A stretch of DNA of 63,183 nucleotides, the filler included, from Hausera hauseri (Eukaryota): the NCBI GenBank assembly GCA_046269625.1. It is 11 parts of 11 records of this genome, joined end to end, with 100 filler letters (N's around TTAATTAATTAA, not from the genome) between each part and the next. Parts side by side here need not be neighbours in the genome. Positions count along the whole stretch, not along the records: positions 1 to 9,691 come from JBJURY010308831.1; 10 more parts are not named here. One strand, written 5' to 3'. Both the position numbers and the translations under genes were made by a program. This document shows positions 1 through 63,183 of this stretch, one piece after another (position 1 is the first letter of the stretch; each line of letters begins with the position of its first letter). The notes below the pieces were generated by a model. It was not told the origin of the DNA and ran no database searches. It was given only the letters and a program-made list of their open reading frames with translations.

Positions 1-1470
1 ATACTACCTCGCTCGTTTTTCGTATTCATCTGGATACTTACCAATCTAAAAAATAAATAGTAAGGGTTAATCCTATGGCGAAATGTGGTTTTGAAACAAA
101 ACCAGTTCTTTGTTTGATGATAGAATAACCCGATCTGTAATTGTCAGGTTATTGTATCATAGACGTACCCTTGGGGTTTCAATACCCTTAATTCTCGTTC
201 TATGATTTTAGGACGTTTATTGTGACAATTTTTGGTGACTAATCAAAAAGTCGCAAAACATATTATAAGCACGAATGTTGACAGGCTTGCGATTATTATA
301 ATGGGCAAAGTAGTAGTTGTATCATGTCTCATGTCTTTGCTTGCATGTGTCGCTACTTGTATTTCCTTAAAGGTTTGTACTGTGAAGGTTTGACTCCGTA
401 GGTCTTTTGCATGTATATTTATTATGTATTCTGTCTTTGGTACTAATGAGTTGCATTCGGTGTGTTATGTGTCTTTCAGTAAGGTTGTTTTTATGCTTTT
501 ATACATCGTACGACAATTTATTTCGATGTCATAGTTGAGATTTTCTTCCACCGAAAATAATGTTTTACGTTGCTGTATCCAGCATTTCACAGGAATTCTA
601 AGTAACTTCCTTTTGTTCATCTTCTTTGTGGTAGTAAGCCTAACAGTGGTGCTTACTGGAACGGTCCGTCCCGTCTTCGTCGTTTCGACCGCAAATTTCC
701 AGATTTTACTGTTCGGATGATATCTTCCTAAATAAGTGCTAGACTTATTCATTCGAATTCCGTGTAGGTCAAAATGAATCCTATGTTCATAGCCTTCTGA
801 GATTTTACAACAGATCTTAAGATCTCTGTTCTTGATGCCACGATAATTGGGAATTGGGCTTAACTCCTTTATTTTGGTAAACTGGATTGAGATCTCTTGG
901 TTACTTGGCAATCTCCTTTTTGTATCTATTTGGATATATGTGTTTTTCTTATCTTCTGAAATACCAACTATGTTTTCATTCAACACCCATTTAATTGGAT
1001 CGGTTGAATGTACTATGTTGCTGAGTTCTGTTGCATTGACCCGTTCTCTGGCGGGCATTACTAATTTTACTTGCTGCCTTATCGCTCCTTGTGTGCGTTC
1101 GTATTGTGAAGATATAAGTATTCCCATAATTTATGACACAACATCCTTCTGGAGTTCCGTAAGGAAGATCGCAATGGCTCATCACTTGTTTATTCGCGTT
1201 CCATAGAACTACTTGGTATTTCACTGATTTTCTAACGGTTCCGTCCATCTTAAGTAGCACATAGTCTCGTATTGATCTAGACTTTGGAATGTGAAGCGAT
1301 CTGAGGTGCTCAAGTCGTTTCTTTTTATTCGTATCCATTCATCTTTCATCTATTCGTTTAGTTGTTCAATCAATCCTCCTTGATCCTTGGTTTTTGGCGT
1401 ATATGAAGCTATCAGTGATAGTGCTAAGACTATCTGTATGTATGATGTAGGTCAGGTAAATATAGACGAG
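1..1470 (-). pseudogene. Post-integrase type I membrane protein module (signal peptide, Cys-containing ectodomain, FN3-like domain, TM)
   Basis: Signal-like SYIQIVLALSLIASYTP near 1400-1450, ORFs 991-1338 and 465-1127, ECNSLVPKTEYIINI near 415-460, TM LPIIIIASLSTFVLIICFATF near 245-310. Homologous to 18855-20130 and 57420-58700. Confidence 0.65.
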
Positions 1471-1499
1471 GTCTTGACTTTCCTACAATTCGGTTTCTG

Positions 1500-4400
1500 G
1501 TTCGTTTTTGTATCCATTAAACGTAATTGGTGTCATCTATCTTGTCTTATTTCCGTTTTCACCACTCGTTGTATTGATACGACCTCTTCTTTCCGTTTTT
1601 ATTAATATAAACTGTAGTGGGAGTTATCCTGATAACTTTGTAAGGTTCTTTTCCAGTACGCATTAGTTTCAACGATGTGCCCTTCTTAGCTACGGGATAG
1701 TGCATATAAACCAAATCTCCGTTTCTTAAATCGTGCGGCTTTGCCTTCTTGTCGTATTGTCTTTTAAATCATTCTTGATATTCTAAGGATAGCGTCTTCG
1801 CTACCTCCCAACACTTTGTAGTCTAACTTGTAGAACGTCTGCAAAATTTGGTTCTAACTCTTCAATGTTGGTTTGATACGGAATCATTCCTAAGTCCGTC
1901 GGTAATGCTGCTTCTTGTCCATACATCATAAAAATAGTGTAAACCCTGTCGCATGGTGCGGTGTCGTACTGATGGCAAATTGGGTGCCTTCTAGGAATAA
2001 ATCCTAATTTATTTGGCCTTTTGCGACTACGGTTGATAATATTCGTCTCACAGTAGCATTCATGCGTTCAACCATTCCATTACATTGAGGGTGGTAAGCT
2101 GCCTTGGTCAACCTCTCAATTTCAAATATTTCGTGATTTTATCGAACAATTCACTGCCGAAATTTTTCCATCGATAGTATAATCAGTATCTGATCTGGAG
2201 GTCCATACATATAGATAATTTTTCTTACCACGGCTTTGGCCAACATCTCTTCCTTCTGATCATATAGTGGTACTAATTCTACGAAGTGAATTAAACGATC
2301 GACGCATGTTAGTATGTAGCTGTTATTTCTATGCGTCGTGGGTAATGGTCCTACGATCTCTATCGACATACCTTGCATTGGTATGTGTGGTACCGTTATT
2401 GGCTTCAATTCTGCTATGTAATTCTGCATTTTCTTCTGCTTAGTCGCGCATGCTTCGCAAGCGCTTACCCAATTTTTTACATCAAGATATATATATACTA
2501 GGCCAATAGTATTCGTTCAGTGCCCTATTTAATATCTTCTTCCAGGACATGTGTCCAACTAAATATGAATCGTCTTCGGCCATTAAAACTTCGGCTCGCA
2601 AAATTTTGGATATAAATATTAATTTCCTTCCTTTTCGTTCATAATACAGTACTTTTCATTATTCTTCTCATCGGAGACACAATATTTATGTCCATGTCGT
2701 TATAAATGTTTCTTTAACTGGTGTCTTTTTGGAATTACGTCTGCTTCAGCGCATTCAATGATTTGTTGGATAACCCGATCCTTCTTTTGTTCGCTTGACA
2801 TATTAATTGCTCCATCTAACGTTAAAGTTCGTTGTCGGTCTACTAACTCTTCGAGCTGATTTTTCTTCATTGTTGTAATAGCACTTTTCTTGTCTTCAAT
2901 CTTGACAATGCGTCGGCATCAACATGCTTCGAACAGGGATTATATTGGAACTAGATATTATGCCTCGATATGTTCTCAATCCATCTATTCAACCTACACG
3001 TAGGGTTATTTTCTCGTCCTTTTAAAGTTGTAACCGCTTTATGATCTGTAATTATTATTATCCTCTGTCCATATACATAGACATTGAAGTGCCTCAAGGC
3101 TTCTTTTACTGCTAACGTTTCTAATTCTATCACTGAATAGTTTTTCTCCGCTTTCTTTAGGCAGCGTCCTCCATAAGTGATTGGGCGTTCTAGTTCTTCG
3201 ACCTCGCGTTTCTGTGCCAATTCATATCCGATACTTTCTTTACTTGCGCCTGTTTTAATAATAAACGGTAAGCTAAAGTCAGGGTATCTCAGTACTGATT
3301 CGCTAGTTAGTATATTTTTCTTTTCGTCGTACGCCTTTTGTTCAACATCGGGCCATCGCCATTTTGTTCCTTTTTTAATAATCTATATAATGGCGCATTG
3401 ATTCTTGAGTTAATCGGTACGTAAGTAACATAATATCCACACAGGTCTAAGCAATGTCTCAGTTCTTTTTGGTTCTGGGGTTCCATGCAGTCTGAAATTT
3501 TGTTCAACAACGATTTGTCTGGATTCGATCCGCCCTCTCCAACTCTATGGCGAAGGTAGGATACGGCGTTCTGAGCCCATTTGCATTTCTTCGGATTCAA
3601 TTTCAATCCAGCCTGTTCTAATCTCATAAGTGTGTTTTCACTGTCCTTCAGATGCTCCTTTTCGTCTTTTGATGCAATAATTACGTCATCTACGTACAAA
3701 AACGCATGTTCGAGTCCCATTAGCATTTTATTTATCACCCTGATAAAAGTGACTGGTTCAGTGGTAATTCCAAATGACATAACGTTAAATTCGCACACTC
3801 CATCATGAGTTTTAAAAGCTGTTTTATAACGTTCTTCGTCTTCGACCTCTACCTGCCAATATCCGGATTGTAAGTCCAGAGTGGTAAACCATTTTGCTCA
3901 TGAGAGTCTGTCTAGAACCTTTTTCACAAATGGTAGGGGAAAAGAATCCTTCATCATGAGAGTATTTAATGCTCTATAATCGATACAAAATCGATGTTCC
4001 ATGGTACTTTCTTTTTGACCATAAGAATAGGTGAATACCAAGATCTGAAACTCGGCCTGATTATATCGGCCTTCAGCATTCCTTCTACTTTCTTGGTTAT
4101 CTCAGTTCTTAGTGAATGAGGTGGTGGGTACCGTTTTGGCATTTTCTGCTCTTCGAGGCCAATTTCGTCATTGGAACCAGGCTTTTTCTTAAGTGGTATA
4201 GTCAACTTTAACGCTTTAGATCGGTCAATGTCTTCTTCGTCCTTCGCGATAATTGATTTATACCGACATAATAAAATGGACAATAGATTTCTGGTGAAAA
4301 TTTAGTATCGACGTGTGGTAAAAATTTCTCTTCAACCGTTATTGTTGATACTCTGTAAGTATGCCCCAAAGTAGTGTTGGCGTATAATTTCACTGGAGTT

Positions 4401-5250
4401 TCAGTGTTATTCACCATTCTGACCGGTACTCGACCAGACGCTACTCGGGTTAATATATTGCTCAACAATATATTCGGATTTAGCCTTTCTTTCGGTTCAA
4501 AGTATAATGGTAAGTCGTCGTCTTGGCAGATTTGTGCGAATATTAACAATTCCATTCTAGGCGGAATGTTTTCGTCGACCGGAATCTATATCTCTCCGGC
4601 TCTCTTTCTTTATTAATCTTGGTTTTTTTTATCGGTCCGAGTTCGATTAATTTCGAGGCGTTTAAATCTACTGCAGCCTTCGGCAGACGTCTTAATATAT
4701 CACAGCCTAGCAGAACGTCGTCCGTTAAGTGTTCCATTATAGAAAATTTGTGCTAAAGTGTTTGTCCCATTATTTTAAGATTAAGGTTCCACTTAAATTT
4801 CGGTCTTGATTCCTGTCCGAAAGCTCCTATACTTCCGAGGTCGGTTGCTAGTGGTAATCGCAGTTGTCGTCGTAATTTTTTTGGTATTGATCCGTCCTTA
4901 AATAAACGATTTTTGTGATCCGGTATCTACTAGTGCGTATACTTCCCAGTCGTCAATACTAATTTTGGAGGAAGTCTACTTTCTTTTATCTTAGGTTGTC
5001 TAACGATGGATATCTTGTATCCATTTATACTAATTTCATGTACTTTATTCTCGGCTACTTGTCGTAATTCCTCAATGGGATATAATCCATTATTTTCGTC
5101 GTTTTCGTTATCTCTTTCCGGTGTATTGATTAGCGGTTCTCGGTTGTTTGGGTTATATAAAGATTGCATTTGTGGATTATCCCAAATTGATGATTTAGTT
5201 TCTATATTCCGTGTGATCCTTGAGGAGTATATCACTTTGTGGTCATCCAC
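1500..5250 (-). pseudogene. pol: Ty3/Gypsy pol (PR-RT-RNaseH-IN), disrupted
   Basis: Protease DTG near 4920, RT 3307-4100, RNase H 2900-3300, integrase zinc finger and core 1900-2600, C-terminal GPY-like region near 1640. Confidence 0.93.
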
Positions 5251-5325
5251 CGATTGGCGGCATTATTCAGATTTTTCCTTAATTCGGTACATTTTCCGTA
5301 ACGCCCCGTATTGCTTCATCCCTTC

Positions 5326-7436
5326 TTAAGCATCTTCATAACTAAAAGGTTTTCGATAGATTTCCGAGATATAAGGGTTAATGAATCTCTTACCGCAGAC
5401 CTCATATTGTGGTGCCGATGGGGGCAACATGGGCAAGGGCAGCTTTTGTGCCTGGTGATTGCCTATCTTGGAGACCGCGTCTCCTCCCTTAGGTTCATCA
5501 TCATCTGAATCGTCCCTTCGAAATTTTATATTTCTTTGTCTTACGAAAAATATTGGTTTTCTCTTTCGTTTCCGATTATAGTAACCAACGTATTTCTCAA
5601 CGTCGCTTTTCCATTTGTTTTCTTTGGAAGCCTTCAAAAATTTTCCAAAAGGCATTAAAATCGCCCTTAAAATTTTACAGGAAAATCTGGTTAGGGTGAA
5701 TATTTCATAGCCATTTATAACGGATTGAATTATTGCCTTTATGAGTTGCACTAAAAAATAGATAGCCAAAAATCCAGATACAGATTGTCCGAAAATTAAA
5801 AATCTTCCCCAGATTTTATATAGTATCTCTGTAGTGACTCTTTGATAATGATTAACGCCAAGTAGGGATTCCAGTTTTGCTTGATAGCAAGTGTCGTCCA
5901 TTACCGTCGACATGGCTCTATTCAATTCGTGTGTAAGTTGTCGATGAAAGGCTAGAAATTGCCTGAAAGCCTCAATTTCCTTTGGTCTGTAAATCCCTTT
6001 ACTTGCGGTGTCAGCGAACGTATCATGCGTTATACCTTTTAGCAAATTTGTCACAGTTAATTTGTGTGGCTGTTATTCCTCCATTTGGTAAACTTACCCA
6101 GTCTGTTTCAGTTCTCTTAAACATAAGTTCCCTAAACCAGCTTTGCATTCCTTCAAAATCGTTCGTTGCGTTGAATTTTTCAGTAAGACTCTTGTAAGCG
6201 GCATAGCCAATCGAGGTATGCTTTGGTATAGGACCGGCAGCTCTTGTATACAACGTTTTTTGTCCACGTTTATAGATACGTCTCGTTTTTCGTATTTGTA
6301 GGTCAAAAGAAACTCCCCAGTAACTCTTCCGAAAATACCTTTCTTCATCGGAATTACGGGTGATGCTAGTTCTGGATTTGCGTAGATTAAGGTTATTTTG
6401 GTCCTCATAATTTCTAAATCCAATGTACAACCATTCGCGATCATTTTGTGATATAATTCCGTTAGTCCGACTTGTCCTTTATAATAAAGGTAATCATCTC
6501 TATTTTTGAAATAATCTTTTATTCTTACGTCTTGAGTTACCAAAGCAAAAGTAGTTATTGCAGGTTCTTCCAAGAAGAACGCTTCATAATTGGTGGCGTA
6601 CATTACTACATTACATCGAGAAAGCATATGCTTCTTAATAAACTTTAACCCGTGATCTTCGGAGATCAGTATTGTAGGTGTGGATTGTTCGGTCACGTCC
6701 TTCCTTGACCTGGCATTATTGTCAGTTGTGTCCACATATATTTTTCCCATGGTTTCATTAAAAAAATTTTTATTTTAATAATGTTGCAATTGTTCATAGG
6801 TGGTGGAGTCAAAATAACTATAGAATTTCGAAAGGTACAGGCACCATCTTGGATGTGGCACTTCTGGTTTTCGGTATAAGTTTTTGTAACACTATGGAAC
6901 ATCACCTTTTGGTTCCTCATTTCTGTCTCATAGAAATCGACCACTGCTATTCCTCCTCCTTTTCCTTTTCCCATATCATATTTACCCCCGCTCCAGTATC
7001 CTGTGTGCATATTTAGTTTCCAAACTGCTACTTTATATACACGAATTATCTTTCCTGGTTCGGCCTCTATCTACATCCCGTCCCATTTCAATCTTCCGGT
7101 TTCTTTGGCTTGTTTACACTGTTGTCGATCCGAATCCAAAGGAATTAGGCGAGTCGTTGGTTTTACGATCGATGAATGTCAGTGCATGTTCCCACAGTGA
7201 AAAATACTTCGTGATCGTCTAAACATGCACTCTATTCCGTCTATTGCGATTATTTCATGTTGCTGATATAGAAAATACTTTTTCTCAATGGTCACTAACT
7301 TGTGAGGTCTGGCGTCCTCACATAATTCCAGATCCATCAGGGAATATTTCTGACCTATTTTAAACTTATCACAGTCATATACCGTGATCGCACCAAGTTG
7401 CCTTATTAACATCATAAATGTTATTAGTTTGACCAT
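5326..7436 (-). pseudogene. Chuvirus-like glycoprotein (env-like), frameshifted
   Basis: Signal ...MMLIRQLGA/ITVYDC, SLMDLELC, IFHCGNMH and C-terminal WGRFLIFGQSVSGFLAIYFLVQLIKAIIQSVINGY match the recalled chuvirus glycoprotein pattern (GYDC..SLLDV..C, HCGMHSH, WGKFL.FG..SAG..GI). Confidence 0.82.
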
Positions 7437-7439
7437 CCA

Positions 7440-9691
7440 ATTTGATTTGCTATCTCGTACTGAGTTGGTATTAAATTTCTTACCACATCTTCAATTCTAG
7501 TGGCTGACCTGTTTTCATCGTCGTCAAATAGTTTGGACCAATTTATTTCTTTCGGTATTTTCCAAGCAGCTTTCATGATCAATCCAATAACTCTATTGAA
7601 TTCATTTTCCCGTAAGAGATTTGTTTTTATCGCTAATTACAATATCACTTTCCTCAATTCTTCCTTAGTATTCTCTAGCATAATTTTCTCACTTAAGACT
7701 CCATCGGGTAAGGTACTTTTATTCATTTTGAATCGAAATGTTCTCATCATTCTTGCAGCGTCATAAATTGCCTTTAGTTTTCATTTAATATGTCATTCCT
7801 TGGTCATGAAAAATTCACTATTTTTATGGGGTTTCTCAGCAACTCGTTTAATTCTTCACTATCTGAATTAATCGCTTGCATTGACAACTGTCTTAGTTCT
7901 CGGATTAGAGTCGCGTTATGGTCAACTTCATCTCTTACTTTTCTTGACCTCCAAAATGGTCGTTTCTGTTTCGGCACAGTGGGTATCGCTTCGCTAACCG
8001 GTACCAAATTCCTATCATATTGTTCCTTATCTCCTTCACTTTGTAGGAAGTCAAAATACATGACAGAGTCTAGAATCCCTATAACGCGTCCTACGCAATG
8101 TTCCTCTTTGGCTTTCATTATGGCTTCGAATTTGGTTTGTTCATCGGTGATTATAGCCACTATTTTATTTTATTCCTCTGGAATATTTCCAACATCTATT
8201 AGTAATTCGGGTTCATGTAGTATCCTGCCTCGGAAGTATAACCAATAATTTACTTTGTTCTTACCATTATTTTGCACTATCCACTGTTTGACTTCTCTAA
8301 GTGATGTTACTGTTGTACATTCAGTTTCAGTCTCTTCCATCCATTCCGCTGATATTTTTACCTTTGTTGTTATTTCGTGTTTAGCTCTCAAGAAATCGGC
8401 GTATTTCTTTATCAATAGTCTGGGTACTAAACTATGAACGGTATTTTCACTTCACAGCTTAGTTAATGTAGGAATCAATTGCCTTAGTTTGTTTTCTGTC
8501 ATATTTACATTAATTTGCTCTATTAATTCGTTCTGGGCCAGTGCGGGATCTAAGAGCATTTCCATATTGAATCGTCGATCCACTGGAAGGATATCCATTT
8601 GTTGAAGTTGGATGGATGTTTCTGGGTTTTGGTTTTACACATCGTCCAAATAAGCAACCCATACTGGATCGTCTGCAACGTCTGGAAATCCATAATCTAA
8701 TAATGCCGTGGACACGCTTCGTACATTTTCGCTGATCTCGCTTAATCTCGTCTGTATCTCCTTCATTAAATTGGTTCGAAACTTTACCCCGTTTCCGCAC
8801 GCGACTTGTATCGTTTTTAATGTCGGTCCTAATTCATCTGCAGGGAGCAGTACTTTTCTTTCGTAATCCGTTAAATCGGTAGTTACGTCCGCTAGCCATC
8901 TTTGTACAAATTCCCTTCTATTCTTTATTTCAGATCGCATGAACTTATATTTATTCCTATAAATCTCCCATTCTTCGTCTAATTCATTTAACTTCGTAGC
9001 TCTTTGCTTTGTGCGGATTCTCAGTTCTTCTCTATCTCTAACTTGAGTCGTCAATTGTCGTGCCTGGTCGTCATCTATCTCTGCCATTGTCTATAGCAAT
9101 GATATTAGTCCCTGCATTTCCTTTAGAGTTTTTGAATCTGGATCTATTTCTTCGATCAGTCTCTTTATGAATTTGGCCTCATCCGGTGTGACGTGGCAGT
9201 CTTTCATTATTTCTATCAGTTCAGCATGTCAATTCTGGTCGGTATCCGATGCCCACTCAAAACGACGATGTAGAAATTTTAATACTTCTTCTAACGCGAT
9301 CCGATGGTTTGGACAAATGTCCAGCGTTGTTAAATCACATATCGATATTTCATCTATGGGTCTTGTTGTCAAGTGTCGTACACCTTCTAGGCGAACACCT
9401 TTTAGTCTCATCGATAAGGAGGAGGTATTTTCCTGTTTCGCTAATAATTCCATTCCTTCGATCGTCGCATACAATTCTTCTTTGAGTTTTATTTCCTAAT
9501 TTTTGCTCATAAAGTTTAATGTCGATAATGCGTTAAATTCAACCCGAAGGTTTGTCTCTGTTTTAAAAGCATCTAGATGCGGAGTATTTCTTTTAACTAT
9601 TGTTTGTTTATTGGTTCACATTCTGAGTATTTTCTTAGACGATATTTCGTTAAATCTGCTACTCTATCTAGTAGTTCGATCCATTCTTTAA
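7440..9691 (-). pseudogene. Region X of the element polyprotein (unknown, helical, internal ubiquitin-like domain)
   Basis: ORF pieces 9229-9474, 8635-9087, 8170-8415 and 7804-8160 align with 11200-13100 and 14600-16100. Confidence 0.7.
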
Positions 9692-9791
9692 NNNNNNNNN
9701 NNNNNNNNNNNNNNNNNNNNNNNNNNNNNNNNNNNTTAATTAATTAANNNNNNNNNNNNNNNNNNNNNNNNNNNNNNNNNNNNNNNNNNNN
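9692..9791. other. Artificial contig-joining spacer (N44-TTAATTAATTAA-N44)
   Basis: Six-frame-stop linker. Identical spacers at 14411-14510, 18755-18854, 25216-25315, 31068-31167, 39231-39330, 44072-44171, 48270-48369, 53236-53335 and 59027-59126. Confidence 0.98.
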
Positions 9792-9817
9792 ACGCGATAG
9801 CACCAAAACGAAGTGAT

Positions 9818-12800
9818 ATGACACGGAAAAAGAGTGTTCCAACAGGTAATAAATCTGAAAAACCAGGCACCTCGACAGAAGTCGACTTAGACGCAGCGCC
9901 TGAGTTTACGGTTGAAAAAGTAGCTAAGTCTACTGATGACGATACAGCAGAAAAAGAATTCATGGAGCCATTAATACTTAAAATTAAAAAAAATAGAGGA
10001 CGTAGCCCTTCCTTAAAAACGAAGCGTAGAAGTCGCTCACACTGCAAAGTAACTAGAGAGAAAATTGAAGAAACAGAAAATTCAAACATCGTTGTAGAAG
10101 GCGACGTGGACTATAGTTTGAATGCACCAGAGATTGGTTCACTCACTCCTGTCGGGGTAGCGGAGTCTATAGAGTCAATCAATGAAATTAACGAGATTTG
10201 CCCACTTTCCATTAGTGAGGAAGAAGCGGAGAATACTGATAATTTCGATCCAAAGAAATGGAAAGTTCGACGTTCGTGGAAAAATGCCGATGAATTAAAG
10301 AAAATGAGAATTAGATGTAATGATCCTGAGATATCGCAGCAAGATTTAGAAAGGCTTAAACAGATTGTCGAACAGGTCGATATATCCGGAAAGGAACAAC
10401 AGTACGTTGAGAGGTTATGAAGAAGTTTGAAACTATGTATGAAGGAAAACTCGTCGAAGCGATCAACTTGAGACAACCTATAGAAGTGTCACTTGAGACC
10501 TTATTAAAATGGAATGGATGAAATTCGCGGTGCAATGATTAATCGGCTTAGGGAAATACCGGTTAGTAGTAGATGTAATGTCAATTTGGAAATATTGGGT
10601 ATAGACTCAGTGAATATTCCTCCCCTGATGGAGTGATAAAAATCGCATTTGCTGTATCCAAATAATATACAAACCTGGAGAATCGGATCAAAATAGAAAA
10701 TAAAAAGCGAGCACAGATTTATAGCTTGAAAAACCGGATTATGTCTCCAAACAACGAAGAAACCAAATACGCAGTAAAGGCTTGTATCGCAGAATTGGAT
10801 GAATATAAGGACGAGTTTAGTTATGCCGGCCGAATTATGAAATTCCTAAGAGGACCAGATGATGAGTTGAAAGATGCATATAAGATGTTAGATAAGGCTA
10901 TAATGGCAAAGCCAATAATCGCAAATCAATTGTCGGAATGGTCTGAATTACTAATGCGATTAAGCAAATTAGTGGAAAACCGAAAGAAAGAATTTCCAGA
11001 AAGCGAACCTTCCGTGAAGAAACAGTTAGAAGAAAGCGCACGTAATTTAGAGACAATGCTAGCAGAAATAGATATCCGAACGCGATTAGAAGCATTACGG
11101 CGACTCAAATTCATGAAAAAGAAACAAGAAGCAGCGATACTAGAAGAGATCTATAAAATAGTCGAAGAGACGAATTTTACAAAAAAGCGGAATATGACTT
11201 GCAATTTTTACCCTAGATTAAGAACGATCCGACTATAAGGAGTTCAACATTTAACAGATAAACCTATAGACCAGATTTCCGCTCAAGATATTGAAACCCT
11301 AGACATTTGTCCGGAACACCGAGCCGCTTTGACAGACGCAATAAAATTTTTGCACAAACCGCAAGAATGGATGGCCGAAACGGATCAGAATTTTCATACC
11401 GAGTTGACAAAGATAATAAATGATCAACATCTCAATTTGCAGGAACCTAAGTTCATAAAGAAATTGTTGGATGCAGTGGACCCCGACTCAAAGTCATAAA
11501 TGAAATGTATGGGTGGAAATTGACGACGAGAATATGAGGCAATTAATGCCAAAATTAGAGAAAGAAGAAACATGCATCAGAACAAAGCAAAGAGCAATAA
11601 GGCTTGATGAACTGGCGAAAGAATTCGAAATCTACAGAAACAAATATGCTTTTACGGAATCAGAAATCAAAAATAAGCGGAATTCGTACAAAGGTGATAA
11701 AGAGATGTGATTATCGAACTAACCGATTAACACCAAAAAAGACTCATCAATTCTAATGAATTAGGCAAATTATTAAAAATGATTCAATATGCTTGTGGAA
11801 AGGGAATAGGTTTCCGAACTACGCAGATAAAGGAAATGCAATCCAGGCTAAAAGAAATTCGAGAAAATATGCAAAGAACAAGTGTAGCCTTAGTAAGCGC
11901 TGGACTCCCAGATGTCGGAAATGAGCCGGAATGGAATGCATACTTCGATGCGATACTTTCCGAAAAACCCGTGACTCTAGTGCAACTAAATGAAATAGAA
12001 ACGTGTCCGCAGAACAGGAGATTCAATGTGGAGGTGCTTCTGGATTCAGCGCTAACTGAAAAAGATTTAATCGAACTAATTAATGTAAACATTACCGAAA
12101 GTAAATTAAGACAACTTATTTTGACATTAACTAAATTATCTAGTGAGAATGCGATTTATAGCACGGTGCCGAAACTTTTAATAAGGAAATACGCCATAAT
12201 CTTAAGGGCTAAACCTGAAGTAGCGATAAAGGTAATAATATCATAGTAGTGGATGGACGAAAAAGAATGTGAATTAACTACATACTCCTATGTGAGGGAC
12301 GTAAGAGAATAGTTATTAAATAATGGCGACCTAGAACAATTAATAGATGTCGGAATTATTCCCGACGAAACAAATCGATTAGTAACCATAATAGCTAACG
12401 AACAGACAAAAGAGGAAACCACGCGTAAGGCTAAGACAGAGCAATGCGTAGGGCAAATTATGGGAGTCCGAGACGCCACAATGTACTTCGATTATTTACA
12501 AACAAATGAAGATAAGGAACAATACGATATAAACTTAGTACCACTGAGCGAAGTAACGACAAAAGGCCCAAAGGCGAAACGTCCGGTTGGTAGGCCGAAA
12601 AAGACGCAAGAGGAAATTGAATATAATGGAGAACTAATTAAGGAACTAAGGCAGATATCGATTCCGACCCTCAGTACAAACAACGAGGAATTAAGCGAGT
12701 TAATGAAGACTTTAATACGATTTGCAACTTATTCGAGCCTTCGAGGTGATGTATTAGATGATAAAGAAAAGATAATTTTCGACGCAGCTAGAATGATGAG

Positions 12801-13110
12801 AAGTTCACGTTTTAAACTATAGAAAAGTAACTTAACCGATGAATCGATTATCAAAAGGATCATGATGGAGAACACCCATGAGGAATTGAGAAAAGTATTA
12901 CTATATTTAGCTATTAAAATAAACCCTAATCGAGAGAACGAAATCAATAGAGCCATAAGTCTAGCCCGAAAATCGGCAAGAAGATTGCACTGTGAAGTAA
13001 ATTGGTCAAGACTGTTTGACAAGGAAGAAGACAGAAGAAACAATAGTAAACTCGGCGATATATTACGGAATTTGACAACGGCGGATGTTGGGTGCCGGAA
13101 GAATGAATCA
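9818..13110 (+). pseudogene. Region X (about 1100 codons, coiled-coil-rich, partly deleted UBL, AT-hook)
   Basis: ORFs 9818-10420, 10726-11238, 11513-11710, 11779-12246, 12460-12822 and 12862-13332, mostly separated by single stops or frameshifts. KRPVGRPKK at 12577-12603. Confidence 0.7.
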
Positions 13111-14310
13111 AATTGGTTAATTAGCTTACTCATTTTGATGATGCTAATAAAGCATATAGGCGCCGTTACCGTATACGATTGCGATAGATTCAAATTAGGA
13201 CAGAAATATTCTTTGATGGATCTAGAAGCATGCAAGGATGCCAGGCCGCACAAGTTGGAAACAAGAGAGAAAAGTTATGTTTCGTATCAACAACAGGAAC
13301 TGATTTCTTTGGATGGGTGGAATGTATGTTGAGACGATCTGGTAGTATTTTCCACTGTGGACTAATGCACGGACATTCTTATATAATCAAACCAACTACT
13401 CTTCCGATACCAATGAACGTGGAGCGCCAGCACTGCAAGCAAGCTAAGGAGACCGGAAGATTGAAATGGGATAGTATGGAATTAGAAATGCAACCCGGAA
13501 AGATAATTAGAGCATATGAAGTAGTGGTAGGAAGGTTAGATATGCATAACGGACACTGTAGTAAAGCCGAATACGATACTGGTAAAGGATTAGAAGCAAA
13601 TATAGTAGTCTTGGATTTCTACGAATCGGAGATGCGATTACGGAAGGTAATGTTCCATAACGTCACTAAATTATACACTGAGAACCAAAAATGCCATTTA
13701 CAAGACGGAACCTGTGCTTTTAGAAGTTCTGTTATAATATGGGAACCTCCCTCTGGAAGAAGTTGTAACATTATTAAAATTAAAGAACTGAAGTTTAATG
13801 AAACTACTGGAAAACGATATGTGGTTAAATCGGATACCAACTCAAGGCCACGCGAAGACGTATCAGAACATCCTACGCCCACTATACTAATCTTGGATCA
13901 ACATGGATTGAAATTTATTAAAAAGGAGATGATCTCTCTTTGCGACGTAGTAATGTTTGCTACTAATTATGAAGCATTTGTCGTTGCAGAAACGGAAATA
14001 AGTGCAAAAACCTACAAACTAGAAACGCAGGATGTCAGAATTAAGAACTATCTGAAAAATAGAGATGATTACTTCTATTATAAGGGATAAGTCGGAATAA
14101 CGGAACTATATCACAAAATGATAGTGAATGACTGCAAATTAGACACCGAAATCATTAGAACTAAAATGGCTCTTATATATGCAAACCCAGAATTAACTTC
14201 TCCAATAATTCCTATGAGGGAATTTTCGGTCGGGTTACGGGCGAATTATTTCTAACATATGATTGCGAGAAGAGAGATGTACCCATCAACGTGGAAGAAA
14301 AACGTTGCTA
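13111..14310 (+). pseudogene. Chuvirus-like glycoprotein, N-terminal part
   Basis: NWLISLLILMMLIKHIGA/VTVYDCDRFKLGQKYSLMDLEAC, then IFHCGLMHGHS, CHLQDGTC, SCNIIK, YLKNRDDYFYYKG. Confidence 0.82.
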
Positions 14311-14510
14311 TTGTGATCGGCCGTCCAATTGATCTTAAAATTATCGGAAAAAAGTAAAATAAGATCAGGTTTAACCTGCATTTTTGGGCGCATGAAAATC
14401 GACTTGGATANNNNNNNNNNNNNNNNNNNNNNNNNNNNNNNNNNNNNNNNNNNNTTAATTAATTAANNNNNNNNNNNNNNNNNNNNNNNNNNNNNNNNNN
14501 NNNNNNNNNN

Positions 14511-17500
14511 TCATAATCGTAGACGGTAATACCACTTATATGCTTTATTAGCATCATCAAAGTAAGTAAGCTAATCAAACAATTAGATTCGCTTTTCCTG
14601 TTACTATTATCCGTCGTTTTCACATTATGTAGCATATTTTCGATTCTACTGCTATTTTCGGACCGTTTGTCTTCTTCCTTATCGAATAGTCTCAACCAAT
14701 TTACTTCGCAGGGTAGCTTTCATGCCACTCTTCGTGCTAAGCTGGTAGCTCTATTAATTTCATTCTCTCATTAATCCCGGACTCCCATGATTTGTCCTAC
14801 ACATTGTTCTGTCTTGGCCTCACGGGTAGCTTCTTATTTAGTCTGTTCATTGGCTGCTACTACCACGATACAATTTGTTTCGTCGGGGGTGATTCCGACA
14901 TCTATTAACTGTTCTAGATCGTCCAGTATCCTACCTCTGAAATAGAATCTATGGTTTAGTTCTTTCATTCCACCATTGTTTATCAACCATTCTCTTACAT
15001 CTCTCATGTAAAAATACGTGGTTAACTTACATTCTTTTTCATCCATCCACTGGAATGACATTTTTACTTCCATCGTTACTTCGGATCTAGCCCTCAAGGT
15101 CTTAGAGTATTTCCTTATTAAAAGTTTCGGCACCACGCTATAAATTGTGTTCTCACTAGATAATTTAGTCAAAGTCGGAATGAGTTGTCTTAATTTACTT
15201 TCGGCAATGTTTACATTAATGAGTTCAATTAAATCTCCTGTTTTGCAGACACGGTTCCAATTTATTTAACTGTACCGGAGTCACAAGATTCTCGGCTGTT
15301 ATTGCATCTAAATACGCGTCCCATTTCGGTCATTTCCAACGTCTGGAAGCCCATAGTCTGTCAACGTTGTGTTGAGTCTGCACACGTTTTCTCGGATTTC
15401 TTTTAATCTTTGTTGTATTTCTCTTATCTGCATAGTTCGAAAGCCTAATCCGTTTCCACGGGCATACTGAATCATTTTCAATAGTTCGCCTAATTTATTA
15501 AAATGGATGAGTCTCTTCTGATGATAATCAGTTAGTTCCATAATAATATCTTCTTGCCACCTTTGTACAAATTCACACTTATTTTTGATTTTGGACTCGG
15601 TAAAAGCATATTTGTTTCTATAAATTTAGAGCGCTTTGGTTAATTCGTCTAACCTTGTTGCTCTTTGTTTGGTTCTAATGCACTTCTCTTTGGCCCATCG
15701 TATTTGAGGCATCAGTTGTCTCATCTTCTCATTACTAATTTCTGTCATTTCTACTGAGATAAAAGCTAACTCGTACATCTCATTAATGATTTTGAGTCGG
15801 GGTCTATCGCATTGAGAAATTTCTTTACGAACTTAACTTCTTCAAAACTAAGATGAGGGTCGTATCTTATTTTTGTCAACTCGGTATGACAGTTCGGATC
15901 TGTTCCGGCCATACATTCTTGCGGTTTATGTATGAATCTCATTGCTTCTTCTATAACCGTTTTATGTTTTGGACAAATATCTAAAGTTGCGATGTCCGCG
16001 ATGGAAATTTCGTCGGTAGATTAACTATTAACTGTTGGATTCCCTCTAGGCGAACGTTCCTCAATCTTTGATAAAAATTTCAAGTCATATTCCGCTTTTC
16101 TGTGAAGCTTTTTTCTTCGATCACCTTATATATCTCCTCGAATATCACCACTTCTTGCTTCTTCATAAAATTTAATTATCCTAATGCTTAGAACTGAGTC
16201 AGGATATCTATTTTCGCTTGAATTGTATCTAAGTTATGTGCAATTTCTTCTAATTGTTTCTTTATAGAAGGCTCACTTTCTGAAAATTCTCTCTTACCGT
16301 ATTCCACTAATTTACTTAATCTCGCAACTAATTCTGACCAGTCATGCAGTTGATTCGCCATTACAGGTTTTGCCAATATGGCCTGTCTAGCATTTTATAA
16401 GCATCATTTAATTCATCATCTGGATCTTTCATGAAACTCATAATCCGGGTGATATAACTGAACTCATACTTATACTCGTCGAATTCTGTGATACAAGCTT
16501 TTATTACATATTTGGTTTCTTCGTTATTCATAAAAATAATTCGATTTCTCAAGCTACCAATTTGTGATCTCTTTTCTTTCTCCATTTTAATACGATCCTC
16601 TAAATTCGTATATTGCCTAGGCACAGCGAAGCAATTTTTATCATTTTCATAAAAGAGTAATGTCTACTGGGTCTATATCCAGTATTTCCAAATCGATATC
16701 ACTTCGATTGCTAACCGGTTTTTCTCTAAATCGATTAATCATTGCACATCGAATTTCATCCATCATGCATTCTAAATTACGGACTACTCTCTTTATTTTG
16801 GGATTAGTTTCTAGTTTAAATAATAACGTTTGAGCCTCGGCTACTTTCACATCAACAGTATCTTCGCTTTTACTCCACCCTTCCGAGAATTCGACTCCAA
16901 TTTTAATCCATGTTTCTAATTCACGTTTCCATTTTGTTAACGTTCCGGCTGGTACCTATTCAGGTTGTTCTAAGTCGATTGTTTCATAGAGCTTTCCTTC
17001 ACTGTATAATTTTAAACTTTTATATAATCTCTCAGCAAATTTTTGTTCTTTACCGGATATATCTACTTGTTCGCTAATCTCCATAAGTCTTTCTAAATTC
17101 CGCTGTAATGTTCATTTTCTTTAATTCATTGGTGTTTTGCCATGAACGTCGGATTTTCCATTTTTTGGATCAAAATCATCAATATTTCCCGTTTCTTCTT
17201 TACTAGTGGGAAGTGGGCAGACCTTGTTAATATCGTTAACCGACTCTGCAGATTCTTTTATCTCAGTATGTGTAAATTGACCTATTTCTGGTGTATTTAA
17301 GCTAGGCTCTACGTCGCTCTCTACACCGATGTTCGTATCTTTGGTTTCTTTTATTTTCTTTTTATTTATTTGCATTTGTAAACCACTTCTACGTTTCGTT
17401 TTCAATGGAGGGCTACGGCCCCTGTTTCTCGTGATTTTAAGTATTAATGGTTCCATAAATTCCTTTTCTGCTACCTCATCTTCAGTAATCTTGTCTACTT

Positions 17501-17740
17501 TTCCTATCGTGAACTCAGGCTCTGCATCTAAGTCGACTTCTATCGAAGTTCATGGTTTATCTGCTGTTCTATTAGTCGTCGGAACACTCTTTTTCCGTGT
17601 CATATCGATTCGCTTGGATGCTATCGCATACTCATATTCAGTTTTTGGTTCTGCTAAATCATGATACTCTTCTAATAACCTTAATCTATCTGCGTATTTT
17701 TAGACATCAAAATTTGTGGGTTAGTACTCTCAGGCTGAGC
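14511..17740 (-). pseudogene. Region X plus glycoprotein signal peptide, with a deletion of roughly 450 bp near 14772
   Basis: Homologous to 9818-13180. UBL-like segment in ORF 14834-15172. MGVRD joins directly to ENEINRA, unlike G2. Confidence 0.7.
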
Positions 17741-17752
17741 GTCTAGAAATTT

Positions 17753-18660
17753 TCACAAATTTTGTATGTCGATAATAGTACTTGTGTCTTCATGATCACC
17801 ATACTTTACTTCCAAGATTTCCTTCACTTTAATCATAGTAGTCTTATTAGGCTCTGTAAATGAAACGCTGAACGGATTCGGACATAACCGTGCAATGCTT
17901 TCTTCTCTACTGCAGGCAAAACGAACACAATTTCCATTTCTGCCGACTCTTTGCCGACCGTCTTCATTCACAGGTGATTTGGACCTATTTGTGCTTCTAT
18001 TGTCCTGGTTCGACAACCCTTGCGTAATATCTACATTTCGACTATCCTCGTAACGATTTCGATAGTTCAAACCTTTATAACTATTTGGATTCGACTTATT
18101 CGTATTTTGATTGCTGGCGTAATTATTATTTCGGCTATTCCTGTAGTCGTTATTATTATTCCTATTCTCATAATTTCTATATCCATTAAATCGTCTATCA
18201 TCCCTTCCGCGATTATCATTTCGATTCTAATCGCCATGATCGTCGCGATTATTATTTCTATTATTTCTATCATTGTATCTGGTATACTTATCGAGTGCCA
18301 TTTCTAAGTCTTTGGCCAAAAGCAGAGTTTTCTCGAAATTCTCAGGTCTGGCCAAAATCAATTCTTTAACTAAATCTCGGGACCAAATGCCATTAATTAA
18401 TTGATTCGTAATCATGACATCTAGATCTGGCGGGGTTGCCTTCTCCGCAGCATCACGCTCTGCATCTGATTTAGCTTTTGCTACATTAGCTATCCTCAAG
18501 GTGCTTACATAACTAATAGTGAGTTTCCTTAATGCAAATGCAAACTGGGTTACGAATTTCCCCTTCTGTTGCACCCTATTCAGAAATGTTATAAGTTTCT
18601 GTTGTGGCGTTGCAGTTGGCAATAATTTATGGTTCAATGCTCCTACCAAGGCGGACCAAG
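17753..18660 (-). pseudogene. gag: Gypsy Gag (capsid region, Arg/Asn-rich linker, degenerate CCHC knuckle)
   Basis: TWSALVGALNHKLLP..RVQQKGKFVTQFAFALRKL..NQLINGI..LILARPENFEKTLLLAKDLE, an R/N/D-rich tract, then RFACSREESIARLC (worn CX2CX4HX4C). Confidence 0.75.
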
Positions 18661-18854
18661 TGAGGAGGAATTCAGGAAGCCAATATAAAGTGAGGAAATT
18701 CATAAGAGGAGGAAAATAAGGTTCATTTACTGATTGAATTGAGTGAAATGTTATNNNNNNNNNNNNNNNNNNNNNNNNNNNNNNNNNNNNNNNNNNNNTT
18801 AATTAATTAANNNNNNNNNNNNNNNNNNNNNNNNNNNNNNNNNNNNNNNNNNNN

Positions 18855-20130
18855 ATGACAACGTTGTTCATTTAGTCAATTTTTCCGTTTTAACGGTAGT
18901 CATAATCTCATCCTTCGTTTTCTCGTTGGTTAATGGCTTTGTCAATACAATATCATTTAACGTTCGTACCGTAAACGTTCTACTTTGTTTGTTCTTGGCG
19001 TTCATCTGTATTATGTAGTCTGTTTTGGGTTTTAAACCAATACATTTGAATCGATGACTGCCTTTAACCAATATTAATTTCTGATTATCGCATAATGTTC
19101 AGCAGCTTATTTCTAGGTCGTAGTTAAGTGTTTCCTCCACAATGAAGGTTATTTCGCACTGTTGTGCCTAATATTTTAATGGAATTGTTTCTAGCTCCTT
19201 TTGAGGTACTCCCTTTGTTTTTATGAATTTGGTGAAAGTTGAAATAGTTTTATTCATTTTCGCAGTCGTAATTTTGTTGGTTGTTGTTTCAAATGGAATT
19301 CCTAACATCTGATTTTCCAATTGATAAATTCCTAAGAAAATACTTGACTGGCTTGGTCGCACTTCATATAAGTCTAATCGAATTCTATATTTGTGTCCCT
19401 GAGTAACTTGCAACAGTTATTCGGTCATTCAGTGTCGATTTGACAGTATTGCTGGTTATAAACTGCTTTGTCTTCTTTCAGGAATTGAACCGTTATTACT
19501 CGTCCTTTAATCAACCGTCCCTTTGTATTTATTTGGATAAAATTATCTTTTAGATTTTCCATTATACTCGCTACGTTTTCTTCTAACATCCGTTTCAATG
19601 GATCGATAGAATGGAGCATATCTTCTAACTCTATACTGAGGTAATCTCCATACGTTTGTGGTATAACTAAGTGTGAATTCAGATTTAATTCAGAGCGTAC
19701 TTCATTACATTTCGGTAAATATGCACGATAGATGAGTGCGTAGGAATTTCAATATTTTACACTGCAACAAACTGTATCGTCTTCTGGTTCGAATTCGCAA
19801 TCAGACTCGGCTCGGCTTAATAGGTCATGAAATAGTATTTGAATTTGCCCTTCATATAGTCCTGGTAACCTAAATCCAACAAATGGGATTTCTGGCGAAA
19901 AATAATCTAATTTTATTGCTCGTAAAAATTTCTCGTCCTTTTTTTCAGTTTTATGTTGGGGAGTTCCCTCCTTTTGTGACGGTGGTTTCAATCCGGCTTT
20001 CCTGATTCCATATATATCGCTCAACGAATTTTCATCTACCCACCATTGGGCGTTAGACTTAGGCGTTAAGGTGGCAATCAACGATAAAGCTACTATTATT
20101 TGTGCATAAGATACTGGTCTAGCAATAATC
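18855..20130 (-). pseudogene. Post-integrase secreted or membrane module with FN3-like domain
   Basis: ORF 19749-20306 runs from the integrase tail in frame into PVSYAQIIVALSLIATLTPKSNA. FKCIGLKPKTDYIIQM (L-x-P-x-T-x-Y) near 19000-19050. Confidence 0.65.
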
Positions 20131-20139
20131 GACAATGTC

Positions 20140-23100
20140 TTGTTTTCGCGAGGTCTTAGGTTGTATGGTTTAGCTGGTATTATATCGGTTTTGACCACTC
20201 TTTGGATTGATACGACTTCTTCCTTTCCATTTTTATTAACATACACTGTGGTCGGCGTTGTGCGGATGATTTCATATGGTTCTCTTCCGGTACGTGTCAA
20301 TTTCAAAGATGCACCTTTCTTTGCGACTGGGTAATGTATATAAACCCAATTACCTTTTTCTAGATCATGAGGTTTAGTCTTTTTGTCATATTGTTTTTTA
20401 AATTGTTCTTGTTATTCTAGTGATAATGTTTTTGCCACTTCCCAACACTTTAGCAATCTTGTCTGTAAGACTTCGGCAAAGTTCTGCTCTAAATCCTCGA
20501 AATTCTTTTCGTACGGTGTCATGCCTAAATCTGTGGGTAAGATGGCCTCTCGTTCATACATCATAAAGAAAGGTGTAAATCCTGTTGCTGGAAGTTGAGT
20601 TGTATTAATTGCAAACTGCGTTCCTTCTAGGAATGCATCCGAATCCTTTCGGTCTTTTGCCAGTACTGTTGGTAGTATGCGAATGACTGTCGTGTTCATT
20701 CGTTCGACCATCCCATTACACTGTGGGTGGTATGCGGTAGTAGTTAAACGTTCAATTTCGAATATCTTGATAATTTTTTCGAATAATTTGCTTGTGAAGT
20801 TCCTGCCTCTATCCGTTAAACTTTGTTCTGGTGGTCAGTATCTGCAGATAATTTTTCTTACTACTGCGTCGGCTAATGTTTCCGCTTTTTGATCCAATAG
20901 TGCCACCAATTCGACAAAATGCGTCAATCGATCCACGCATGTTAGAATGTATCTGTTGTTTTTATGAGTTTTAGGTAAAGGTCCTACTATATCCATAGAC
21001 ATAGCTTGCATGAGCCTATCTGGTACGTTTATGAGTTTTAATTCTGCTACGTAGCCTTTCGTTTTCTTTTGTTTTGTAACGCAAACTTTGCACGTTCCTA
21101 CCCAATTCTTTATATCGATATAGACACTTGGTCAGAAATATTTGTTTAATATCCTTTCCAATGTCTTCTTCCAAGACATATGTTCGGCTAAGTATGAATC
21201 GTGTTCTGCCATGAGTACTTCGATGCGCAATCCTTTTGGAATAACTATCAGTCTTTTTCTTTTCACTCGTAATATACTATATTATCTTAATTTGATGCAT
21301 TATATTTAATTCCGTGTTTCTGTAGATTTTTTTTCAGTTGTTGTCCTTTGGACATTTTGTTGTTTTGTACGAACTGGATAATTTGCTGAATAACCGTGTC
21401 TTTAGCCTGCTCGGCAGTAATTCTAATCGTCTTCCCCGATATTAGAGTTCTTTGTCGTTCAATTAACTGTTAAAGTTGTGGCTTTTTCATTATGGTGATA
21501 GCACTAGTTTTTTTCTTTAACCTTGACAGTGCGTCAGTGTCGACGCGTTTATTACCCGGTTTATATTGGAATTCAATGTTATATCGCGAGATTTCCTCAA
21601 TCCAACTGTTTAATCTACATGTTGCGTTATTAGCTCGTCCTTTCAATGTTGTAACTGCTTTTTGATCAGTTATTGTAATAATCTTTTGTCCATAGACAGA
21701 CATTAAAATATCCTAGGGCTTTTTTACGGCTAACGTTTCTAATTCGGTAACCGAATAATTCTTTTCTTCTTTCTTTAGTGAGCGTCCTCCATATGCTATT
21801 GCATGTTTTAATTCTTCATCTTCTTGTTTCTGAGCTAATTCGTATCCTATGCCTTCTTTACTTGCATCTGTTTTAATGATGAATAGTAGGTTAAAATCTG
21901 GGTATCTTAAAACTGGTTCACTTGGCAAAACTTTCTTCATTTTGTCGAATGCTTTTTGTTCCACTTCTATCCATCTCCACTTAGTTCCTTTTTTGAGTAG
22001 GCAATATAGTGATGCCTTAATTTTTGAAATGTCTGGTACGTAAGTGGCATAGTACCCACATAGGCTTAATCAATGTCTTAATTCTTTTTGGTTCTGCGGT
22101 TCCATGCAATCGGATATTTTATTTAGTAGAGATTTGTCCGGTTTTGATCCTCCTTCTCCTGCTATGTGTCCGAGGTACGATACTGCATTTTGTGCCCATT
22201 TGCATTTCTTTGGACTCAGTTTCAGCCCTGCTTGTTCTAGCCGCATAAGTGTATCCTCAGTGTCCTTTAAGTGTTCTTCCTCCGTTCTTGATGCTATTAT
22301 CACGTCGTCTAAGTACGCGAATTCATGATCGAGTCCCATGAGCATCTTATTCATCATTCTAATAAAAATAGCTGGTCCTGTGGTGAAGCCGAAAGGCATA
22401 ACATTAAATTCGTATACGCCATCGTGTGTTTTGAACGCTATCTTATATCAATCTTCTTCTTCGATTTCCACTTGCCAGTATCCCGATTGTAAATCAAGAG
22501 TGGTGAACCATTTTGCTCCCGATAGTATGTCAAAGCTTCCTTTACTGACGGTAGGGGGAACGAGTCCTTTATAATCAGTGTGTTTAATGCGCGATAATCT
22601 ATACAAAACCAATGCTTCGTGGTTTCTTTCTTCTTAACCGTAAGTATAGGTACGTACCACGATCGATAACTTGGTCGAATTATGTAGGCATTTAACATTC
22701 ACTCTACTTCTTTAGTTATCTCCAGTCTAAATGAGTGAGGAGGCGGACACCACTTGGGCATTTTCTGTTCTTCTAGGTCGATTTCGTCATTTGATTGAGG
22801 TTTCTTCCTCAATGGAATTGTTAATCTTAGAGCCTTTGCTCTACCTATGTCCTCTTCATCTTGCGTTATTATCGAACGGAATTTACACAATAATTCGTAG
22901 AATTTGCAATACACTTAAGGAGAGAATTTAGTTTCAACATGAGGTGGAAATTCGGCACACTTGTATAGTTTCTCCTCTATTGTCACTGCCTATAATCTAC
23001 AAGTGTGGCCTAAAATAGTGTTAGCGTGTAATCTTACGGGGATTGGTGCATTGTTTATTAATCTAATAGGAATTCGTCCCGTCACTATTCTACATAAAAT

Positions 23101-23899
23101 AATGCTAAACATAAGATTTGTACCGATATTCTCTTGAGGCTCGAAATATACTGGCAGATCCTCGTCCTGTTGAATCTGTGCGAAAATTATTATTTTGGTT
23201 CTAGGCGGAATGTCTTCATCTACCATAATCCATACTTCGCCCGATTTCCTTTCTTTTATTACCTTTGTCCCTTTTATTGGTTTGAGTTCAATTAATTTCC
23301 CGTTATGCACATCAATTGCCATACCCGGTATCTGTTTTAGTATATCACAACCTAGTACTACATCGTCTGTTAACTGGTCCATTATTGCAAATTCGTGTTG
23401 AAGTGCTTGGCCCATCATATGAACAGTAGGAGTCCATTTAATATTTCGGCTTCGATACTTGCCCAAATGCTCCTACACTACCTGGGTCCGACGATGCGGG
23501 TGGACATAGTTGGTCTCGCAATGTGGTCGGTATAGATTTATATTTTACAAATGATTTTTCTAATCCTGTGTCGACTAATGCATACACTTCCCAATCTTCG
23601 ATGTGTATTTTAGCGAAGGGTCTCCCTTTTGCTACTGTTCCGCAGCAATTTGACACTATCTTGGACCGTTTTATAGTAGAGACTCTGTGTCCGTTTATTG
23701 TTATTTCTGGCGATGACATGATATCTTGCCTTAATTGTCTTAATTCTCCATTCGAATACAAGTCGTTATTTGTTATTTCAGTAACGCGACTGTCAATAAG
23801 CGGTTCCTGGGGTAATGAACTTGAAATTAAACACAGTTTTGGGTTCTCCCAGATCGCTGATTTTATTCTATGTGACGCGGTATGTTTTTTTGAGTACAA
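20140..23899 (-). pseudogene. pol: Ty3/Gypsy pol, disrupted
   Basis: EVYALVDTG, FCIDYRALN, MPFGFTTGPAIF..YLDD, TDASKEGIG..NYSVTELETLAV, YHPQCNGMVERMN. Confidence 0.93.
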
Positions 23900-23940
23900 T
23901 ATTCCGTGGTCGTTTTCGTTTGGCCCTTAGTGAATAACAT

Positions 23941-25215
23941 TCATTTACCGTAGTACTCATATTGCTTTGTCTTCTCATAAGGATCCTCATTATTAATAGG
24001 CTTTCGATAGATTTCTGACCTACATGATACGATTGATTTTCGGTCACAGTCTTCATATATTGGTGCTGTAGGCTGCATAATAGGTAATGGCGCATTAATC
24101 ACTGAATACATCTTGTGCATATTCATTCTGGAATTCACTTCGCCTCCCTTTGGCTTGTCATCGTCCAAATCATCTTTCCGTTTTACTGTCTTATTCTTAC
24201 GTCTGTATAAAATCGTGGGTATTCCTCGTCGTTCTCGGTTATAGCATTTAACATGACGTTCTACGTCGTTTTTCCAACGGGTTTCTTTATAGGCCTTAAC
24301 CATCTTCCCAAAGGGTGTGATAATTGCAGTCAAAATTTTGCAACAGAATCCTGTTAACGTGAATATTTCATATCCGTTGATGATGGCTTGGATTACTGCT
24401 TCAATTAGCTGGACTAAAAAGTAGATAGCTAAGAATTCAGATGCGGCTTGTCCGAAAATCAGGAATCTTCCCCAAATCTTGTACATTATTTCTGAAGTTA
24501 CTCTTTGATAGTGATTGGCGCCGAGCAATGACTCCCATTTCGCTTGAAAGCTGGTGTCATCCATGACCATTGACATGGCTCGATTCAGTTCATAAGTTCG
24601 TTGTCGTGGAAACGCTAAAAATTGCCTAAAAGCTTCTATGTCTTTTGGATTGTAAATTTCTTTATTAGCTGTATCTTCGAATTTATCTTCCTATAATCCT
24701 TTGACTAGATTTGTTCCCGTTAGCTTTCTAGGAGCTGTGGCCGTACTTTCATTTGGTAAAATTATTTAGTCATTTCCATTACGTCTAAACATAGGTTCGC
24801 CTAAGCTTGTTTTGCATTTCTTTAGTATTGTTTGTCCCGTCGATACTCTGGTAAGTGGAATCGCTAATCTCGGCATATTCTGATAGATGACCGGTAATTC
24901 CTGAATGCTTCTTTTTTCTTCTACGTTGATCGGTACGTCTCTTTTTTCGCATTCTTATGTCAATAGGACTTCTCCAGTAACTCGCCCTAAAACACCGTTT
25001 TTCATTGGAGTAATTGGTGATGCCAGTTTTGGGTTGGCGTAAATTAAAGCCAATTTGGTTCTCATGACTTCAGTATCTAATCTGCAGTCATTTGTTATCA
25101 TTTTGTGATACAGCTCTGGTATTCCGATTTGTCCTTTGTAATAGAAATAATCGTCTCGATTTTTGAGATAATCCTCGATCCGTATGTCTTGCGTTTTCAA
25201 ATCATACGTTTTCAT
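23941..25215 (-). pseudogene. Chuvirus-like glycoprotein, C-terminal half with PTAP tail
   Basis: YLKNRDDYFYYKG, WGRFLIFGQAASEFLAIY..INGYEIF, QPTAPIYE. Confidence 0.82.
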
Positions 25216-25315
25216 NNNNNNNNNNNNNNNNNNNNNNNNNNNNNNNNNNNNNNNNNNNNTTAATTAATTAANNNNNNNNNNNNNNNNNNNNNNNNNNNNN
25301 NNNNNNNNNNNNNNN

Positions 25316-26850
25316 GCTTTGTTGGAGTGACGACTGCTGCTTCCAACGTGAATACAGCAAAGGAAATGTGTCGGCTATCTTTTTGCAGGTTGATGCCTTT
25401 GCTAGAATTTGCCGTGTGTCCTAGCGGTGAAATCAGTTTATTGTAGCTAGTGAGTTTGGCCTACTGTTTTGTGTGAGCATAGTAGTGTTGGTTTTATTAT
25501 GTATTTTGTAGTTACAGACAGGTAGGCATTTTTGTGCTTTTGTTCCAAATTTTGCGACATAGATGCAAACGATGTTGCTTGTATAAAAATTGGGAGAGCA
25601 AAATTTACAACCGATGCAGCATTTCTGAGCATTATTACAAAATTTGTTATCGTAGTAGCAAATAGACGATCTCGCGGGCGAAGGCGACCGTCTTTGACGT
25701 TGATTGAATACATTAACGGAAGCGGCCCTAGAAAAACCGCGTCGAGGCAGCGTTAACTCATTTAATTTCACATTTATGTTGTTAATTGTCTTTTGTAACA
25801 TTTCATTTTCCGTAAGTAACTGCGCAATTTGTTGCTGTAGCATTGCATTTTGTTGTTGTTGATCTGTTGTTAATGCCGCAGAGATAGTTGGTGATGTGTG
25901 AGTGCAGTACTTCATATGCTTTGTCCGCCAATTTAGCTAGCTTTTCCAGAGTTGTGGAGTCCTCGACCACAGTAAGAAAAGCTCTTATTTAAAGGGGCAA
26001 TGCATTTAAAAAATAGCGACGAAGAAGTTCTGGACTATGCTCAGATGTTACGCCAAGGGTACTGAGATGAGACAAAGATGTGCGCAAAAATTCAGAAGGC
26101 TTCTGAAGGCCCATGGCGTTGTCATTGAAGAATCTTTGATAGAGTCGATTGACGACTCAGTGAGCTTAAGAACAGCATTATAAAGTAGAGCATATGAATC
26201 TGTCTGATGAAGGATGTCGATGATATTTGTAATTTTTGTTTTGATGGAAACTGGTAAATTAAAAAAAGGCTGTTGGCTTTGGATAAAGAGTCGACGACGT
26301 TTTATGATTGGCGCCAGAATTAGTGCAGTTTTAGCCAAGTTTGAGTAAAGTTTTTGCTGTCAAGAAAGTATTCTGTGCAGGGTGAATGAGTGAGGAGTGT
26401 GTTGTGTCGAAGTGTTTGAAGCACTTTGTTTGGGTAAGCAAGTGACAGAGATCTGTGGTTTGGTGAGTTTGTCCGTGGTGTCAATTGTGGCTGGTAGTCC
26501 ATGCCACCACGGACCCGGAAGTGAATGTGAAGGCAGACACAAGTTGTAGAAGGTTGGAGGAGTCCAGCGAAAGGCACTACAGATCCATTGTATGTGAGAT
26601 AGAAGTCAGAGGAGTGAAGTAAGGTAGAGGTGAAGTTGTGAATAGCTGCAGTGTGTAAGTGTAATACTGTATATGTGTGAATGTGTCTGTTATTTAAAAA
26701 AAGAAAATGAAATACGGAGAGCTTGTATGTCCGGGGCGTGTTGTGAGGCGGCAACGAAAGGTGCCGTCTGACAACATGGCGCAGGGTGGGCGGCCGGAAC
26801 CTCAGCCTCGCTGCGGCGGGTTTCAAATTTTGGGGTAACCGAATTCCCCA
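25316..26850 (-). mobile_element. gag: CsRN1-like Gypsy element, 5' internal part: UBL-Gag and start of pol (copy C1)
   Basis: Gag QKPSEFL-type region, double CHCC motif (ICYYDNKF..AQKC..GC, VCIYVAKFGTKAQKCLPVC), N-terminal DFYLTYNG...HFRVRGG. Confidence 0.8.
25401..25442 (-). promoter_or_regulatory. Degenerate gag/pol -1 frameshift site and pseudoknot
   Basis: AATAAAC-TGA then CCG-CTAGGA...CGG...TTCTAG. Pol-like LISPLGHTANSSKG lies in the -1 frame. Confidence 0.55.
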
Positions 26851-26859
26851 CCTGAGGGA

Positions 26860-28072
26860 TGAAACACGACCGAGAATTGCCAAGATCATCACGGTAGACA
26901 ATGTGCTTCTTAGCCGAACATTGGCAGCACTATCAGAGACTAATATGTTCAAAGTTGGCAGAAAATGTTTCTGAATCATTCCTTGCGCTAAAACTGTAGA
27001 TGGATGTTGTGTGCTGTGGAGATGAATCATCCTGTGCAGGTTATTGTGACTTCGTGACATGCCGAGTAGAATTGTTACGTTATTGACGGAATTTATAAAA
27101 GAATTGTAGTTAGAGTAACTAATATGCGGCGATATTGCGGCGGTGTCCTTGTAAATGCCCAACTATTGGATGGCTGGTTTATCAGCGATTCCGTAGGAAT
27201 TGTATTGTGGAGCGGTCGTAACACCGAAATAATTATTCAATGGAGGAGAATAACATTTATTTGGTAGATTTGAGAGGGTATTTGGTTTTGATAAATTGAA
27301 TACAAAGAATACGACTTAAAAGTGCTGTGAAAATTTGAGAAGTCATAATTACTATGATTAAATGCTTGCTGCGTACCAACATTCACATTGGTATTTAGTT
27401 GTTTTAAATAAAAATAATTTTCACCGAGTCGTTTCTGAAAATTGAGACTGTTTACCGAAGGAATTGTCATGACTTTATCTAGTCTATGGACGATTCTACA
27501 TCGATCCGTTGTCGTCCTATTTACACTGAATGCTATTAATTTGTTACCATCACTCGATCGTTTGATCGGATTTAGCACTAGTGCTTTTGTCGCATCGAGT
27601 TTATTCTCGTAAATAATTTCCGCTGTTTTGGTTTGTGTTACATTTGACGTACCGGATAACAAGCGTATTCAAACGATCTTCCGGGAATTGCCAAAATGTT
27701 TCCTGACGATTTCCTCTTGTGTGCTTTTCGGCAGATTCGTTGATTTAATTGACTTAGTTTTGGAAATAATTTGGCATAAGAAGCTTTAAATATTCGAGCT
27801 TGAAGTTCATAATTATCCAAATGTTGCAGGGCATTACTTACTCCTTTCGAATCACTATATTCACAAGAATCAGGGGTTTCTGTGTATTTATCATTATTTC
27901 TTATTAATTTGCAGGAATTTATCGAACGAAATTTACAAAACAGCTTCGTCACCTGATTATCTAGTACTGCAAAAGGAATGTTGTTTATTATAAGATTCGT
28001 ACTAGAATAAGAATCAGACATGTCATGCAATATTAAAAACAATAAATGAAAGTTTGGAACGTCTAATGACAA
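26860..28072 (-). pseudogene. ELAV/Hu-like RRM protein, intronless and broken
   Basis: STNLIINNIP..FRSINSCKLIRN..ALQHLDNYELQARIFKASYAK resembles ELAV RRM1 ([39 protein letters not shown]). RNP1 is damaged and there are frameshifts. Confidence 0.65.
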
Positions 28073-28599
28073 ATCAGGACGTTTATAGTTCGTAAAAATG
28101 TTACGAAAGTGTTACCTTGTATTTGTGCCACCAAATATTATTTAGTTCGTATCCACATGAACTTTCCTAAAGTAGAAATTCTTTTGCTATTGAGAAATTT
28201 GACATGGAATGAATTAGGTACCTCTAAATTCACACAATTCTCAAAATTCCAAACTGAAGTTTTCTTTAATAAATATGGGCAGACACAAATTCGTTGATAT
28301 AAAATAGACAAACTGAATTCAAGATGTCGTACTGAAAAAAAACTATTATTAAAACAAACAAATTTTTATCCATGTGAACAATCAGAGAATTAAAAAAGCA
28401 CTTCATCACATTGAACTGGTCTGTTATCATGACACCCAAATTTACCATTTACAAGAGCTAGATAATATTTAAACAATAAAACATGTCGATAATGAAAGTT
28501 GCTGGCGTTTATTTGTCGTCTTTTCACGCATATGCGAAACACCTTTAAATCACAGTGGAGTCCATCTTTTACAATGCGGAACAAGGCAACGAACGATCA

Positions 28600-29720
28600 A
28601 GGCTTCGCTCGGTCGTTATTTTCGGACCATCATACACAGTCATCCCGATGATTATAGCAACTTCAATCGTTTATTAAAATTACAGCAATGACGAGTCGTG
28701 CTGATGTCGTTGAAAATCGCCCTTGGTGGCAAATAATTTTCTTTTTTTGATGTTGCGAGAATTCGACAGATACAGTTGGTTTTTGTCACCAATGAACTGA
28801 ATATAAGAGAAAATGAAAGTCCAGGCATTATTCGTATTAAATAACAACTGACAATTGATGGTTTGGTGAGCAAAGCAAATGTCGTCAAATAGGACAGATT
28901 TATACCAGCTAGTATGACGTACATTAATTCTTTGGATGAGGCCTTGACGACCGGAGTGTCATTGCGCATGATGAATATGACTGTAAGGAATATCGTTGTG
29001 ATTATACCCAGACATGAGAACACCACGGCAAGGATTGAGGAAACATCGGACCATCGAATAAAGGATCGTTCAGGTTCATAGCATTCTGAACTGTTTCCAT
29101 AAGGCATTTTTCCTTTTTGCAATCTTCACCTTTTTCTTGTCCTTTGTGTATTCTTTGATTTCTCTTTCTCGAACGAATTACTGCATTGTGATGTCACCTC
29201 AGCCAATGGAGTATCTTTTTACAATGGGCCATTTTATTAGGTGGTCATTGACAGTCAGTACGTTTTTTTCCAATGGCCAATTTTCTGATAACCGTATACA
29301 AATTTACCTTTGATTTTATGGTAGGTTCGTTGGTAGTTCATGATGCCATATCAGCCAGACGGATCTCCATTTTTATTAAAGTTCAGTACGTAACTGTTGT
29401 ATGCGGTAAAACTGGTTTTCTTCATTTCCTCAAGCAATGTGGTACCGTTTACGTAATATAGATTTTGTTCGGCACAGGTTTTGAAATTCGAATGACATTT
29501 GCATTATTTTTTGTAAAAATTACTCAATCATAGTGCCACTGTCCAAACTGATTTCACAACAAATCCCAGTTTTGAATCTTGATCGGATGGGGGCAGAGTT
29601 TCTTTACCAGTGCAGTTCTTTGCGTACTTGGTATCATTTAGTGATAGGCTACAATTAGATTTCACTTTCCAAAATTCTTTAAACCACGGTGTGGTGCCCA
29701 CATTCACCCAATTGGTGATC
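28600..29720 (-). pseudogene. Group I-like metabotropic glutamate receptor fragment (end of Venus flytrap domain to TM3)
   Basis: PWFKEFW, DSKLGFVV, NGDPSG*YGIMNY, then TPVVKASSKELMYVILAGI and LVTKTNCICRILATSKK. The Cys-rich domain is largely deleted. Confidence 0.85.
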
Positions 29721-29827
29721 TTTATGTGGAACTTGTTATATAAAAAACATCTTTGGTTTGTTTAAAAAATATAAACACTTTTTGGTGGAATTTTGTAAAC
29801 TTCATGTCAATTTAAATTTTCACAATT

Positions 29828-30136
29828 ATGATTTCTAACAAATCATTTGGTAGTTCTTCTGATTATTTCAGCTTTACAGATTTACTTAGAAAAAAGGTTA
29901 ATGACAAAGAAGTTAGACTCAGATTGAAACGGGTTCGTAAAGTCACAAACTGCGGTGAAGAGCTCGGTCTTACTACATTGCACGATTGCAGCTATAATGT
30001 CGAATATGCAATAAATAAAATTTTCTACGAAGATACTTCAACTCAATTAAAGGAAAAAAGATTCAGATCTTCACACATGGATTCCCCGGAGTATTTCGAT
30101 ATGTCTTTGACTGAAAATAATGATCAAAATCATTAA
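29828..30136 (+). pseudogene. UBA-domain fragment, UBAP2/Lingerer-like
   Basis: LKRVRKVTNCGEELGLTTLHDCSYNVEYAINKIF resembles the UBAP2-family UBA motif (ALHDC..D..RAIN.LLE). Confidence 0.5.
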
Positions 30137-30324
30137 TCTTTGGAGAGTGAAGTCGAATAGATATTGCTCCGAGGGCCGTGTCGCTTAATATCGCACTGCT
30201 TCGTTTCATCGTTTTTGATTTTACCGAGAATTTCAGTGCGATATGCCCAGCCGTCTAGTGCTATAACTACTCGTTGGTATATTTTATTGGATTTTGCATT
30301 TCTTAAACTCTGGGATAAATCGAT

Positions 30325-30640
30325 CATATTTTATTAAAATCTCAGGTTTATTGTTTCGGTGAATGATGCTGGCCTAATTGAGATATTTAAGACCTCTTAG
30401 AATTTGATAAAAGAATAATTTAAGATGAAACTTGGCAATAGACTTCTTGGATGAAATTATTGTATAAAGATCAAAGTCCATAAACTGATATAGAATGTAG
30501 ATGTCATTTGACATAGAATTCGACTGATCTTTCAAAATGACATCGTTCAGCAAAATTATATTTTAATGCTTTAACGACATGAGCATTTTCAACTCGCGAT
30601 ACGTCCGCTGAGCCGACATAACATCTCTGCGTTTTTCTTC
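30325..30640 (-). pseudogene. MAP kinase fragment, NLK-like (absent from the ORF track)
   Basis: Hand translation: SAQRTYRELKMLMSLKH*NIILLNDV..DIYILYQFMDFDLYTIISS..HLKLFFYQILRGLKYLN*ASIIHRNNKP. Two stops and a broken HRD motif. Confidence 0.8.
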
Positions 30641-31167
30641 AAATTTGGAGAAAGATGTCGTGGAACTTTGTGATGTTTGTTTTATTACTAAAATCGGTCT
30701 GGGCTTTTCAATGGAATTATTTATACTAGATCGTATTTGTAGAACTTGGTCTTTATCGTCTTCTGGAAGAGTTAGTTTTTCTGATAAAACTTTTGGGTGG
30801 AGAAGTTGTCGAGGAGGAAGATCGGGACCCGCCTATGGGCCCGACGTAGCGGCAACGGAGGCCCGGTCGTGCCCAACCAAATGGGCCAAAGGGTACCGGC
30901 AAAGTGAAAACTATTAAGATTAAAACAGACGGAAAAAAAGGAAACAAGCGCTAAACGAAAAAGTATCTGTGTCAGTCGGTCTTAGTGTAGACAAGACGTT
31001 GGGTGCCTTCTAGTGATTTTCCCCTGCTATACTTGCTGAATGTGACTCTGCGTGTTTTGTCTTTTTGNNNNNNNNNNNNNNNNNNNNNNNNNNNNNNNNN
31101 NNNNNNNNNNNTTAATTAATTAANNNNNNNNNNNNNNNNNNNNNNNNNNNNNNNNNNNNNNNNNNNN

Positions 31168-33307
31168 GAAGAAAAGACAATTAATCTATTGGACTCCCGA
31201 TCTAATAAATCAATTTTACCATCTTCGTGAAGGTCTAAAAACTGCTGAAATCTTGGCTTTTCCAAAACCAAACGCGTTATTAATATTAACTACCGATGCC
31301 TCAACCATAGCCACTGGTGCAATATTACACCGAATATACAATGGTGTTGACGAGCTATTGGAATTCTATTTCCGTAAGCTTACGCAACCGTAAAACCGAT
31401 ACTCAATATTCGATTGTGAACTCCTGGCTGTAGTTCTAGCGGTAAAGCATTTCAAGCATTTGCTTCTATCTCGTCAATTTACCATCCTAACCTACCACAA
31501 GCCCCTGCTTTATATTATTACGTTAAAATATCCAACACCCAGACAAGGATGATATATATCATACCTGTCGACATTAAGCTTTTCTATGAAATATATTTCT
31601 GGAACCGAAAACTTAGTAGCAGATTTTCTGTCGCGGTCGGTCAACTCAATTACAGTTTAGCCAATTTCCTCCTCTGAAGTCCTGAGAGGTAATCAGCCAT
31701 TATATTATATTCTCCAAGCCTTTAAATCGGTTTAGATCATTAATGGCATCGCCTGCGACACACAACTCGACTAATAAAAAAATTATTCTTCCTCCATCGG
31801 TACAAAAGACAGTTTCAGCGCATTTTCACTCTCTTCATCATCCGGGTTCAAAAGCCACATTTCGTCTACTGCAACGCCACGTTGTATGGCCATCTATGCG
31901 TACCGATGTACAGATCTGGGTCAAGGGATGTTTAGCATATCAGCAATATAAAATCCACAAACATCTCAAACCACCACTTTACAACTTCCCTTGCACTCCT
32001 CGTTTTGAAACCGTGCATTTGAATCTTGTGGATCCTCTACCTTTCGACAATGGTTATCAATATATCTTATCCATGATGAATTGTGCTTCCCGCTGGCCTG
32101 AAGCCGTTCCACTTCGATCAACCAACACCGACTCAGTAGCAGATGCAATTATCAAGACATTGGTCAGCCGTTTTGGCTCACAACGTTATATCACAACGGA
32201 CCATGATCCGCAATTTGAAGCTGATCTTTTAAAATCTTTTGTAAAGCACTTGGGGATAGCCCATCTCCATACGACGCCGTACCATCCCCAAGCAAATGGT
32301 CTTCTCGAGAGATTTCATCGCACCAAGTAGATTTCCTTAAAAATCCTGGCAAACAACAATCATAACTGTACCTCAATTCTTCCTCTTGTCTTATTGGATT
32401 GGCGCAACATGCCATTCACCACCACAGGCTGTGCACCAGCTGAGGATGTTTTTGAGACACCAGTTCGTGTACTATTTAAGCTCTCCAATCTCGATGAAAT
32501 CCCGTCAGATGAAGTTATTCGTGCAGCACAATCCCACTTTGCTGATGTTAATTCAAATGCCTTCTGATGTCTTATAAATGAAGACAAATCTTATATCCCA
32601 GAGGACTTATACTCATTAACGTTTTTATGGCTAAAGGATCCGTCATCTTCTGGTTGTAGGCCCCAATACGTTGGCTTTTACAAATTAATGAATCTTTCTT
32701 CGCACACCGCCACTATTTTACGCAAGGACAGACCTCACAACGTACACATCTCTAATCTTAAGCCAGCCTTCTTCTTTGACGATGACCAGAACTACAGCAT
32801 TGTTTCAAATCCCAACTCTAACATCTTTACCCTTGAGCCATCATCTAATTTCCTTGATGATTTTAATCCTTTGCAGCATTCACTGTCGCATCACAATCAA
32901 TTCTCTTCACTTCTCTCATCATCCACTGCTCCTTCACCATTTGCTTCTCCGTCATCGCCTGCACATCCACTACTTATTTCACTTCATCGAACGATTCTCT
33001 GCCATCTCCAGTCTCATCTTCTTCGCGTGATCCTTTTCCTTTTTCAGCTTCTTCTCCACTTTCACCTCTTCATGAAGCATCCTCCCAAAATACCACAAAA
33101 TCCACAGTATTTCTCCCTCAAACAACTCCACAAGCACCAGTAAGATCTAACAGGTCACGCCAAGTGACATTTAGTATTTACAGCAGGGAGAAAGTCATAG
33201 ATGGAATCTAATGTCTAACACGTACCAAAACCAAATAGATAGAAGTTCTCCTTTTTTTAATATAATTTCCTTTTTTTTTCATAGATTTCATTTTGCTACG
33301 GGGGTGA
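31168..33307 (+). mobile_element. pol: CsRN1-like Gypsy pol 3' part (RNase H, integrase) and 3' untranslated region
   Basis: TTDAS..GAIL, YSIFDCELLAV, HSLHHPGSKAT..WPSMRTDV, SRWPEAVPL, TTPYHPQANGLLERFHR, VHISNLKPAF. Confidence 0.9.
33299..33307 (+). promoter_or_regulatory. Polypurine tract-like sequence before a 3' LTR
   Basis: CGGGGGTGA immediately followed by TGTAG, downstream of integrase. Confidence 0.6.
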
Positions 33308-33890
33308 TGTAGTGCTTAAGGTGTGGTCGCACTGGAGAAGTTAGTGGATCGGTGGGAGGATTTTTGCCCACCATGTAAATATCAAGTGTAATCTCAGAAT
33401 ATCAAGTGTAGCGTGATCAGATGGATATACCATTACATGTCCTCATTCCGGCTCTTTCGAACTCAGCAACAGATAACTAATCAGATTCCTTGCAAACGAC
33501 GAAATTGAGAAAAAGAGATCTCGTCTATTTACACATGTCATTAGTACAAAAATATGAGAATTTCAATTTGACAAGGTCGGTACTAAAAAGAAAATCAGTT
33601 GTTCAAAATCGATCATTCTTTCGGCAAACACAAGTCGTGCAGCTCGTTTCAGTCAAAATTGTTACGTCATCTCACACTTCTACAATATTCCCCTTTAGTA
33701 GATAGAAAAATATACGCAGTTGCGTTTGTTTTTGACCGCCGTTTTATTCTATCAAAATTCTGTAAAATATTTATTATATAAAAGTTGTAAGAATAATTGA
33801 TTGATTAATTGACATTTCTGTAATTTAAAAAATAGGTGTTTCTAAGCAGTCTTTTCTATTTGGAATTTATAGTAGTAATACAAATCCACA
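33308..33890 (+). repeat. LTR sequence (one LTR, or two nested LTR pieces with a possible first end at 33684)
   Basis: Starts TGTAG after the PPT. Candidate CTACA end at 33684. ACA end at 33890 lies just before a PBS. No second copy in the window. Confidence 0.5.
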
Positions 33891-33892
33891 GT

Positions 33893-33910
33893 TGGTGTCA
33901 GAAGTGGGAT
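33893..33910 (+). promoter_or_regulatory. Primer binding site complementary to tRNA-Leu 3' end
   Basis: TGGTGTCAGAAGTGGGAT, the familiar Leu PBS of many Gypsy elements, 2 nt after ...CCACA. Confidence 0.8.
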
Positions 33911-33924
33911 AGTTTATTGCAAAA

Positions 33925-35436
33925 TTGCATGGTTACATTATGAAAGAGGATAGTAATATTGCACAATTGAAGTATGAGATTAGCGAAAATGGTAAATTCC
34001 AATGTAAATATCCCATTTGCAAGGACATTGGGCGAATTATTTCCAGTGGTAACGTTTGTCGTCAAATGTTTGATTCCGAAGTTCAACTCATTTGTTCGTT
34101 GAAAAAGATACGAGACAAAAGTACCCGTAAAAGTCCAACAGTCGAACCGGTTTATTTATCAAGATGGTACATTAGTCCATTGGGCAAACAAAAAAATCAG
34201 CATTTATCCGAAAACGAAATTAATGCCAAAGAAGTATTGTTACTGTCGGAAAACATATTTCCAATAAATTTCAATCAAAAATCATACCGAGAATTGTGCA
34301 GGAACGAATATGGAAATACAATCGTTCAATGGAGGAATTGATGCAAATTATATTTCTAATTAACAAGGTCGGAGAGAATTTTATCCAGAAATTTAGTCGC
34401 ACATTTTTTGCAGTTCATGGTATCAAAAATCAAAATGAGACAAAATTTGTTAGTTATGGATTCATCAGTGGATTTTTCCTTGTTGACCAAAATGGATTTT
34501 CAAAATAGTCATACAAAATTGGCATAATATTTCGTATCTCAGAAGTCACACGTACGTAGCTATATTTCTGCCTTACCGCTTGAAGAAGCTGCTAGAGTGA
34601 AAAAGATTACGAACCAGTTACAGACTTCATCAGAAGATCTGTTGCGGGCTGGTTGCTTCTCTCCTACAGACTTCAACAGAGTTATTATGCAAATAATTTT
34701 GAAGGTCAATGAATTTGCACTACAAAATAGAGAACCCTGTTCGGATTTGAAAGCGAACTTTTTAATGTTAGCAATAAGTGATTTTCAAAAAATCAAATAT
34801 TCACCACCAATCAATCTATCTAATGGCAACATTTTATGACTTCGAAAGGTCGAAAAAACAAAAAATAAAATATTGGAGGAAAGAGCATTGAATGATATGA
34901 TTGAGATCTTGTTTACGAATCTTGGTTCATCAATGACTACGTTATCGGACGAGTTGATGATGATACTAAATGATATCCAAAATAACATGAATTGGGATTC
35001 GCTGGATGAAGCAGTACTTCAAGGGTTGTTCCAACGTTTAGATACCTCAAAAGAGTCCTTTAACGACATCATTGATGATCTTAAGAAAACTTTAGATGAC
35101 AAGTTTGAAATTACCACTAAAAATATATATCCCGAAATTGATATTTCTCAGGCGGCCTTGACGTCAATTGGCTTTTTTGATGTGGAGAATGAATGTAATA
35201 GCGTTCTTCAAAATTATTACATACCACCTTTTGGATTACTGCAAAAATCATTAGAAATTCAATTGGACGAACTGGAGAGACTATCAGAAACATACAATAG
35301 CGATATGTCTGCGAGGATATTTAAAGTCAAAGAATTTATTAGAAAACTTCATTCATTCAGGAAAGAATTTACTTTCAAACTCGAGAAAACAGGAGCTAAT
35401 ATTTACGAGAAACTCAAGGCCGGGAGAGATGCGTAA
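33925..35436 (+). pseudogene. Broken ORF(s) of unknown function directly downstream of the PBS
   Basis: ORFs 33925-34341, 34597-34839 and 34873-35436 (acidic, helical). No Gag motif recognised. Confidence 0.35.
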
Positions 35437-35499
35437 AAATCAAACTGTAACCGTAGAGAATGATTTGAGTTTACTCATACATATTCTCTATGACAGCAA

Positions 35500-37004
35500 A
35501 TGTCACTTTCACTGGAGATGTCGGAATATATGTCATTTCCCCAGCTGCCGTATCAGATAAATTCCGTGCCTCCTGACTCGATGCAATTGATCACAAATTA
35601 CACACAACAAACACAATCGGGACCAGATCACGATCGGCAATTCGATCATCATCAAAACCAGTCGTTAAACAATCGCCGTAACAATCATCTCGTTCTGATC
35701 AAAATCAGTATCCTGAGGTTTGGCTGAATTTCATCGATGGATTTCCCAAAGTGCCGCAAATCGGGACCGTTCCACGAATGTTGTGTCCGTGTCCATTTAA
35801 CGAACGACCGACAGATATTATCATTGATCATGTGCAACATGTTCTGTTTTTGGATCGACTGCAGCTGTGTGTCGTTGTCAACAACTGCCACTATGCTGTT
35901 CGATTCTGTTGTAACTCTATCCGAATGAAAATTAATCCAGTTCTTCACAAGTGCGCAACAAACGCGGTTAATCCAACGACCCTAAACAATCAACAGGTTA
36001 CACTCTGTATCGGTGGTCCGTTTCATGAGGTGATTATTGATGGATTTCCATTTCACGTACCGACGACTGGTGAGACTGTCGAGCACGAATTTAATGGAAA
36101 TATTGTCAGTTTTCGATTCAAAGTATCAAAACCGTTTCCTCGTCGAATTATGAATCCAATTCCCGTCCATATCATAAAATGGGCTGAATAAGGATATTTT
36201 AGCAAACCACAGAATCTAAAATTGTCACCGTTTAATCCTCTGAACAATTTGATGTTGCATGATCCAGAAGCGCATTTTCTCCGACAATTAAATCCACAAG
36301 GTGATAAAGGAATACTGTCCCAAATGGCTTATCCGATCCTTCAGTCCATGCGCAACGTCAATTCTAATCATCGATTCATACTCAACCGATCACATCTGAA
36401 TTTAAATCAACTGAAACCCACCGCAATCGTCTCGATGGTTGTTGACGTTAAACCACTGATGAGTTGCGAACCAATTTCAAACAAAAGTCGGACGATTCCT
36501 ACAATGCCAGTCGATACGTTCGAAGAAGCCACGTTGAATCTGAGCTTTGAGGAATTCGATTTGGCTGAATTCCAAAAGTCGAATGATATCCATCGGGAGA
36601 ATATGAAAATTGTCGACAAATCCGTGTTCGTCTGCGACAAATGCAGTTTGAAAATCCCCGATGGGAGTTTCTGTACAGTCGTGAAGAAACTCGATAATGA
36701 TCATAAAAGAATGAATCATGAGCTAATTCGGCTACTCTTGAATAGGCATATGGAGAAAGGCGGCTACTTCACTGTCAGTGTTCTCGATTTTTGGAGCAGC
36801 GAGAATCAGTCAACGAACTCAAAATTCGCCACGATTCTTCACAATATCCTCTCAAAGACTCTCGGTAACCATTTATTTCACAAAATAAAGAACAAACAGT
36901 CGAAAGGTGTCGACGAGACCGGCGTCGATTTGATCAACAAAGACGATCCAGTGGGGAAAACACCTCATGTGGCGAAATTTGACGATCAGGATTCAGACGT
37001 TTAA
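35500..37004 (+). pseudogene. Broken host-like gene, possibly Pcf11-like C-terminal region
   Basis: VTLCIGGPFHEVIIDGFPF recalls the invertebrate Pcf11 beta-repeat, followed by a CDKC...H zinc-finger-like segment. Weak, from memory. Confidence 0.3.
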
Positions 37005-37139
37005 GCACAGGTTGGTAAAAATCTTATTGCTAGTTTGCGCAAGCCAGTGTGGCCATATTTTGCGCTCACAAATCTTTCATAGGTAACGCCAATTTTCATT
37101 TTAAAGGGTTTTTCAGCTCGATGTTTTTGGATACCCCCT

Positions 37140-39230
37140 TGTCTTAATAATCACTTACCACTGCTACCTCAAATGCACGCCCGTACTCCGTGTCAACACA
37201 GAAGGAAACCGCCCAAGCTCCCCATGCATTTCACCACTCCCTTGAGATCATTTCGCTGCAACTCTCCTTCATAGTCTTCAGCAATAATCAACACATTAAA
37301 ATCATTAGGGCTCCACTCGACGCCACGGCGCACCTCCTATACATCTCTTTATTCTCCGCACTCAACACTTTCAACTTCCATTTCACACACCGAGGCATCA
37401 CTGTACATCCTATCGACTCTCCTATATTTTTTCTGCCACGAACGTTCAGTTATCCATCTCATGCTCCATTTTCGCCTCCGGGGTGGATCGAACCCAAATC
37501 CATCCTTCTCGGATGATAAATCCACGAATACAGGCAACGTCTATCGTTTGCCACACTCAACAGTCACGAGAATCAGTAAATTTACATTGTGTGGAATTTT
37601 TCCTAGACAAAAACAACTCCAGCAAACCATGGCTCCAATTCCACCAACAGTGGCTAAAATCGAACAACATCACTGATTCTTTTGTGCGAGCCAATAGCCT
37701 CTTAATTCTTCTGCTGCCAACGTCAATCAGAAGATTAATAATATATCCGAGCTGCTACAATCCTCGACACCCTACGAGACACTCTGTGAAGCTGTGCTGC
37801 ATGTCACGAATCCTTCCACTGACAATATAATACAAAAGTATTTTAACTATCACACGATAGAAAGCCAAAAGCCATTTGACTTTCTCCAAACTGCCATTCT
37901 GCACCTTAGAGCTCTAGGAGTGACACCTACGAATAACGCGGATCTAATTCGCCGTTATTTCTTGTCATCGTTGCCCACATCAAACAGAGCCTTACTGACC
38001 GTTGTCTACGAATCCACTGCTATAAAAAAACTGGCGATAATGACTGACAAATTCCTTTGAATTCTTTATACCAACAGTTCTCTCCCTATTGCGACTGCAA
38101 CCACATGTGCGCCAACTACAGACACAACATTTTTACTCAACAACTGCAAATGATGCTGCAACAGTTTGACAAGTTACAGCAGTCGATTTCGGCCATTACT
38201 ACCCAACTAAATAATCTTCATGGGCCTCGACGAAGTGAAACCAGACCGTCAAGGGAGAGAAGCATTTCCAGACACTGCTGGAAGGGATGCTAGGAAATGC
38301 TTTTGGGGTTGCCGGTTTTACAACAAACGGTACGCTGTGGACAACCCTATTTGTGTCTACCACAATAAGTTCCAGTCGCAGGATAGATCATGCGTGCCTG
38401 GTTGCAAACATTACAACAATAAATCTCCTCGCTTTACTTCCTCTTCTTTCTTTTCTTTAAAACCTTCAAAAAGCTAATAATGCCGCCAGATTTTACGGCA
38501 CATTCTGGCGCAGACAATATCGCTCAATCTTCTGGCCGTTTCAACACCGCCTCTGCAGTCTTTCTGTTGAAAGCTGTACTGTTATGTAGAGATACTTCAC
38601 ATGTCGACTTCTTTATAGACTCAGGAGCTGCCTTTTCGCTCCTTCCCTTGTCCTTCGTTCCTACATTGACTATGATTTCCTGTTCACCGCTTTTCACTGT
38701 CAGTGGTCAACTGTTGGACTTTGCAGGAACCACGGAATTGATTTTCACATTCGCCAACTTGCCAGATAAGTTTGTCTGGAAGTTCCACGTGGCCAATATT
38801 AAATCTCCCATAATAGGCTCAGATTTCCTTGTCTCACATGATCTATTGGTCGATTGCAAATACGGCTGTCTTTTAAGAAGGAACTCTATTGCAACTTCAA
38901 ACATGTGTCTCGTAGACAACTTAGCGAGCAATTCATTACACTCATCTGTGAATATGTTGAACGTTTCGTCATCTATAAAAAACTTCAGATAAAGTCGGTA
39001 ATATTTCAGTTATGAACGACAATCATAAATTTATTCTAAAACAAAAATCCAAATTAGGCGTCGACAGTAGCGATGCCAGTTGCTTTTCGTCAATCACTGT
39101 AGCTGTTTTCTCTAATGATATGCCTCATTCATTCTTGTCTCTAGACTCCAATCTTAAATCATACGTCACAACGTCTTGCTTTTGCATAGTTAAAAGGGAC
39201 GTCAACTTCAAGCCTCCATTCACAACTTAT
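37140..39230 (+). mobile_element. CsRN1-like Gypsy element: UBL-Gag plus protease (copy C2)
   Basis: LHFRLRGG at 37464-37487, QKPFDFL..LIRRYFLSSLP, ICVYHNKFQSQDRSCVPGC, protease FFIDSGAAFSLLP...PIIGSDFL. Confidence 0.85.
38468..38510 (+). promoter_or_regulatory. gag/pol -1 frameshift site and pseudoknot (slippery site mutated)
   Basis: AAAAAGC-TAA then TGCCG-CCAGA...CGGCA...TCTGG. The protease ORF is in the -1 frame. Confidence 0.6.
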
Positions 39231-39848
39231 NNNNNNNNNNNNNNNNNNNNNNNNNNNNNNNNNNNNNNNNNNNNTTAATTAATTAANNNNNNNNNNNNNN
39301 NNNNNNNNNNNNNNNNNNNNNNNNNNNNNNGGCTTTTGATACCAGCTTTTTTCTTGTATCCTTGTAACTCGATATTCAGTCGACACTTTAAACCATCATC
39401 GCCATCGAGTACGAGACATTTCACGACCGACACAATCAAACAGTTTCGTATTCTGCGCCGGTAAATCGACAGATTGCTGTTGCACGGTGGTTTCGTTTAA
39501 CTTTAAATCCACGTTTAATTGATGTAAAGCATCAGAAAGTTTATCCAAATTTTCACCCGAAAGCCGATTTACACAAAAGTTGTACTTGGGTGCACATAGA
39601 GAGGCACGGGATCATTCAATGAAATCAGTACGGGCGTTTGCAGAAAATGCATCTCGTACTTGCGAAAAATTCGTTTCGGTAGAAAAATCTGTTTGGCATG
39701 CCAACGGTTTTGATTTTCGTTTACGAATTCCAATCATTGCATTTTGCCTCTTCAATGTCGGTTTTGCTGCGGCTGCTGCTTTCTGAGCAAGTTCCTATTT
39801 CGTTTCCAGACAATCAACCTGCAGACAACCACCCGGTTTTTTTAATTG

Positions 39849-40511
39849 TTAAACGGGTGGTTCCAGCAGTTTGACATTAGAATTGCCCTTTTTGTAGCCA
39901 AACAACCACGACCAATATGAACTTTCATCATTGTCGCCACCACCATCATTGAGTAGAATCGTTTTGTCGTTGTCGTCGTCTTCCATGGCAGTAATGTCTG
40001 AATGGGCATGGGAATGATATTTATAGTTTATTGTTCTTGTGCAATGTACATTATTTTGATTCACTAAAACAGTTGTGCTTTTTAATTGATTAACAATCGG
40101 TTCACAGTACACTGTCCGAATACCGAGTACAACAATTTGTCCACTGCTAAACACATTGACATAGAGTGGGAGAAGCGATGTCAGTCTCAGTGCAGGAAAC
40201 AGTTCTGGTTCATACGTACATTCAGCAGTGGCCATTTCTAATTTGTACAGATTGATTGTTTGGCGGAAGTCTAACTGAGTCGTTACCGTTATTGATTGGA
40301 TTTTGTCAATGACAATTCCGAATGGTAGTAGTTTATCAGCTGTGATTGGTTTTCAACAACCCATAATACGACACTTTCCCGATTGAAATATGATGAATGT
40401 AAAATCCGGTGGACACTTGAAGACATACTGTATCGGCTTCCATTGATTAAAAGGTAGTGTGTTAATGTCACACTCGGTAACATGTCCGCGATAGTTAATA
40501 TTAGCTAACAT
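39849..40511 (-). pseudogene. TATA-binding-protein-like gene with one in-frame TGA
   Basis: Hand translation from ATG 40511: ..FIIFQSGKCRIMGC*..KIQSITVTTQLDFRQTINLYKL..YEPELFPALRL..VNVFSSGQIVVLG. Both TBP repeats are present (IFSSGK..TG; YEPELFPGL..IFVSGKVVLTG). Confidence 0.8.
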
Positions 40512-40604
40512 TATGAAAACAGTGTTTATACTATAACTATTTATATATGTGTCTGTAACACGATTATAAACAATTCATGTGAGGAAAGGTTGTATTATTA
40601 TTAG

Positions 40605-41062
40605 ATGAAGCTGCATAATGATGCTATTTTCCAGATTGTATGCCCAAGTAGAAGTGGGAAACTCACTTTGTGTGTAAATTATTGCAGAACTACCGTGACA
40701 TGTTCCATTCAGCGCAGTACAATCACATTTATTGGCATCAAAGTGTTGGTGACGATGGTGAATCCGGTTTGACACATGAGGAATTTTGTCAATTAAAATC
40801 CATAAAGGTAATTGATGGGTTTGATGAGAACTGGTCTGAGAGATTACGCATCGGTGACGTTATTGTCATTGACGATTTATTTCAAGAAGCCACGAAACAA
40901 TCGGGCTTCAACAACCTGTTCACGAAGATTGCACGACACCGTGGTGTGACGATTATTTTCATTACGCAAAACATGTTCCATCAGGGTGGACAGCATCGAA
41001 CAAGAAATCTAAACCTACACTTATTGACTTCAAACAACAGTGTTCAGATGACATGCGTTTAA
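40605..41062 (+). pseudogene. Polinton packaging ATPase (A32/FtsK-HerA type)
   Basis: Worn Walker A IVCPSRSGK[T]HF with a 1-nt deletion near 40660, Walker B VIVIDDL, then LFTKIARHRGVTIIFITQN. Confidence 0.88.
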
Positions 41063-41367
41063 GATCAGATATTTTCAGTTAGAAAGGTGTACATGTCTAT
41101 AAACAAATTGGAAAATCGACACGATAGTAAGAATAATAATAGTAAAATGAAGAATTTCCGAAAAACAATTGTTAAACGTTAACCAACCAAGAAGGTGACC
41201 GGCAAGAAACGTGTATCAAAACGCAACGCTATAATTAAGCGATTGATCAATTCAGTGCTTCGAACAACAACAACAACATCAGCAGCGAGACGCAGGTTAC
41301 CGTCAAGGTGGCAACGATTATAAACAACTACGAATCGATGCATCAATATTTGTTCATTGATTGAATC

Positions 41368-41691
41368 ATGAGTTTTAAACGAAGACAACCGTACTTTATT
41401 ACTTTGCTTAAAACACCGTCGAGACATAAGTGGAACATGCTGCTCTCATTCTCGCAGTTTGTAGTAGACGATATGATGGAAATTTTATACGATATCGTTG
41501 TGGGTAACGTTGACATTGGTAGTGGAAAGCGTAATTTACTAAAGTATCGAAAACGACTCATTGGCCTTGCCAACGCTCGTAGTAAACGACGGAAACGAGA
41601 GGTAATGTACCAGCAAGATAGCGGATTCCTTAATGCAATTCTACCGGTTGTCACGTCATTACTGGGTGGACTTATTGGCGGAACAGTTTAG
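41368..41691 (+). CDS. Small basic Polinton protein with adenovirus pX-like hydrophobic C-terminus
   Basis: EILYDIVVGNV..LLKYRKRLIGLA..KRRKR..QQDSGFLNAILPVVTSLLGGLIGG, located between ATPase and integrase. Confidence 0.55.
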   Translation: MSFKRRQPYFITLLKTPSRHKWNMLLSFSQFVVDDMMEILYDIVVGNVDIGSGKRNLLKYRKRLIGLANARSKRRKREVMYQQDSGFLNAILPVVTSLLGGLIGGTV

Positions 41692-41844
41692 TATAAACAA
41701 TGACGGTAAGTATATGATGATTTAACAATAAGGGTGCATGGTTTTCATCATTTTGTCTTAATTTACCGAATCTTTCATTATCGTTACGTTCTAATTGCTG
41801 CAATGCTAACAAAAACAACATCATCGACAACACCGACGACAACG

Positions 41845-42823
41845 ATGGGCGACGTATGTTTCGATCCGCGTCATCCCGTCGGCTATACTGGCCTCGACAA
41901 ACTGGCAAAGACTACAAAACAGGGTCGGCGACAAACCCAACGTTGGTTGTAGAAACAGTTAGCATACAGCCTAAACAAACCGATAAGAAGGCGGTTTTTA
42001 ACTCATGCATACCGCGCTGCAGGTGTAAATAATGTATGACAAATGGATCTGATGGAAATAATTCCGTACGCCTGCATCAACGATCGGTATCGGTATGTAT
42101 TGACATGTATTGATGTGTTTAGTCATTTTTCGCGTGCAATTTCTGTCAAATCCATAGCGGTAAAGAGACCGCCGACGCTGTTTACACATTAATAAACCAA
42201 GAACAACAACAACCACCGAAATATGTACAAAGGGATTTGGGTAAAGAATTTTACAACTCCCATGTCGCATTGGTTTTGAGGCGGCTCGGTGTAAACTACT
42301 ACTTGGTGTTTTCACAATACAAGGCTGCACTCATTGAACGATTTAACTGAACCCTACGCGGCCGACTGAACAAATTCTTTACCAAGCATATCATCCATGC
42401 ATACAATCATTCGACACATCGTGGAATCAATGAATTACGGCCGGTGGATATGATCAATAATTTGGTCATGTGACTGTTAATCTTCGTCCAAAATATAGAA
42501 TTGCCGATTATGTACTCATTTGGCGGCTGAGCAGAACGCCATTTATCAGGAATTTCAATCATAACTGGAGCGATGAGATTTTCCGATTTTCAGAAATCAA
42601 CAGAAACAACAACCCGTCATGTACGTTTTGAAAGATGAGAATGGTGAGGAGATGCGTGGTAAACTCTACGAACAGGAACTGCAGATACAGTCAGAGAAAC
42701 CCGACGTATATTGTATTCAGAAAATTATACATTCACGCGGCAAAGGTTAGAATAAATAAATATCTCGTCAAGTGGCACGGATACACCAAGCCAAACTGGA
42801 TGTTTGCATCACAGATCGAATGA
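41845..42823 (+). pseudogene. Polinton integrase with C-terminal chromodomain
   Basis: FDPRHPVGYTGLDKL..WL*KQLAYSLNKPIRRRF..QMDL..YVLTCIDVFS, KAALIERFN, KYLVKWHGY. Confidence 0.88.
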
Positions 42824-43891
42824 TGAGCACTTACTTGGTATTTGATACTGACACGTTCTCATCACTAAATGACAACAATACAGATGAACGGTTTACCATG
42901 GACTTGGACCGACCGCTCGAATAACGCACGGGAACCTGGGAAGCAGCTCTGTCGGAATTCACACTTATATTTGCACCCAAATCAATAGGCGCGAAAAGCG
43001 CTATTTACTTTACCCGACTAGAAAAATACCCTATTCGAAGCCGTTTACAATTAATCCGAGGCTCTAACAAATATATTCTTCGCAATTATTTGGAATACAA
43101 TTTCTCGGTTTATGCTTATTTTTCAAACTACCGTATAAAACTAACACATCAAAATTCAATGGAATTGCAGTTTAAATCCATTAATGATGCTCAGGCATGG
43201 GGTTTTCGATCAGTCAAAGTACGTTCAAAAGGTATACGGCTAGGTGGACNNNNNNNNNNTTGGTGAAAAATTAGGTCTTTCCTCTAATGTGACAACCGCA
43301 ATTGTACTGAACTGCATTAGGTCAGAATCAGTCTTTCGCTTGTATATTGTACCATATGACTTATTTATGGAAACGGAACTGGAATTGTGGAAATGCGTCA
43401 AGAAAACGGCTACATTAGCTCAAGGACATGTCAAATAAATGCAGATTGCCATATTTCGCTTACACTACATGACAATGTTACATATTTTGCTTTTGATGAA
43501 TTATTGGCTTGGAATCTGGGTTTTTCGAAACGCGAATTCTATCAAACCATTGTTGGAGAATCAATTGTTGCCAAATACAAACCGAAACTCCATGGAGCAT
43601 TTCATAGAATCAACATTTTAATGGATTTAACCGAATTTGTACTCCTTGATGGAGAACGTAAACAATTACTGGCTTTTATCGAACTGGATTCTGACACGTA
43701 CAAAACATCGGGTGAAAATGTTTGCGTTAATATGATCAGACCCATATACTTATCATTGTCTCACAATATTGTGCACAGTATTTCCGTATATATGTTTGAT
43801 GAATTTTGGAAACCCAATANNNNNNNNNNCCCAATAAATTTCTGTTTGGGTCAACGACACATTTGACGTTACATTTTTGAAGTCGTCCATA
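42820..43891 (+). pseudogene. Polinton penton (minor capsid)-like protein 1
   Basis: N-term YLVFDTD..FTMDLDRPLE*RTGTWEAALSEF; C-term PIYLSL..ISVYMFDEF..PINF..THLTLHF. Confidence 0.7.
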
Positions 43892-43931
43892 ATAAACAAA
43901 CTGCATAATCATCATTGATATCATTGTGAAA

Positions 43932-44071
43932 ATGAGTATTTACATAGTGTTGCCGAGCAACAGTTGTCCGACGACTCATTCGAACAATTCAGCCAGCGAA
44001 TACGTTGTAGATTGGGACAATCCTTTGGATTTATCTGGAAAATGGGAGGTTGCCCTGTCGGAATTTAACTT
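43932..44071 (+). CDS. Polinton penton-like protein 2, 5' fragment cut by contig end
   Basis: MSIYIVLPSNSCPTTHSNNSASEYVVDWDNPLDLSGKWEVALSEF, the typical LPSNS...WEVAL start. Confidence 0.75.
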
Positions 44072-44171
44072 NNNNNNNNNNNNNNNNNNNNNNNNNNNNN
44101 NNNNNNNNNNNNNNNTTAATTAATTAANNNNNNNNNNNNNNNNNNNNNNNNNNNNNNNNNNNNNNNNNNNN

Positions 44172-46852
44172 CGCCCCTTTCGTTCGTAATATAGAATATT
44201 GTCTTGATTTGATGCACAATATTTATGCCCGTGTCTTTGTAAGTGTTTCTTTAGTTGACGTCCCTTTGACATTTCACTTGCTCGGCAAATTTGACTATTT
44301 GTTGGATAACTTTATCTTTAGCTTCTTATGAAGAAATTTTGATTGTCTTATTTAGAGTTAAAGTTTGTTGTCGCTCGACTAATTCTTCGAGCTGGGATTT
44401 CTTCATTGTCGTAATTGAACTTGCTTTTGTTTTAAGTCTTGATAATGCGTCTACGTCGATATTTTTGCTTCCAGGTTTATATTGGAATTCAATGTTGTAT
44501 CGGGAGATTTCCTCGATCCACCGATTTAGTCTGCATGTCGGGTTATTGGCTCGTCTTTTAACGTTGTAACAGCGTTGTGATCGGTAACTATTATAATTTT
44601 CTGTCCGTAGACAAATATTAAAATGCCTTAAGGCTTCTCTTACGGCTAGTGTCTCCAGTTCAGTAACTGAATAGTTTTTTTCAGCTTTCTTAAGTGATCG
44701 TCCTCCGTATGCAATTGGGTGTTCCAATTCTTCATCTTCTCGTTTCTGAGCCAATTCGCAACCAATTCATTCTTTACTTGCGTCTGTTTTAATTATAAAT
44801 GGTAAATTGAAATCGGGGTATCTTAACACTGGTTCACTTGTTAGAATTTTCTTCGTTTCGTCGAACGCATTATGTTCAACATCGGTCTATTACCATTTTA
44901 TTCCTTTTTTCAATAGCCGATATAATGGCGCATTTATTAGAGTTGTCTGGTACATAAGTGGCATAATATCCACATAAGCCTAGCCAATGCCTTAACTCTT
45001 TCTGATTTTGAGGTTCCGTACAATCCGATATTTTATTTAGTAAAGATTTATCTGGCTTCGACCCTCCTTCTCCGATTATATGTCCGAGATAGAATACAGC
45101 ATTTTGGGCCAATTCACATTTCTTTGGGTTCAGTTTTAATCCTGCCTGTTTCAATCGCATAAGAGTATCTTCGATGTCCTTTAGGTGTTCCTCTTCTGTT
45201 CTTGATGCTATCATTACATCGTCTAAGTATGCGAACGCATGATCGAGTCCCATTAATATTTTATTCATCATTCTGGTGAAGATGGCTGGGCCGGATGTTA
45301 TACCGAAAGGCATGACGTTAAATTCGTAAACTCCGTCGTGCGTCTTAAACGCTGTTTTGTAACGATCGTCTTCTTCAATTTCTACCTGCCCGTATCCTTA
45401 TTGTAAATCCAGTATGGTAAACCACTTCGCTCCTGATAATCTGTCTAAAGCTTCTTTTACTGACGGTAGTGGAAATGAGTCTTTTATCATAAGTGTGATC
45501 AGGGCTCTGTAATCTATACAGAATCGATGTTTCGTGGTACCCTTTTTCTTGACCATGAGTATTGGCGAGTACCAAGACCGATAGCCTGGTCGTATTATGT
45601 CCGCCTTTAACATACTTTCTACCTCTGTTTATTTCGGGCCTTAATGAATGGGGTGGTGGGTACCATTTAGGCATCTTTAGCTCTTCCAAGTCAATTTTGT
45701 CATTGGAGCCAGGTTTCGTTTTTAATGGAATCATTAATCTTAGCGTTTTTGCTCTACCTATATCTTCCTCGTTTTGGGAAATAATCGACTTATATTTGCA
45801 TAATAACTCGGAAAAAAGACAATATGTTTCTGGTGAAAATTTTGTCTCAACATGAGGTGGGATCTCGGCATATTTGTAAGGTTTCTCTTCGATTGTTATT
45901 GTCGATACTTTATAAGTATGACCAAATGTAGTATTGGCATACAGCTTTACGAACGTTGGCGCGTTATTAATTAATCTGACTGGTACTCTTCCTGTCGTTA
46001 CTCTTGTCAAAACGTTACTAAGTATGATATTTGGGCTAACGTCTTCTTGTGGCTCGAAGTACAACGGCTGATCATCCTCCACGCGTATTTGAGCATAAAT
46101 TAGCATTTCGGTTATGGTCAGAATATTCTCGTCGTCGGGAATCCATACTTCTAGTTTCCTCTCTTTCACTGTCTTAATACCTTCAATGGTCCAAGTTCTA
46201 GTAGTTTCCCGGTATGTAAACTTATTGCGATGTTGGGCAATTGTTTCAGTATGTCGCAACCTAACACTACATCATCGGTTAGTTGGTCCATTACAGCAAA
46301 CTCGTGTCGAAGGATTTGGCCCATTAATTGGACTAAGGGACTCCATTTAAATTTCGGTTTAGATTCTTGCCCGAAGGCTCCTATGCTGCCTGGATCTGAC
46401 GACGATGTTGGCTGTAGTTGTTTTCGTAGTGTCGGTGGTATTGATTCTAACTTGATAAACGATTTCTCTGATCCGGTGTAGATTAAGCCATAGACTTCCC
46501 AATCTTCAATGGTAACTTTTGTGAAGGGTCTCCCTTCCGTAGCTGTTCCATAACAATTTGACAAGTCCTTTGGTCGTTTAATTGAAGAAATCTTATGTCC
46601 GTTTATCGTTATTTCTGGGGATGAAATGATATTCTCGGTCAACTGTCTCAGTTCTTCTTTAGGGTATAAGTCGTTGATTGCTACGTTATCTGCGTTGTTT
46701 CTAATTAGTGGTTCTTGTACTGTCGGATGTTGGAACGATTTCGCTCTTTGTGTTCGACAGACTGTTGATCTGGTCTCTATATTGCGGGTTATTCTCGGTG
46801 AGTACAATATCCTATGGTCATCTTCTGCTCGTGTTTGATCAGTGATCTGCAT
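44172..46852 (-). pseudogene. pol: Ty3/Gypsy pol (PR-RT-RNaseH), disrupted
   Basis: EVYGLIYTGS (catalytic D lost), YSPILMVKKKGTTKHRFCIDYRAL, YLDDVMI, NYSVTELETLAV. Confidence 0.93.
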
Positions 46853-46928
46853 TTTCTTTAATACTCCGTATTGTTTTGTTCCTTCATAAGGGTCTTCATA
46901 GCTGAAAGTTTTACGATGAGTTTCCGAT

Positions 46929-48269
46929 TTATGACATCATAGATGTTCTGTCGCAATCTTCGTATATTGGAGCCGTTGGTGGCATGATGGGCAAAGGTGC
47001 CTTGATTACTGAATACATTTTATGTCTATTTTGTCTGAGGATTGCTTCTCCTCCCTTAGGCTCGTCATCATCGGAGTCATTTCTTCGTGCTGTTGATTTC
47101 TTAACTTTACGTTTCGATCGAAATGTGGGTCTTGCTCGCCGTTTATATTTATGATAGCCGATATGGCGTTCAACGTCATTTTTCCATCGGTTTTCTTCGT
47201 ATGCTTTAAGCATTTTGCCGAACTGTGTGATAATTGCGGTTAAGATCTTGCAGGAAAATCCTGTTAGCGTGAATATTTTGTACCCATTTATAACCGCTTG
47301 GATTACCGCTTTTATTAGTTGTACCAAGTAATAGATTGCTAAAAATCCAGATGCGGCTTGTTCAAAGATTAAAAATCTTCCCCATATTTTGTAGAGTATT
47401 TCTGTGGTTACCCGTTGGTAATGGTTCGCACCCAGCAGGGATTCCCATTTAGCCTGGTAGCGAGTATCGTCCACTACGAATGCCATGGTTTGATTTAATT
47501 CGTGTGTTTGCTGTCGTGGAAAAGCTAGGAATTGTCGAAAAGCTTCGATTTCTTTAGGCCTGTAAATACCTTTTTGAGATATATCCTGAAACTTGTCATC
47601 AGTAATTCCTTTTGCTAAATGAGTTCCAATTAGTATTTTAGGAATGATAGTAACGCCTCCATTTGGTAAGCTAACCCAATCTGTTTCGCTACGCCTAAAC
47701 ATTGGTTTACCCAAACTTGCTTTACAGTCCTTTAGTATTATAGGTTGTATTGCGTTGTCTAGCAACACTCTAGTGAGGGGCATGGCTAAGCGCGGAGTGT
47801 TCTGATAGATTACAGGAAGCTCTTGGATACACCGTTTTTCTTCGACATTAATTGGTACGTCTCTTCTCGCACTCGTAGGTTAGTAGGACCTCGCCAGTAA
47901 CTCGGCCGAAGATTCCTTCTCTTATAGGAATTATTGATGAGGCTAACTCCGGGTTCTCAGAAATAAGAGCTAATTTTGTTCTCATAATTTCCGTATCTAA
48001 TTTGCAGTCATTAGTTATCATTTTGTGATATAGTTTGGCTATTCCGACTTGTCCTTTATAATAGAAATAATCGTCTCGGTTTTTCAGATAATCTTCAATT
48101 TGAATGTCTTGCGTTTCTAAGTTGTATGTTTTCGCGCTTATCTCCGTTTCTGCGACGAAGAACGCTTCGTATTTAGTGGTGAACATCACTACTTCGCAAC
48201 GTGAAATCATTTCCTTTTTTATGCATTTCAATCCATGCTGATCAGAGATTAATATCGTATGTGTATGAT
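46929..48269 (-). pseudogene. Chuvirus-like glycoprotein, C-terminal half with PTAP tail
   Basis: ORFs 47848-48231 and 46929-47783; WGRFLIFEQAASGFLAIY; PPTAPIYE. Confidence 0.82.
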
Positions 48270-48369
48270 NNNNNNNNNNNNNNNNNNNNNNNNNNNNNNN
48301 NNNNNNNNNNNNNTTAATTAATTAANNNNNNNNNNNNNNNNNNNNNNNNNNNNNNNNNNNNNNNNNNNN

Positions 48370-50702
48370 ACCGATTTTTAACGAACTGTATCCGTTTGAT
48401 GAAATGAGAAAGAACTGCCATTTGTACTGGAGTAGCACTGTCATACACCATGAGAAAATCTCCGTCAGATCTTATCGGTTGAAGATAAATAGTTCGATTG
48501 ATGATCATCATCTTTATGCCATTTGCGAGGCTGATCCGATCATTAAATTGGCTTATCTCGATAAACGGATTAAAGAAGCATACCAAGGGCTACAATCGTG
48601 CTGTCCGGTCGAATTGGACGCATCGATTTATCATAATTACTCTAGCGATGAGGCCGACAGTCCTTCGGTTGCGCTGAAAACCATATTAGAGAGTCATCTA
48701 AAGATTATCAATTACCAACGAACATATGCACTGCCGGTTGGCCAAGGAATGCTTGGTTTGCAGATTACGAATCCCCAGTTTCTAAAGGATGTAATTGTTG
48801 TACGACAATTATGTTTGTGTTGGAAATATTATTTATCTGGAAGCTATAAGGCCCATATCATTGAAATTACGGTGACAAACCGGGAAAAGGATACGGGTAA
48901 ATAGCCGAGTTTTCACAATGGGGTTGCAGCCGGTCTTATCATATTGTCATATAACTATAATATCGGTCCATCTTGGATTTTGAAACAATGTAATTTGAAA
49001 CAACAGAATGATAAGATAGAACTTACGGCTGAACAGGTTGGAATTATGTTTGGTCTCGGTCTTAACGGGCATTTGAATAAACTCGATAGGACAACTATTG
49101 GCAGAGCATTAAAGTCATTGGATGACATGATTACAATGGCATTTTTAATTGGACTTTGTGTTTAACATGGGATCAAAGAATTCTCTTCTGATGTCATACA
49201 TATCTCTTCATTATGGTCGTATGTTGCCAGACGACAGAGATAACAGTAATCAAATCTCATCAAAAGTCGCCTCTATCATTTCCACCGGGTTAGTAAATTT
49301 CACATTGGGGCACCAACAAATGGCACGATCTTTAATTGATGCAATCAGACGATCTAGAGAACAACTGTTGACAGAGGAAATTAGTTGTTCGGATATCGAA
49401 CCCACTGCAACAACGGCAGAATTCAGCGCTGGATTGATTTTGTTTCAACATGGCGACATGTATGGAAAGCACCATAATCCCGATGAATTGATTCGTTTGT
49501 TGCAGTACCTGAAAAGGGGTTATCAATTTAATATTGCGGAAAATGATATGGACAGTATTCAGGATTCACAGAAGAATATCTCGAAGAATTATGACCCGAA
49601 AAAGCCACAAATAATATCGCATTCGTTGAATTTCATTAGTTTTCAAACTACGACTTCCACAGTTCAAGAAGATGAATGTTACAATGCAGATATCATGAGT
49701 GCGGGTGCTGCTATGGCACTAGGAATGATATTCATGGCTTCGAATAACGAAGCAATAGCCAGTGAATTAAAGTGTCCAAATACGTTTTATCTTCTGAAAG
49801 ATATCCGTTCTCCAGTTTTGTTTTTCCGTTAAACAGCCTATGGTATGATATGTGGAACGGTATTCGACCGACACAACAATGGATAGATAGTATGATCCCG
49901 CAATTTATTTCCCGTAAGGCTCTGCAAGCACAACCGGCGGATATTGTTAAAAAGTATATTGTGACGGCCAATGCGAGTTATCTTCAGTTGCTCGTGGGGT
50001 CATGTTTTGTAATGGCCATGCGAAATGCTGGTATGGATGGTCTCGCTACTAATCTTTGCACATTGAGAAGTTATTCATCAAAAACGATTGTGAATTATTG
50101 GAGAACACTGGCCAATACTTTTATGATTGGGTTTTATCCACTCTCTTTTTATCGACGTGCATGATTGCATCCGAATGGTAATTTAAAGCTGTTGTGTATG
50201 TCTCGAAACCTCAGATCAATAAATCGAGCTAAAGATATGTCCATTTGGCTTTTATTCATGGGCGGCGGAAATCTTACTCTATGCAATCCTCAAAAATCCT
50301 TTGCACATCTTATTATAGCTTTTCCCAAGATTCCCTCTAACCTATTCTAGAAATAGATACAATTTGCAGGCACTGAGACATCTATATGTTATTGCAACGC
50401 GACCACGAATATTTTGTGCTGTTGATATTGACTATCAGAATGATATTCACATCAGCTCCAGAATAAAGTTCAAAAACGATATTAAAGAGTCTCATGACTG
50501 TGTTGTATTCCATCGTGAACACCCATCATTAATTGATGAGATTCAAGTATTTGATTCCAAAGTTGAATATTTTCCACAGATCTACAAACCAAGTACGGAA
50601 TCCTGGAATGTTTTAAGCCAGTCACTGTGCAGTGGTGGATACTCTTGTTATAAAGAAATTGTCTGTTATTCCATTAAAAGACACAAAGTTATCGCTTACT
50701 AA
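48370..50702 (+). pseudogene. ANAPC1: Anaphase-promoting complex subunit 1 (PC-repeat and C-terminal part), intronless with stops and frameshifts
   Basis: QRTYALPVGQGM, *PSFHNGVAAGL, FGLGLNGHL, GAAMALGMIF..NN..IA..L..PNTFYLL, NRYNLQALRHLYVIATRPR. Confidence 0.85.
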
Positions 50703-50722
50703 GAATCCACCCGATAAAATAC

Positions 50723-53235
50723 GTGGAGATACCACGCTACCAGTCTTTTTGTTTATCACCGCCATTATCCATCTACCTTTTTGTAAATAAGAAATTAATA
50801 CATACTGCACACGTAACACAATGTATCGACACAATATATTTATATGACCTCATTTATAAATCCACCACCTTCAGTGACTTCTATTTGACTCATAATGGAT
50901 TCATTGCAACTGACCTCCCACACATCATGTCCTCACAATACTACCTCTGTATATATATTTACCCTAGAATCTGCGGTGGTATGATTTCTTCACCAACCAG
51001 TGAAATCACAGATAAGGTGACAACAAAACACAAATCCATTGTCTACTATTCAAAATCAAACCATCTAACTCCTCCAACCGATACCAGCTTTTCTCATAAA
51101 ACCCCTCCACTTACACCCTCTCATTGCTCTGCATACATTACAGACAATGAAAACTCTAGTAATATTTGGCTACACTTCCATAAACTTTGGCTACAATCCA
51201 ACGACATTACCGACTCGATAACCAAAGCCCATAATCTACTCTACCTTCTACCAAACTCCATGAAGACCTCAATCCATAATTTACTGGACATATTTCAACA
51301 CCCTGATCCTTATACGCAATTGTTCAATGCTGTACTAAAACTAACAGAACCACCAATTGACTCGATAGTACAACGATTCTTTAATGAAAACGCAATTGGG
51401 ACACAAAAACCTAGTGATTTCTTATGCACCTCATTGGCTCACTTACGTACCTTGGGTGTCACCAAGGAATACAATCCGGATCTAATCCGCCGATATTTCC
51501 TTAATGCTTTACCCATTCAAATGATGGCTTTACTTACTGTTGTTAAGGATTCTACATCTTTAGATAAACTAGCTGAATTGGCCGATAAGGCACACAAAGT
51601 TTTTCAATTACAATCACAACCCATCGTATAAGCCGCAATTATGACCTACGATAGTCAACGACATACAGCTATCGAACACCAATTGAATCAATTACGCGCC
51701 GAAAATGCGGCACTACAACTTACAATCAATAACATCAATGATAAGCTGAATGACCTTTCATCACATCGACGGAATGCTTCATTCCCCCATCGAACGCGTT
51801 CTGTCTCAAGAAATCGAACACCGTCACCAACGCGGTCATTTATATGTTATTATCATAAATAATTTAATAAAAAAGCAAATAAATGCTGTTTAGGGTATAG
51901 ATATTATTCCTCGCATCTTCACTGAGATAACATTATTTGCATCTATCATGCAAAATTTGGATCTAAAGCTAGAAATTGTATTTCAGGCTGTAACTATAAA
52001 ATTAACCATAACTACACGACTGATAGACGTTCCAGTTTCTCTAACAATAACCGTCCTAACTCATCAATCCAAAAAAACTGATTTCGCCGCTAGATTTCAC
52101 GGCAGAATCTGGCAAAGGCAACTTACCAAATTTTTCTTGCCGACACATTTCTTTTGCAGTCTTTACTCTAAAAGCTGCTATCTCCACTCCTAATATTCAA
52201 CCCATAGACTTTCTCATAGACACCGGTGCAGCTATCTCATTACTACCACTTTCTTTTCCAGTTCACATTCTTCACTTAAAACAAAACTGTTATGCACCGC
52301 CTCCGGTCAACCCCTTCATACTATCGGAACTTGAAAATTATCTTTCACTCTCCCAAAATTTTCCTCACCATTTCATTGGACGTTTACAGTCGTTAACGTT
52401 CAGACGGCTATACTTGGCTCCATTTCCTGTTACACTATAACTTGCTAGTTGAATGTAACCAACGATGCCTGAATTCAAATACACCTAAAAAATATAGTAC
52501 AGGAATAGACAGCACCCCGACGACAGCACAGCCAACGGTAAGTAGGCAATCAATCTTAAAACAGTCAATATCTCATCTAATCCACTTAACTATGACGTTT
52601 TACCTCGTAAGCATTCAAAGGACAATGTCGATAGTCAGTCACAGCTCAATGTTGGACCTCACTATCTTGTATCTTCAGTAAAACCACTAAACAATAGTAC
52701 ATACCATAATAAGGTCTTGGACACGACCATACTACATCAAATTCCACTCGATTTCCCACCAACAATCAACCAACATTCGCCAAGTACTGCTAGCAACATC
52801 GGGTTCATCGTCACTTCCTATATTCCAGCAAATACCCATAAATTTACAACAATTCATCAATATTTCTTATCCTCGTATACTTTAGAAAAATCGGAATTAC
52901 ACCCCTTTAAACGGCATTTACCACCATATTATTACACGACACCAAAGGCCAATTCGACAAAAGGTCCGTCCATTGTCACCGCATCGCAGGCAGGCAGCAG
53001 TGGCGGAATTTTTTGAACTTGAACAATCACGTATTGTCCGTAGATCTAAATCCCCATGGTCTTTGCCACTCCACGTTGTCAAAAAAAGGATGGATCTTTC
53101 CGACCATGCGGCGATTACGGCCAGCTTAATACTTTAACCATAATGGATGCATATCCACTACCATTAATCAAAGACATATTATATCGGATTAATATTACTT
53201 CAATTTATTTAACAATTGATTTAGCCAAAGTTTAC
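50723..53235 (+). mobile_element. CsRN1-like Gypsy element: UBL-Gag, protease, start of RT (copy C3)
   Basis: DFYLTHNG..YIYPRICGG, QKPSDFL..LIRRYFLNALP..LDKLAELADK, double CHCC, FLIDTGAAISLLP, KKDGSFRPCGDYGQLN..DAYPLP..IDLAKVY. Confidence 0.9.
52072..52113 (+). promoter_or_regulatory. -1 programmed ribosomal frameshift signal (A AAA AAC plus H-type pseudoknot)
   Basis: Canonical heptamer ends gag at TGA 52079. GCCG/CGGC and CTAGATT/AATCTGG stems follow. The -1 frame is open through protease DTG. Confidence 0.75.
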
Positions 53236-53520
53236 NNNNNNNNNNNNNNNNNNNNNNNNNNNNNNNNNNNNNNNNNNNNTTAATTAATTAANNNNNNNNN
53301 NNNNNNNNNNNNNNNNNNNNNNNNNNNNNNNNNNNACCACTTCTGCAGTGATATTAACGCTTTTAATCAGTCTTATAATAGGAACAGTGCTATTCTTCAA
53401 CAAGAGGATTAATCAATATAAACGATTTAATTCCACCGGACGAGTTATACTGCCAACAACTAGCGGATACATGATTGGAAGTAGCCTAATACTCATGGCT
53501 AAAGCTAGAACTAGAGATAT

Positions 53521-54537
53521 ATGCCTATAGTCAAGCCATGGAAGTGGTTACTAATGTTACTAATAACGTTCGTTTTAGCATTAACTAGTTATATTGCTAT
53601 ATTGATCAGGAGATCGTATAAAATACGAAAAGAAATGAAAAGGAGGGAACAATTAACTTTGGACGTAGAAACAGCAAAAGAGGAACCACCTCCAAAGTAT
53701 GATGATGTCTCTAATAAAATACCATATGTTTACAAACGACTAGCAATACCTATAGCTTTGTCAACACTCAATGTAACCTCAACAGAAGCCAGTCAACTTG
53801 ACTATGCACTTATTCCGGCCTTACCGGTCGTAGATTATAAATCATTTTTGCTATTAATGTTTCTAATAGGTTTAGCCAGTAGCACGATAGTTGCATTAAT
53901 AGTAGTAGCGTTTTATAGATTTTGCCGAGTAATAAAACATTATAAAAGGACAATTAAACAACTACCACCTCCTGATTATAAAGAAAATGAAGGAAATTAT
54001 GTTAGATCCAATCCAATACTTTTGTCAACCTTAGTAACATGCTGTTTAATAAGTGGTTGCGCTGCCCAACCTATCAATACAAATGAACTAGACTATTCGA
54101 AGTATGTGAAATTTCTATCATACATATCGGCAATCTATGTAATCGAACAGCTAGCTGAACTAAGTCAATTTGCAAGATGGCAGTGGGAAAAGAAGAGACA
54201 GGCTAATAGAGAAAGATTCTTAGGCGAAATTTCAGACATACTAGCCCCGAAAATAGTTCTAAATTATATGATATCTGAGACAGAAATAACCGAAAACCCA
54301 TGGTCAAAGGATCCTTATATACAACGCTTATTAGAAGAATCATCAAATAATCCTACAAAAGAGATAACAAAAAGCCATACATGGCCAACGGCAGAATTGG
54401 AAGATATACCCTGGATGAATAATGAAGAAATTCAAAGGGAACTTAATAGAATAGCGATAGAACGATACAATATATCGGAGGATAACATATTTAAATCAAT
54501 TAGATACTATCCTAATAGAATTCGGAAAAATATATGA
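53521..54537 (+). CDS. Multi-membrane polyprotein segment with repeated TM, basic tail, PPxY and signal-like units
   Basis: TMs WLLMLLITFVLALTSYIAILI and FLLLMFLIGLASSTIVALIVVAF; PPPKY, PPPDY; signal-like PILLSTLVTCCLISGCAA/QP. Confidence 0.55.
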   Translation: MPIVKPWKWLLMLLITFVLALTSYIAILIRRSYKIRKEMKRREQLTLDVETAKEEPPPKYDDVSNKIPYVYKRLAIPIALSTLNVTSTEASQLDYALIPALPVVDYKSFLLLMFLIGLASSTIVALIVVAFYRFCRVIKHYKRTIKQLPPPDYKENEGNYVRSNPILLSTLVTCCLISGCAAQPINTNELDYSKYVKFLSYISAIYVIEQLAELSQFARWQWEKKRQANRERFLGEISDILAPKIVLNYMISETEITENPWSKDPYIQRLLEESSNNPTKEITKSHTWPTAELEDIPWMNNEEIQRELNRIAIERYNISEDNIFKSIRYYPNRIRKNI

Positions 54538-54865
54538 AGAAGTATCGGCAAAAGATAAATTCTTATTGTTAAAATCATGTGATACAATAAGGAATAATGA
54601 AATAACCAAAGGAAATACTTGGGATAATTCATCCTATAGAAATATAACGGCAATAATAAAAAGATATAAAGCCTATAAGAAAAATGAAATATAGCGATTA
54701 ATCGAAGTACATGAAGCAACACATTTATTACAAATGCTTAACAAATTACAAAAATCGGACCCGAATATAGAAGGTGAAATAGTCAAATTAAAATAACAAT
54801 ATCCAAAGCAAAATCTACATGAAATAGTACATTCTCTCCGCCAGCAATATACAAATGATCAGAAA

Positions 54866-55252
54866 ATGGAAAATAATGAAAGTGAACCAATTGGAGAATT
54901 GTTAATAGAATCAGATATTGAATTAACTTATAAGCAAACCTGGTTACGTATATTTCTATGGGAAATTAATAGGTCCCCAGATAAACAACAATCTCCCCAG
55001 TATCACTATTTAAAATTAAATGTTTATAACCCCGAAAAACAATATCTTATGCAAGACGACGCCTATGCTCTTAAAACTATAGCATTAGAAGCTCAACAGT
55101 ATTTGAAAACAAACCCTCTCAATTTACACGCAGGTGTTTTTACATCTTTCACTACATGGGATACATCTCTATATCAATTACTTAATATAGCTCTACATAA
55201 ATCTAAGAGATCGGAAGCTTCAACCTCAATAAAGAAACTCTCAATGATTTAA
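54866..55252 (+). CDS. Unknown, frameshifted piece of the same polyprotein
   Basis: TWLRIFLWEI..YL..YNP..LHKS resembles EWQRIFIHWI..YL..YNP..LHKS in the next ORF. Confidence 0.4.
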   Translation: MENNESEPIGELLIESDIELTYKQTWLRIFLWEINRSPDKQQSPQYHYLKLNVYNPEKQYLMQDDAYALKTIALEAQQYLKTNPLNLHAGVFTSFTTWDTSLYQLLNIALHKSKRSEASTSIKKLSMI

Positions 55253-55350
55253 TAAAGGACTGTGGTAATGACCATGTAATTGATGGATTATGGACACATA
55301 AAATTAAAAATATCGAGAATGATACTGAAGAATATAAGAAACTCATATGG

Positions 55351-57084
55351 ATGGATTGGCTATTATGGGAAGCAGGATTAGATGATAAACCCCTTACAAT
55401 GCAAATAAGCGAAATAGTTATTAACGTTATGGAAAGAACAGACTATTATAAAACATTGGTAAAATCAAAACTACAAATACTAGAAGAACTTCGACATGAG
55501 GTAGAAATATTGTATGATGATTACTTAAGGGATAAACGAACATTAGGAATAGTGCATCTTGATAGAGAATGGATGAGGGCGAAAGCTAGATGTATACATG
55601 AAACAAGAATGCTTATAGGCATTAGTACTCCACATATGCAGATAGGAAAAGAAATTTTCGAAAGAGGACAATTCCCCGAGGATAGTTACAGGTTACGAAT
55701 ACGGAAGTACTATGATAAGAGAATTATTACTATAGCCGGTCGACGCGGTTATAGTTGCAAGGATTATAGAAATAAAATTTGGACAACTCGTTTATTGCAT
55801 CGAATACAAATATATAAGCCAACTGGTAAACAATATATACAAATGCAATTATGTTTAAAGGCTTTTAATAACACTAAATTAAAATTTCAGGGTTATTCAA
55901 AATGCTCACGGTATAATCATATGATTCAAACAATAATTAGTGACTTCCGCAAAGGTTTTAATCAACCCCCTAAGGAAATGAGCCAAGACAACCCATTAAT
56001 ATTAAAACGAGCCCCGGGAATACATGATCCAATATATGATCCTGATTATCGAGTATACTACAATAATGCCAAAAATTTAGAAAGGGACCAAACCATAAAG
56101 AAGGAATGGCAGAGGATATTTATCCATTGGATAGAAGAAGAAAATTTACAAATTACGAAAGAAAAACAGGCCGTGCTAAACTATCTGTTCGACATGGAAA
56201 AGTATCGATCGTACAACCCTATATTGTGTGGTGACTTTGAGTATTACGATATGATGAGAAGATGCGCTGATAATTACATGAATATTTTGTTCTTGAGGGG
56301 AATAATTGATCAAGAAAATTTTTACGTACACAAAACAATTTGTTGTGCGAATAAACTTCAAAACACACAAGAATGGTCAGACCGAATAACTCACCGAGAA
56401 ATCATTTGGACTAAACTTTTGCATAAAAGTTTAGAATCTATATCGAAACCAACTATAAAGATAGATAGGTGGGTGTATCAAGTCGTGTGGGAATTAGGTA
56501 TGAGTCATCAAGATATATCAAACGACATTGTCAAATGGATTTGTAGTCAATATACAGAATCATTTTACAATTCCAATGAGTATCATCAGCAAGTCCTATT
56601 ACAACAGATAGTGGATCATTTCCATATTAATAATTTTGTTCTATCATCGGATTTCAACACGAAAGAAGTTCGACAGTATATGATACAAATCCTTCTACAT
56701 AATTTCAACAAGAACCGGGATCAGCCCAAAGGGATAAGAGTAACAGACGAAGAAATAATTAACCTAACAAAAGCTAGTACCTTTGAGATTTATTATCGAT
56801 CAATACAATTACACGATGAGAGAATAGACTCGCTTGCTCAGAAATACGGGATAGATAGTAAAATAGTTAATGACACCAGATGGATTAATAGAGTGATGGC
56901 CTATTTAGGACTAACACAAGTGGATTTACTACCCAAAGAAGAAGCATATTTAATAAAATATTTAGCTAAATTACCGCAAAAAACATCATTGTCGACCAAA
57001 CTGCCCTACCAGTGGTACCTAATAGAAATGTCGATGCATACAATTAATATAAAACAATATCTAAGAAAGAAAAAGAAATTTTGA
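55351..57084 (+). CDS. 577-aa protein or domain of unknown function
   Basis: Long uninterrupted ORF, in frame with 57118 across a single TGA. Confidence 0.6.
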   Translation: MDWLLWEAGLDDKPLTMQISEIVINVMERTDYYKTLVKSKLQILEELRHEVEILYDDYLRDKRTLGIVHLDREWMRAKARCIHETRMLIGISTPHMQIGKEIFERGQFPEDSYRLRIRKYYDKRIITIAGRRGYSCKDYRNKIWTTRLLHRIQIYKPTGKQYIQMQLCLKAFNNTKLKFQGYSKCSRYNHMIQTIISDFRKGFNQPPKEMSQDNPLILKRAPGIHDPIYDPDYRVYYNNAKNLERDQTIKKEWQRIFIHWIEEENLQITKEKQAVLNYLFDMEKYRSYNPILCGDFEYYDMMRRCADNYMNILFLRGIIDQENFYVHKTICCANKLQNTQEWSDRITHREIIWTKLLHKSLESISKPTIKIDRWVYQVVWELGMSHQDISNDIVKWICSQYTESFYNSNEYHQQVLLQQIVDHFHINNFVLSSDFNTKEVRQYMIQILLHNFNKNRDQPKGIRVTDEEIINLTKASTFEIYYRSIQLHDERIDSLAQKYGIDSKIVNDTRWINRVMAYLGLTQVDLLPKEEAYLIKYLAKLPQKTSLSTKLPYQWYLIEMSMHTINIKQYLRKKKKF

Positions 57085-57117
57085 GGACCTACCAGAGATA
57101 AAAAAGTTTGGAATAGA

Positions 57118-59026
57118 ATGGAAAAGAATATCGATAAATTGCTCGAACTCCTCCCAAAACCTACCATAGAGAATAAATCTAGTCTAAAACCAGTGCTGGA
57201 AGAAGAAGAAAACTCTACCATCGACGTAAATCCCAATGAATTGAATAATTCAAACCTTGCGGTAAATGTTCAGTCTGTTGAAAATAGTCAGAATACGAAT
57301 TCTACAATAGGTACAGAACCCATTGCAAGTGAAAACATTCTTGAATCGAATAACCAACAAGATGTCGAAAGCAAATCAATAAGTCAACAACGTCAGAGCA
57401 TACAACCGCTGCTTGGAAGAATGACTTTATTCTCATGTATATTAGCATTATGCATGACTAATGTTTTGGCACGGACAACTGCTACGTTTCATTTAAATCA
57501 AACTCTAATCTCAAATTCGGACCAAGGACAAGAGTTACATACTGTATATCGAGACTATTCGAAATTATTAGAAAATGCACGACTGGATTTGAATGATAAT
57601 CGCCGATTTATTTTCAAGGTTTTTTCAATTTACTATAATCCCAAGAAAAAATGTTTAATGATAACTTATGTAAGTGGATTGAATGGACAAGAAAGGGAAG
57701 CAATAACAATGTTCGAAGAAAATAGACCTATCTGTGTTGTGCATTCGGAACTAAAGGATAATAAATGTTGCTTGGTTACTCAAGGATACACTTATTCTCT
57801 TACTTTTCAATTATATCAAATCACTATGGGAACAAATGGATTTGGTCACAATATCACCTTTCAGCGAACTATTTTCGTTACGATACCTACGGAAATAACA
57901 ACTATTAAACCAATTAGAACAGGAATAAAAGCGGACAAACCTATTAAAGAAAATAATGATAAATGTCGCTTAACACCCGAATATGATCGACCAATAAATG
58001 CAGATGTAGATAATTCTAACGGAATTATGAGAATTACCCCTAGAACAGAAAATGTCACCTATATTATAACATGTACAGCGAAGTTAACAAATGATGAGGA
58101 TTATAATATAGAATATTCCGGTATGGAACCCTCAGGAGTTTGTGTACCAGGTAATGACAGACAAATACTGTTGACCTTACAATTACTATCCCCATGTCCC
58201 AATATATTTTGGGTTAGTACAACTTATTTTAATATACTCAACTCACCATTACATGCATCCTACGACGGTTTACAACTTCCTGAATACATTCAAATGATTC
58301 GATTTACTCCTTTGAACATTTCCTATCAAGTAAACGATAAAAATGCCATATTTAACTTCCCTAATAACAATTACATAATATCATTTGACGATGATACGGT
58401 TAAATTCTCACTATATAAGGATACATCTATTAGTTGTGACAATCTCAAACCCCAATGTCTTTACATTGTACAGATAATACACCAACGACAGACTATAGCA
58501 CTATGCCATATAACTACTTCCGGTAAGCGACCCGATGTCCTTATAGAACGGCAAACAGTATCAGACGAAAATAAGATAACAGCGAAGAATCAAACATTCA
58601 TTAAGACAACAAATCAAGACGATGGACATCTGTTACTGATAATTATTGTACCCATCATCATTCTTATTTTCATATTGATATGGGTAGTATGGTTATACGT
58701 TAAAAGCCACCGACAAACTAAAAGACCTGCCCAAACTCAATTATCACGGATTAAACCCGATTCAAGACCCCACAGAATGTTATTACCAATGGGCATATTG
58801 GTCTGTTGCATACCAGATTCATTTACACAGCCAATGGTAAGCTCAATGAAAACAACAAATGTACTTACTCAAGTATCATCTAATACATTTTCGGATTTCA
58901 TGAAATATTTAAAGAGAATCCCGAAAATAGAACCATGGGACAAGCAAGGTATCACTCCAGGAGATATGTACATTCAATATAATTACACAAGACACTGCTT
59001 ATCCCTGAGATTCCTCAATCCACAAA
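57118..59026 (+). CDS. Membrane glycoprotein-like polyprotein segment (signal, Cys ectodomain, FN3-like domain, TM, next signal), 3' truncated
   Basis: MTLFSCILALCMTNVLA/, several NxS/T sites, SCDNLKPQCLYIVQI, TM LLLIIIVPIIILIFILIWVVWLYV, then LLPMGILVCCIPDSFT/QP. Confidence 0.65.
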
Positions 59027-59903
59027 NNNNNNNNNNNNNNNNNNNNNNNNNNNNNNNNNNNNNNNNNNNNTTAATTAATTAANNNNNNNNNNNNNNNNNN
59101 NNNNNNNNNNNNNNNNNNNNNNNNNNTCTTTCCTTTGGAAAATTCGAAATAAGTCACAAACAGTAACATTTTCTAATTTCGGTATAAATTCGAATTTATA
59201 CACAGCTTTAAACCGAAATAACAACTGAGAAGATTCTGAGAAATTTACATCCCCCTTTTTAGGGGTTATCAACAGGGATGGTTTCATCAGTAAATATCTT
59301 TCCAAATTATCAATTACTGTATCAATTGAGAAGTGTTGGCTTTCGAGAATACATTCGATAGATATTTTATAAAAGTATCCAAGGTAATTGACAATAATAT
59401 TTTTCATTTTGTTTATATGTTCATCGGGTAACAAAATGTATGAATTGTGTACCGGAAAATGACACACCGCCATAATTCGATGTCGGTAGAAAATTATTCT
59501 CAACACAAATAGTAAACAGTTTGCATGATCTCGCATGTTGAGTTGTCAATTTATTTGCCATGTTAATTTTTCAATGTAACTCGATACTAAAGTCAAATTC
59601 TAATTGTGCAATCGGTAGATTTGCGCCTTTCTCACAAGCAAAGTTCATTTTGAATTCTAAAATTGTACAATCTCTTGATTCTCGGAATGTTTTCAAAAAT
59701 CATTTATTGTTTTACATTTATCAACGACAACATATTCTGGCAACACATTTGTTTCATACGACACCTTAACATATTCGCTCTTTGTAGTTCGGGTTTTTGC
59801 TTTGGTAAATGTTATCAACGCAGATTAATACGGGCTTATGTATAATAGAAACATTCTTGAACAGGCGTTCGATTATATCGTTGTCGTCTACTTTGAACTT
59901 CTT

Positions 59904-60115
59904 TCATAACAGTACAAAATCGTTGAAGTTATATGGTTCCAACTCAGTTCCATTTCGATTTTTATTTTTCTCCTTGAGCATTCTTCTGCAGTCAGAATTG
60001 TCGTGGTACTTAGCAAAAGCAATTGGTCTTTGATTGATATTGTCGTTGACATAAATAAGACATCCTCTATCCAAGAGAAAATGCAACATTTGGACATGTC
60101 CATATTGAAATGTGG
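59904..60115 (-). pseudogene. Ankyrin-repeat fragment
   Basis: YGHVQMLHFLLDRGCLIYVNDNINQRPIAFAKYHDNSDCRRML fits about 1.5 ankyrin repeats. Confidence 0.5.
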
Positions 60116-63100
60116 AATAATTTCCCAAAACGTCCATAACTTTGGTCTCGGAACTTTTGACAACCGTCAACCGAAAAAGTATTAGCAGGTGAAGGGTAGG
60201 GCGAAAAGCACACCGGTCTAACGGCACGCAAATGCTAACCGGCCGCCGAAAGTGGTGGCGATGCCCATAACTGCGGCACCACACACCTACCAAAATTAAA
60301 CCAGAAGCGTAGTTTCTCTTATATCCATCAGCCATTTTTACAAGATGATCTTGTTTTTATCAATAAAAAAGGTCAATTGTTGAATAAATTGTATGCTTTG
60401 TTTAAAATCATGATGGAATGCTTATAGTTTGAAAGTTTCAAACTGAAAATTCCAATGTGCTTTACTTACATTTGTTAAGTATCTATGTTCGTTATTTCGC
60501 AACTTTCCCGGTACTCAAAATGAAAATTTCACTTAAATATGAAATTAGCTTACTTTATTATATGTTACACACGCGAGTGAGAGAAATCTCACAAATATGT
60601 ATAATATGCATATTGCAAAATTTACGGTAAACCATTTTCCTAGGACTAATAAATCTTGAATTCCATTTTAGAGTCCCACAAATGTTTTTCGTTTGGAATG
60701 TCGAGTTCAAAGCCTTGACCGTTAAATTTTTAAACAGATAATTTTGAATTTAATCGCCAAAGATTCTGAAGTAAGGCCTACGAGGTTTAAAATACCTAGG
60801 GGCCAGGAAAGGGTAAAGACGTTCCTGATTGTAAACTCTTTACAAAGGAATTATCATTTTGGCGACAAATTTCAAATCGTGGAAATATTCATGTGCATGG
60901 ATATTTACTCCAGCATTTCGCATCTACAATCAGAAAGTTCTGAGAATGAAAATCCGAAAAATGATGAAACAATAAATAAATAATACAAATTTTGCTTAAT
61001 TTTCGATCTATATAGTTAAAATATAAAATACACACACGTTATTTTTAATATTTTGATTTAAAATATCAACAATGCATGGAAAATATTTTTTTTCAAGAAA
61101 TATCCATGTAAATGACATTTATTATTCCAATTCATAATTTACTTAAAATTCAAGCTAATTTTTATGACCTCAAAACCAATATTTATGTATATTATTTCAT
61201 TAACGTTATCCTTAATACTTTCATAAAATTGAGGACAAAGCTATTTCCACACCCATTTTCAGCTTATAATTACACTTATGTCCTAAATCAGCACAAAATA
61301 CTCAGATGATAATTTGTTGTTCATCATTGTAATTGACGTAAAGTAAGACTTAAAACCTGTACAACTAAAAGTGACAACTCACCAATTCTAGTCTAATGAA
61401 GTGCCGATAAAATTTCCCGAACAACCGTTCCACAGAATCACCAAATCGCCTACCAAGATGCCGAAGACAATCACTGTCTCCATCATCGGACACAGCAGAA
61501 CAAACTCGTCGACCGTCAACATTACCAGAGGCAGTTAACTCAACGAGAGATCTATGACGGTCAAATAGACATGCAACAGAAAGAATTCCAATTTTCACTT
61601 CAAGTCAATGGTCTGCACCGAGTTGTCGTGTAGCGACCTGTACAAATTGTCGCGCAGTGCAATAATAAATTGTCGTACATTCGTGACGTTGTGAGAATGT
61701 TTCCATGCGATTGAGAGAAGATATGAATCAACGAGGCGGCGATGAAGATCTAATGCGTCAATTGTATGACAGACATAACATTACAATTACCCTTAAATTG
61801 CATGCTGATATTTCTCACGACACCATGCAATTTGGTCCATCCGGTAAATTCATGCAGCAACAACGACGCTGACACTTCCATGATACGGAAAAGTACATCG
61901 TTGCAACAATTCCCGCTAACGGTTGGACAATATTGAGTTTGAACGACTGTAAATGAAAATACTGGTGAATTGTTCTGATCAACACTGTCTTACGGTTATT
62001 GTTGATTGCTCCGTCGATATCATCGATAGTCATTCGGTTGGAAAAAACGGAAAACATAACAGCTGACAAATTCCTGTGCAGATAATTGAAGTCGCACGAC
62101 TTGTTTATTCGTATACAGCAAACTATCACATAATAAAATAACAAATGGACATCAAAACGCATTAATTATATCCAGACTTTCATACGTTACAACTTAAACT
62201 TTATTCAGAAAATTTGCAGAACAAAATATTTCAAATTGCGGATTACAATTATTACAATTATTATTACAGTAAAACGCAATAAACATAACGAGATACTGAA
62301 AAAGGCAAAAGGCATTATGTTTTTAGTACCATTTCATTTTAATAATAACGTTGCTAATCCACTCAATTATATTTATAAATTAATTTTATAAATGACTTTA
62401 TTACTTTATTATGAATTACATAGTTCATCACCAGTTTGATATACAATTTGGTGAATATGGTAGACTTCTTAAAACCAAAATATTATTAAGTAACAGTAAT
62501 GGCTCAAGAATAAAATATAATTAAAATTTAATTGAAGTTATTTAATTTTAATAAACAAAATTTGTTTGAAAATTTATAATTACTAAATTAAACTTTAACT
62601 CTTAATTCTACTTTTGATGAAATGTACGATAATATATCAGGTGATACTTCGAATTTCGAACCGTCGATTTTCCCAAGCAGACCGATCGTAACTGGCGACC
62701 AAGCCAGGATCATGGGACCGGGTAATACTAGTCTTCCGGACTGTAACGAACATTCGCGTAAATACTATGATGCCTCACTTTGGCAATTTGATAGTTTATT
62801 TACGAATGAAGCATAACGATAGCTGGAAGATATGATACACGCTTACAAATTTTTTCGACGTCCATTTGTGGTGCTATGTGAAGTTTTGTTAACAGAATAA
62901 GCCACAATTCTGTGGACAAAAAGGGGAAACCAAAAGGGAAACCAACCGTCGGACAAATATGGCATAAAATAGTTCAAAACTACATTTATGAGGAAGGTAA
63001 GCCCTCTCAATGACGTGGTCGAATGGGCCAACACGCGTCAAAAAGAAGGAGAAAATTTTTTGACGTTTCGAGTTGAACAAAGAAGAATGCTTTCAAGAAA

Positions 63101-63183
63101 TTCTGAGGAAACGGCTTAGTTCAAAAGTGCTAAATCAGCGGTTTGGTTTCAAACCAAAAAATGGTGGTAGAAGAGATAATGAA

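Follow-up and report, generated by a model that had tools for sequence, protein, structure and literature searches.

Decayed Burro-like GAG-ENV-POL Ty3/Gypsy elements of Hausera hauseri with a chuvirus-like glycoprotein ahead of Pol and a probable further surface protein behind the integrase

The stretch of DNA analysed here, called the window in the following, comprises 63,183 nt of the Hausera hauseri assembly GCA_046269625.1 and consists of eleven separate contigs of 4-10 kb with 100-nt spacers between them. Five of the eleven carry pieces of one Ty3/Gypsy family, each on a contig of its own: G1 (1-9691, minus strand, JBJURY010308831.1), G2 (9792-14410, plus strand), G3 (14511-18754, minus strand), G4 (18855-25215, minus strand) and G5 (44172-48269, minus strand). 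All five are riddled with stops and frame changes; the element copies in the window are broken and unable to carry out the cycle proposed below. No LTR pair was seen within the window, the contigs of which end in or just past coding sequence, and scanning for PBS-like patterns gave nothing informative. At the end of G1 a purine-rich run (1-40, minus strand) follows shortly past the last coding frame, and the depth in run X1 is far above that of the next bins over the first 324 bases; this end may represent a polypurine tract and the edge of the LTR. One public sequencing run matched the window, with no RNA run among those listed, and 4,518 contig pieces of one such run align to G1 with at least 90% identity, in keeping with a family of numerous variant copies. 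Three contigs (25316-31067, 31168-39230 and 48370-53235) share another Gypsy family that is unrelated to the first and comprises a Gag region weakly matched by DUF7041, RNase H, integrase and the start of a reverse transcriptase (RT). Probable host exons lie at 36192-37004, 49149-49832 and 27638-28111, where the families Ints3 HEAT, proteasome PC repeat and RRM were weakly matched.

On G1 alone, a region X, a signal, the glycoprotein, protease (PR), RT, RNase H (RH) and integrase (IN), a second signal and an ectodomain with a transmembrane (TM) segment follow each other within one contig. This piece lacks Gag and the initial third of X, which are supplied by G3 and G2. The initial annotation had put the layout together from five overlapping copies; its order from X to the TM segment is borne out by G1, but the full layout combines pieces of different subfamilies, as the five copies sit on five contigs and are mutually 65-78% identical. 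The start of Gag not counted, the pieces together imply some 11.8 kb (~3,930 codons) of coding sequence. The position of env upstream of pol, a trait of GAG-ENV-POL gB-type errantiviruses, is found on the same contig in G1, G4 and G5. Since each of these three holds the glycoprotein and then Pol within one contig, the order was not made by the spacers, and an artefact of this kind was rejected.

The Gag-like region is found in G3 (17753-18754, minus strand), where its start is cut by the contig end, and comprises a capsid-like part, an Asn/Arg-rich tract and a degenerate Cys knuckle. As it gave no Pfam match, its identity as Gag rests on resemblance and position. X is whole in G2 (about 1,100 codons), where it is followed by the signal (~13111-13165) and the first two thirds of the glycoprotein (9792-14410, plus strand). 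In G3 it precedes the signal and the first glycoprotein residues (14511-17699, minus strand) and has lost some 450 nt relative to G2. G1 holds its C-terminal two thirds (7460-9691, minus strand), which are helical, contain several in-frame stops and show codon-position bias. A weak ubiquitin-like stretch in the X of G1 (~8173-8451; PF00240, E 0.027) lies below the Pfam cut-off and found no ubiquitin counterpart in the PDB sequence search. A stretch of X in G3 matches the part preceding the glycoprotein in P0161 (E 2e-6), one of the natural relatives described below. Bcl-2 gave no Pfam match in the X of the window, and a profile-profile comparison of the end of X with the relatives P0014 and P0064, in which the profiles were very shallow, returned a probability of 0.25%, so that a likeness of this end to BCL2 is not supported. 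MATH, BIR and ankyrin domains were absent from the 58 window frames scanned with Pfam.

In G1, the glycoprotein (5326-7388, minus strand), recognised by Pfam and by tblastn with relatives, is entered through an internal signal-like hydrophobic segment (7380-7436, minus strand) that was identified by sequence and hydropathy and is found at the same position in relatives. It ends in a TM segment (~5772-5716) and a cytosolic tail, and is interrupted by stops and frame changes. G4 and G5 hold its C-terminal half, in G5 with the TM segment and followed by RT and RNase H. The family PF24664 (Monjiviricetes_fusion) was matched above the Pfam cut-off in G1, G2, G4 and G5; in G1 three frames pass (E 6e-7, 6e-12 and 4e-18), and a fourth glycoprotein frame is without match. 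An AlphaFold model of residues encoded by G2 (13323-14087), based on an alignment of 66 sequences, reached a pLDDT of 83. Foldseek with this model returned no match at E≤0.001, but the rows shown were all class III fusogens (gB, GP64, Dhori, Chandipura G), the best at 8e-3. A VIA wide structure search placed HSV gB at the top (Z 6.1, rmsd 11.2, 189 aligned), followed at ranks 2-4 by Bourbon virus GP (5.8) and HCMV gB (5.7 and 5.4), with secretins close below (Z 5.1-5.3). The comparison with class III structures that had been put forward as a check thus leaves class III proteins on top with weak scores. In the PDB, single window glycoproteins found nothing meaningful by sequence, but with a profile of the 66-row alignment herpesvirus gB made up 29 of the 31 sequences at E≤1 (E 0.06-0.3). 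The structure scores are weak alone but agree with the Pfam and profile searches, suggesting that the glycoprotein is a chuvirus-like class III fusogen; both this assignment and the placement upstream of pol had been proposed initially. A metagenome contig scan with the glycoprotein gave 54 pattern matches, none of which was confirmed.

The Pol region is likewise broken in G1 (1583-4960, minus strand), with the protease DTG at ~4925, a spacer, RT at ~4017-3361, RNase H at ~3355-2897 and integrase at ~2655-1583; G4 (within 18855-25215, minus strand) also carries Pol. The best PDB match of the RT is Ty3 (E 4e-29), above caulimovirus and foamy virus, the RNase H matches in Pfam are to families of the Ty3/Gypsy type, and no BEL/Pao family was matched among the window frames. 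By its sequence, the order PR-RT-RH-IN with a Ty3-like RT and RNase H identifies the element as Ty3/Gypsy (Metaviridae), in agreement with the initial annotation. The spacer of ~150 residues between protease and RT is common to the window and its relatives and found no match in Pfam or PDB, where a dUTPase-like domain was looked for.

Are these parts read as one chain? The passage from X through the signal into the glycoprotein is free of stops in G2 and in G3, two of the three copies; in G1 it contains a frameshift. From the integrase into the second signal the frame is open in G4 (20411-19749), and G1 keeps one frame with stops. The passage from the glycoprotein into the protease is broken in all three copies, each time differently: by two in-frame stops in G1, as claimed before, and by a single frame change in each of the others, downstream of the tail in G4 and inside it in G5. 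Beyond this frame change, the tail of G5 is open into the protease (46936-46166). The junction between Gag and X is contained in G3 only, where the two lie in different frames (Gag 18754-17753, X from ~17699), so that in-frame reading, assumed initially for the junctions, is not shown for Gag-X. The breaks are copy-specific, falling in different places in different copies. Moreover, in pairwise alignments of the copies, with the frame taken as the one with fewest stops, third codon positions differ by 0.37-0.60 as compared to 0.12-0.36 for second positions in all ten regions, X and the 3' protein included (p 1e-7 to 2e-42), and first positions, too, differ much less than third ones. This bias means that every part, X and the 3' protein among them, diverged as coding sequence before it decayed, and, as judged from the substitutions, it shows past purifying selection on all parts of the element. 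X, glycoprotein, Pol and the 3' module very probably formed one polyprotein with signal and TM segments, as read from the frames.

The 3' module of G1 (144-1484, minus strand) comprises the second signal (~1484-1380), an ectodomain with a fibronectin type III (FN3)-like motif C-x2-L-x-P-x-T-x-Y (~455), a TM segment (~308-252) and a short tail. G4 (within 18855-25215, minus strand) has the second signal in frame from the integrase (20411-19749), the ectodomain and the FN3-like motif (~19045). The succession of signal, ectodomain and TM segment after the integrase is found in G1, in G4 and in all four relatives that reach that far, and two cysteines are invariant in the ectodomain. The motif, as C-x2-L-x-P-x-T-x-[YH], occurs in all four relatives running past the integrase and in exactly two of 1,077 window frames, those of G1 and G4, where shuffles expect 0.015, the motif having been picked after both sets had been seen. 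A profile of the four relatives' modules ranks the same two frames first among the 1,077 (E 0.002 and 0.004). In Pfam the ectodomain has weak FN3-clan matches only (fn3, E 0.088; Pur_ac_phosph_N, E 0.026). The best Atlas matches for the ectodomain of P0161 are FN3 clusters (0.92, flagged weak), the first part of the G4 ectodomain gave no usable match in the Atlas, and PDB sequence searches with the 3' protein or X of the window returned nothing meaningful. A model of the P0161 ectodomain has a pLDDT of 37.5. Its FN3-likeness is thus putative, a lead suggested by the sequence rather than a result. A second surface protein after the integrase is likely, and it may be undescribed so far: no post-integrase FN3-like protein of LTR retroelements was found in the literature covered, and Repbase entries and figures, which lie outside that scope, may show it. 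On another contig (53336-59026, plus strand) there are long, nearly unbroken frames (340, 625 and 647+ residues) with several signal- or TM-like stretches and no Pfam family above the cut-off. The last of these frames reads as signal, ectodomain with a variant FN3-like motif and TM segment and ranks third of the 1,077 for the post-integrase profile (E 0.046); possibly this contig stems from the 3' region of a larger relative.

A search with the G5 glycoprotein against 1.84 billion representatives gave 221 matches at E≤0.001, the best 150 of which were listed, and 13 listed matches together with three cluster members were scanned with Pfam. Glycoprotein and then protease stand in one ORF in 12 of these 16 and in eight of the nine that were scanned among the ten best relatives; P0150 has the usual order with the integrase first. 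ORFs with a layout like that of the window measure 2,627-4,844 residues. P0007 (2,627 residues) runs from a knuckle through X, signal, glycoprotein, PR-RT-RH-IN and second signal to ectodomain and TM segment, and P0010, P0161 and P0157 (2,855, 3,003 and 4,844 residues) have the same order from X onward. The window is co-linear with these single-ORF relatives at an RT identity of 43-48%. In NCBI, P0007 is entered as hypothetical and assigned to a Flavobacteriaceae metagenome bin (HBK71150.1), an assignment that probably reflects contamination of the bin, as this is an animal-type retroelement. Between glycoprotein and RT, P0157, P0015, P0010 and P0161 have aspartyl-protease-like domains in tandem, from two up to six or more, with further ones after the integrase in P0010 and P0157; the window family has one such domain. 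P0047 carries three immunoglobulin domains ahead of a PF24664 glycoprotein in one ORF.

The arrangement is known from Burro/GYPSM1, a giant Ty3/gypsy element of planarians in which env lies in frame between gag and pol within one polyprotein (PMC6431247). The initial annotation had staked its claim of novelty on the want of an already curated family with this layout, and Burro is such a family. By its published description rather than by its sequence, Burro has Gag, a long accessory region with a Ubi/SUMO-like domain, env in frame, PR, a spacer and RT-RH-IN, all within a single giant polyprotein. The window family appears to share this order, with its Gag-like region and the ubiquitin-like stretch of X as putative counterparts, but the Burro ORF of 4,873-5,140 codons, in an element of over 25 kb, exceeds the ~3,900-4,000 codons found here (PMC6431247). 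The BCL2, MATH, BIR and ankyrin domains of Burro were not detected in the window. Its env, which matches mononegavirus glycoproteins, is likened to gypsy Env/F proteins, whereas that of the window is of class III, and a membrane protein after the integrase is not mentioned in the available text of that paper, which also reports decayed fragments in a related species (PMC6431247). Because MATH, BIR, ankyrin and the size of Burro are not found, the window family is not Burro proper. Its relatives do appear to bear Burro marks in their sequences, namely a weak Bcl-2 match directly before signal and glycoprotein in P0014 (E 1e-3, below cut-off), the place at which P0008 and P0064 have a GGW motif, and ankyrin repeats in P0157.

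Anakin elements, ascribed to Dezordi et al. 2020, are reportedly BEL/Pao elements with a chuvirus glycoprotein, which is said to lie after pol. The window shares with them a glycoprotein of the chuvirus family in an LTR retroelement (PMC10084718; PMC13524379), but its Pol is of the Gypsy and not the BEL/Pao type, and its glycoproteins group apart from free-standing ones of ~650 residues. The errantiviruses of Nematoda, Bryozoa and Platyhelminthes are described as having only HSV/gB-type env in the order GAG-ENV-POL and include nine flatworm and ten bryozoan elements; Schmidtea accounts for six of these, the copy numbers of which reach 215 (PMC13524379). They have a Ty3/gypsy Pol and a gB-type env before pol like the window, and the six Schmidtea ENV rows share with it, by eye, TP-x-x-M/I...G-x-x-F-I-K-K...C...Y/F-A-T-N-Y. 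Those elements are intact whereas the window copies are relics, and the main text mentions neither in-frame fusion nor a post-integrase membrane protein nor fibronectin (PMC13524379). The chuvirus-like glycoprotein of mosquito BEL/Pao elements is reported beside gypsy pol in 114 elements (PMC13524379), and Gypsy fragments beside chuvirus-like glycoproteins have been noted without clear capture (PMC10084718). The available text of the papers on Troyka (PMC12440569) and PIWI (PMC8532177) has no bearing on the layout. The order with env before pol is therefore real but already published, and the window holds another decayed, divergent family of GAG-ENV-POL gB-type Gypsy elements.

Taken together, the five contigs are best read, at a probability of roughly 0.85, as a decayed Burro-like GAG-ENV-POL Ty3/Gypsy element with a class III fusogen between Gag/X and Pol, likely made as one polyprotein of ~4,000 residues. 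How could such a chain be sorted? It would thread the ER twice, Gag and X staying in the cytosol. The first signal would carry the fusogen ectodomain into the ER, with signal peptidase cutting after it, and the TM segment of the glycoprotein would bring the chain back to the cytosol for PR-RT-RH-IN. For Pol to be cytosolic the number of membrane passages of the glycoprotein must be odd; behind its TM segment lies another hydrophobic stretch that, if it spanned the membrane, would invert the topology of Pol. The second signal and the last TM segment would make a separate type I surface protein, freed by signal peptidase, while the element's protease would cut apart the cytosolic Gag/X and PR-RT-RH-IN. 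Particles would then bud with the fusogen, the 3' protein helping as a likely attachment factor.

It was proposed at first that the Gypsy lineage of the window had captured a chuvirus glycoprotein independently and anew. The glycoprotein is indeed only 25-33% identical to its ten best matches and sits on a long branch (1.92), and GAG-ENV-POL elements are described as not monophyletic in the POL tree (PMC13524379). In a quick maximum likelihood tree of 125 glycoprotein rows with arbitrary root (28 of 153 matches, shorter than 170 residues, were dropped), however, the three window rows fall into a set of 19 rows (SH-aLRT 96) that also contains 12 of the 13 rows marked by a downstream protease motif and lies apart from ~100 free-standing glycoproteins. 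The window and its relatives moreover share the ubiquitin-like stretch before the glycoprotein and the motif after the integrase. A separate capture is thus largely refuted and very improbable.

As an alternative, Gag could have been a separate ORF, joined by programmed frameshifting or splicing, so that only X, Env, Pol and the 3' protein formed one chain and Gag was made in excess of Pol. Capsid assembly would be poorly served by a chain that yields Gag, Env and Pol in equal amounts, and in G3, the sole copy with the junction, Gag and X are in different frames. One such frame change is, on the other hand, expected from decay, since 11 of the 15 indels that separate G2 and G3 over 2.7 kb of X are not multiples of three. 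A CCHC knuckle precedes the glycoprotein in the same ORF in four relatives (P0007, P0015, P0016 and P0018). PMC13524379 speaks of GAG, ENV and POL ORFs, in the text available leaving fusion unstated, but Burro is one ORF (PMC6431247). A separate Gag is thus rather unlikely. Somewhat more probable, though still the minority view, is that glycoprotein and 3' protein served cell-to-cell passage or membrane-anchored assembly inside one animal instead of free infectious particles. The contribution of env to infectivity is called unclear (PMC13524379), but an entry protein needs just what is kept under selection here, a class III ectodomain of full length, conserved cysteines and a TM segment.

On the preferred reading of a fusogen-bearing polyprotein, the relatives and the window may form a clade whose polyprotein yields a two-part entry machinery, with a class III fusogen ahead of Pol and a separate FN3-like attachment protein after the integrase, which is put forward tentatively. 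Such a division of labour between fusogen and attachment protein is known from herpes- and paramyxoviruses; to our knowledge it has not been described for retroelements. The post-integrase membrane protein shows selection in the window family and is present in all relatives long enough to include it, at an RT likeness of only 43-48%. Should it serve in attachment, it would tell how these elements with their gB-type envelopes choose target cells.

Follow-up and report, generated by a model that had tools for sequence, protein, structure and literature searches.

A predicted FN3-fold membrane protein encoded directly after integrase in a Ty3/gypsy element family of Hausera hauseri

Results

Organization of the element family

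We analyzed a window of 63,183 nucleotides from Hausera hauseri, in which short contigs are joined through N44-TTAATTAATTAA-N44 spacers. Five contigs (1-9691, 9792-14410, 14511-18754, 18855-25215 and 44172-48269) belong to one decayed family sharing 65-78% DNA identity. Overlaps among these contigs gave the order gag-like region, ORF X, env, protease (PR), reverse transcriptase (RT), RNase H, integrase (IN) and a module encoding a putative membrane protein. The pol order PR-RT-RNaseH-IN, with a Ty3-like RT, is that of Ty3/gypsy (Metaviridae) elements. The module was found in two contigs, G1 (1-9691) and G4 (18855-25215), both read on the minus strand.

In G1, RT and RNase H are located at 2954-3897 (minus strand; Pfam RVT_1, E = 8.9e-25; RT_RNaseH_2, E = 3.4e-28), and the closest PDB sequence match of the RT was 4ol8, followed by Ty3 Gag-Pol (7q5b). 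The G1 integrase (1533-2516, minus strand), directly upstream of the module, is broken and matched Pfam rve and Integrase_H2C2 weakly, and the G4 integrase (20415-21200) matched both strongly. The env gene of G1 (5329-7400, minus strand; 5' bound approximate) lies upstream of pol and encodes a class III-type (chuvirus/gB-like) protein matching PF24664 (Monjiviricetes_fusion; E = 4e-18 and 5.5e-12). PF24664 exceeded the cut-off in three contigs, namely G1 and those at 13188 and 46932, and env of G4 was assigned through its 65% identity to that of G1. Further, env was upstream of PR/RT in all three contigs containing both. As judged from these family matches, the element possesses a class III-type fusogen placed before pol.

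The interval between gag and env is occupied by ORF X, which has approximately 1000 codons and is kept in three copies (7600-9690 in G1, minus strand; 9792-13100, plus strand; 14511-17630, minus strand). The only Pfam signal in ORF X was a weak ubiquitin-like segment, seen in two of the copies (E = 0.034 and 0.014). The gag-like region (18754-17756) was assigned by eye, had no Pfam match and is joined to env only via overlapping homologous contigs. No Rfam match was obtained.

The window also contains pieces of a second, unrelated gypsy-type family (31686-32327, 25436-26354, 37698-38989 and 50678-52440) without A-rich bias, comprising an integrase recognized by Pfam and gag- and protease-like segments. 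Host-like fragments are present at 27641-29125, 36192-37001, 39852-40352 and 49149-49829 (RRM, class C GPCR (7tm_3), Ints3-like, TBP-like and proteasome/cyclosome repeat (PC_rep)). Among these, the class C GPCR, Ints3-like and PC_rep ORFs are indicative of an animal genome. Two plus-strand segments without a Pfam match presumably resemble the Walker B region of a Polinton-type packaging ATPase (40652-41059) and a possible minor capsid fragment (43360-43818).

Anatomy of the module

The module encodes, in order, a signal-like segment, two Cys-Cys beta domains (A and B), a Thr-rich linker, a predicted FN3 domain (F), a stalk, a transmembrane (TM) helix and a short YxxI tail. Both copies are broken, and their translations were read with X at the breaks. 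G1 carries point stops at 1454, 1352, 467 and 245 plus two frameshifts. The G4 copy (18855-20150, minus strand), whose contig ends at 18855 before the TM, carries point stops plus one frameshift, in B near 19405; its parts are the signal-like segment (20150-20046), A (approximately 19940-19660), B (19637-19300) and FN3 (19200-18958).

The signal-peptide-like segment of G1 (1380-1484, minus strand, as are all G1 parts below) lies beyond the C-terminal end of integrase, shares the frame of its final residues and holds a point stop at 1454-1452. Hydropathy placed its hydrophobic core at 1439-1407 and that of G4 at 20105-20067. The two segments are 59% identical over 34 codons, in agreement with the preliminary description, in which a conserved signal-like segment continued past the integrase of G1 and G4.

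Domain A of G1 (1066-1326; C-x9-CC...Y) lies in a shifted frame between the two frameshifts and aligned with domain A of G4 (z = 5.9; 0/1000 shuffles reached this score). Domain B (700-1031) aligned with that of G4, and the model of a relative, P0008, indicated a beta-sandwich; B is probably a divergent FN3 domain. Domains A and B are related to each other (hhalign, E = 8.6e-5). Thus, the CC-containing domain described previously is present, but there are two of them rather than one, and the first is frame-shifted in G1.

The Thr-rich linker (612-699) was recognized from the translation and its S/T content and corresponds to a region of low pLDDT in P0008. Domain F (369-611) is membrane-proximal, aligned with that of G4, has its fold assigned from P0008, and contains the motif C-x2-L-x-P-x-T-x-Y at 455-426 and a point stop at 467-465. 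Note that L-x-P-x-T-x-Y is the tyrosine-corner motif of FN3 domains. Across the six frames of the window, the strict motif occurred twice (455 and 19044), both times inside the module, as had been noted for G1 and G4, and relaxing the T added only 58435. The second beta-rich domain that had been set apart from this motif is the same domain.

A Thr-rich stalk and the TM helix follow (243-368), identified by hydropathy and by alignment with the TMs of the relatives P0008 and P0009. The TM (approximately 308-245; hydropathy 2.65), with a point stop at 245-243, was found after the motif where it had been reported. The basic cytoplasmic tail (144-242) comprises approximately 30 residues with a juxtamembrane Cys and a terminal Y-x-x-I-T, followed by a stop.

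Relatives of the module protein

A profile search of 1,835,955,588 protein representatives yielded five matches, none of which was fused to Pol. Two are stop-free true relatives: P0008 (479 aa, E = 9.5e-48) has the complete module anatomy, and P0009 (189 aa) comprises FN3, TM and tail. The others, P0010-P0012, are generic repeat proteins, read as FN3-like in two cases and as Ig-like in one, and were not kept. P0008, known from a single ENA contig of 4939 nt, begins with a Met of its own and contains no integrase sequence. The Y-x-x-I-T ending, the juxtamembrane Cys and the basic stretch are shared by all three complete tails of the close family (G1, P0008 and P0009); in viral glycoproteins, a juxtamembrane Cys and a terminal Tyr motif have roles in palmitoylation and sorting. 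The cysteines of the ectodomain are conserved in the family alignment. L-x-P-x-T-x-Y is exact in G1, G4 and P0008, and L-x-P-x3-Y is present in P0009 and in a third homologue described below.

Other sequence searches returned little. Pfam fn3 (PF00041) did not reach the 25 bits of its gathering threshold (best score 13 bits, E = 0.12, P0009), and none was detected at E 0.1 in G1, G4 or P0004. The strand-B Trp that is usual in FN3 domains is absent from the FN3 domain of the module. The word-indexed protein search with the family alignment recovered P0008 itself alone among 4541 candidates, the PDB sequence search with module profiles gave nothing significant (best Tie2, E = 0.15), NCBIfam and PHROGs gave nothing above cut-off, and a GTDB scan with P0008 gave 84 pattern matches, none of which was confirmed. 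Profile, word-indexed and PDB searches found no sequence relative among host receptors. The possibility that the module is a second fusogen was ruled out by the lack of a match to any fusion-protein family.

Conservation and selection

The modules of G1 and G4 aligned significantly in BLASTP (37% identity over 154 aa, E = 4e-30; 37% over 78 aa, E = 1e-12), and the scores of domains A, B and F exceeded those of 1000/1000 shuffles, so that the mutual similarity expected from the preliminary description was obtained. G1/G4 identity was approximately 45% in the module compared with 65% in env, 68% in IN and 82% in RT.

The pN/pS of the module was 0.44 (bootstrap 0.36-0.55; 213 aligned codons of the signal-like segment, B and F; pS saturated), which is conservative because decay after insertion inflates pN. 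Domain A was excluded because it aligned poorly (19% identity). By part, pN/pS was 0.32 in the signal-like segment, 0.52 in B and 0.41 in F, and elsewhere in the element it was 0.10 in RT, 0.26 in integrase and 0.28 in env. The module is under purifying selection, including domains B and F of the ectodomain. Its faster divergence would fit host-facing proteins.

Predicted fold

The fold was predicted using AlphaFold2 on P0008, a relative of G1 rather than G1 itself, from a shallow alignment of 8 rows (mean pLDDT 55, pTM 0.26). The model has a signal helix, three ordered beta regions (residues about 70-140, 180-260 and 320-400) and a TM helix. The membrane-proximal domain (residues 321-400; block pLDDT 61-79) consists of seven strands and matched fibronectin repeat 6 (6msv; Z = 11.0, rmsd 1.8 Å, 76 residues), IL-22R1 (Z = 10.4), Tie2 (Z = 9.9, rmsd 2.2, 81 residues) and IFNAR2 (Z = 9.8). 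FN3-containing proteins accounted for 46 among the 50 fold matches listed for P0008, by title or recall. Further, at E <= 0.001 Foldseek returned 241 PDB matches, with gp130 FnIII and fibronectin at the top (E = 2.5e-7). The weak sequence signals of Pfam fn3 (E = 0.12) and Tie2 (E = 0.15) point the same way. The beta-sandwich anticipated earlier is therefore matched in this model by an FN3 fold, and domain F of the module is predicted to be a seven-strand FN3 beta-sandwich. The fold matches were tied across unrelated FN3 proteins, so that no donor receptor can be named.

Domain B aligned as the second FN3 in multi-domain fold matches, and domain A of P0008 was modelled incompletely, as five strands plus one helix. 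When A or B was compared with F by profile alignment, the result was non-significant (E = 0.64 and 0.19); thus, the reading of the ectodomain as three FN3 domains lacks support from sequence. A viral fold library returned only generic multi-beta-sandwich proteins with TM-scores < 0.35, and no homology to gD, gH or gL was seen among the viral fold matches listed.

We also considered that the module is a neutral captured passenger or that its motif is a chance match. Both copies are broken, and even the best Pfam fn3 score (P0009, E 0.12) is below the cut-off, as such an account would predict, but pN/pS below 1, stop-free relatives, confinement of the motif to the module and the fold match all contradict it. 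The account is largely refuted by the stop-free relatives and pN/pS, and we regard it as highly improbable.

A third homologue in another contig

The preliminary description listed 57420-58700 for alignment with the two copies. The region does encode a remote homologue (57421-59026, plus strand), with a signal-like segment (57421), one CC domain (57766), an FN3-like motif (58435) and a TM (58633), but its domain set is different and it is not beside an integrase. The ORF (57085-59025) is intact and has an extra Cys-rich beta region and a long tail cut by the contig end. When profiles were built without it, its CC domain scored 19.5 bits against 7.8 for the best shuffle and its FN3 motif a marginal 9.1 bits against 8.7 (0/1000 in each case), and it was the top non-self match in the window for both profiles. 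The CC domain was modelled as a beta-sandwich (block pLDDT 58-80) and the FN3-like part with low confidence. This CC domain (B) matched a CD45 FN3 domain with Z = 7.3, with Ig-like and C2 domains tied at 7.6, which leaves FN3, Ig and C2 folds undistinguished for B. Foldseek on the low-confidence model was dominated by beta-galactosidase and was set aside as uninformative. The word-indexed protein search confirmed 0/2318 candidates, and the ESM Atlas gave only leads below 0.9 (FN3 and cytokine-receptor clusters, 0.79-0.80; the top match was hypothetical).

The contig of this homologue (53336-59026) is nearly all coding on the plus strand and A-rich like the element. No env, pol or other retroelement Pfam domain was found in its six frames, and comparison with 297 ORF segments of the other contigs gave no clear homology (best E = 4e-4, weak and in multiple pieces). 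One in-frame stop separates the FN3-type ORF from a 625-aa ORF (55207-57081) that had no match in any library tried, including 0/3657 word-indexed candidates and none in the ESM Atlas. The contig is probably part of another virus-like element. Its region 53336-54534 (plus strand) consists of repeated small units comprising a TM, a basic stretch, a PPxY motif (53689 and 53968) and a signal-like segment, which resemble a chain of tiny membrane proteins.

Position in the element and mode of expression

The module lies directly after the integrase in both copies that reach that far; the contig 44172-48269 stops earlier. In both, it is in frame and 11-22 codons from the integrase end despite a length difference of 33 nt. 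No LTRs, PBS or PPT were found in the contigs, which end within or just past the coding region, and the 143 nt past the G1 stop contain no LTR, repeat match or purine tract. Since these short contigs show no LTR, the placement of the module inside the element is based on position, frame and composition. Third-position A is 0.38-0.43 in the module and element genes versus 0.24-0.33 in five host-like ORFs; the gag ORF, at 0.28, lacks this bias, which makes composition a weak marker of membership.

The lack of visible LTR boundaries in these 143 nt and the third homologue without an adjacent pol would suit a host gene, a domesticated gene or a second mobile element lying alongside. We consider this improbable, because two copies whose synonymous sites are saturated keep the module in frame within 11-22 codons of the integrase, and because the module decays like the rest of the element, shows no sign of introns and shares its base composition. 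The module is best explained as a long-standing accessory gene of a Ty3/gypsy element with GAG-ENV-POL order.

In G4, a single open frame of 220 codons (19752-20411, minus strand) runs from the C-terminal region of integrase through the signal-like segment into domain A. Similarly, ORF X stays open across a hydrophobic segment and into the beginning of env, which was assigned by reading (12823-13329), and in two copies (23944-24690 and 46169-46936) overlapping open frames connect the env tail with the protease. Three junctions (ORF X/env, env-tail/protease and integrase/module) are thus each crossed by an open frame in one or more copies, and the frame changes at the one instance of the gag/ORF X junction. 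These frames suggest a polyprotein that would be inserted into the ER twice and leave Pol looping through the cytosol in between. The module would form the C-terminal part of the Env-Pol polyprotein, its internal signal peptide re-entering the ER after integrase, and signal peptidase would free the protein; in some relatives its own AUG may be used instead. Because P0008 has its own Met and, in G1, an in-frame stop occurs at 1535 and an ATG at 1517, a separate module ORF is possible. Atlas virus provides a precedent for a Pol-glycoprotein polyprotein, as described in the available text (PMC9094657).

Such a topology might itself be the main function, the second signal and TM tethering the Pol end to the membrane for packaging of Pol, which ORF X and Env separate from Gag, with the ectodomain secondary. 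That conservation is highest in the signal-like segment (59%, pN/pS 0.32), which is in frame with integrase in G4, speaks for this idea; selection on the ectodomain as well (B 0.52, F 0.41), its conserved cysteines and the apparently unfused P0008 speak against it, and we think it improbable.

Discussion

Alignment, selection, intact relatives and structure prediction bear out the proposal of a separate FN3-fold type I surface protein besides the class III-type fusogen. We tentatively read it, with a probability a little short of even, as a second glycoprotein of type I that is responsible for cell binding, with fusion left to Env. The modelled FN3 array, the Thr-rich spacers, the short sorting tail and the lack of an enzyme domain appear built for extracellular binding. 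The protein would present up to three FN3-type domains on Thr-rich spacers above one TM and a tyrosine sorting-type tail. The YxxI tail may route it together with Env to budding sites, and the ectodomain, on particles or at cell-cell contacts, would bind a target-cell surface molecule, with fusion by the class III Env. Attachment is favored because the module is retained beside a class III fusogen, is probably co-synthesized with Env and Pol, and diverges faster. Counting against it, many class III fusogens (for example VSV G and GP64) act alone, and the remote homologue sits in a contig without an env or pol domain. Further, the gB-type elements catalogued in the available text of PMC13524379 have three ORFs only, which also counts against attachment.

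Close behind attachment, although on its own less likely than not, is a host-modulating accessory role. The protein would be displayed on the producing cell, where it would mimic a receptor or serve as a decoy, exclude superinfection or down-regulate receptors, and it would take no part in entry. The fold is one that cytokine receptors, receptor kinases and receptor phosphatases also have, but the fold matches are tied across unrelated FN3 proteins and no host-receptor sequence relative was found. The tail has a Tyr motif of the endocytosis type, the module diverges fast and the homologue in the contig 53336-59026 sits among small membrane ORF units; against this, in-frame coupling to Pol would link output to that of particle proteins. 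A wider form of the attachment reading, which we regard as doubtful, is that this lineage of large Gypsy retroviruses makes a polyprotein entering the ER twice, with the class III fusogen ahead of Pol and a host-derived FN3 adhesin behind it, that this adhesin serves as the gD/gH-like attachment or trigger partner supposedly missing from gB-type retroelements, and that it has been exchanged with the virus-like element of 53336-59026.

The module is a concrete candidate for the attachment or tropism of gB-type Ty3/gypsy elements, and with P0008 an intact natural relative is at hand in which binding can be tested. If the attachment reading is true, LTR elements reach the gene content of complex viruses by capturing a cellular FN3 scaffold. 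Screens for three ORFs would miss such a module.

The module shares its fold with FN3 receptors (CD45, Tie2, gp130, IL-22R1 and fibronectin repeats), and its type I topology with Thr-rich spacers is also that of FN3 cell-surface receptors. It differs from them in having only 3-21% identity in structural alignments, no signalling domain and no specific donor.

Elements with env before pol, accessory ORFs of LTR elements and Bel/Pao elements with two glycoproteins are already known. Some nematode endogenous retroviruses (ERVs) are reportedly one continuous ORF with extra captured genes, and their extra ORFs are said to specify a helicase or a small hypothetical protein rather than any surface protein. 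As far as the source in which they are cited describes them, these non-canonical ERVs (Sacco et al., 2022, as cited in PMC13524379) share env before pol with the present element, whose extra gene encodes a surface protein.

GAG-ENV-POL Ty3/gypsy "errantiviruses" of HSV/gB type occur in Nematoda, Bryozoa and Platyhelminthes (Chary and Hayashi, PMC13524379). According to the available text, they resemble this element in having a Ty3/gypsy pol with a class III-type env upstream, and this element differs in the extra ORF X of approximately 1000 codons between gag and env and in the second membrane protein after integrase. The terms fibronectin, FN3, immunoglobulin and accessory do not occur in the main text of that paper as available, which states that its search did not extend to other ORF arrangements. 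Its section 11 states that HSV gB requires gD, gH and gL, and the entry of gB-type elements is left unexplained there because herpes gB needs partner glycoproteins (PMC13524379). Herpesvirus gB with gD/gH/gL is comparable to our system only as a working model, in which attachment or triggering falls to proteins distinct from the class III fusogen, in the terms of that text.

Extra genes, some with TMs, are present as accessory ORF3s of bdelloid LTR elements (PMC5408684) and as sORF2 of the Drosophila MDG1 group (PMC11952523); in the text available these are Env alternatives or enzymes, and none is FN3 or beside a full fusogen. Troyka (PMC12440569), which has no envelope in the available description, was considered and set aside as irrelevant. 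A literature search, with most subscription papers and Repbase outside its scope, found no report of an FN3 membrane protein in LTR retrotransposons.

Atlas virus and related Bel/Pao elements encode a single polyprotein with GN- and GC-like glycoproteins after Pol, GN being of the receptor-binding type in phleboviruses (PMC9094657). Atlas virus, as presented in the available text, is a Bel/Pao element with a class II fusogen, and both its glycoproteins form one phlebovirus-like cassette (PMC9094657). In contrast, the present element is a Gypsy element in which two proteins flank Pol, the second with a predicted fold of the cellular receptor type.

Follow-up and report, generated by a model that had tools for sequence, protein, structure and literature searches.

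What kind of sequence encodes a string of tiny membrane segments with basic, PPxY-bearing tails, and what would the products do? The question is raised by one of the 11 contigs that make up the window, the whole 63,183-nt stretch of Hausera hauseri DNA analyzed here (linker between contigs, N44-TTAATTAATTAA-N44). This contig covers positions 53336-59026 (5,691 bp), and the PPxY-unit region begins at its first base; other contigs of the window hold animal genes (7tm_3 and TBP matches in Pfam). An earlier note on this DNA had described the region as a series of small proteins, each a transmembrane segment (TM) with a polybasic tail, separated by signal-like segments at which signal peptidase would release them. 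The contig carries the following features.

53336..59026, plus strand: whole contig, read as one decayed, polyprotein-like path of ∼1,895 codons that is open on either side (frame tracing)
53342..53398, plus strand: TM0 and basic tail, without PPxY, its N-terminal side lost at the contig end (hydropathy)
53468..53506, plus strand: signal-like segment 0, with Ala at −3 and −1 (hydropathy and (−3,−1) rule)
53515..53790, plus strand: unit 1, with a short N-terminal stretch, TM1 (53545-53607), basic tail, PPPKY, and weak signal-like segment 1 (53740-53790)
53686..53700, plus strand: PPPKY, the PY motif of unit 1 (motif scan)
53791..54066, plus strand: unit 2, with an 18-aa ectodomain, TM2 (53845-53916), basic tail, PPPDY, and signal-like segment 2 (54013-54066)
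53965..53979, plus strand: PPPDY, the PY motif of unit 2 (motif scan)
54112..54174, plus strand: weak fourth hydrophobic segment of 10 residues, then a basic patch (hydropathy)
54461..55249, plus strand: middle stretch, broken and predicted to be helical, bearing two HExxH motifs (motif scan and model)
55207..57081, plus strand: ORF C, 625 aa, without a hydrophobic segment and followed by the stop at 57082 (ORF calling and hydropathy)
57421..58701, plus strand: ORF D surface protein, with a signal (57421-57471), a beta-rich ectodomain, and a TM (58630-58701)
58702..59025, plus strand: ORF D tail, basic and without PPxY, with a signal-like segment (58777-58827) and then a stretch leaving the contig

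The contig is a decayed polyprotein-like ORF rather than a spliced gene. Only 3 of the 1,895 codons on the reading path are stops (at 54692, 54794, and 57082), compared with 369 of 3,785 off the path; three frame changes (within 53512-53527, 54461-54534, and 55207-55252) bring the number of breaks to six. No polypyrimidine-AG site or intron was found across the 5.7 kb. In the single copy at hand, either decay or genuine ORF boundaries may explain the 57082 stop and the 53521-53528 overlap. The path exits both contig ends, the contig ends within coding sequence, and its longest internal direct repeat is 26 nt. Neither gag, pol (PR-RT-RH-IN), nor an LTR lies on the 5.7-kb contig. The truncated contig likewise gave no gB match, no Rfam family matched, and comparison within the window revealed no DNA similarity to the neighboring contigs. 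The sense strand is A-rich, with an A content of 0.395 vs. 0.38-0.39 in the neighboring Gypsy elements.

PPxY binds the WW domains of Nedd4-family ligases. Both motifs that had been reported, PPPKY and PPPDY, are indeed at 53686-53700 and 53965-53979, inside a single stop-free frame of 340 aa (53515-54534). PPxY by itself is not rare (12 in six frames vs. ∼6 expected). When the ORF was shuffled 200,000 times, two PPxY copies arose in 481 shuffles and two PPPxY motifs in just 9. In the six frames of the whole window, PPxY follows a TM only in units 1 and 2, and two such units appeared in none of 20,000 shuffles. TM1 and TM2 are 21-24 aa long, and the 15 aa that follow TM0, TM1, and TM2 contain 5, 8, and 6 K/R and 0, 2, and 0 D/E, respectively. 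Unit 2, the paralogue of unit 1, has 92 aa, ∼10.3 kDa, and a pI of 9.0; its ectodomain bears a proline-containing hydrophobic patch just ahead of TM2, and a Tyr sits at the TM2 boundary.

At least three units with a TM and basic tail had been proposed. TM0, TM1, and TM2 all bear out this pattern, but TM0 lies in a different frame (the change falls within 53512-53527), begins two residues from the contig end that cuts it, and has no PPxY, so it may anchor a larger upstream protein. Unit 1 could be a separate ORF, since it has an ATG of its own at 53521. The weak segment at 54112-54174 is a possible stop-transfer sequence. Beyond the region first noted, the pattern extends to a fifth unit of TM, tail, and signal at 58630-58827, following the ORF D ectodomain. 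PPxY is present in two of the five units, 1 and 2.

Alignment of units 1 and 2 (score 75, z 11.8) was equaled by none of 2,000 shuffles, by 1 of 5,000 shuffles that preserved segment composition, and, for the tails alone, by none of 5,000. With 25 of 71 aligned residues identical, the two are, on this comparison, tandem paralogues of ∼92 aa each. The PPPxY and the signal core align in register, which is the best evidence, from one pair, that motif and signal mattered. No second copy of the units was found in the window or in databases, and conservation is therefore judged from this one paralogue pair, in which the PPxY and the signal-like end were both kept through the duplication. Units 0, 3, and the D-tail unit have no PPxY and no detectable homology to units 1 and 2 (z at most 2.4), nor has TM0 to a neighbor’s TM and tail (z 0.8). 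Compared by codon position, units 1 and 2 give 0.48/0.63/0.37, a pattern that fits purifying selection, but it comes from a protein-guided, hence biased, alignment with no control, and we did not count it.

Signal-like segments were called from hydropathy and the (−3,−1) rule. A hydrophobic segment with a small-residue end had been described behind each PPPxY unit; the ends are as described (Thr at −3 and Ala at −1 for segment 1, which ends at 53790; Cys at −3 and Ala at −1 for segment 2, which ends at 54066), but signal 1 is weak, with a hydrophobic core of just 10 residues and a mean KD of 2.09, below the 11-residue threshold of the hydropathy scan. The uncharged hydrophobic segments run in the order TM0, signal 0, TM1, signal 1, TM2, signal 2, and the weak 10-residue segment; ∼1,080 aa without any then lead to the ORF D signal, a 387-aa ectodomain, the TM, and the last signal-like segment. 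Long and short segments thus alternate, and none occurs in the 1,467 aa of intervening soluble blocks; in a linker of this length, such a segment arose by chance in 6-11% of trials. By the positive-inside rule, the basic flank of a TM faces the cytosol. All strong TMs carry this flank on the C-terminal side; therefore, the tails would be cytosolic, and the segment between successive TMs must cross back. Should translocation continue through the segment at 54112-54174, ORF C would end up in the lumen, and a start of its own would be required for ORF D.

Cutting behind the signals would yield units of ∼92-95 aa with cytosolic loops of 32-45 aa and, for units 1 and 2, ectodomains of 14-18 aa. The earlier proposal that tiny single-pass proteins are released is in part consistent with this predicted topology, into which the internal signals fit. 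However, each predicted product contains a TM plus a C-terminal signal stub, as in alphavirus 6K, so that becoming single-pass would take a further step. The same arrangement recurs at the far end of the contig, where the signal-like segment at 58777-58827 opens another luminal stretch that runs to the contig end at 59025; the polyprotein would thus continue past the contig.

Between the units and ORF D, the two HExxH motifs of the middle stretch (54710-54724 and 54818-54832, plus strand) are 36 residues apart, with 0.056 expected in 1,119 aa. A zincin fold was examined for this stretch, and the model had pLDDT <50 over most of the region and gave generic helical-bundle matches only. Database searches returned no relative of the unit-bearing ORF B, either by a word search of 2,853 candidates of length 187-595 or in the ESM Atlas; none of ORF C by phmmer over 1.84 billion proteins, in the Atlas, or among PDB sequences; none of the ORF D ectodomain by word search (lengths 355-1133) or among PDB sequences; and no match to the middle stretch among PDB sequences. 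On the contig’s ORFs, Pfam and NCBIfam yielded nothing but sub-threshold matches. The single-sequence AlphaFold models were poor (pLDDT 33.7 and 45.8), and fold searches with them found nothing significant.

A link to a known family came from within the window. Five other contigs are mutually related (65-78% DNA identity) and represent decayed Gypsy-type elements in which a gB-type env precedes protease, RT, RNase H, and integrase (gag-env-pol); the Monjiviricetes-type (gB-like) fusion glycoprotein PF24664 was found in the three neighbor ORFs tested. In two neighbors, integrase is followed by a signal and an ectodomain and, in one of the pair, by a TM as well. The neighbors’ internal signals are in frame with the upstream domains. 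The neighbor features that concern us here, all on other contigs, are as follows.

180..1445 (approximate), minus strand: relative of ORF D, with signal, ectodomain, and TM, after the integrase of a gag-env-pol Gypsy element
18855..20111 (start approximate), minus strand: second copy of the post-integrase surface protein, its signal in frame with the integrase C terminus
5410-5421 (PSAP), 24061-24072 and 46968-46979 (PTAP), minus strand: P(T/S)AP of the gB-type env, in its cytosolic tail (motif scan)

We scanned 92 neighbor profiles against all three target frames together with reversed and shuffled decoys. The post-integrase protein was the best of the 92, matching ORF D with an E of 6e-5 (best decoy, 3e-3), and with a two-sequence post-integrase profile, ORF D ranked highest among 1,004 sequences (E 4e-6, against 9e-4 for the best decoy). 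Pairwise alignment gave z values of 9.9 and 5.1, and a Cys-Cys motif is common to ORF D and both neighbor proteins. The high score depends on reading through one break that was placed after the alignment had been seen; when the read-through is left out, z is 1.3 and 3.7 for the two pieces, and 3.6 for the other copy. These comparisons suggest that ORF D is a remote homologue of the neighbors’ post-integrase glycoprotein. The A, B, and C stretches of the contig have no match in the neighboring elements, and nothing there resembles the final 66 aa of ORF D. The position differs as well: the D-like protein directly follows integrase in the neighbors, and it follows ORF C on the contig.

A gene shared with Gypsy elements of the same genome would support, not define, membership in this lineage, and remote homology of ORF D provides one. 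With the intronless path, the A-rich strand, and the ORF D match, we read the contig as a piece of a Gypsy-type element, probably of the neighboring lineage. A mobile-element polyprotein had been set against a spliced host gene beforehand, and the stop counts and the ORF D relationship both favor the former.

Several observations were made on the neighboring contigs themselves. The ectodomain of the neighbors’ second surface protein is beta-rich, contains Cys, and has weak matches of FN3 type (fn3, E 0.16; Pur_ac_phosph_N, E 0.053). None of 57 database polyproteins covered this protein; the 57, found with a query made of a neighbor’s integrase and post-integrase regions, extend over no more than 54% of that query and show no match to B, C, or D. 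For ORF D, an FN3 fold was suggested by eye and is not claimed, as its weak support comes from the neighbors’ ectodomains alone. The three P(T/S)AP motifs are the only ones in the window’s six frames and occupy one env-tail site in all three copies that cover it; they are one inherited feature, not three independent ones. Between the gag-like and env regions, the neighbors have ∼1,100 aa that look largely helical (9794-13150, plus strand, with related stretches within 1-9691 and 14511-18754), without a Pfam match above cut-off in the pieces tested; the target contig’s soluble stretch of 1,118 aa is close to this in length and has no detectable similarity to it. A second Gypsy family, apparently without env, occupies 25316-31067, 31168-39230, and 48370-53235 (63% identity between two contigs; integrase match at 31686-32327) and is inserted beside host gene pieces, for example of a class C GPCR and a PC_rep protein. 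The contig at 39331-44071 has a TBP-domain piece (39852-40352, minus strand) beside ORFs at 40652-41059 and 43360-43863, which have no Pfam match and look, by eye, like pieces of a Polinton packaging ATPase and minor capsid protein.

Our best explanation, still a tentative one when Gypsy ownership, signal peptidase cleavage, and Nedd4 recruitment are taken jointly, is as follows. The contig would be part of a large, decayed Ty3/Gypsy-type element of the kind that has env in its polyprotein (Burro-like, gag-env-pol). Stop-transfer helices alternating with internal signals would lead the product of its long ORF back and forth across the ER membrane, with a cut by host signal peptidase behind each internal signal. 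The proteins set free, of ∼10 kDa, would each have a luminal N terminus of 14-18 aa, a TM, a basic cytosolic loop with PPPxY, and a leftover signal stub. Their ectodomains are too short to bind much, so the units would most likely act through TM and tail: the PY motif would engage WW domains of Nedd4-family HECT ligases, and through the units a membrane partner would become subject to ubiquitination and ESCRT sorting. As cargo adaptors, the most likely role, they could remove host surface proteins or route the element’s own glycoproteins. A late-domain role in budding is a close second; we favor adaptors somewhat.

The contig might have another owner. It could be an integrated piece of an enveloped virus other than a retroelement, with a signalase-processed polyprotein, the Gypsy neighbors having captured its D-like glycoprotein. 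The 5.7 kb contain no retroelement gene, A, B, and C are unrelated to the neighbors, and breaks are fewer, with longest open frames of 647 and 625 aa vs. at most 316 in the neighbors; the layout is also akin to that of RNA-virus structural polyproteins as outlined in part of PMC5580485. We nonetheless consider this origin, the main competitor of Gypsy ownership, unlikely, because no viral protein was matched by Pfam, by phmmer over 1.84 billion proteins, in the PDB, or in BFVD, the base composition tracks that of the Gypsy neighbors, and the sole link found is to a Gypsy protein. That same link, the lack of any database relative in the searches above, and 5.7 kb of polyprotein layout with six breaks and no intron make it highly improbable that the contig is a host gene, or a pseudogene of one, coding for PY-bearing membrane adaptors, even in an animal and even with TM-plus-PPxY tails as common as they are among host Nedd4 adaptors. 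PMEPA1, PRRG, and Commissureless are such host proteins.

The units themselves can also be understood differently. EBV LMP2A is a multi-pass membrane protein with several PY motifs, and an uncleaved protein of this LMP2A/Ndfip type, made of repeated TM hairpins with PY motifs on its cytosolic loops, is favored by the weakness of signal 1 and by the ease with which a loose (−3,−1) match arises (36% of trials by chance). Yet the second segments, at 10-17 aa, would make poor 19-residue TMs, with an apparent insertion cost of +3.9 to +10.7 compared with −2.8 to −6.6 for the TMs (Hessa scale). Moreover, four of the five signal-like segments end in Ala at −1 (6% expected by chance), a residue that makes up 2.8% of the soluble sequence, signals 1 and 2 not being independent. 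An uncleaved protein is thus quite unlikely. FAST-like fusogens and viroporins, both offered by the earlier note, are weaker readings. In the former, the units would be FAST/sORF2-like cell–cell fusogens that move capsids between cells, with PPxY setting turnover only. A size of ∼92 aa, a TM predicted to lie N-out/C-in with a basic patch beside it, a Tyr at the boundary of TM2, and the hydrophobic patch in the unit 2 ectodomain are all among the features described in the portion of PMC11952523 that deals with such proteins, in which ectodomains have ∼30 residues rather than 14-18. The units are embedded in a polyprotein rather than encoded by separate small ORFs, no N-terminal Gly occurs at the ATG at 53521 or at the predicted cut ends, and the neighboring family already has a gB-type fusogen. 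N termini made in the ER lumen cannot be myristoylated, and those of the units would be luminal. With neither a myristoylation motif nor a free-standing small ORF, we regard the fusogen proposal as very unlikely. Even less probable are 6K/p7-type viroporins, oligomeric channels that would aid release: as predicted, the units share with these (PMC5580485, in part) a small, hydrophobic, signalase-bounded form in which a basic loop in the cytosol joins two hydrophobic segments, but here, the loops have 32-45 aa and a conserved PY motif, and few polar residues are available in TM1 and TM2 to line a pore.

Returning to signalase-released Nedd4 adaptors in a Gypsy-type element, a bolder form of the idea is possible but doubtful: the contig could hold a multi-kilobase accessory cassette within the polyprotein of a retrovirus-like invertebrate element, with the tandem adaptors, a large HExxH protein, and a second surface glycoprotein besides the gB-type fusogen. 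If true, it would place herpesvirus-style remodeling of the host surface, encoded flavivirus-style, in an LTR element, with an adaptor array expandable by tandem duplication. For the budding of env-bearing invertebrate LTR elements and their handling of host defenses, late-domain-type motifs on membrane proteins, PPxY on the duplicated units and P(T/S)AP on the neighbors’ env tail, offer a direct test case of ESCRT and Nedd4 use. Signalase-bounded units would let a polyprotein gain accessory genes by tandem duplication, with no new promoters or splice sites, and would escape small-ORF screens that filter for Met and myristoylation, the sORF2 survey being one.

Compared with known systems, the units are built from familiar parts in an unusual arrangement that we did not find described; no tandem signalase-bounded PY array appeared in the literature searched, which takes in little of the subscription journals and Repbase. 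Elements of gag-env-pol order with a gB-type env occur in nematodes, bryozoans, and flatworms according to a portion of PMC13524379. In planarians, Burro has env and ubiquitin-related domains within a polyprotein of ∼5,000 aa (PMC6431247). The contig resembles Burro and other gag-env-pol Ty3/Gypsy elements in its very long single reading path holding membrane proteins (PMC6431247 and excerpts of PMC13524379), and it differs from them in having no gag, pol, or LTR. The neighbors share gag-env-pol order and the gB-type env with Burro-like elements, to which Burro adds its ubiquitin-related accessory domains; a post-integrase surface protein and tandem small PY units are not mentioned for Burro-like elements in PMC6431247 or the available text of PMC13524379.

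A close functional parallel would be the small PY membrane adaptors of herpesviruses, which relocalize Itch and remove surface proteins, as parts of PMC5849660 recount. Like UL56, ORF0, UL42, and U24, the units combine a small membrane protein with PPxY, its cytosolic side in the units being deduced from charge bias. The herpesvirus proteins, as presented in sections of PMC5849660, have an N-terminal PY, a C-terminal anchor, no obvious signal peptide, and genes of their own; in contrast, the units have the TM before the PY, flanking signal-like segments, and a place inside a polyprotein. In processing, the counterpart would be alphavirus 6K, which is small, hydrophobic, and signalase-bounded, as predicted for the units, its C-terminal segment serving as the signal of the next protein. 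A partial view of PMC5580485 describes signalase release of 6K, leaves open whether it is a hairpin or single-pass after cleavage, and has the second E2 helix leaving the membrane after the signalase cut. HCV p7, as far as the available text goes, bears the same likeness to the units. Alphavirus 6K is a single unit for which the consulted portion of PMC5580485 reports no PY motif, whereas the units here are tandem paralogues with longer, PY-bearing loops.

Two further systems bear on the motif and the setting. Bluetongue virus NS3 is a membrane protein. PPxY and PT/SAP are late domains, and NS3 carries both (PMC7995964, in part); like NS3, the contig and its neighbors have late-domain motifs off Gag or matrix, but NS3 has its own gene, in a dsRNA virus, and bears PSAP and PPxY together, as the same part of PMC7995964 states. 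The MDG1-group sORF2 and reovirus FAST proteins, of 63-200 aa and mostly with an N-terminal Gly myristoylation motif, resemble the units in having, in the examples that a portion of PMC11952523 covers, ∼90 aa, one strong TM, an orientation that is N-out (for the units, as predicted from charge bias), and a polybasic juxtamembrane patch, which the contig displays as 5-8 K/R in the 15 aa after TM0-TM2; sORF2 proteins also reside in LTR retroelements, and rotifer elements carry small TM ORF3s (PMC5408684, in part). Unlike sORF2 and FAST, the units have no myristoylation motif, a shorter ectodomain, a polyprotein context, a PY motif, env-bearing neighbors, and a predicted second hydrophobic stub.
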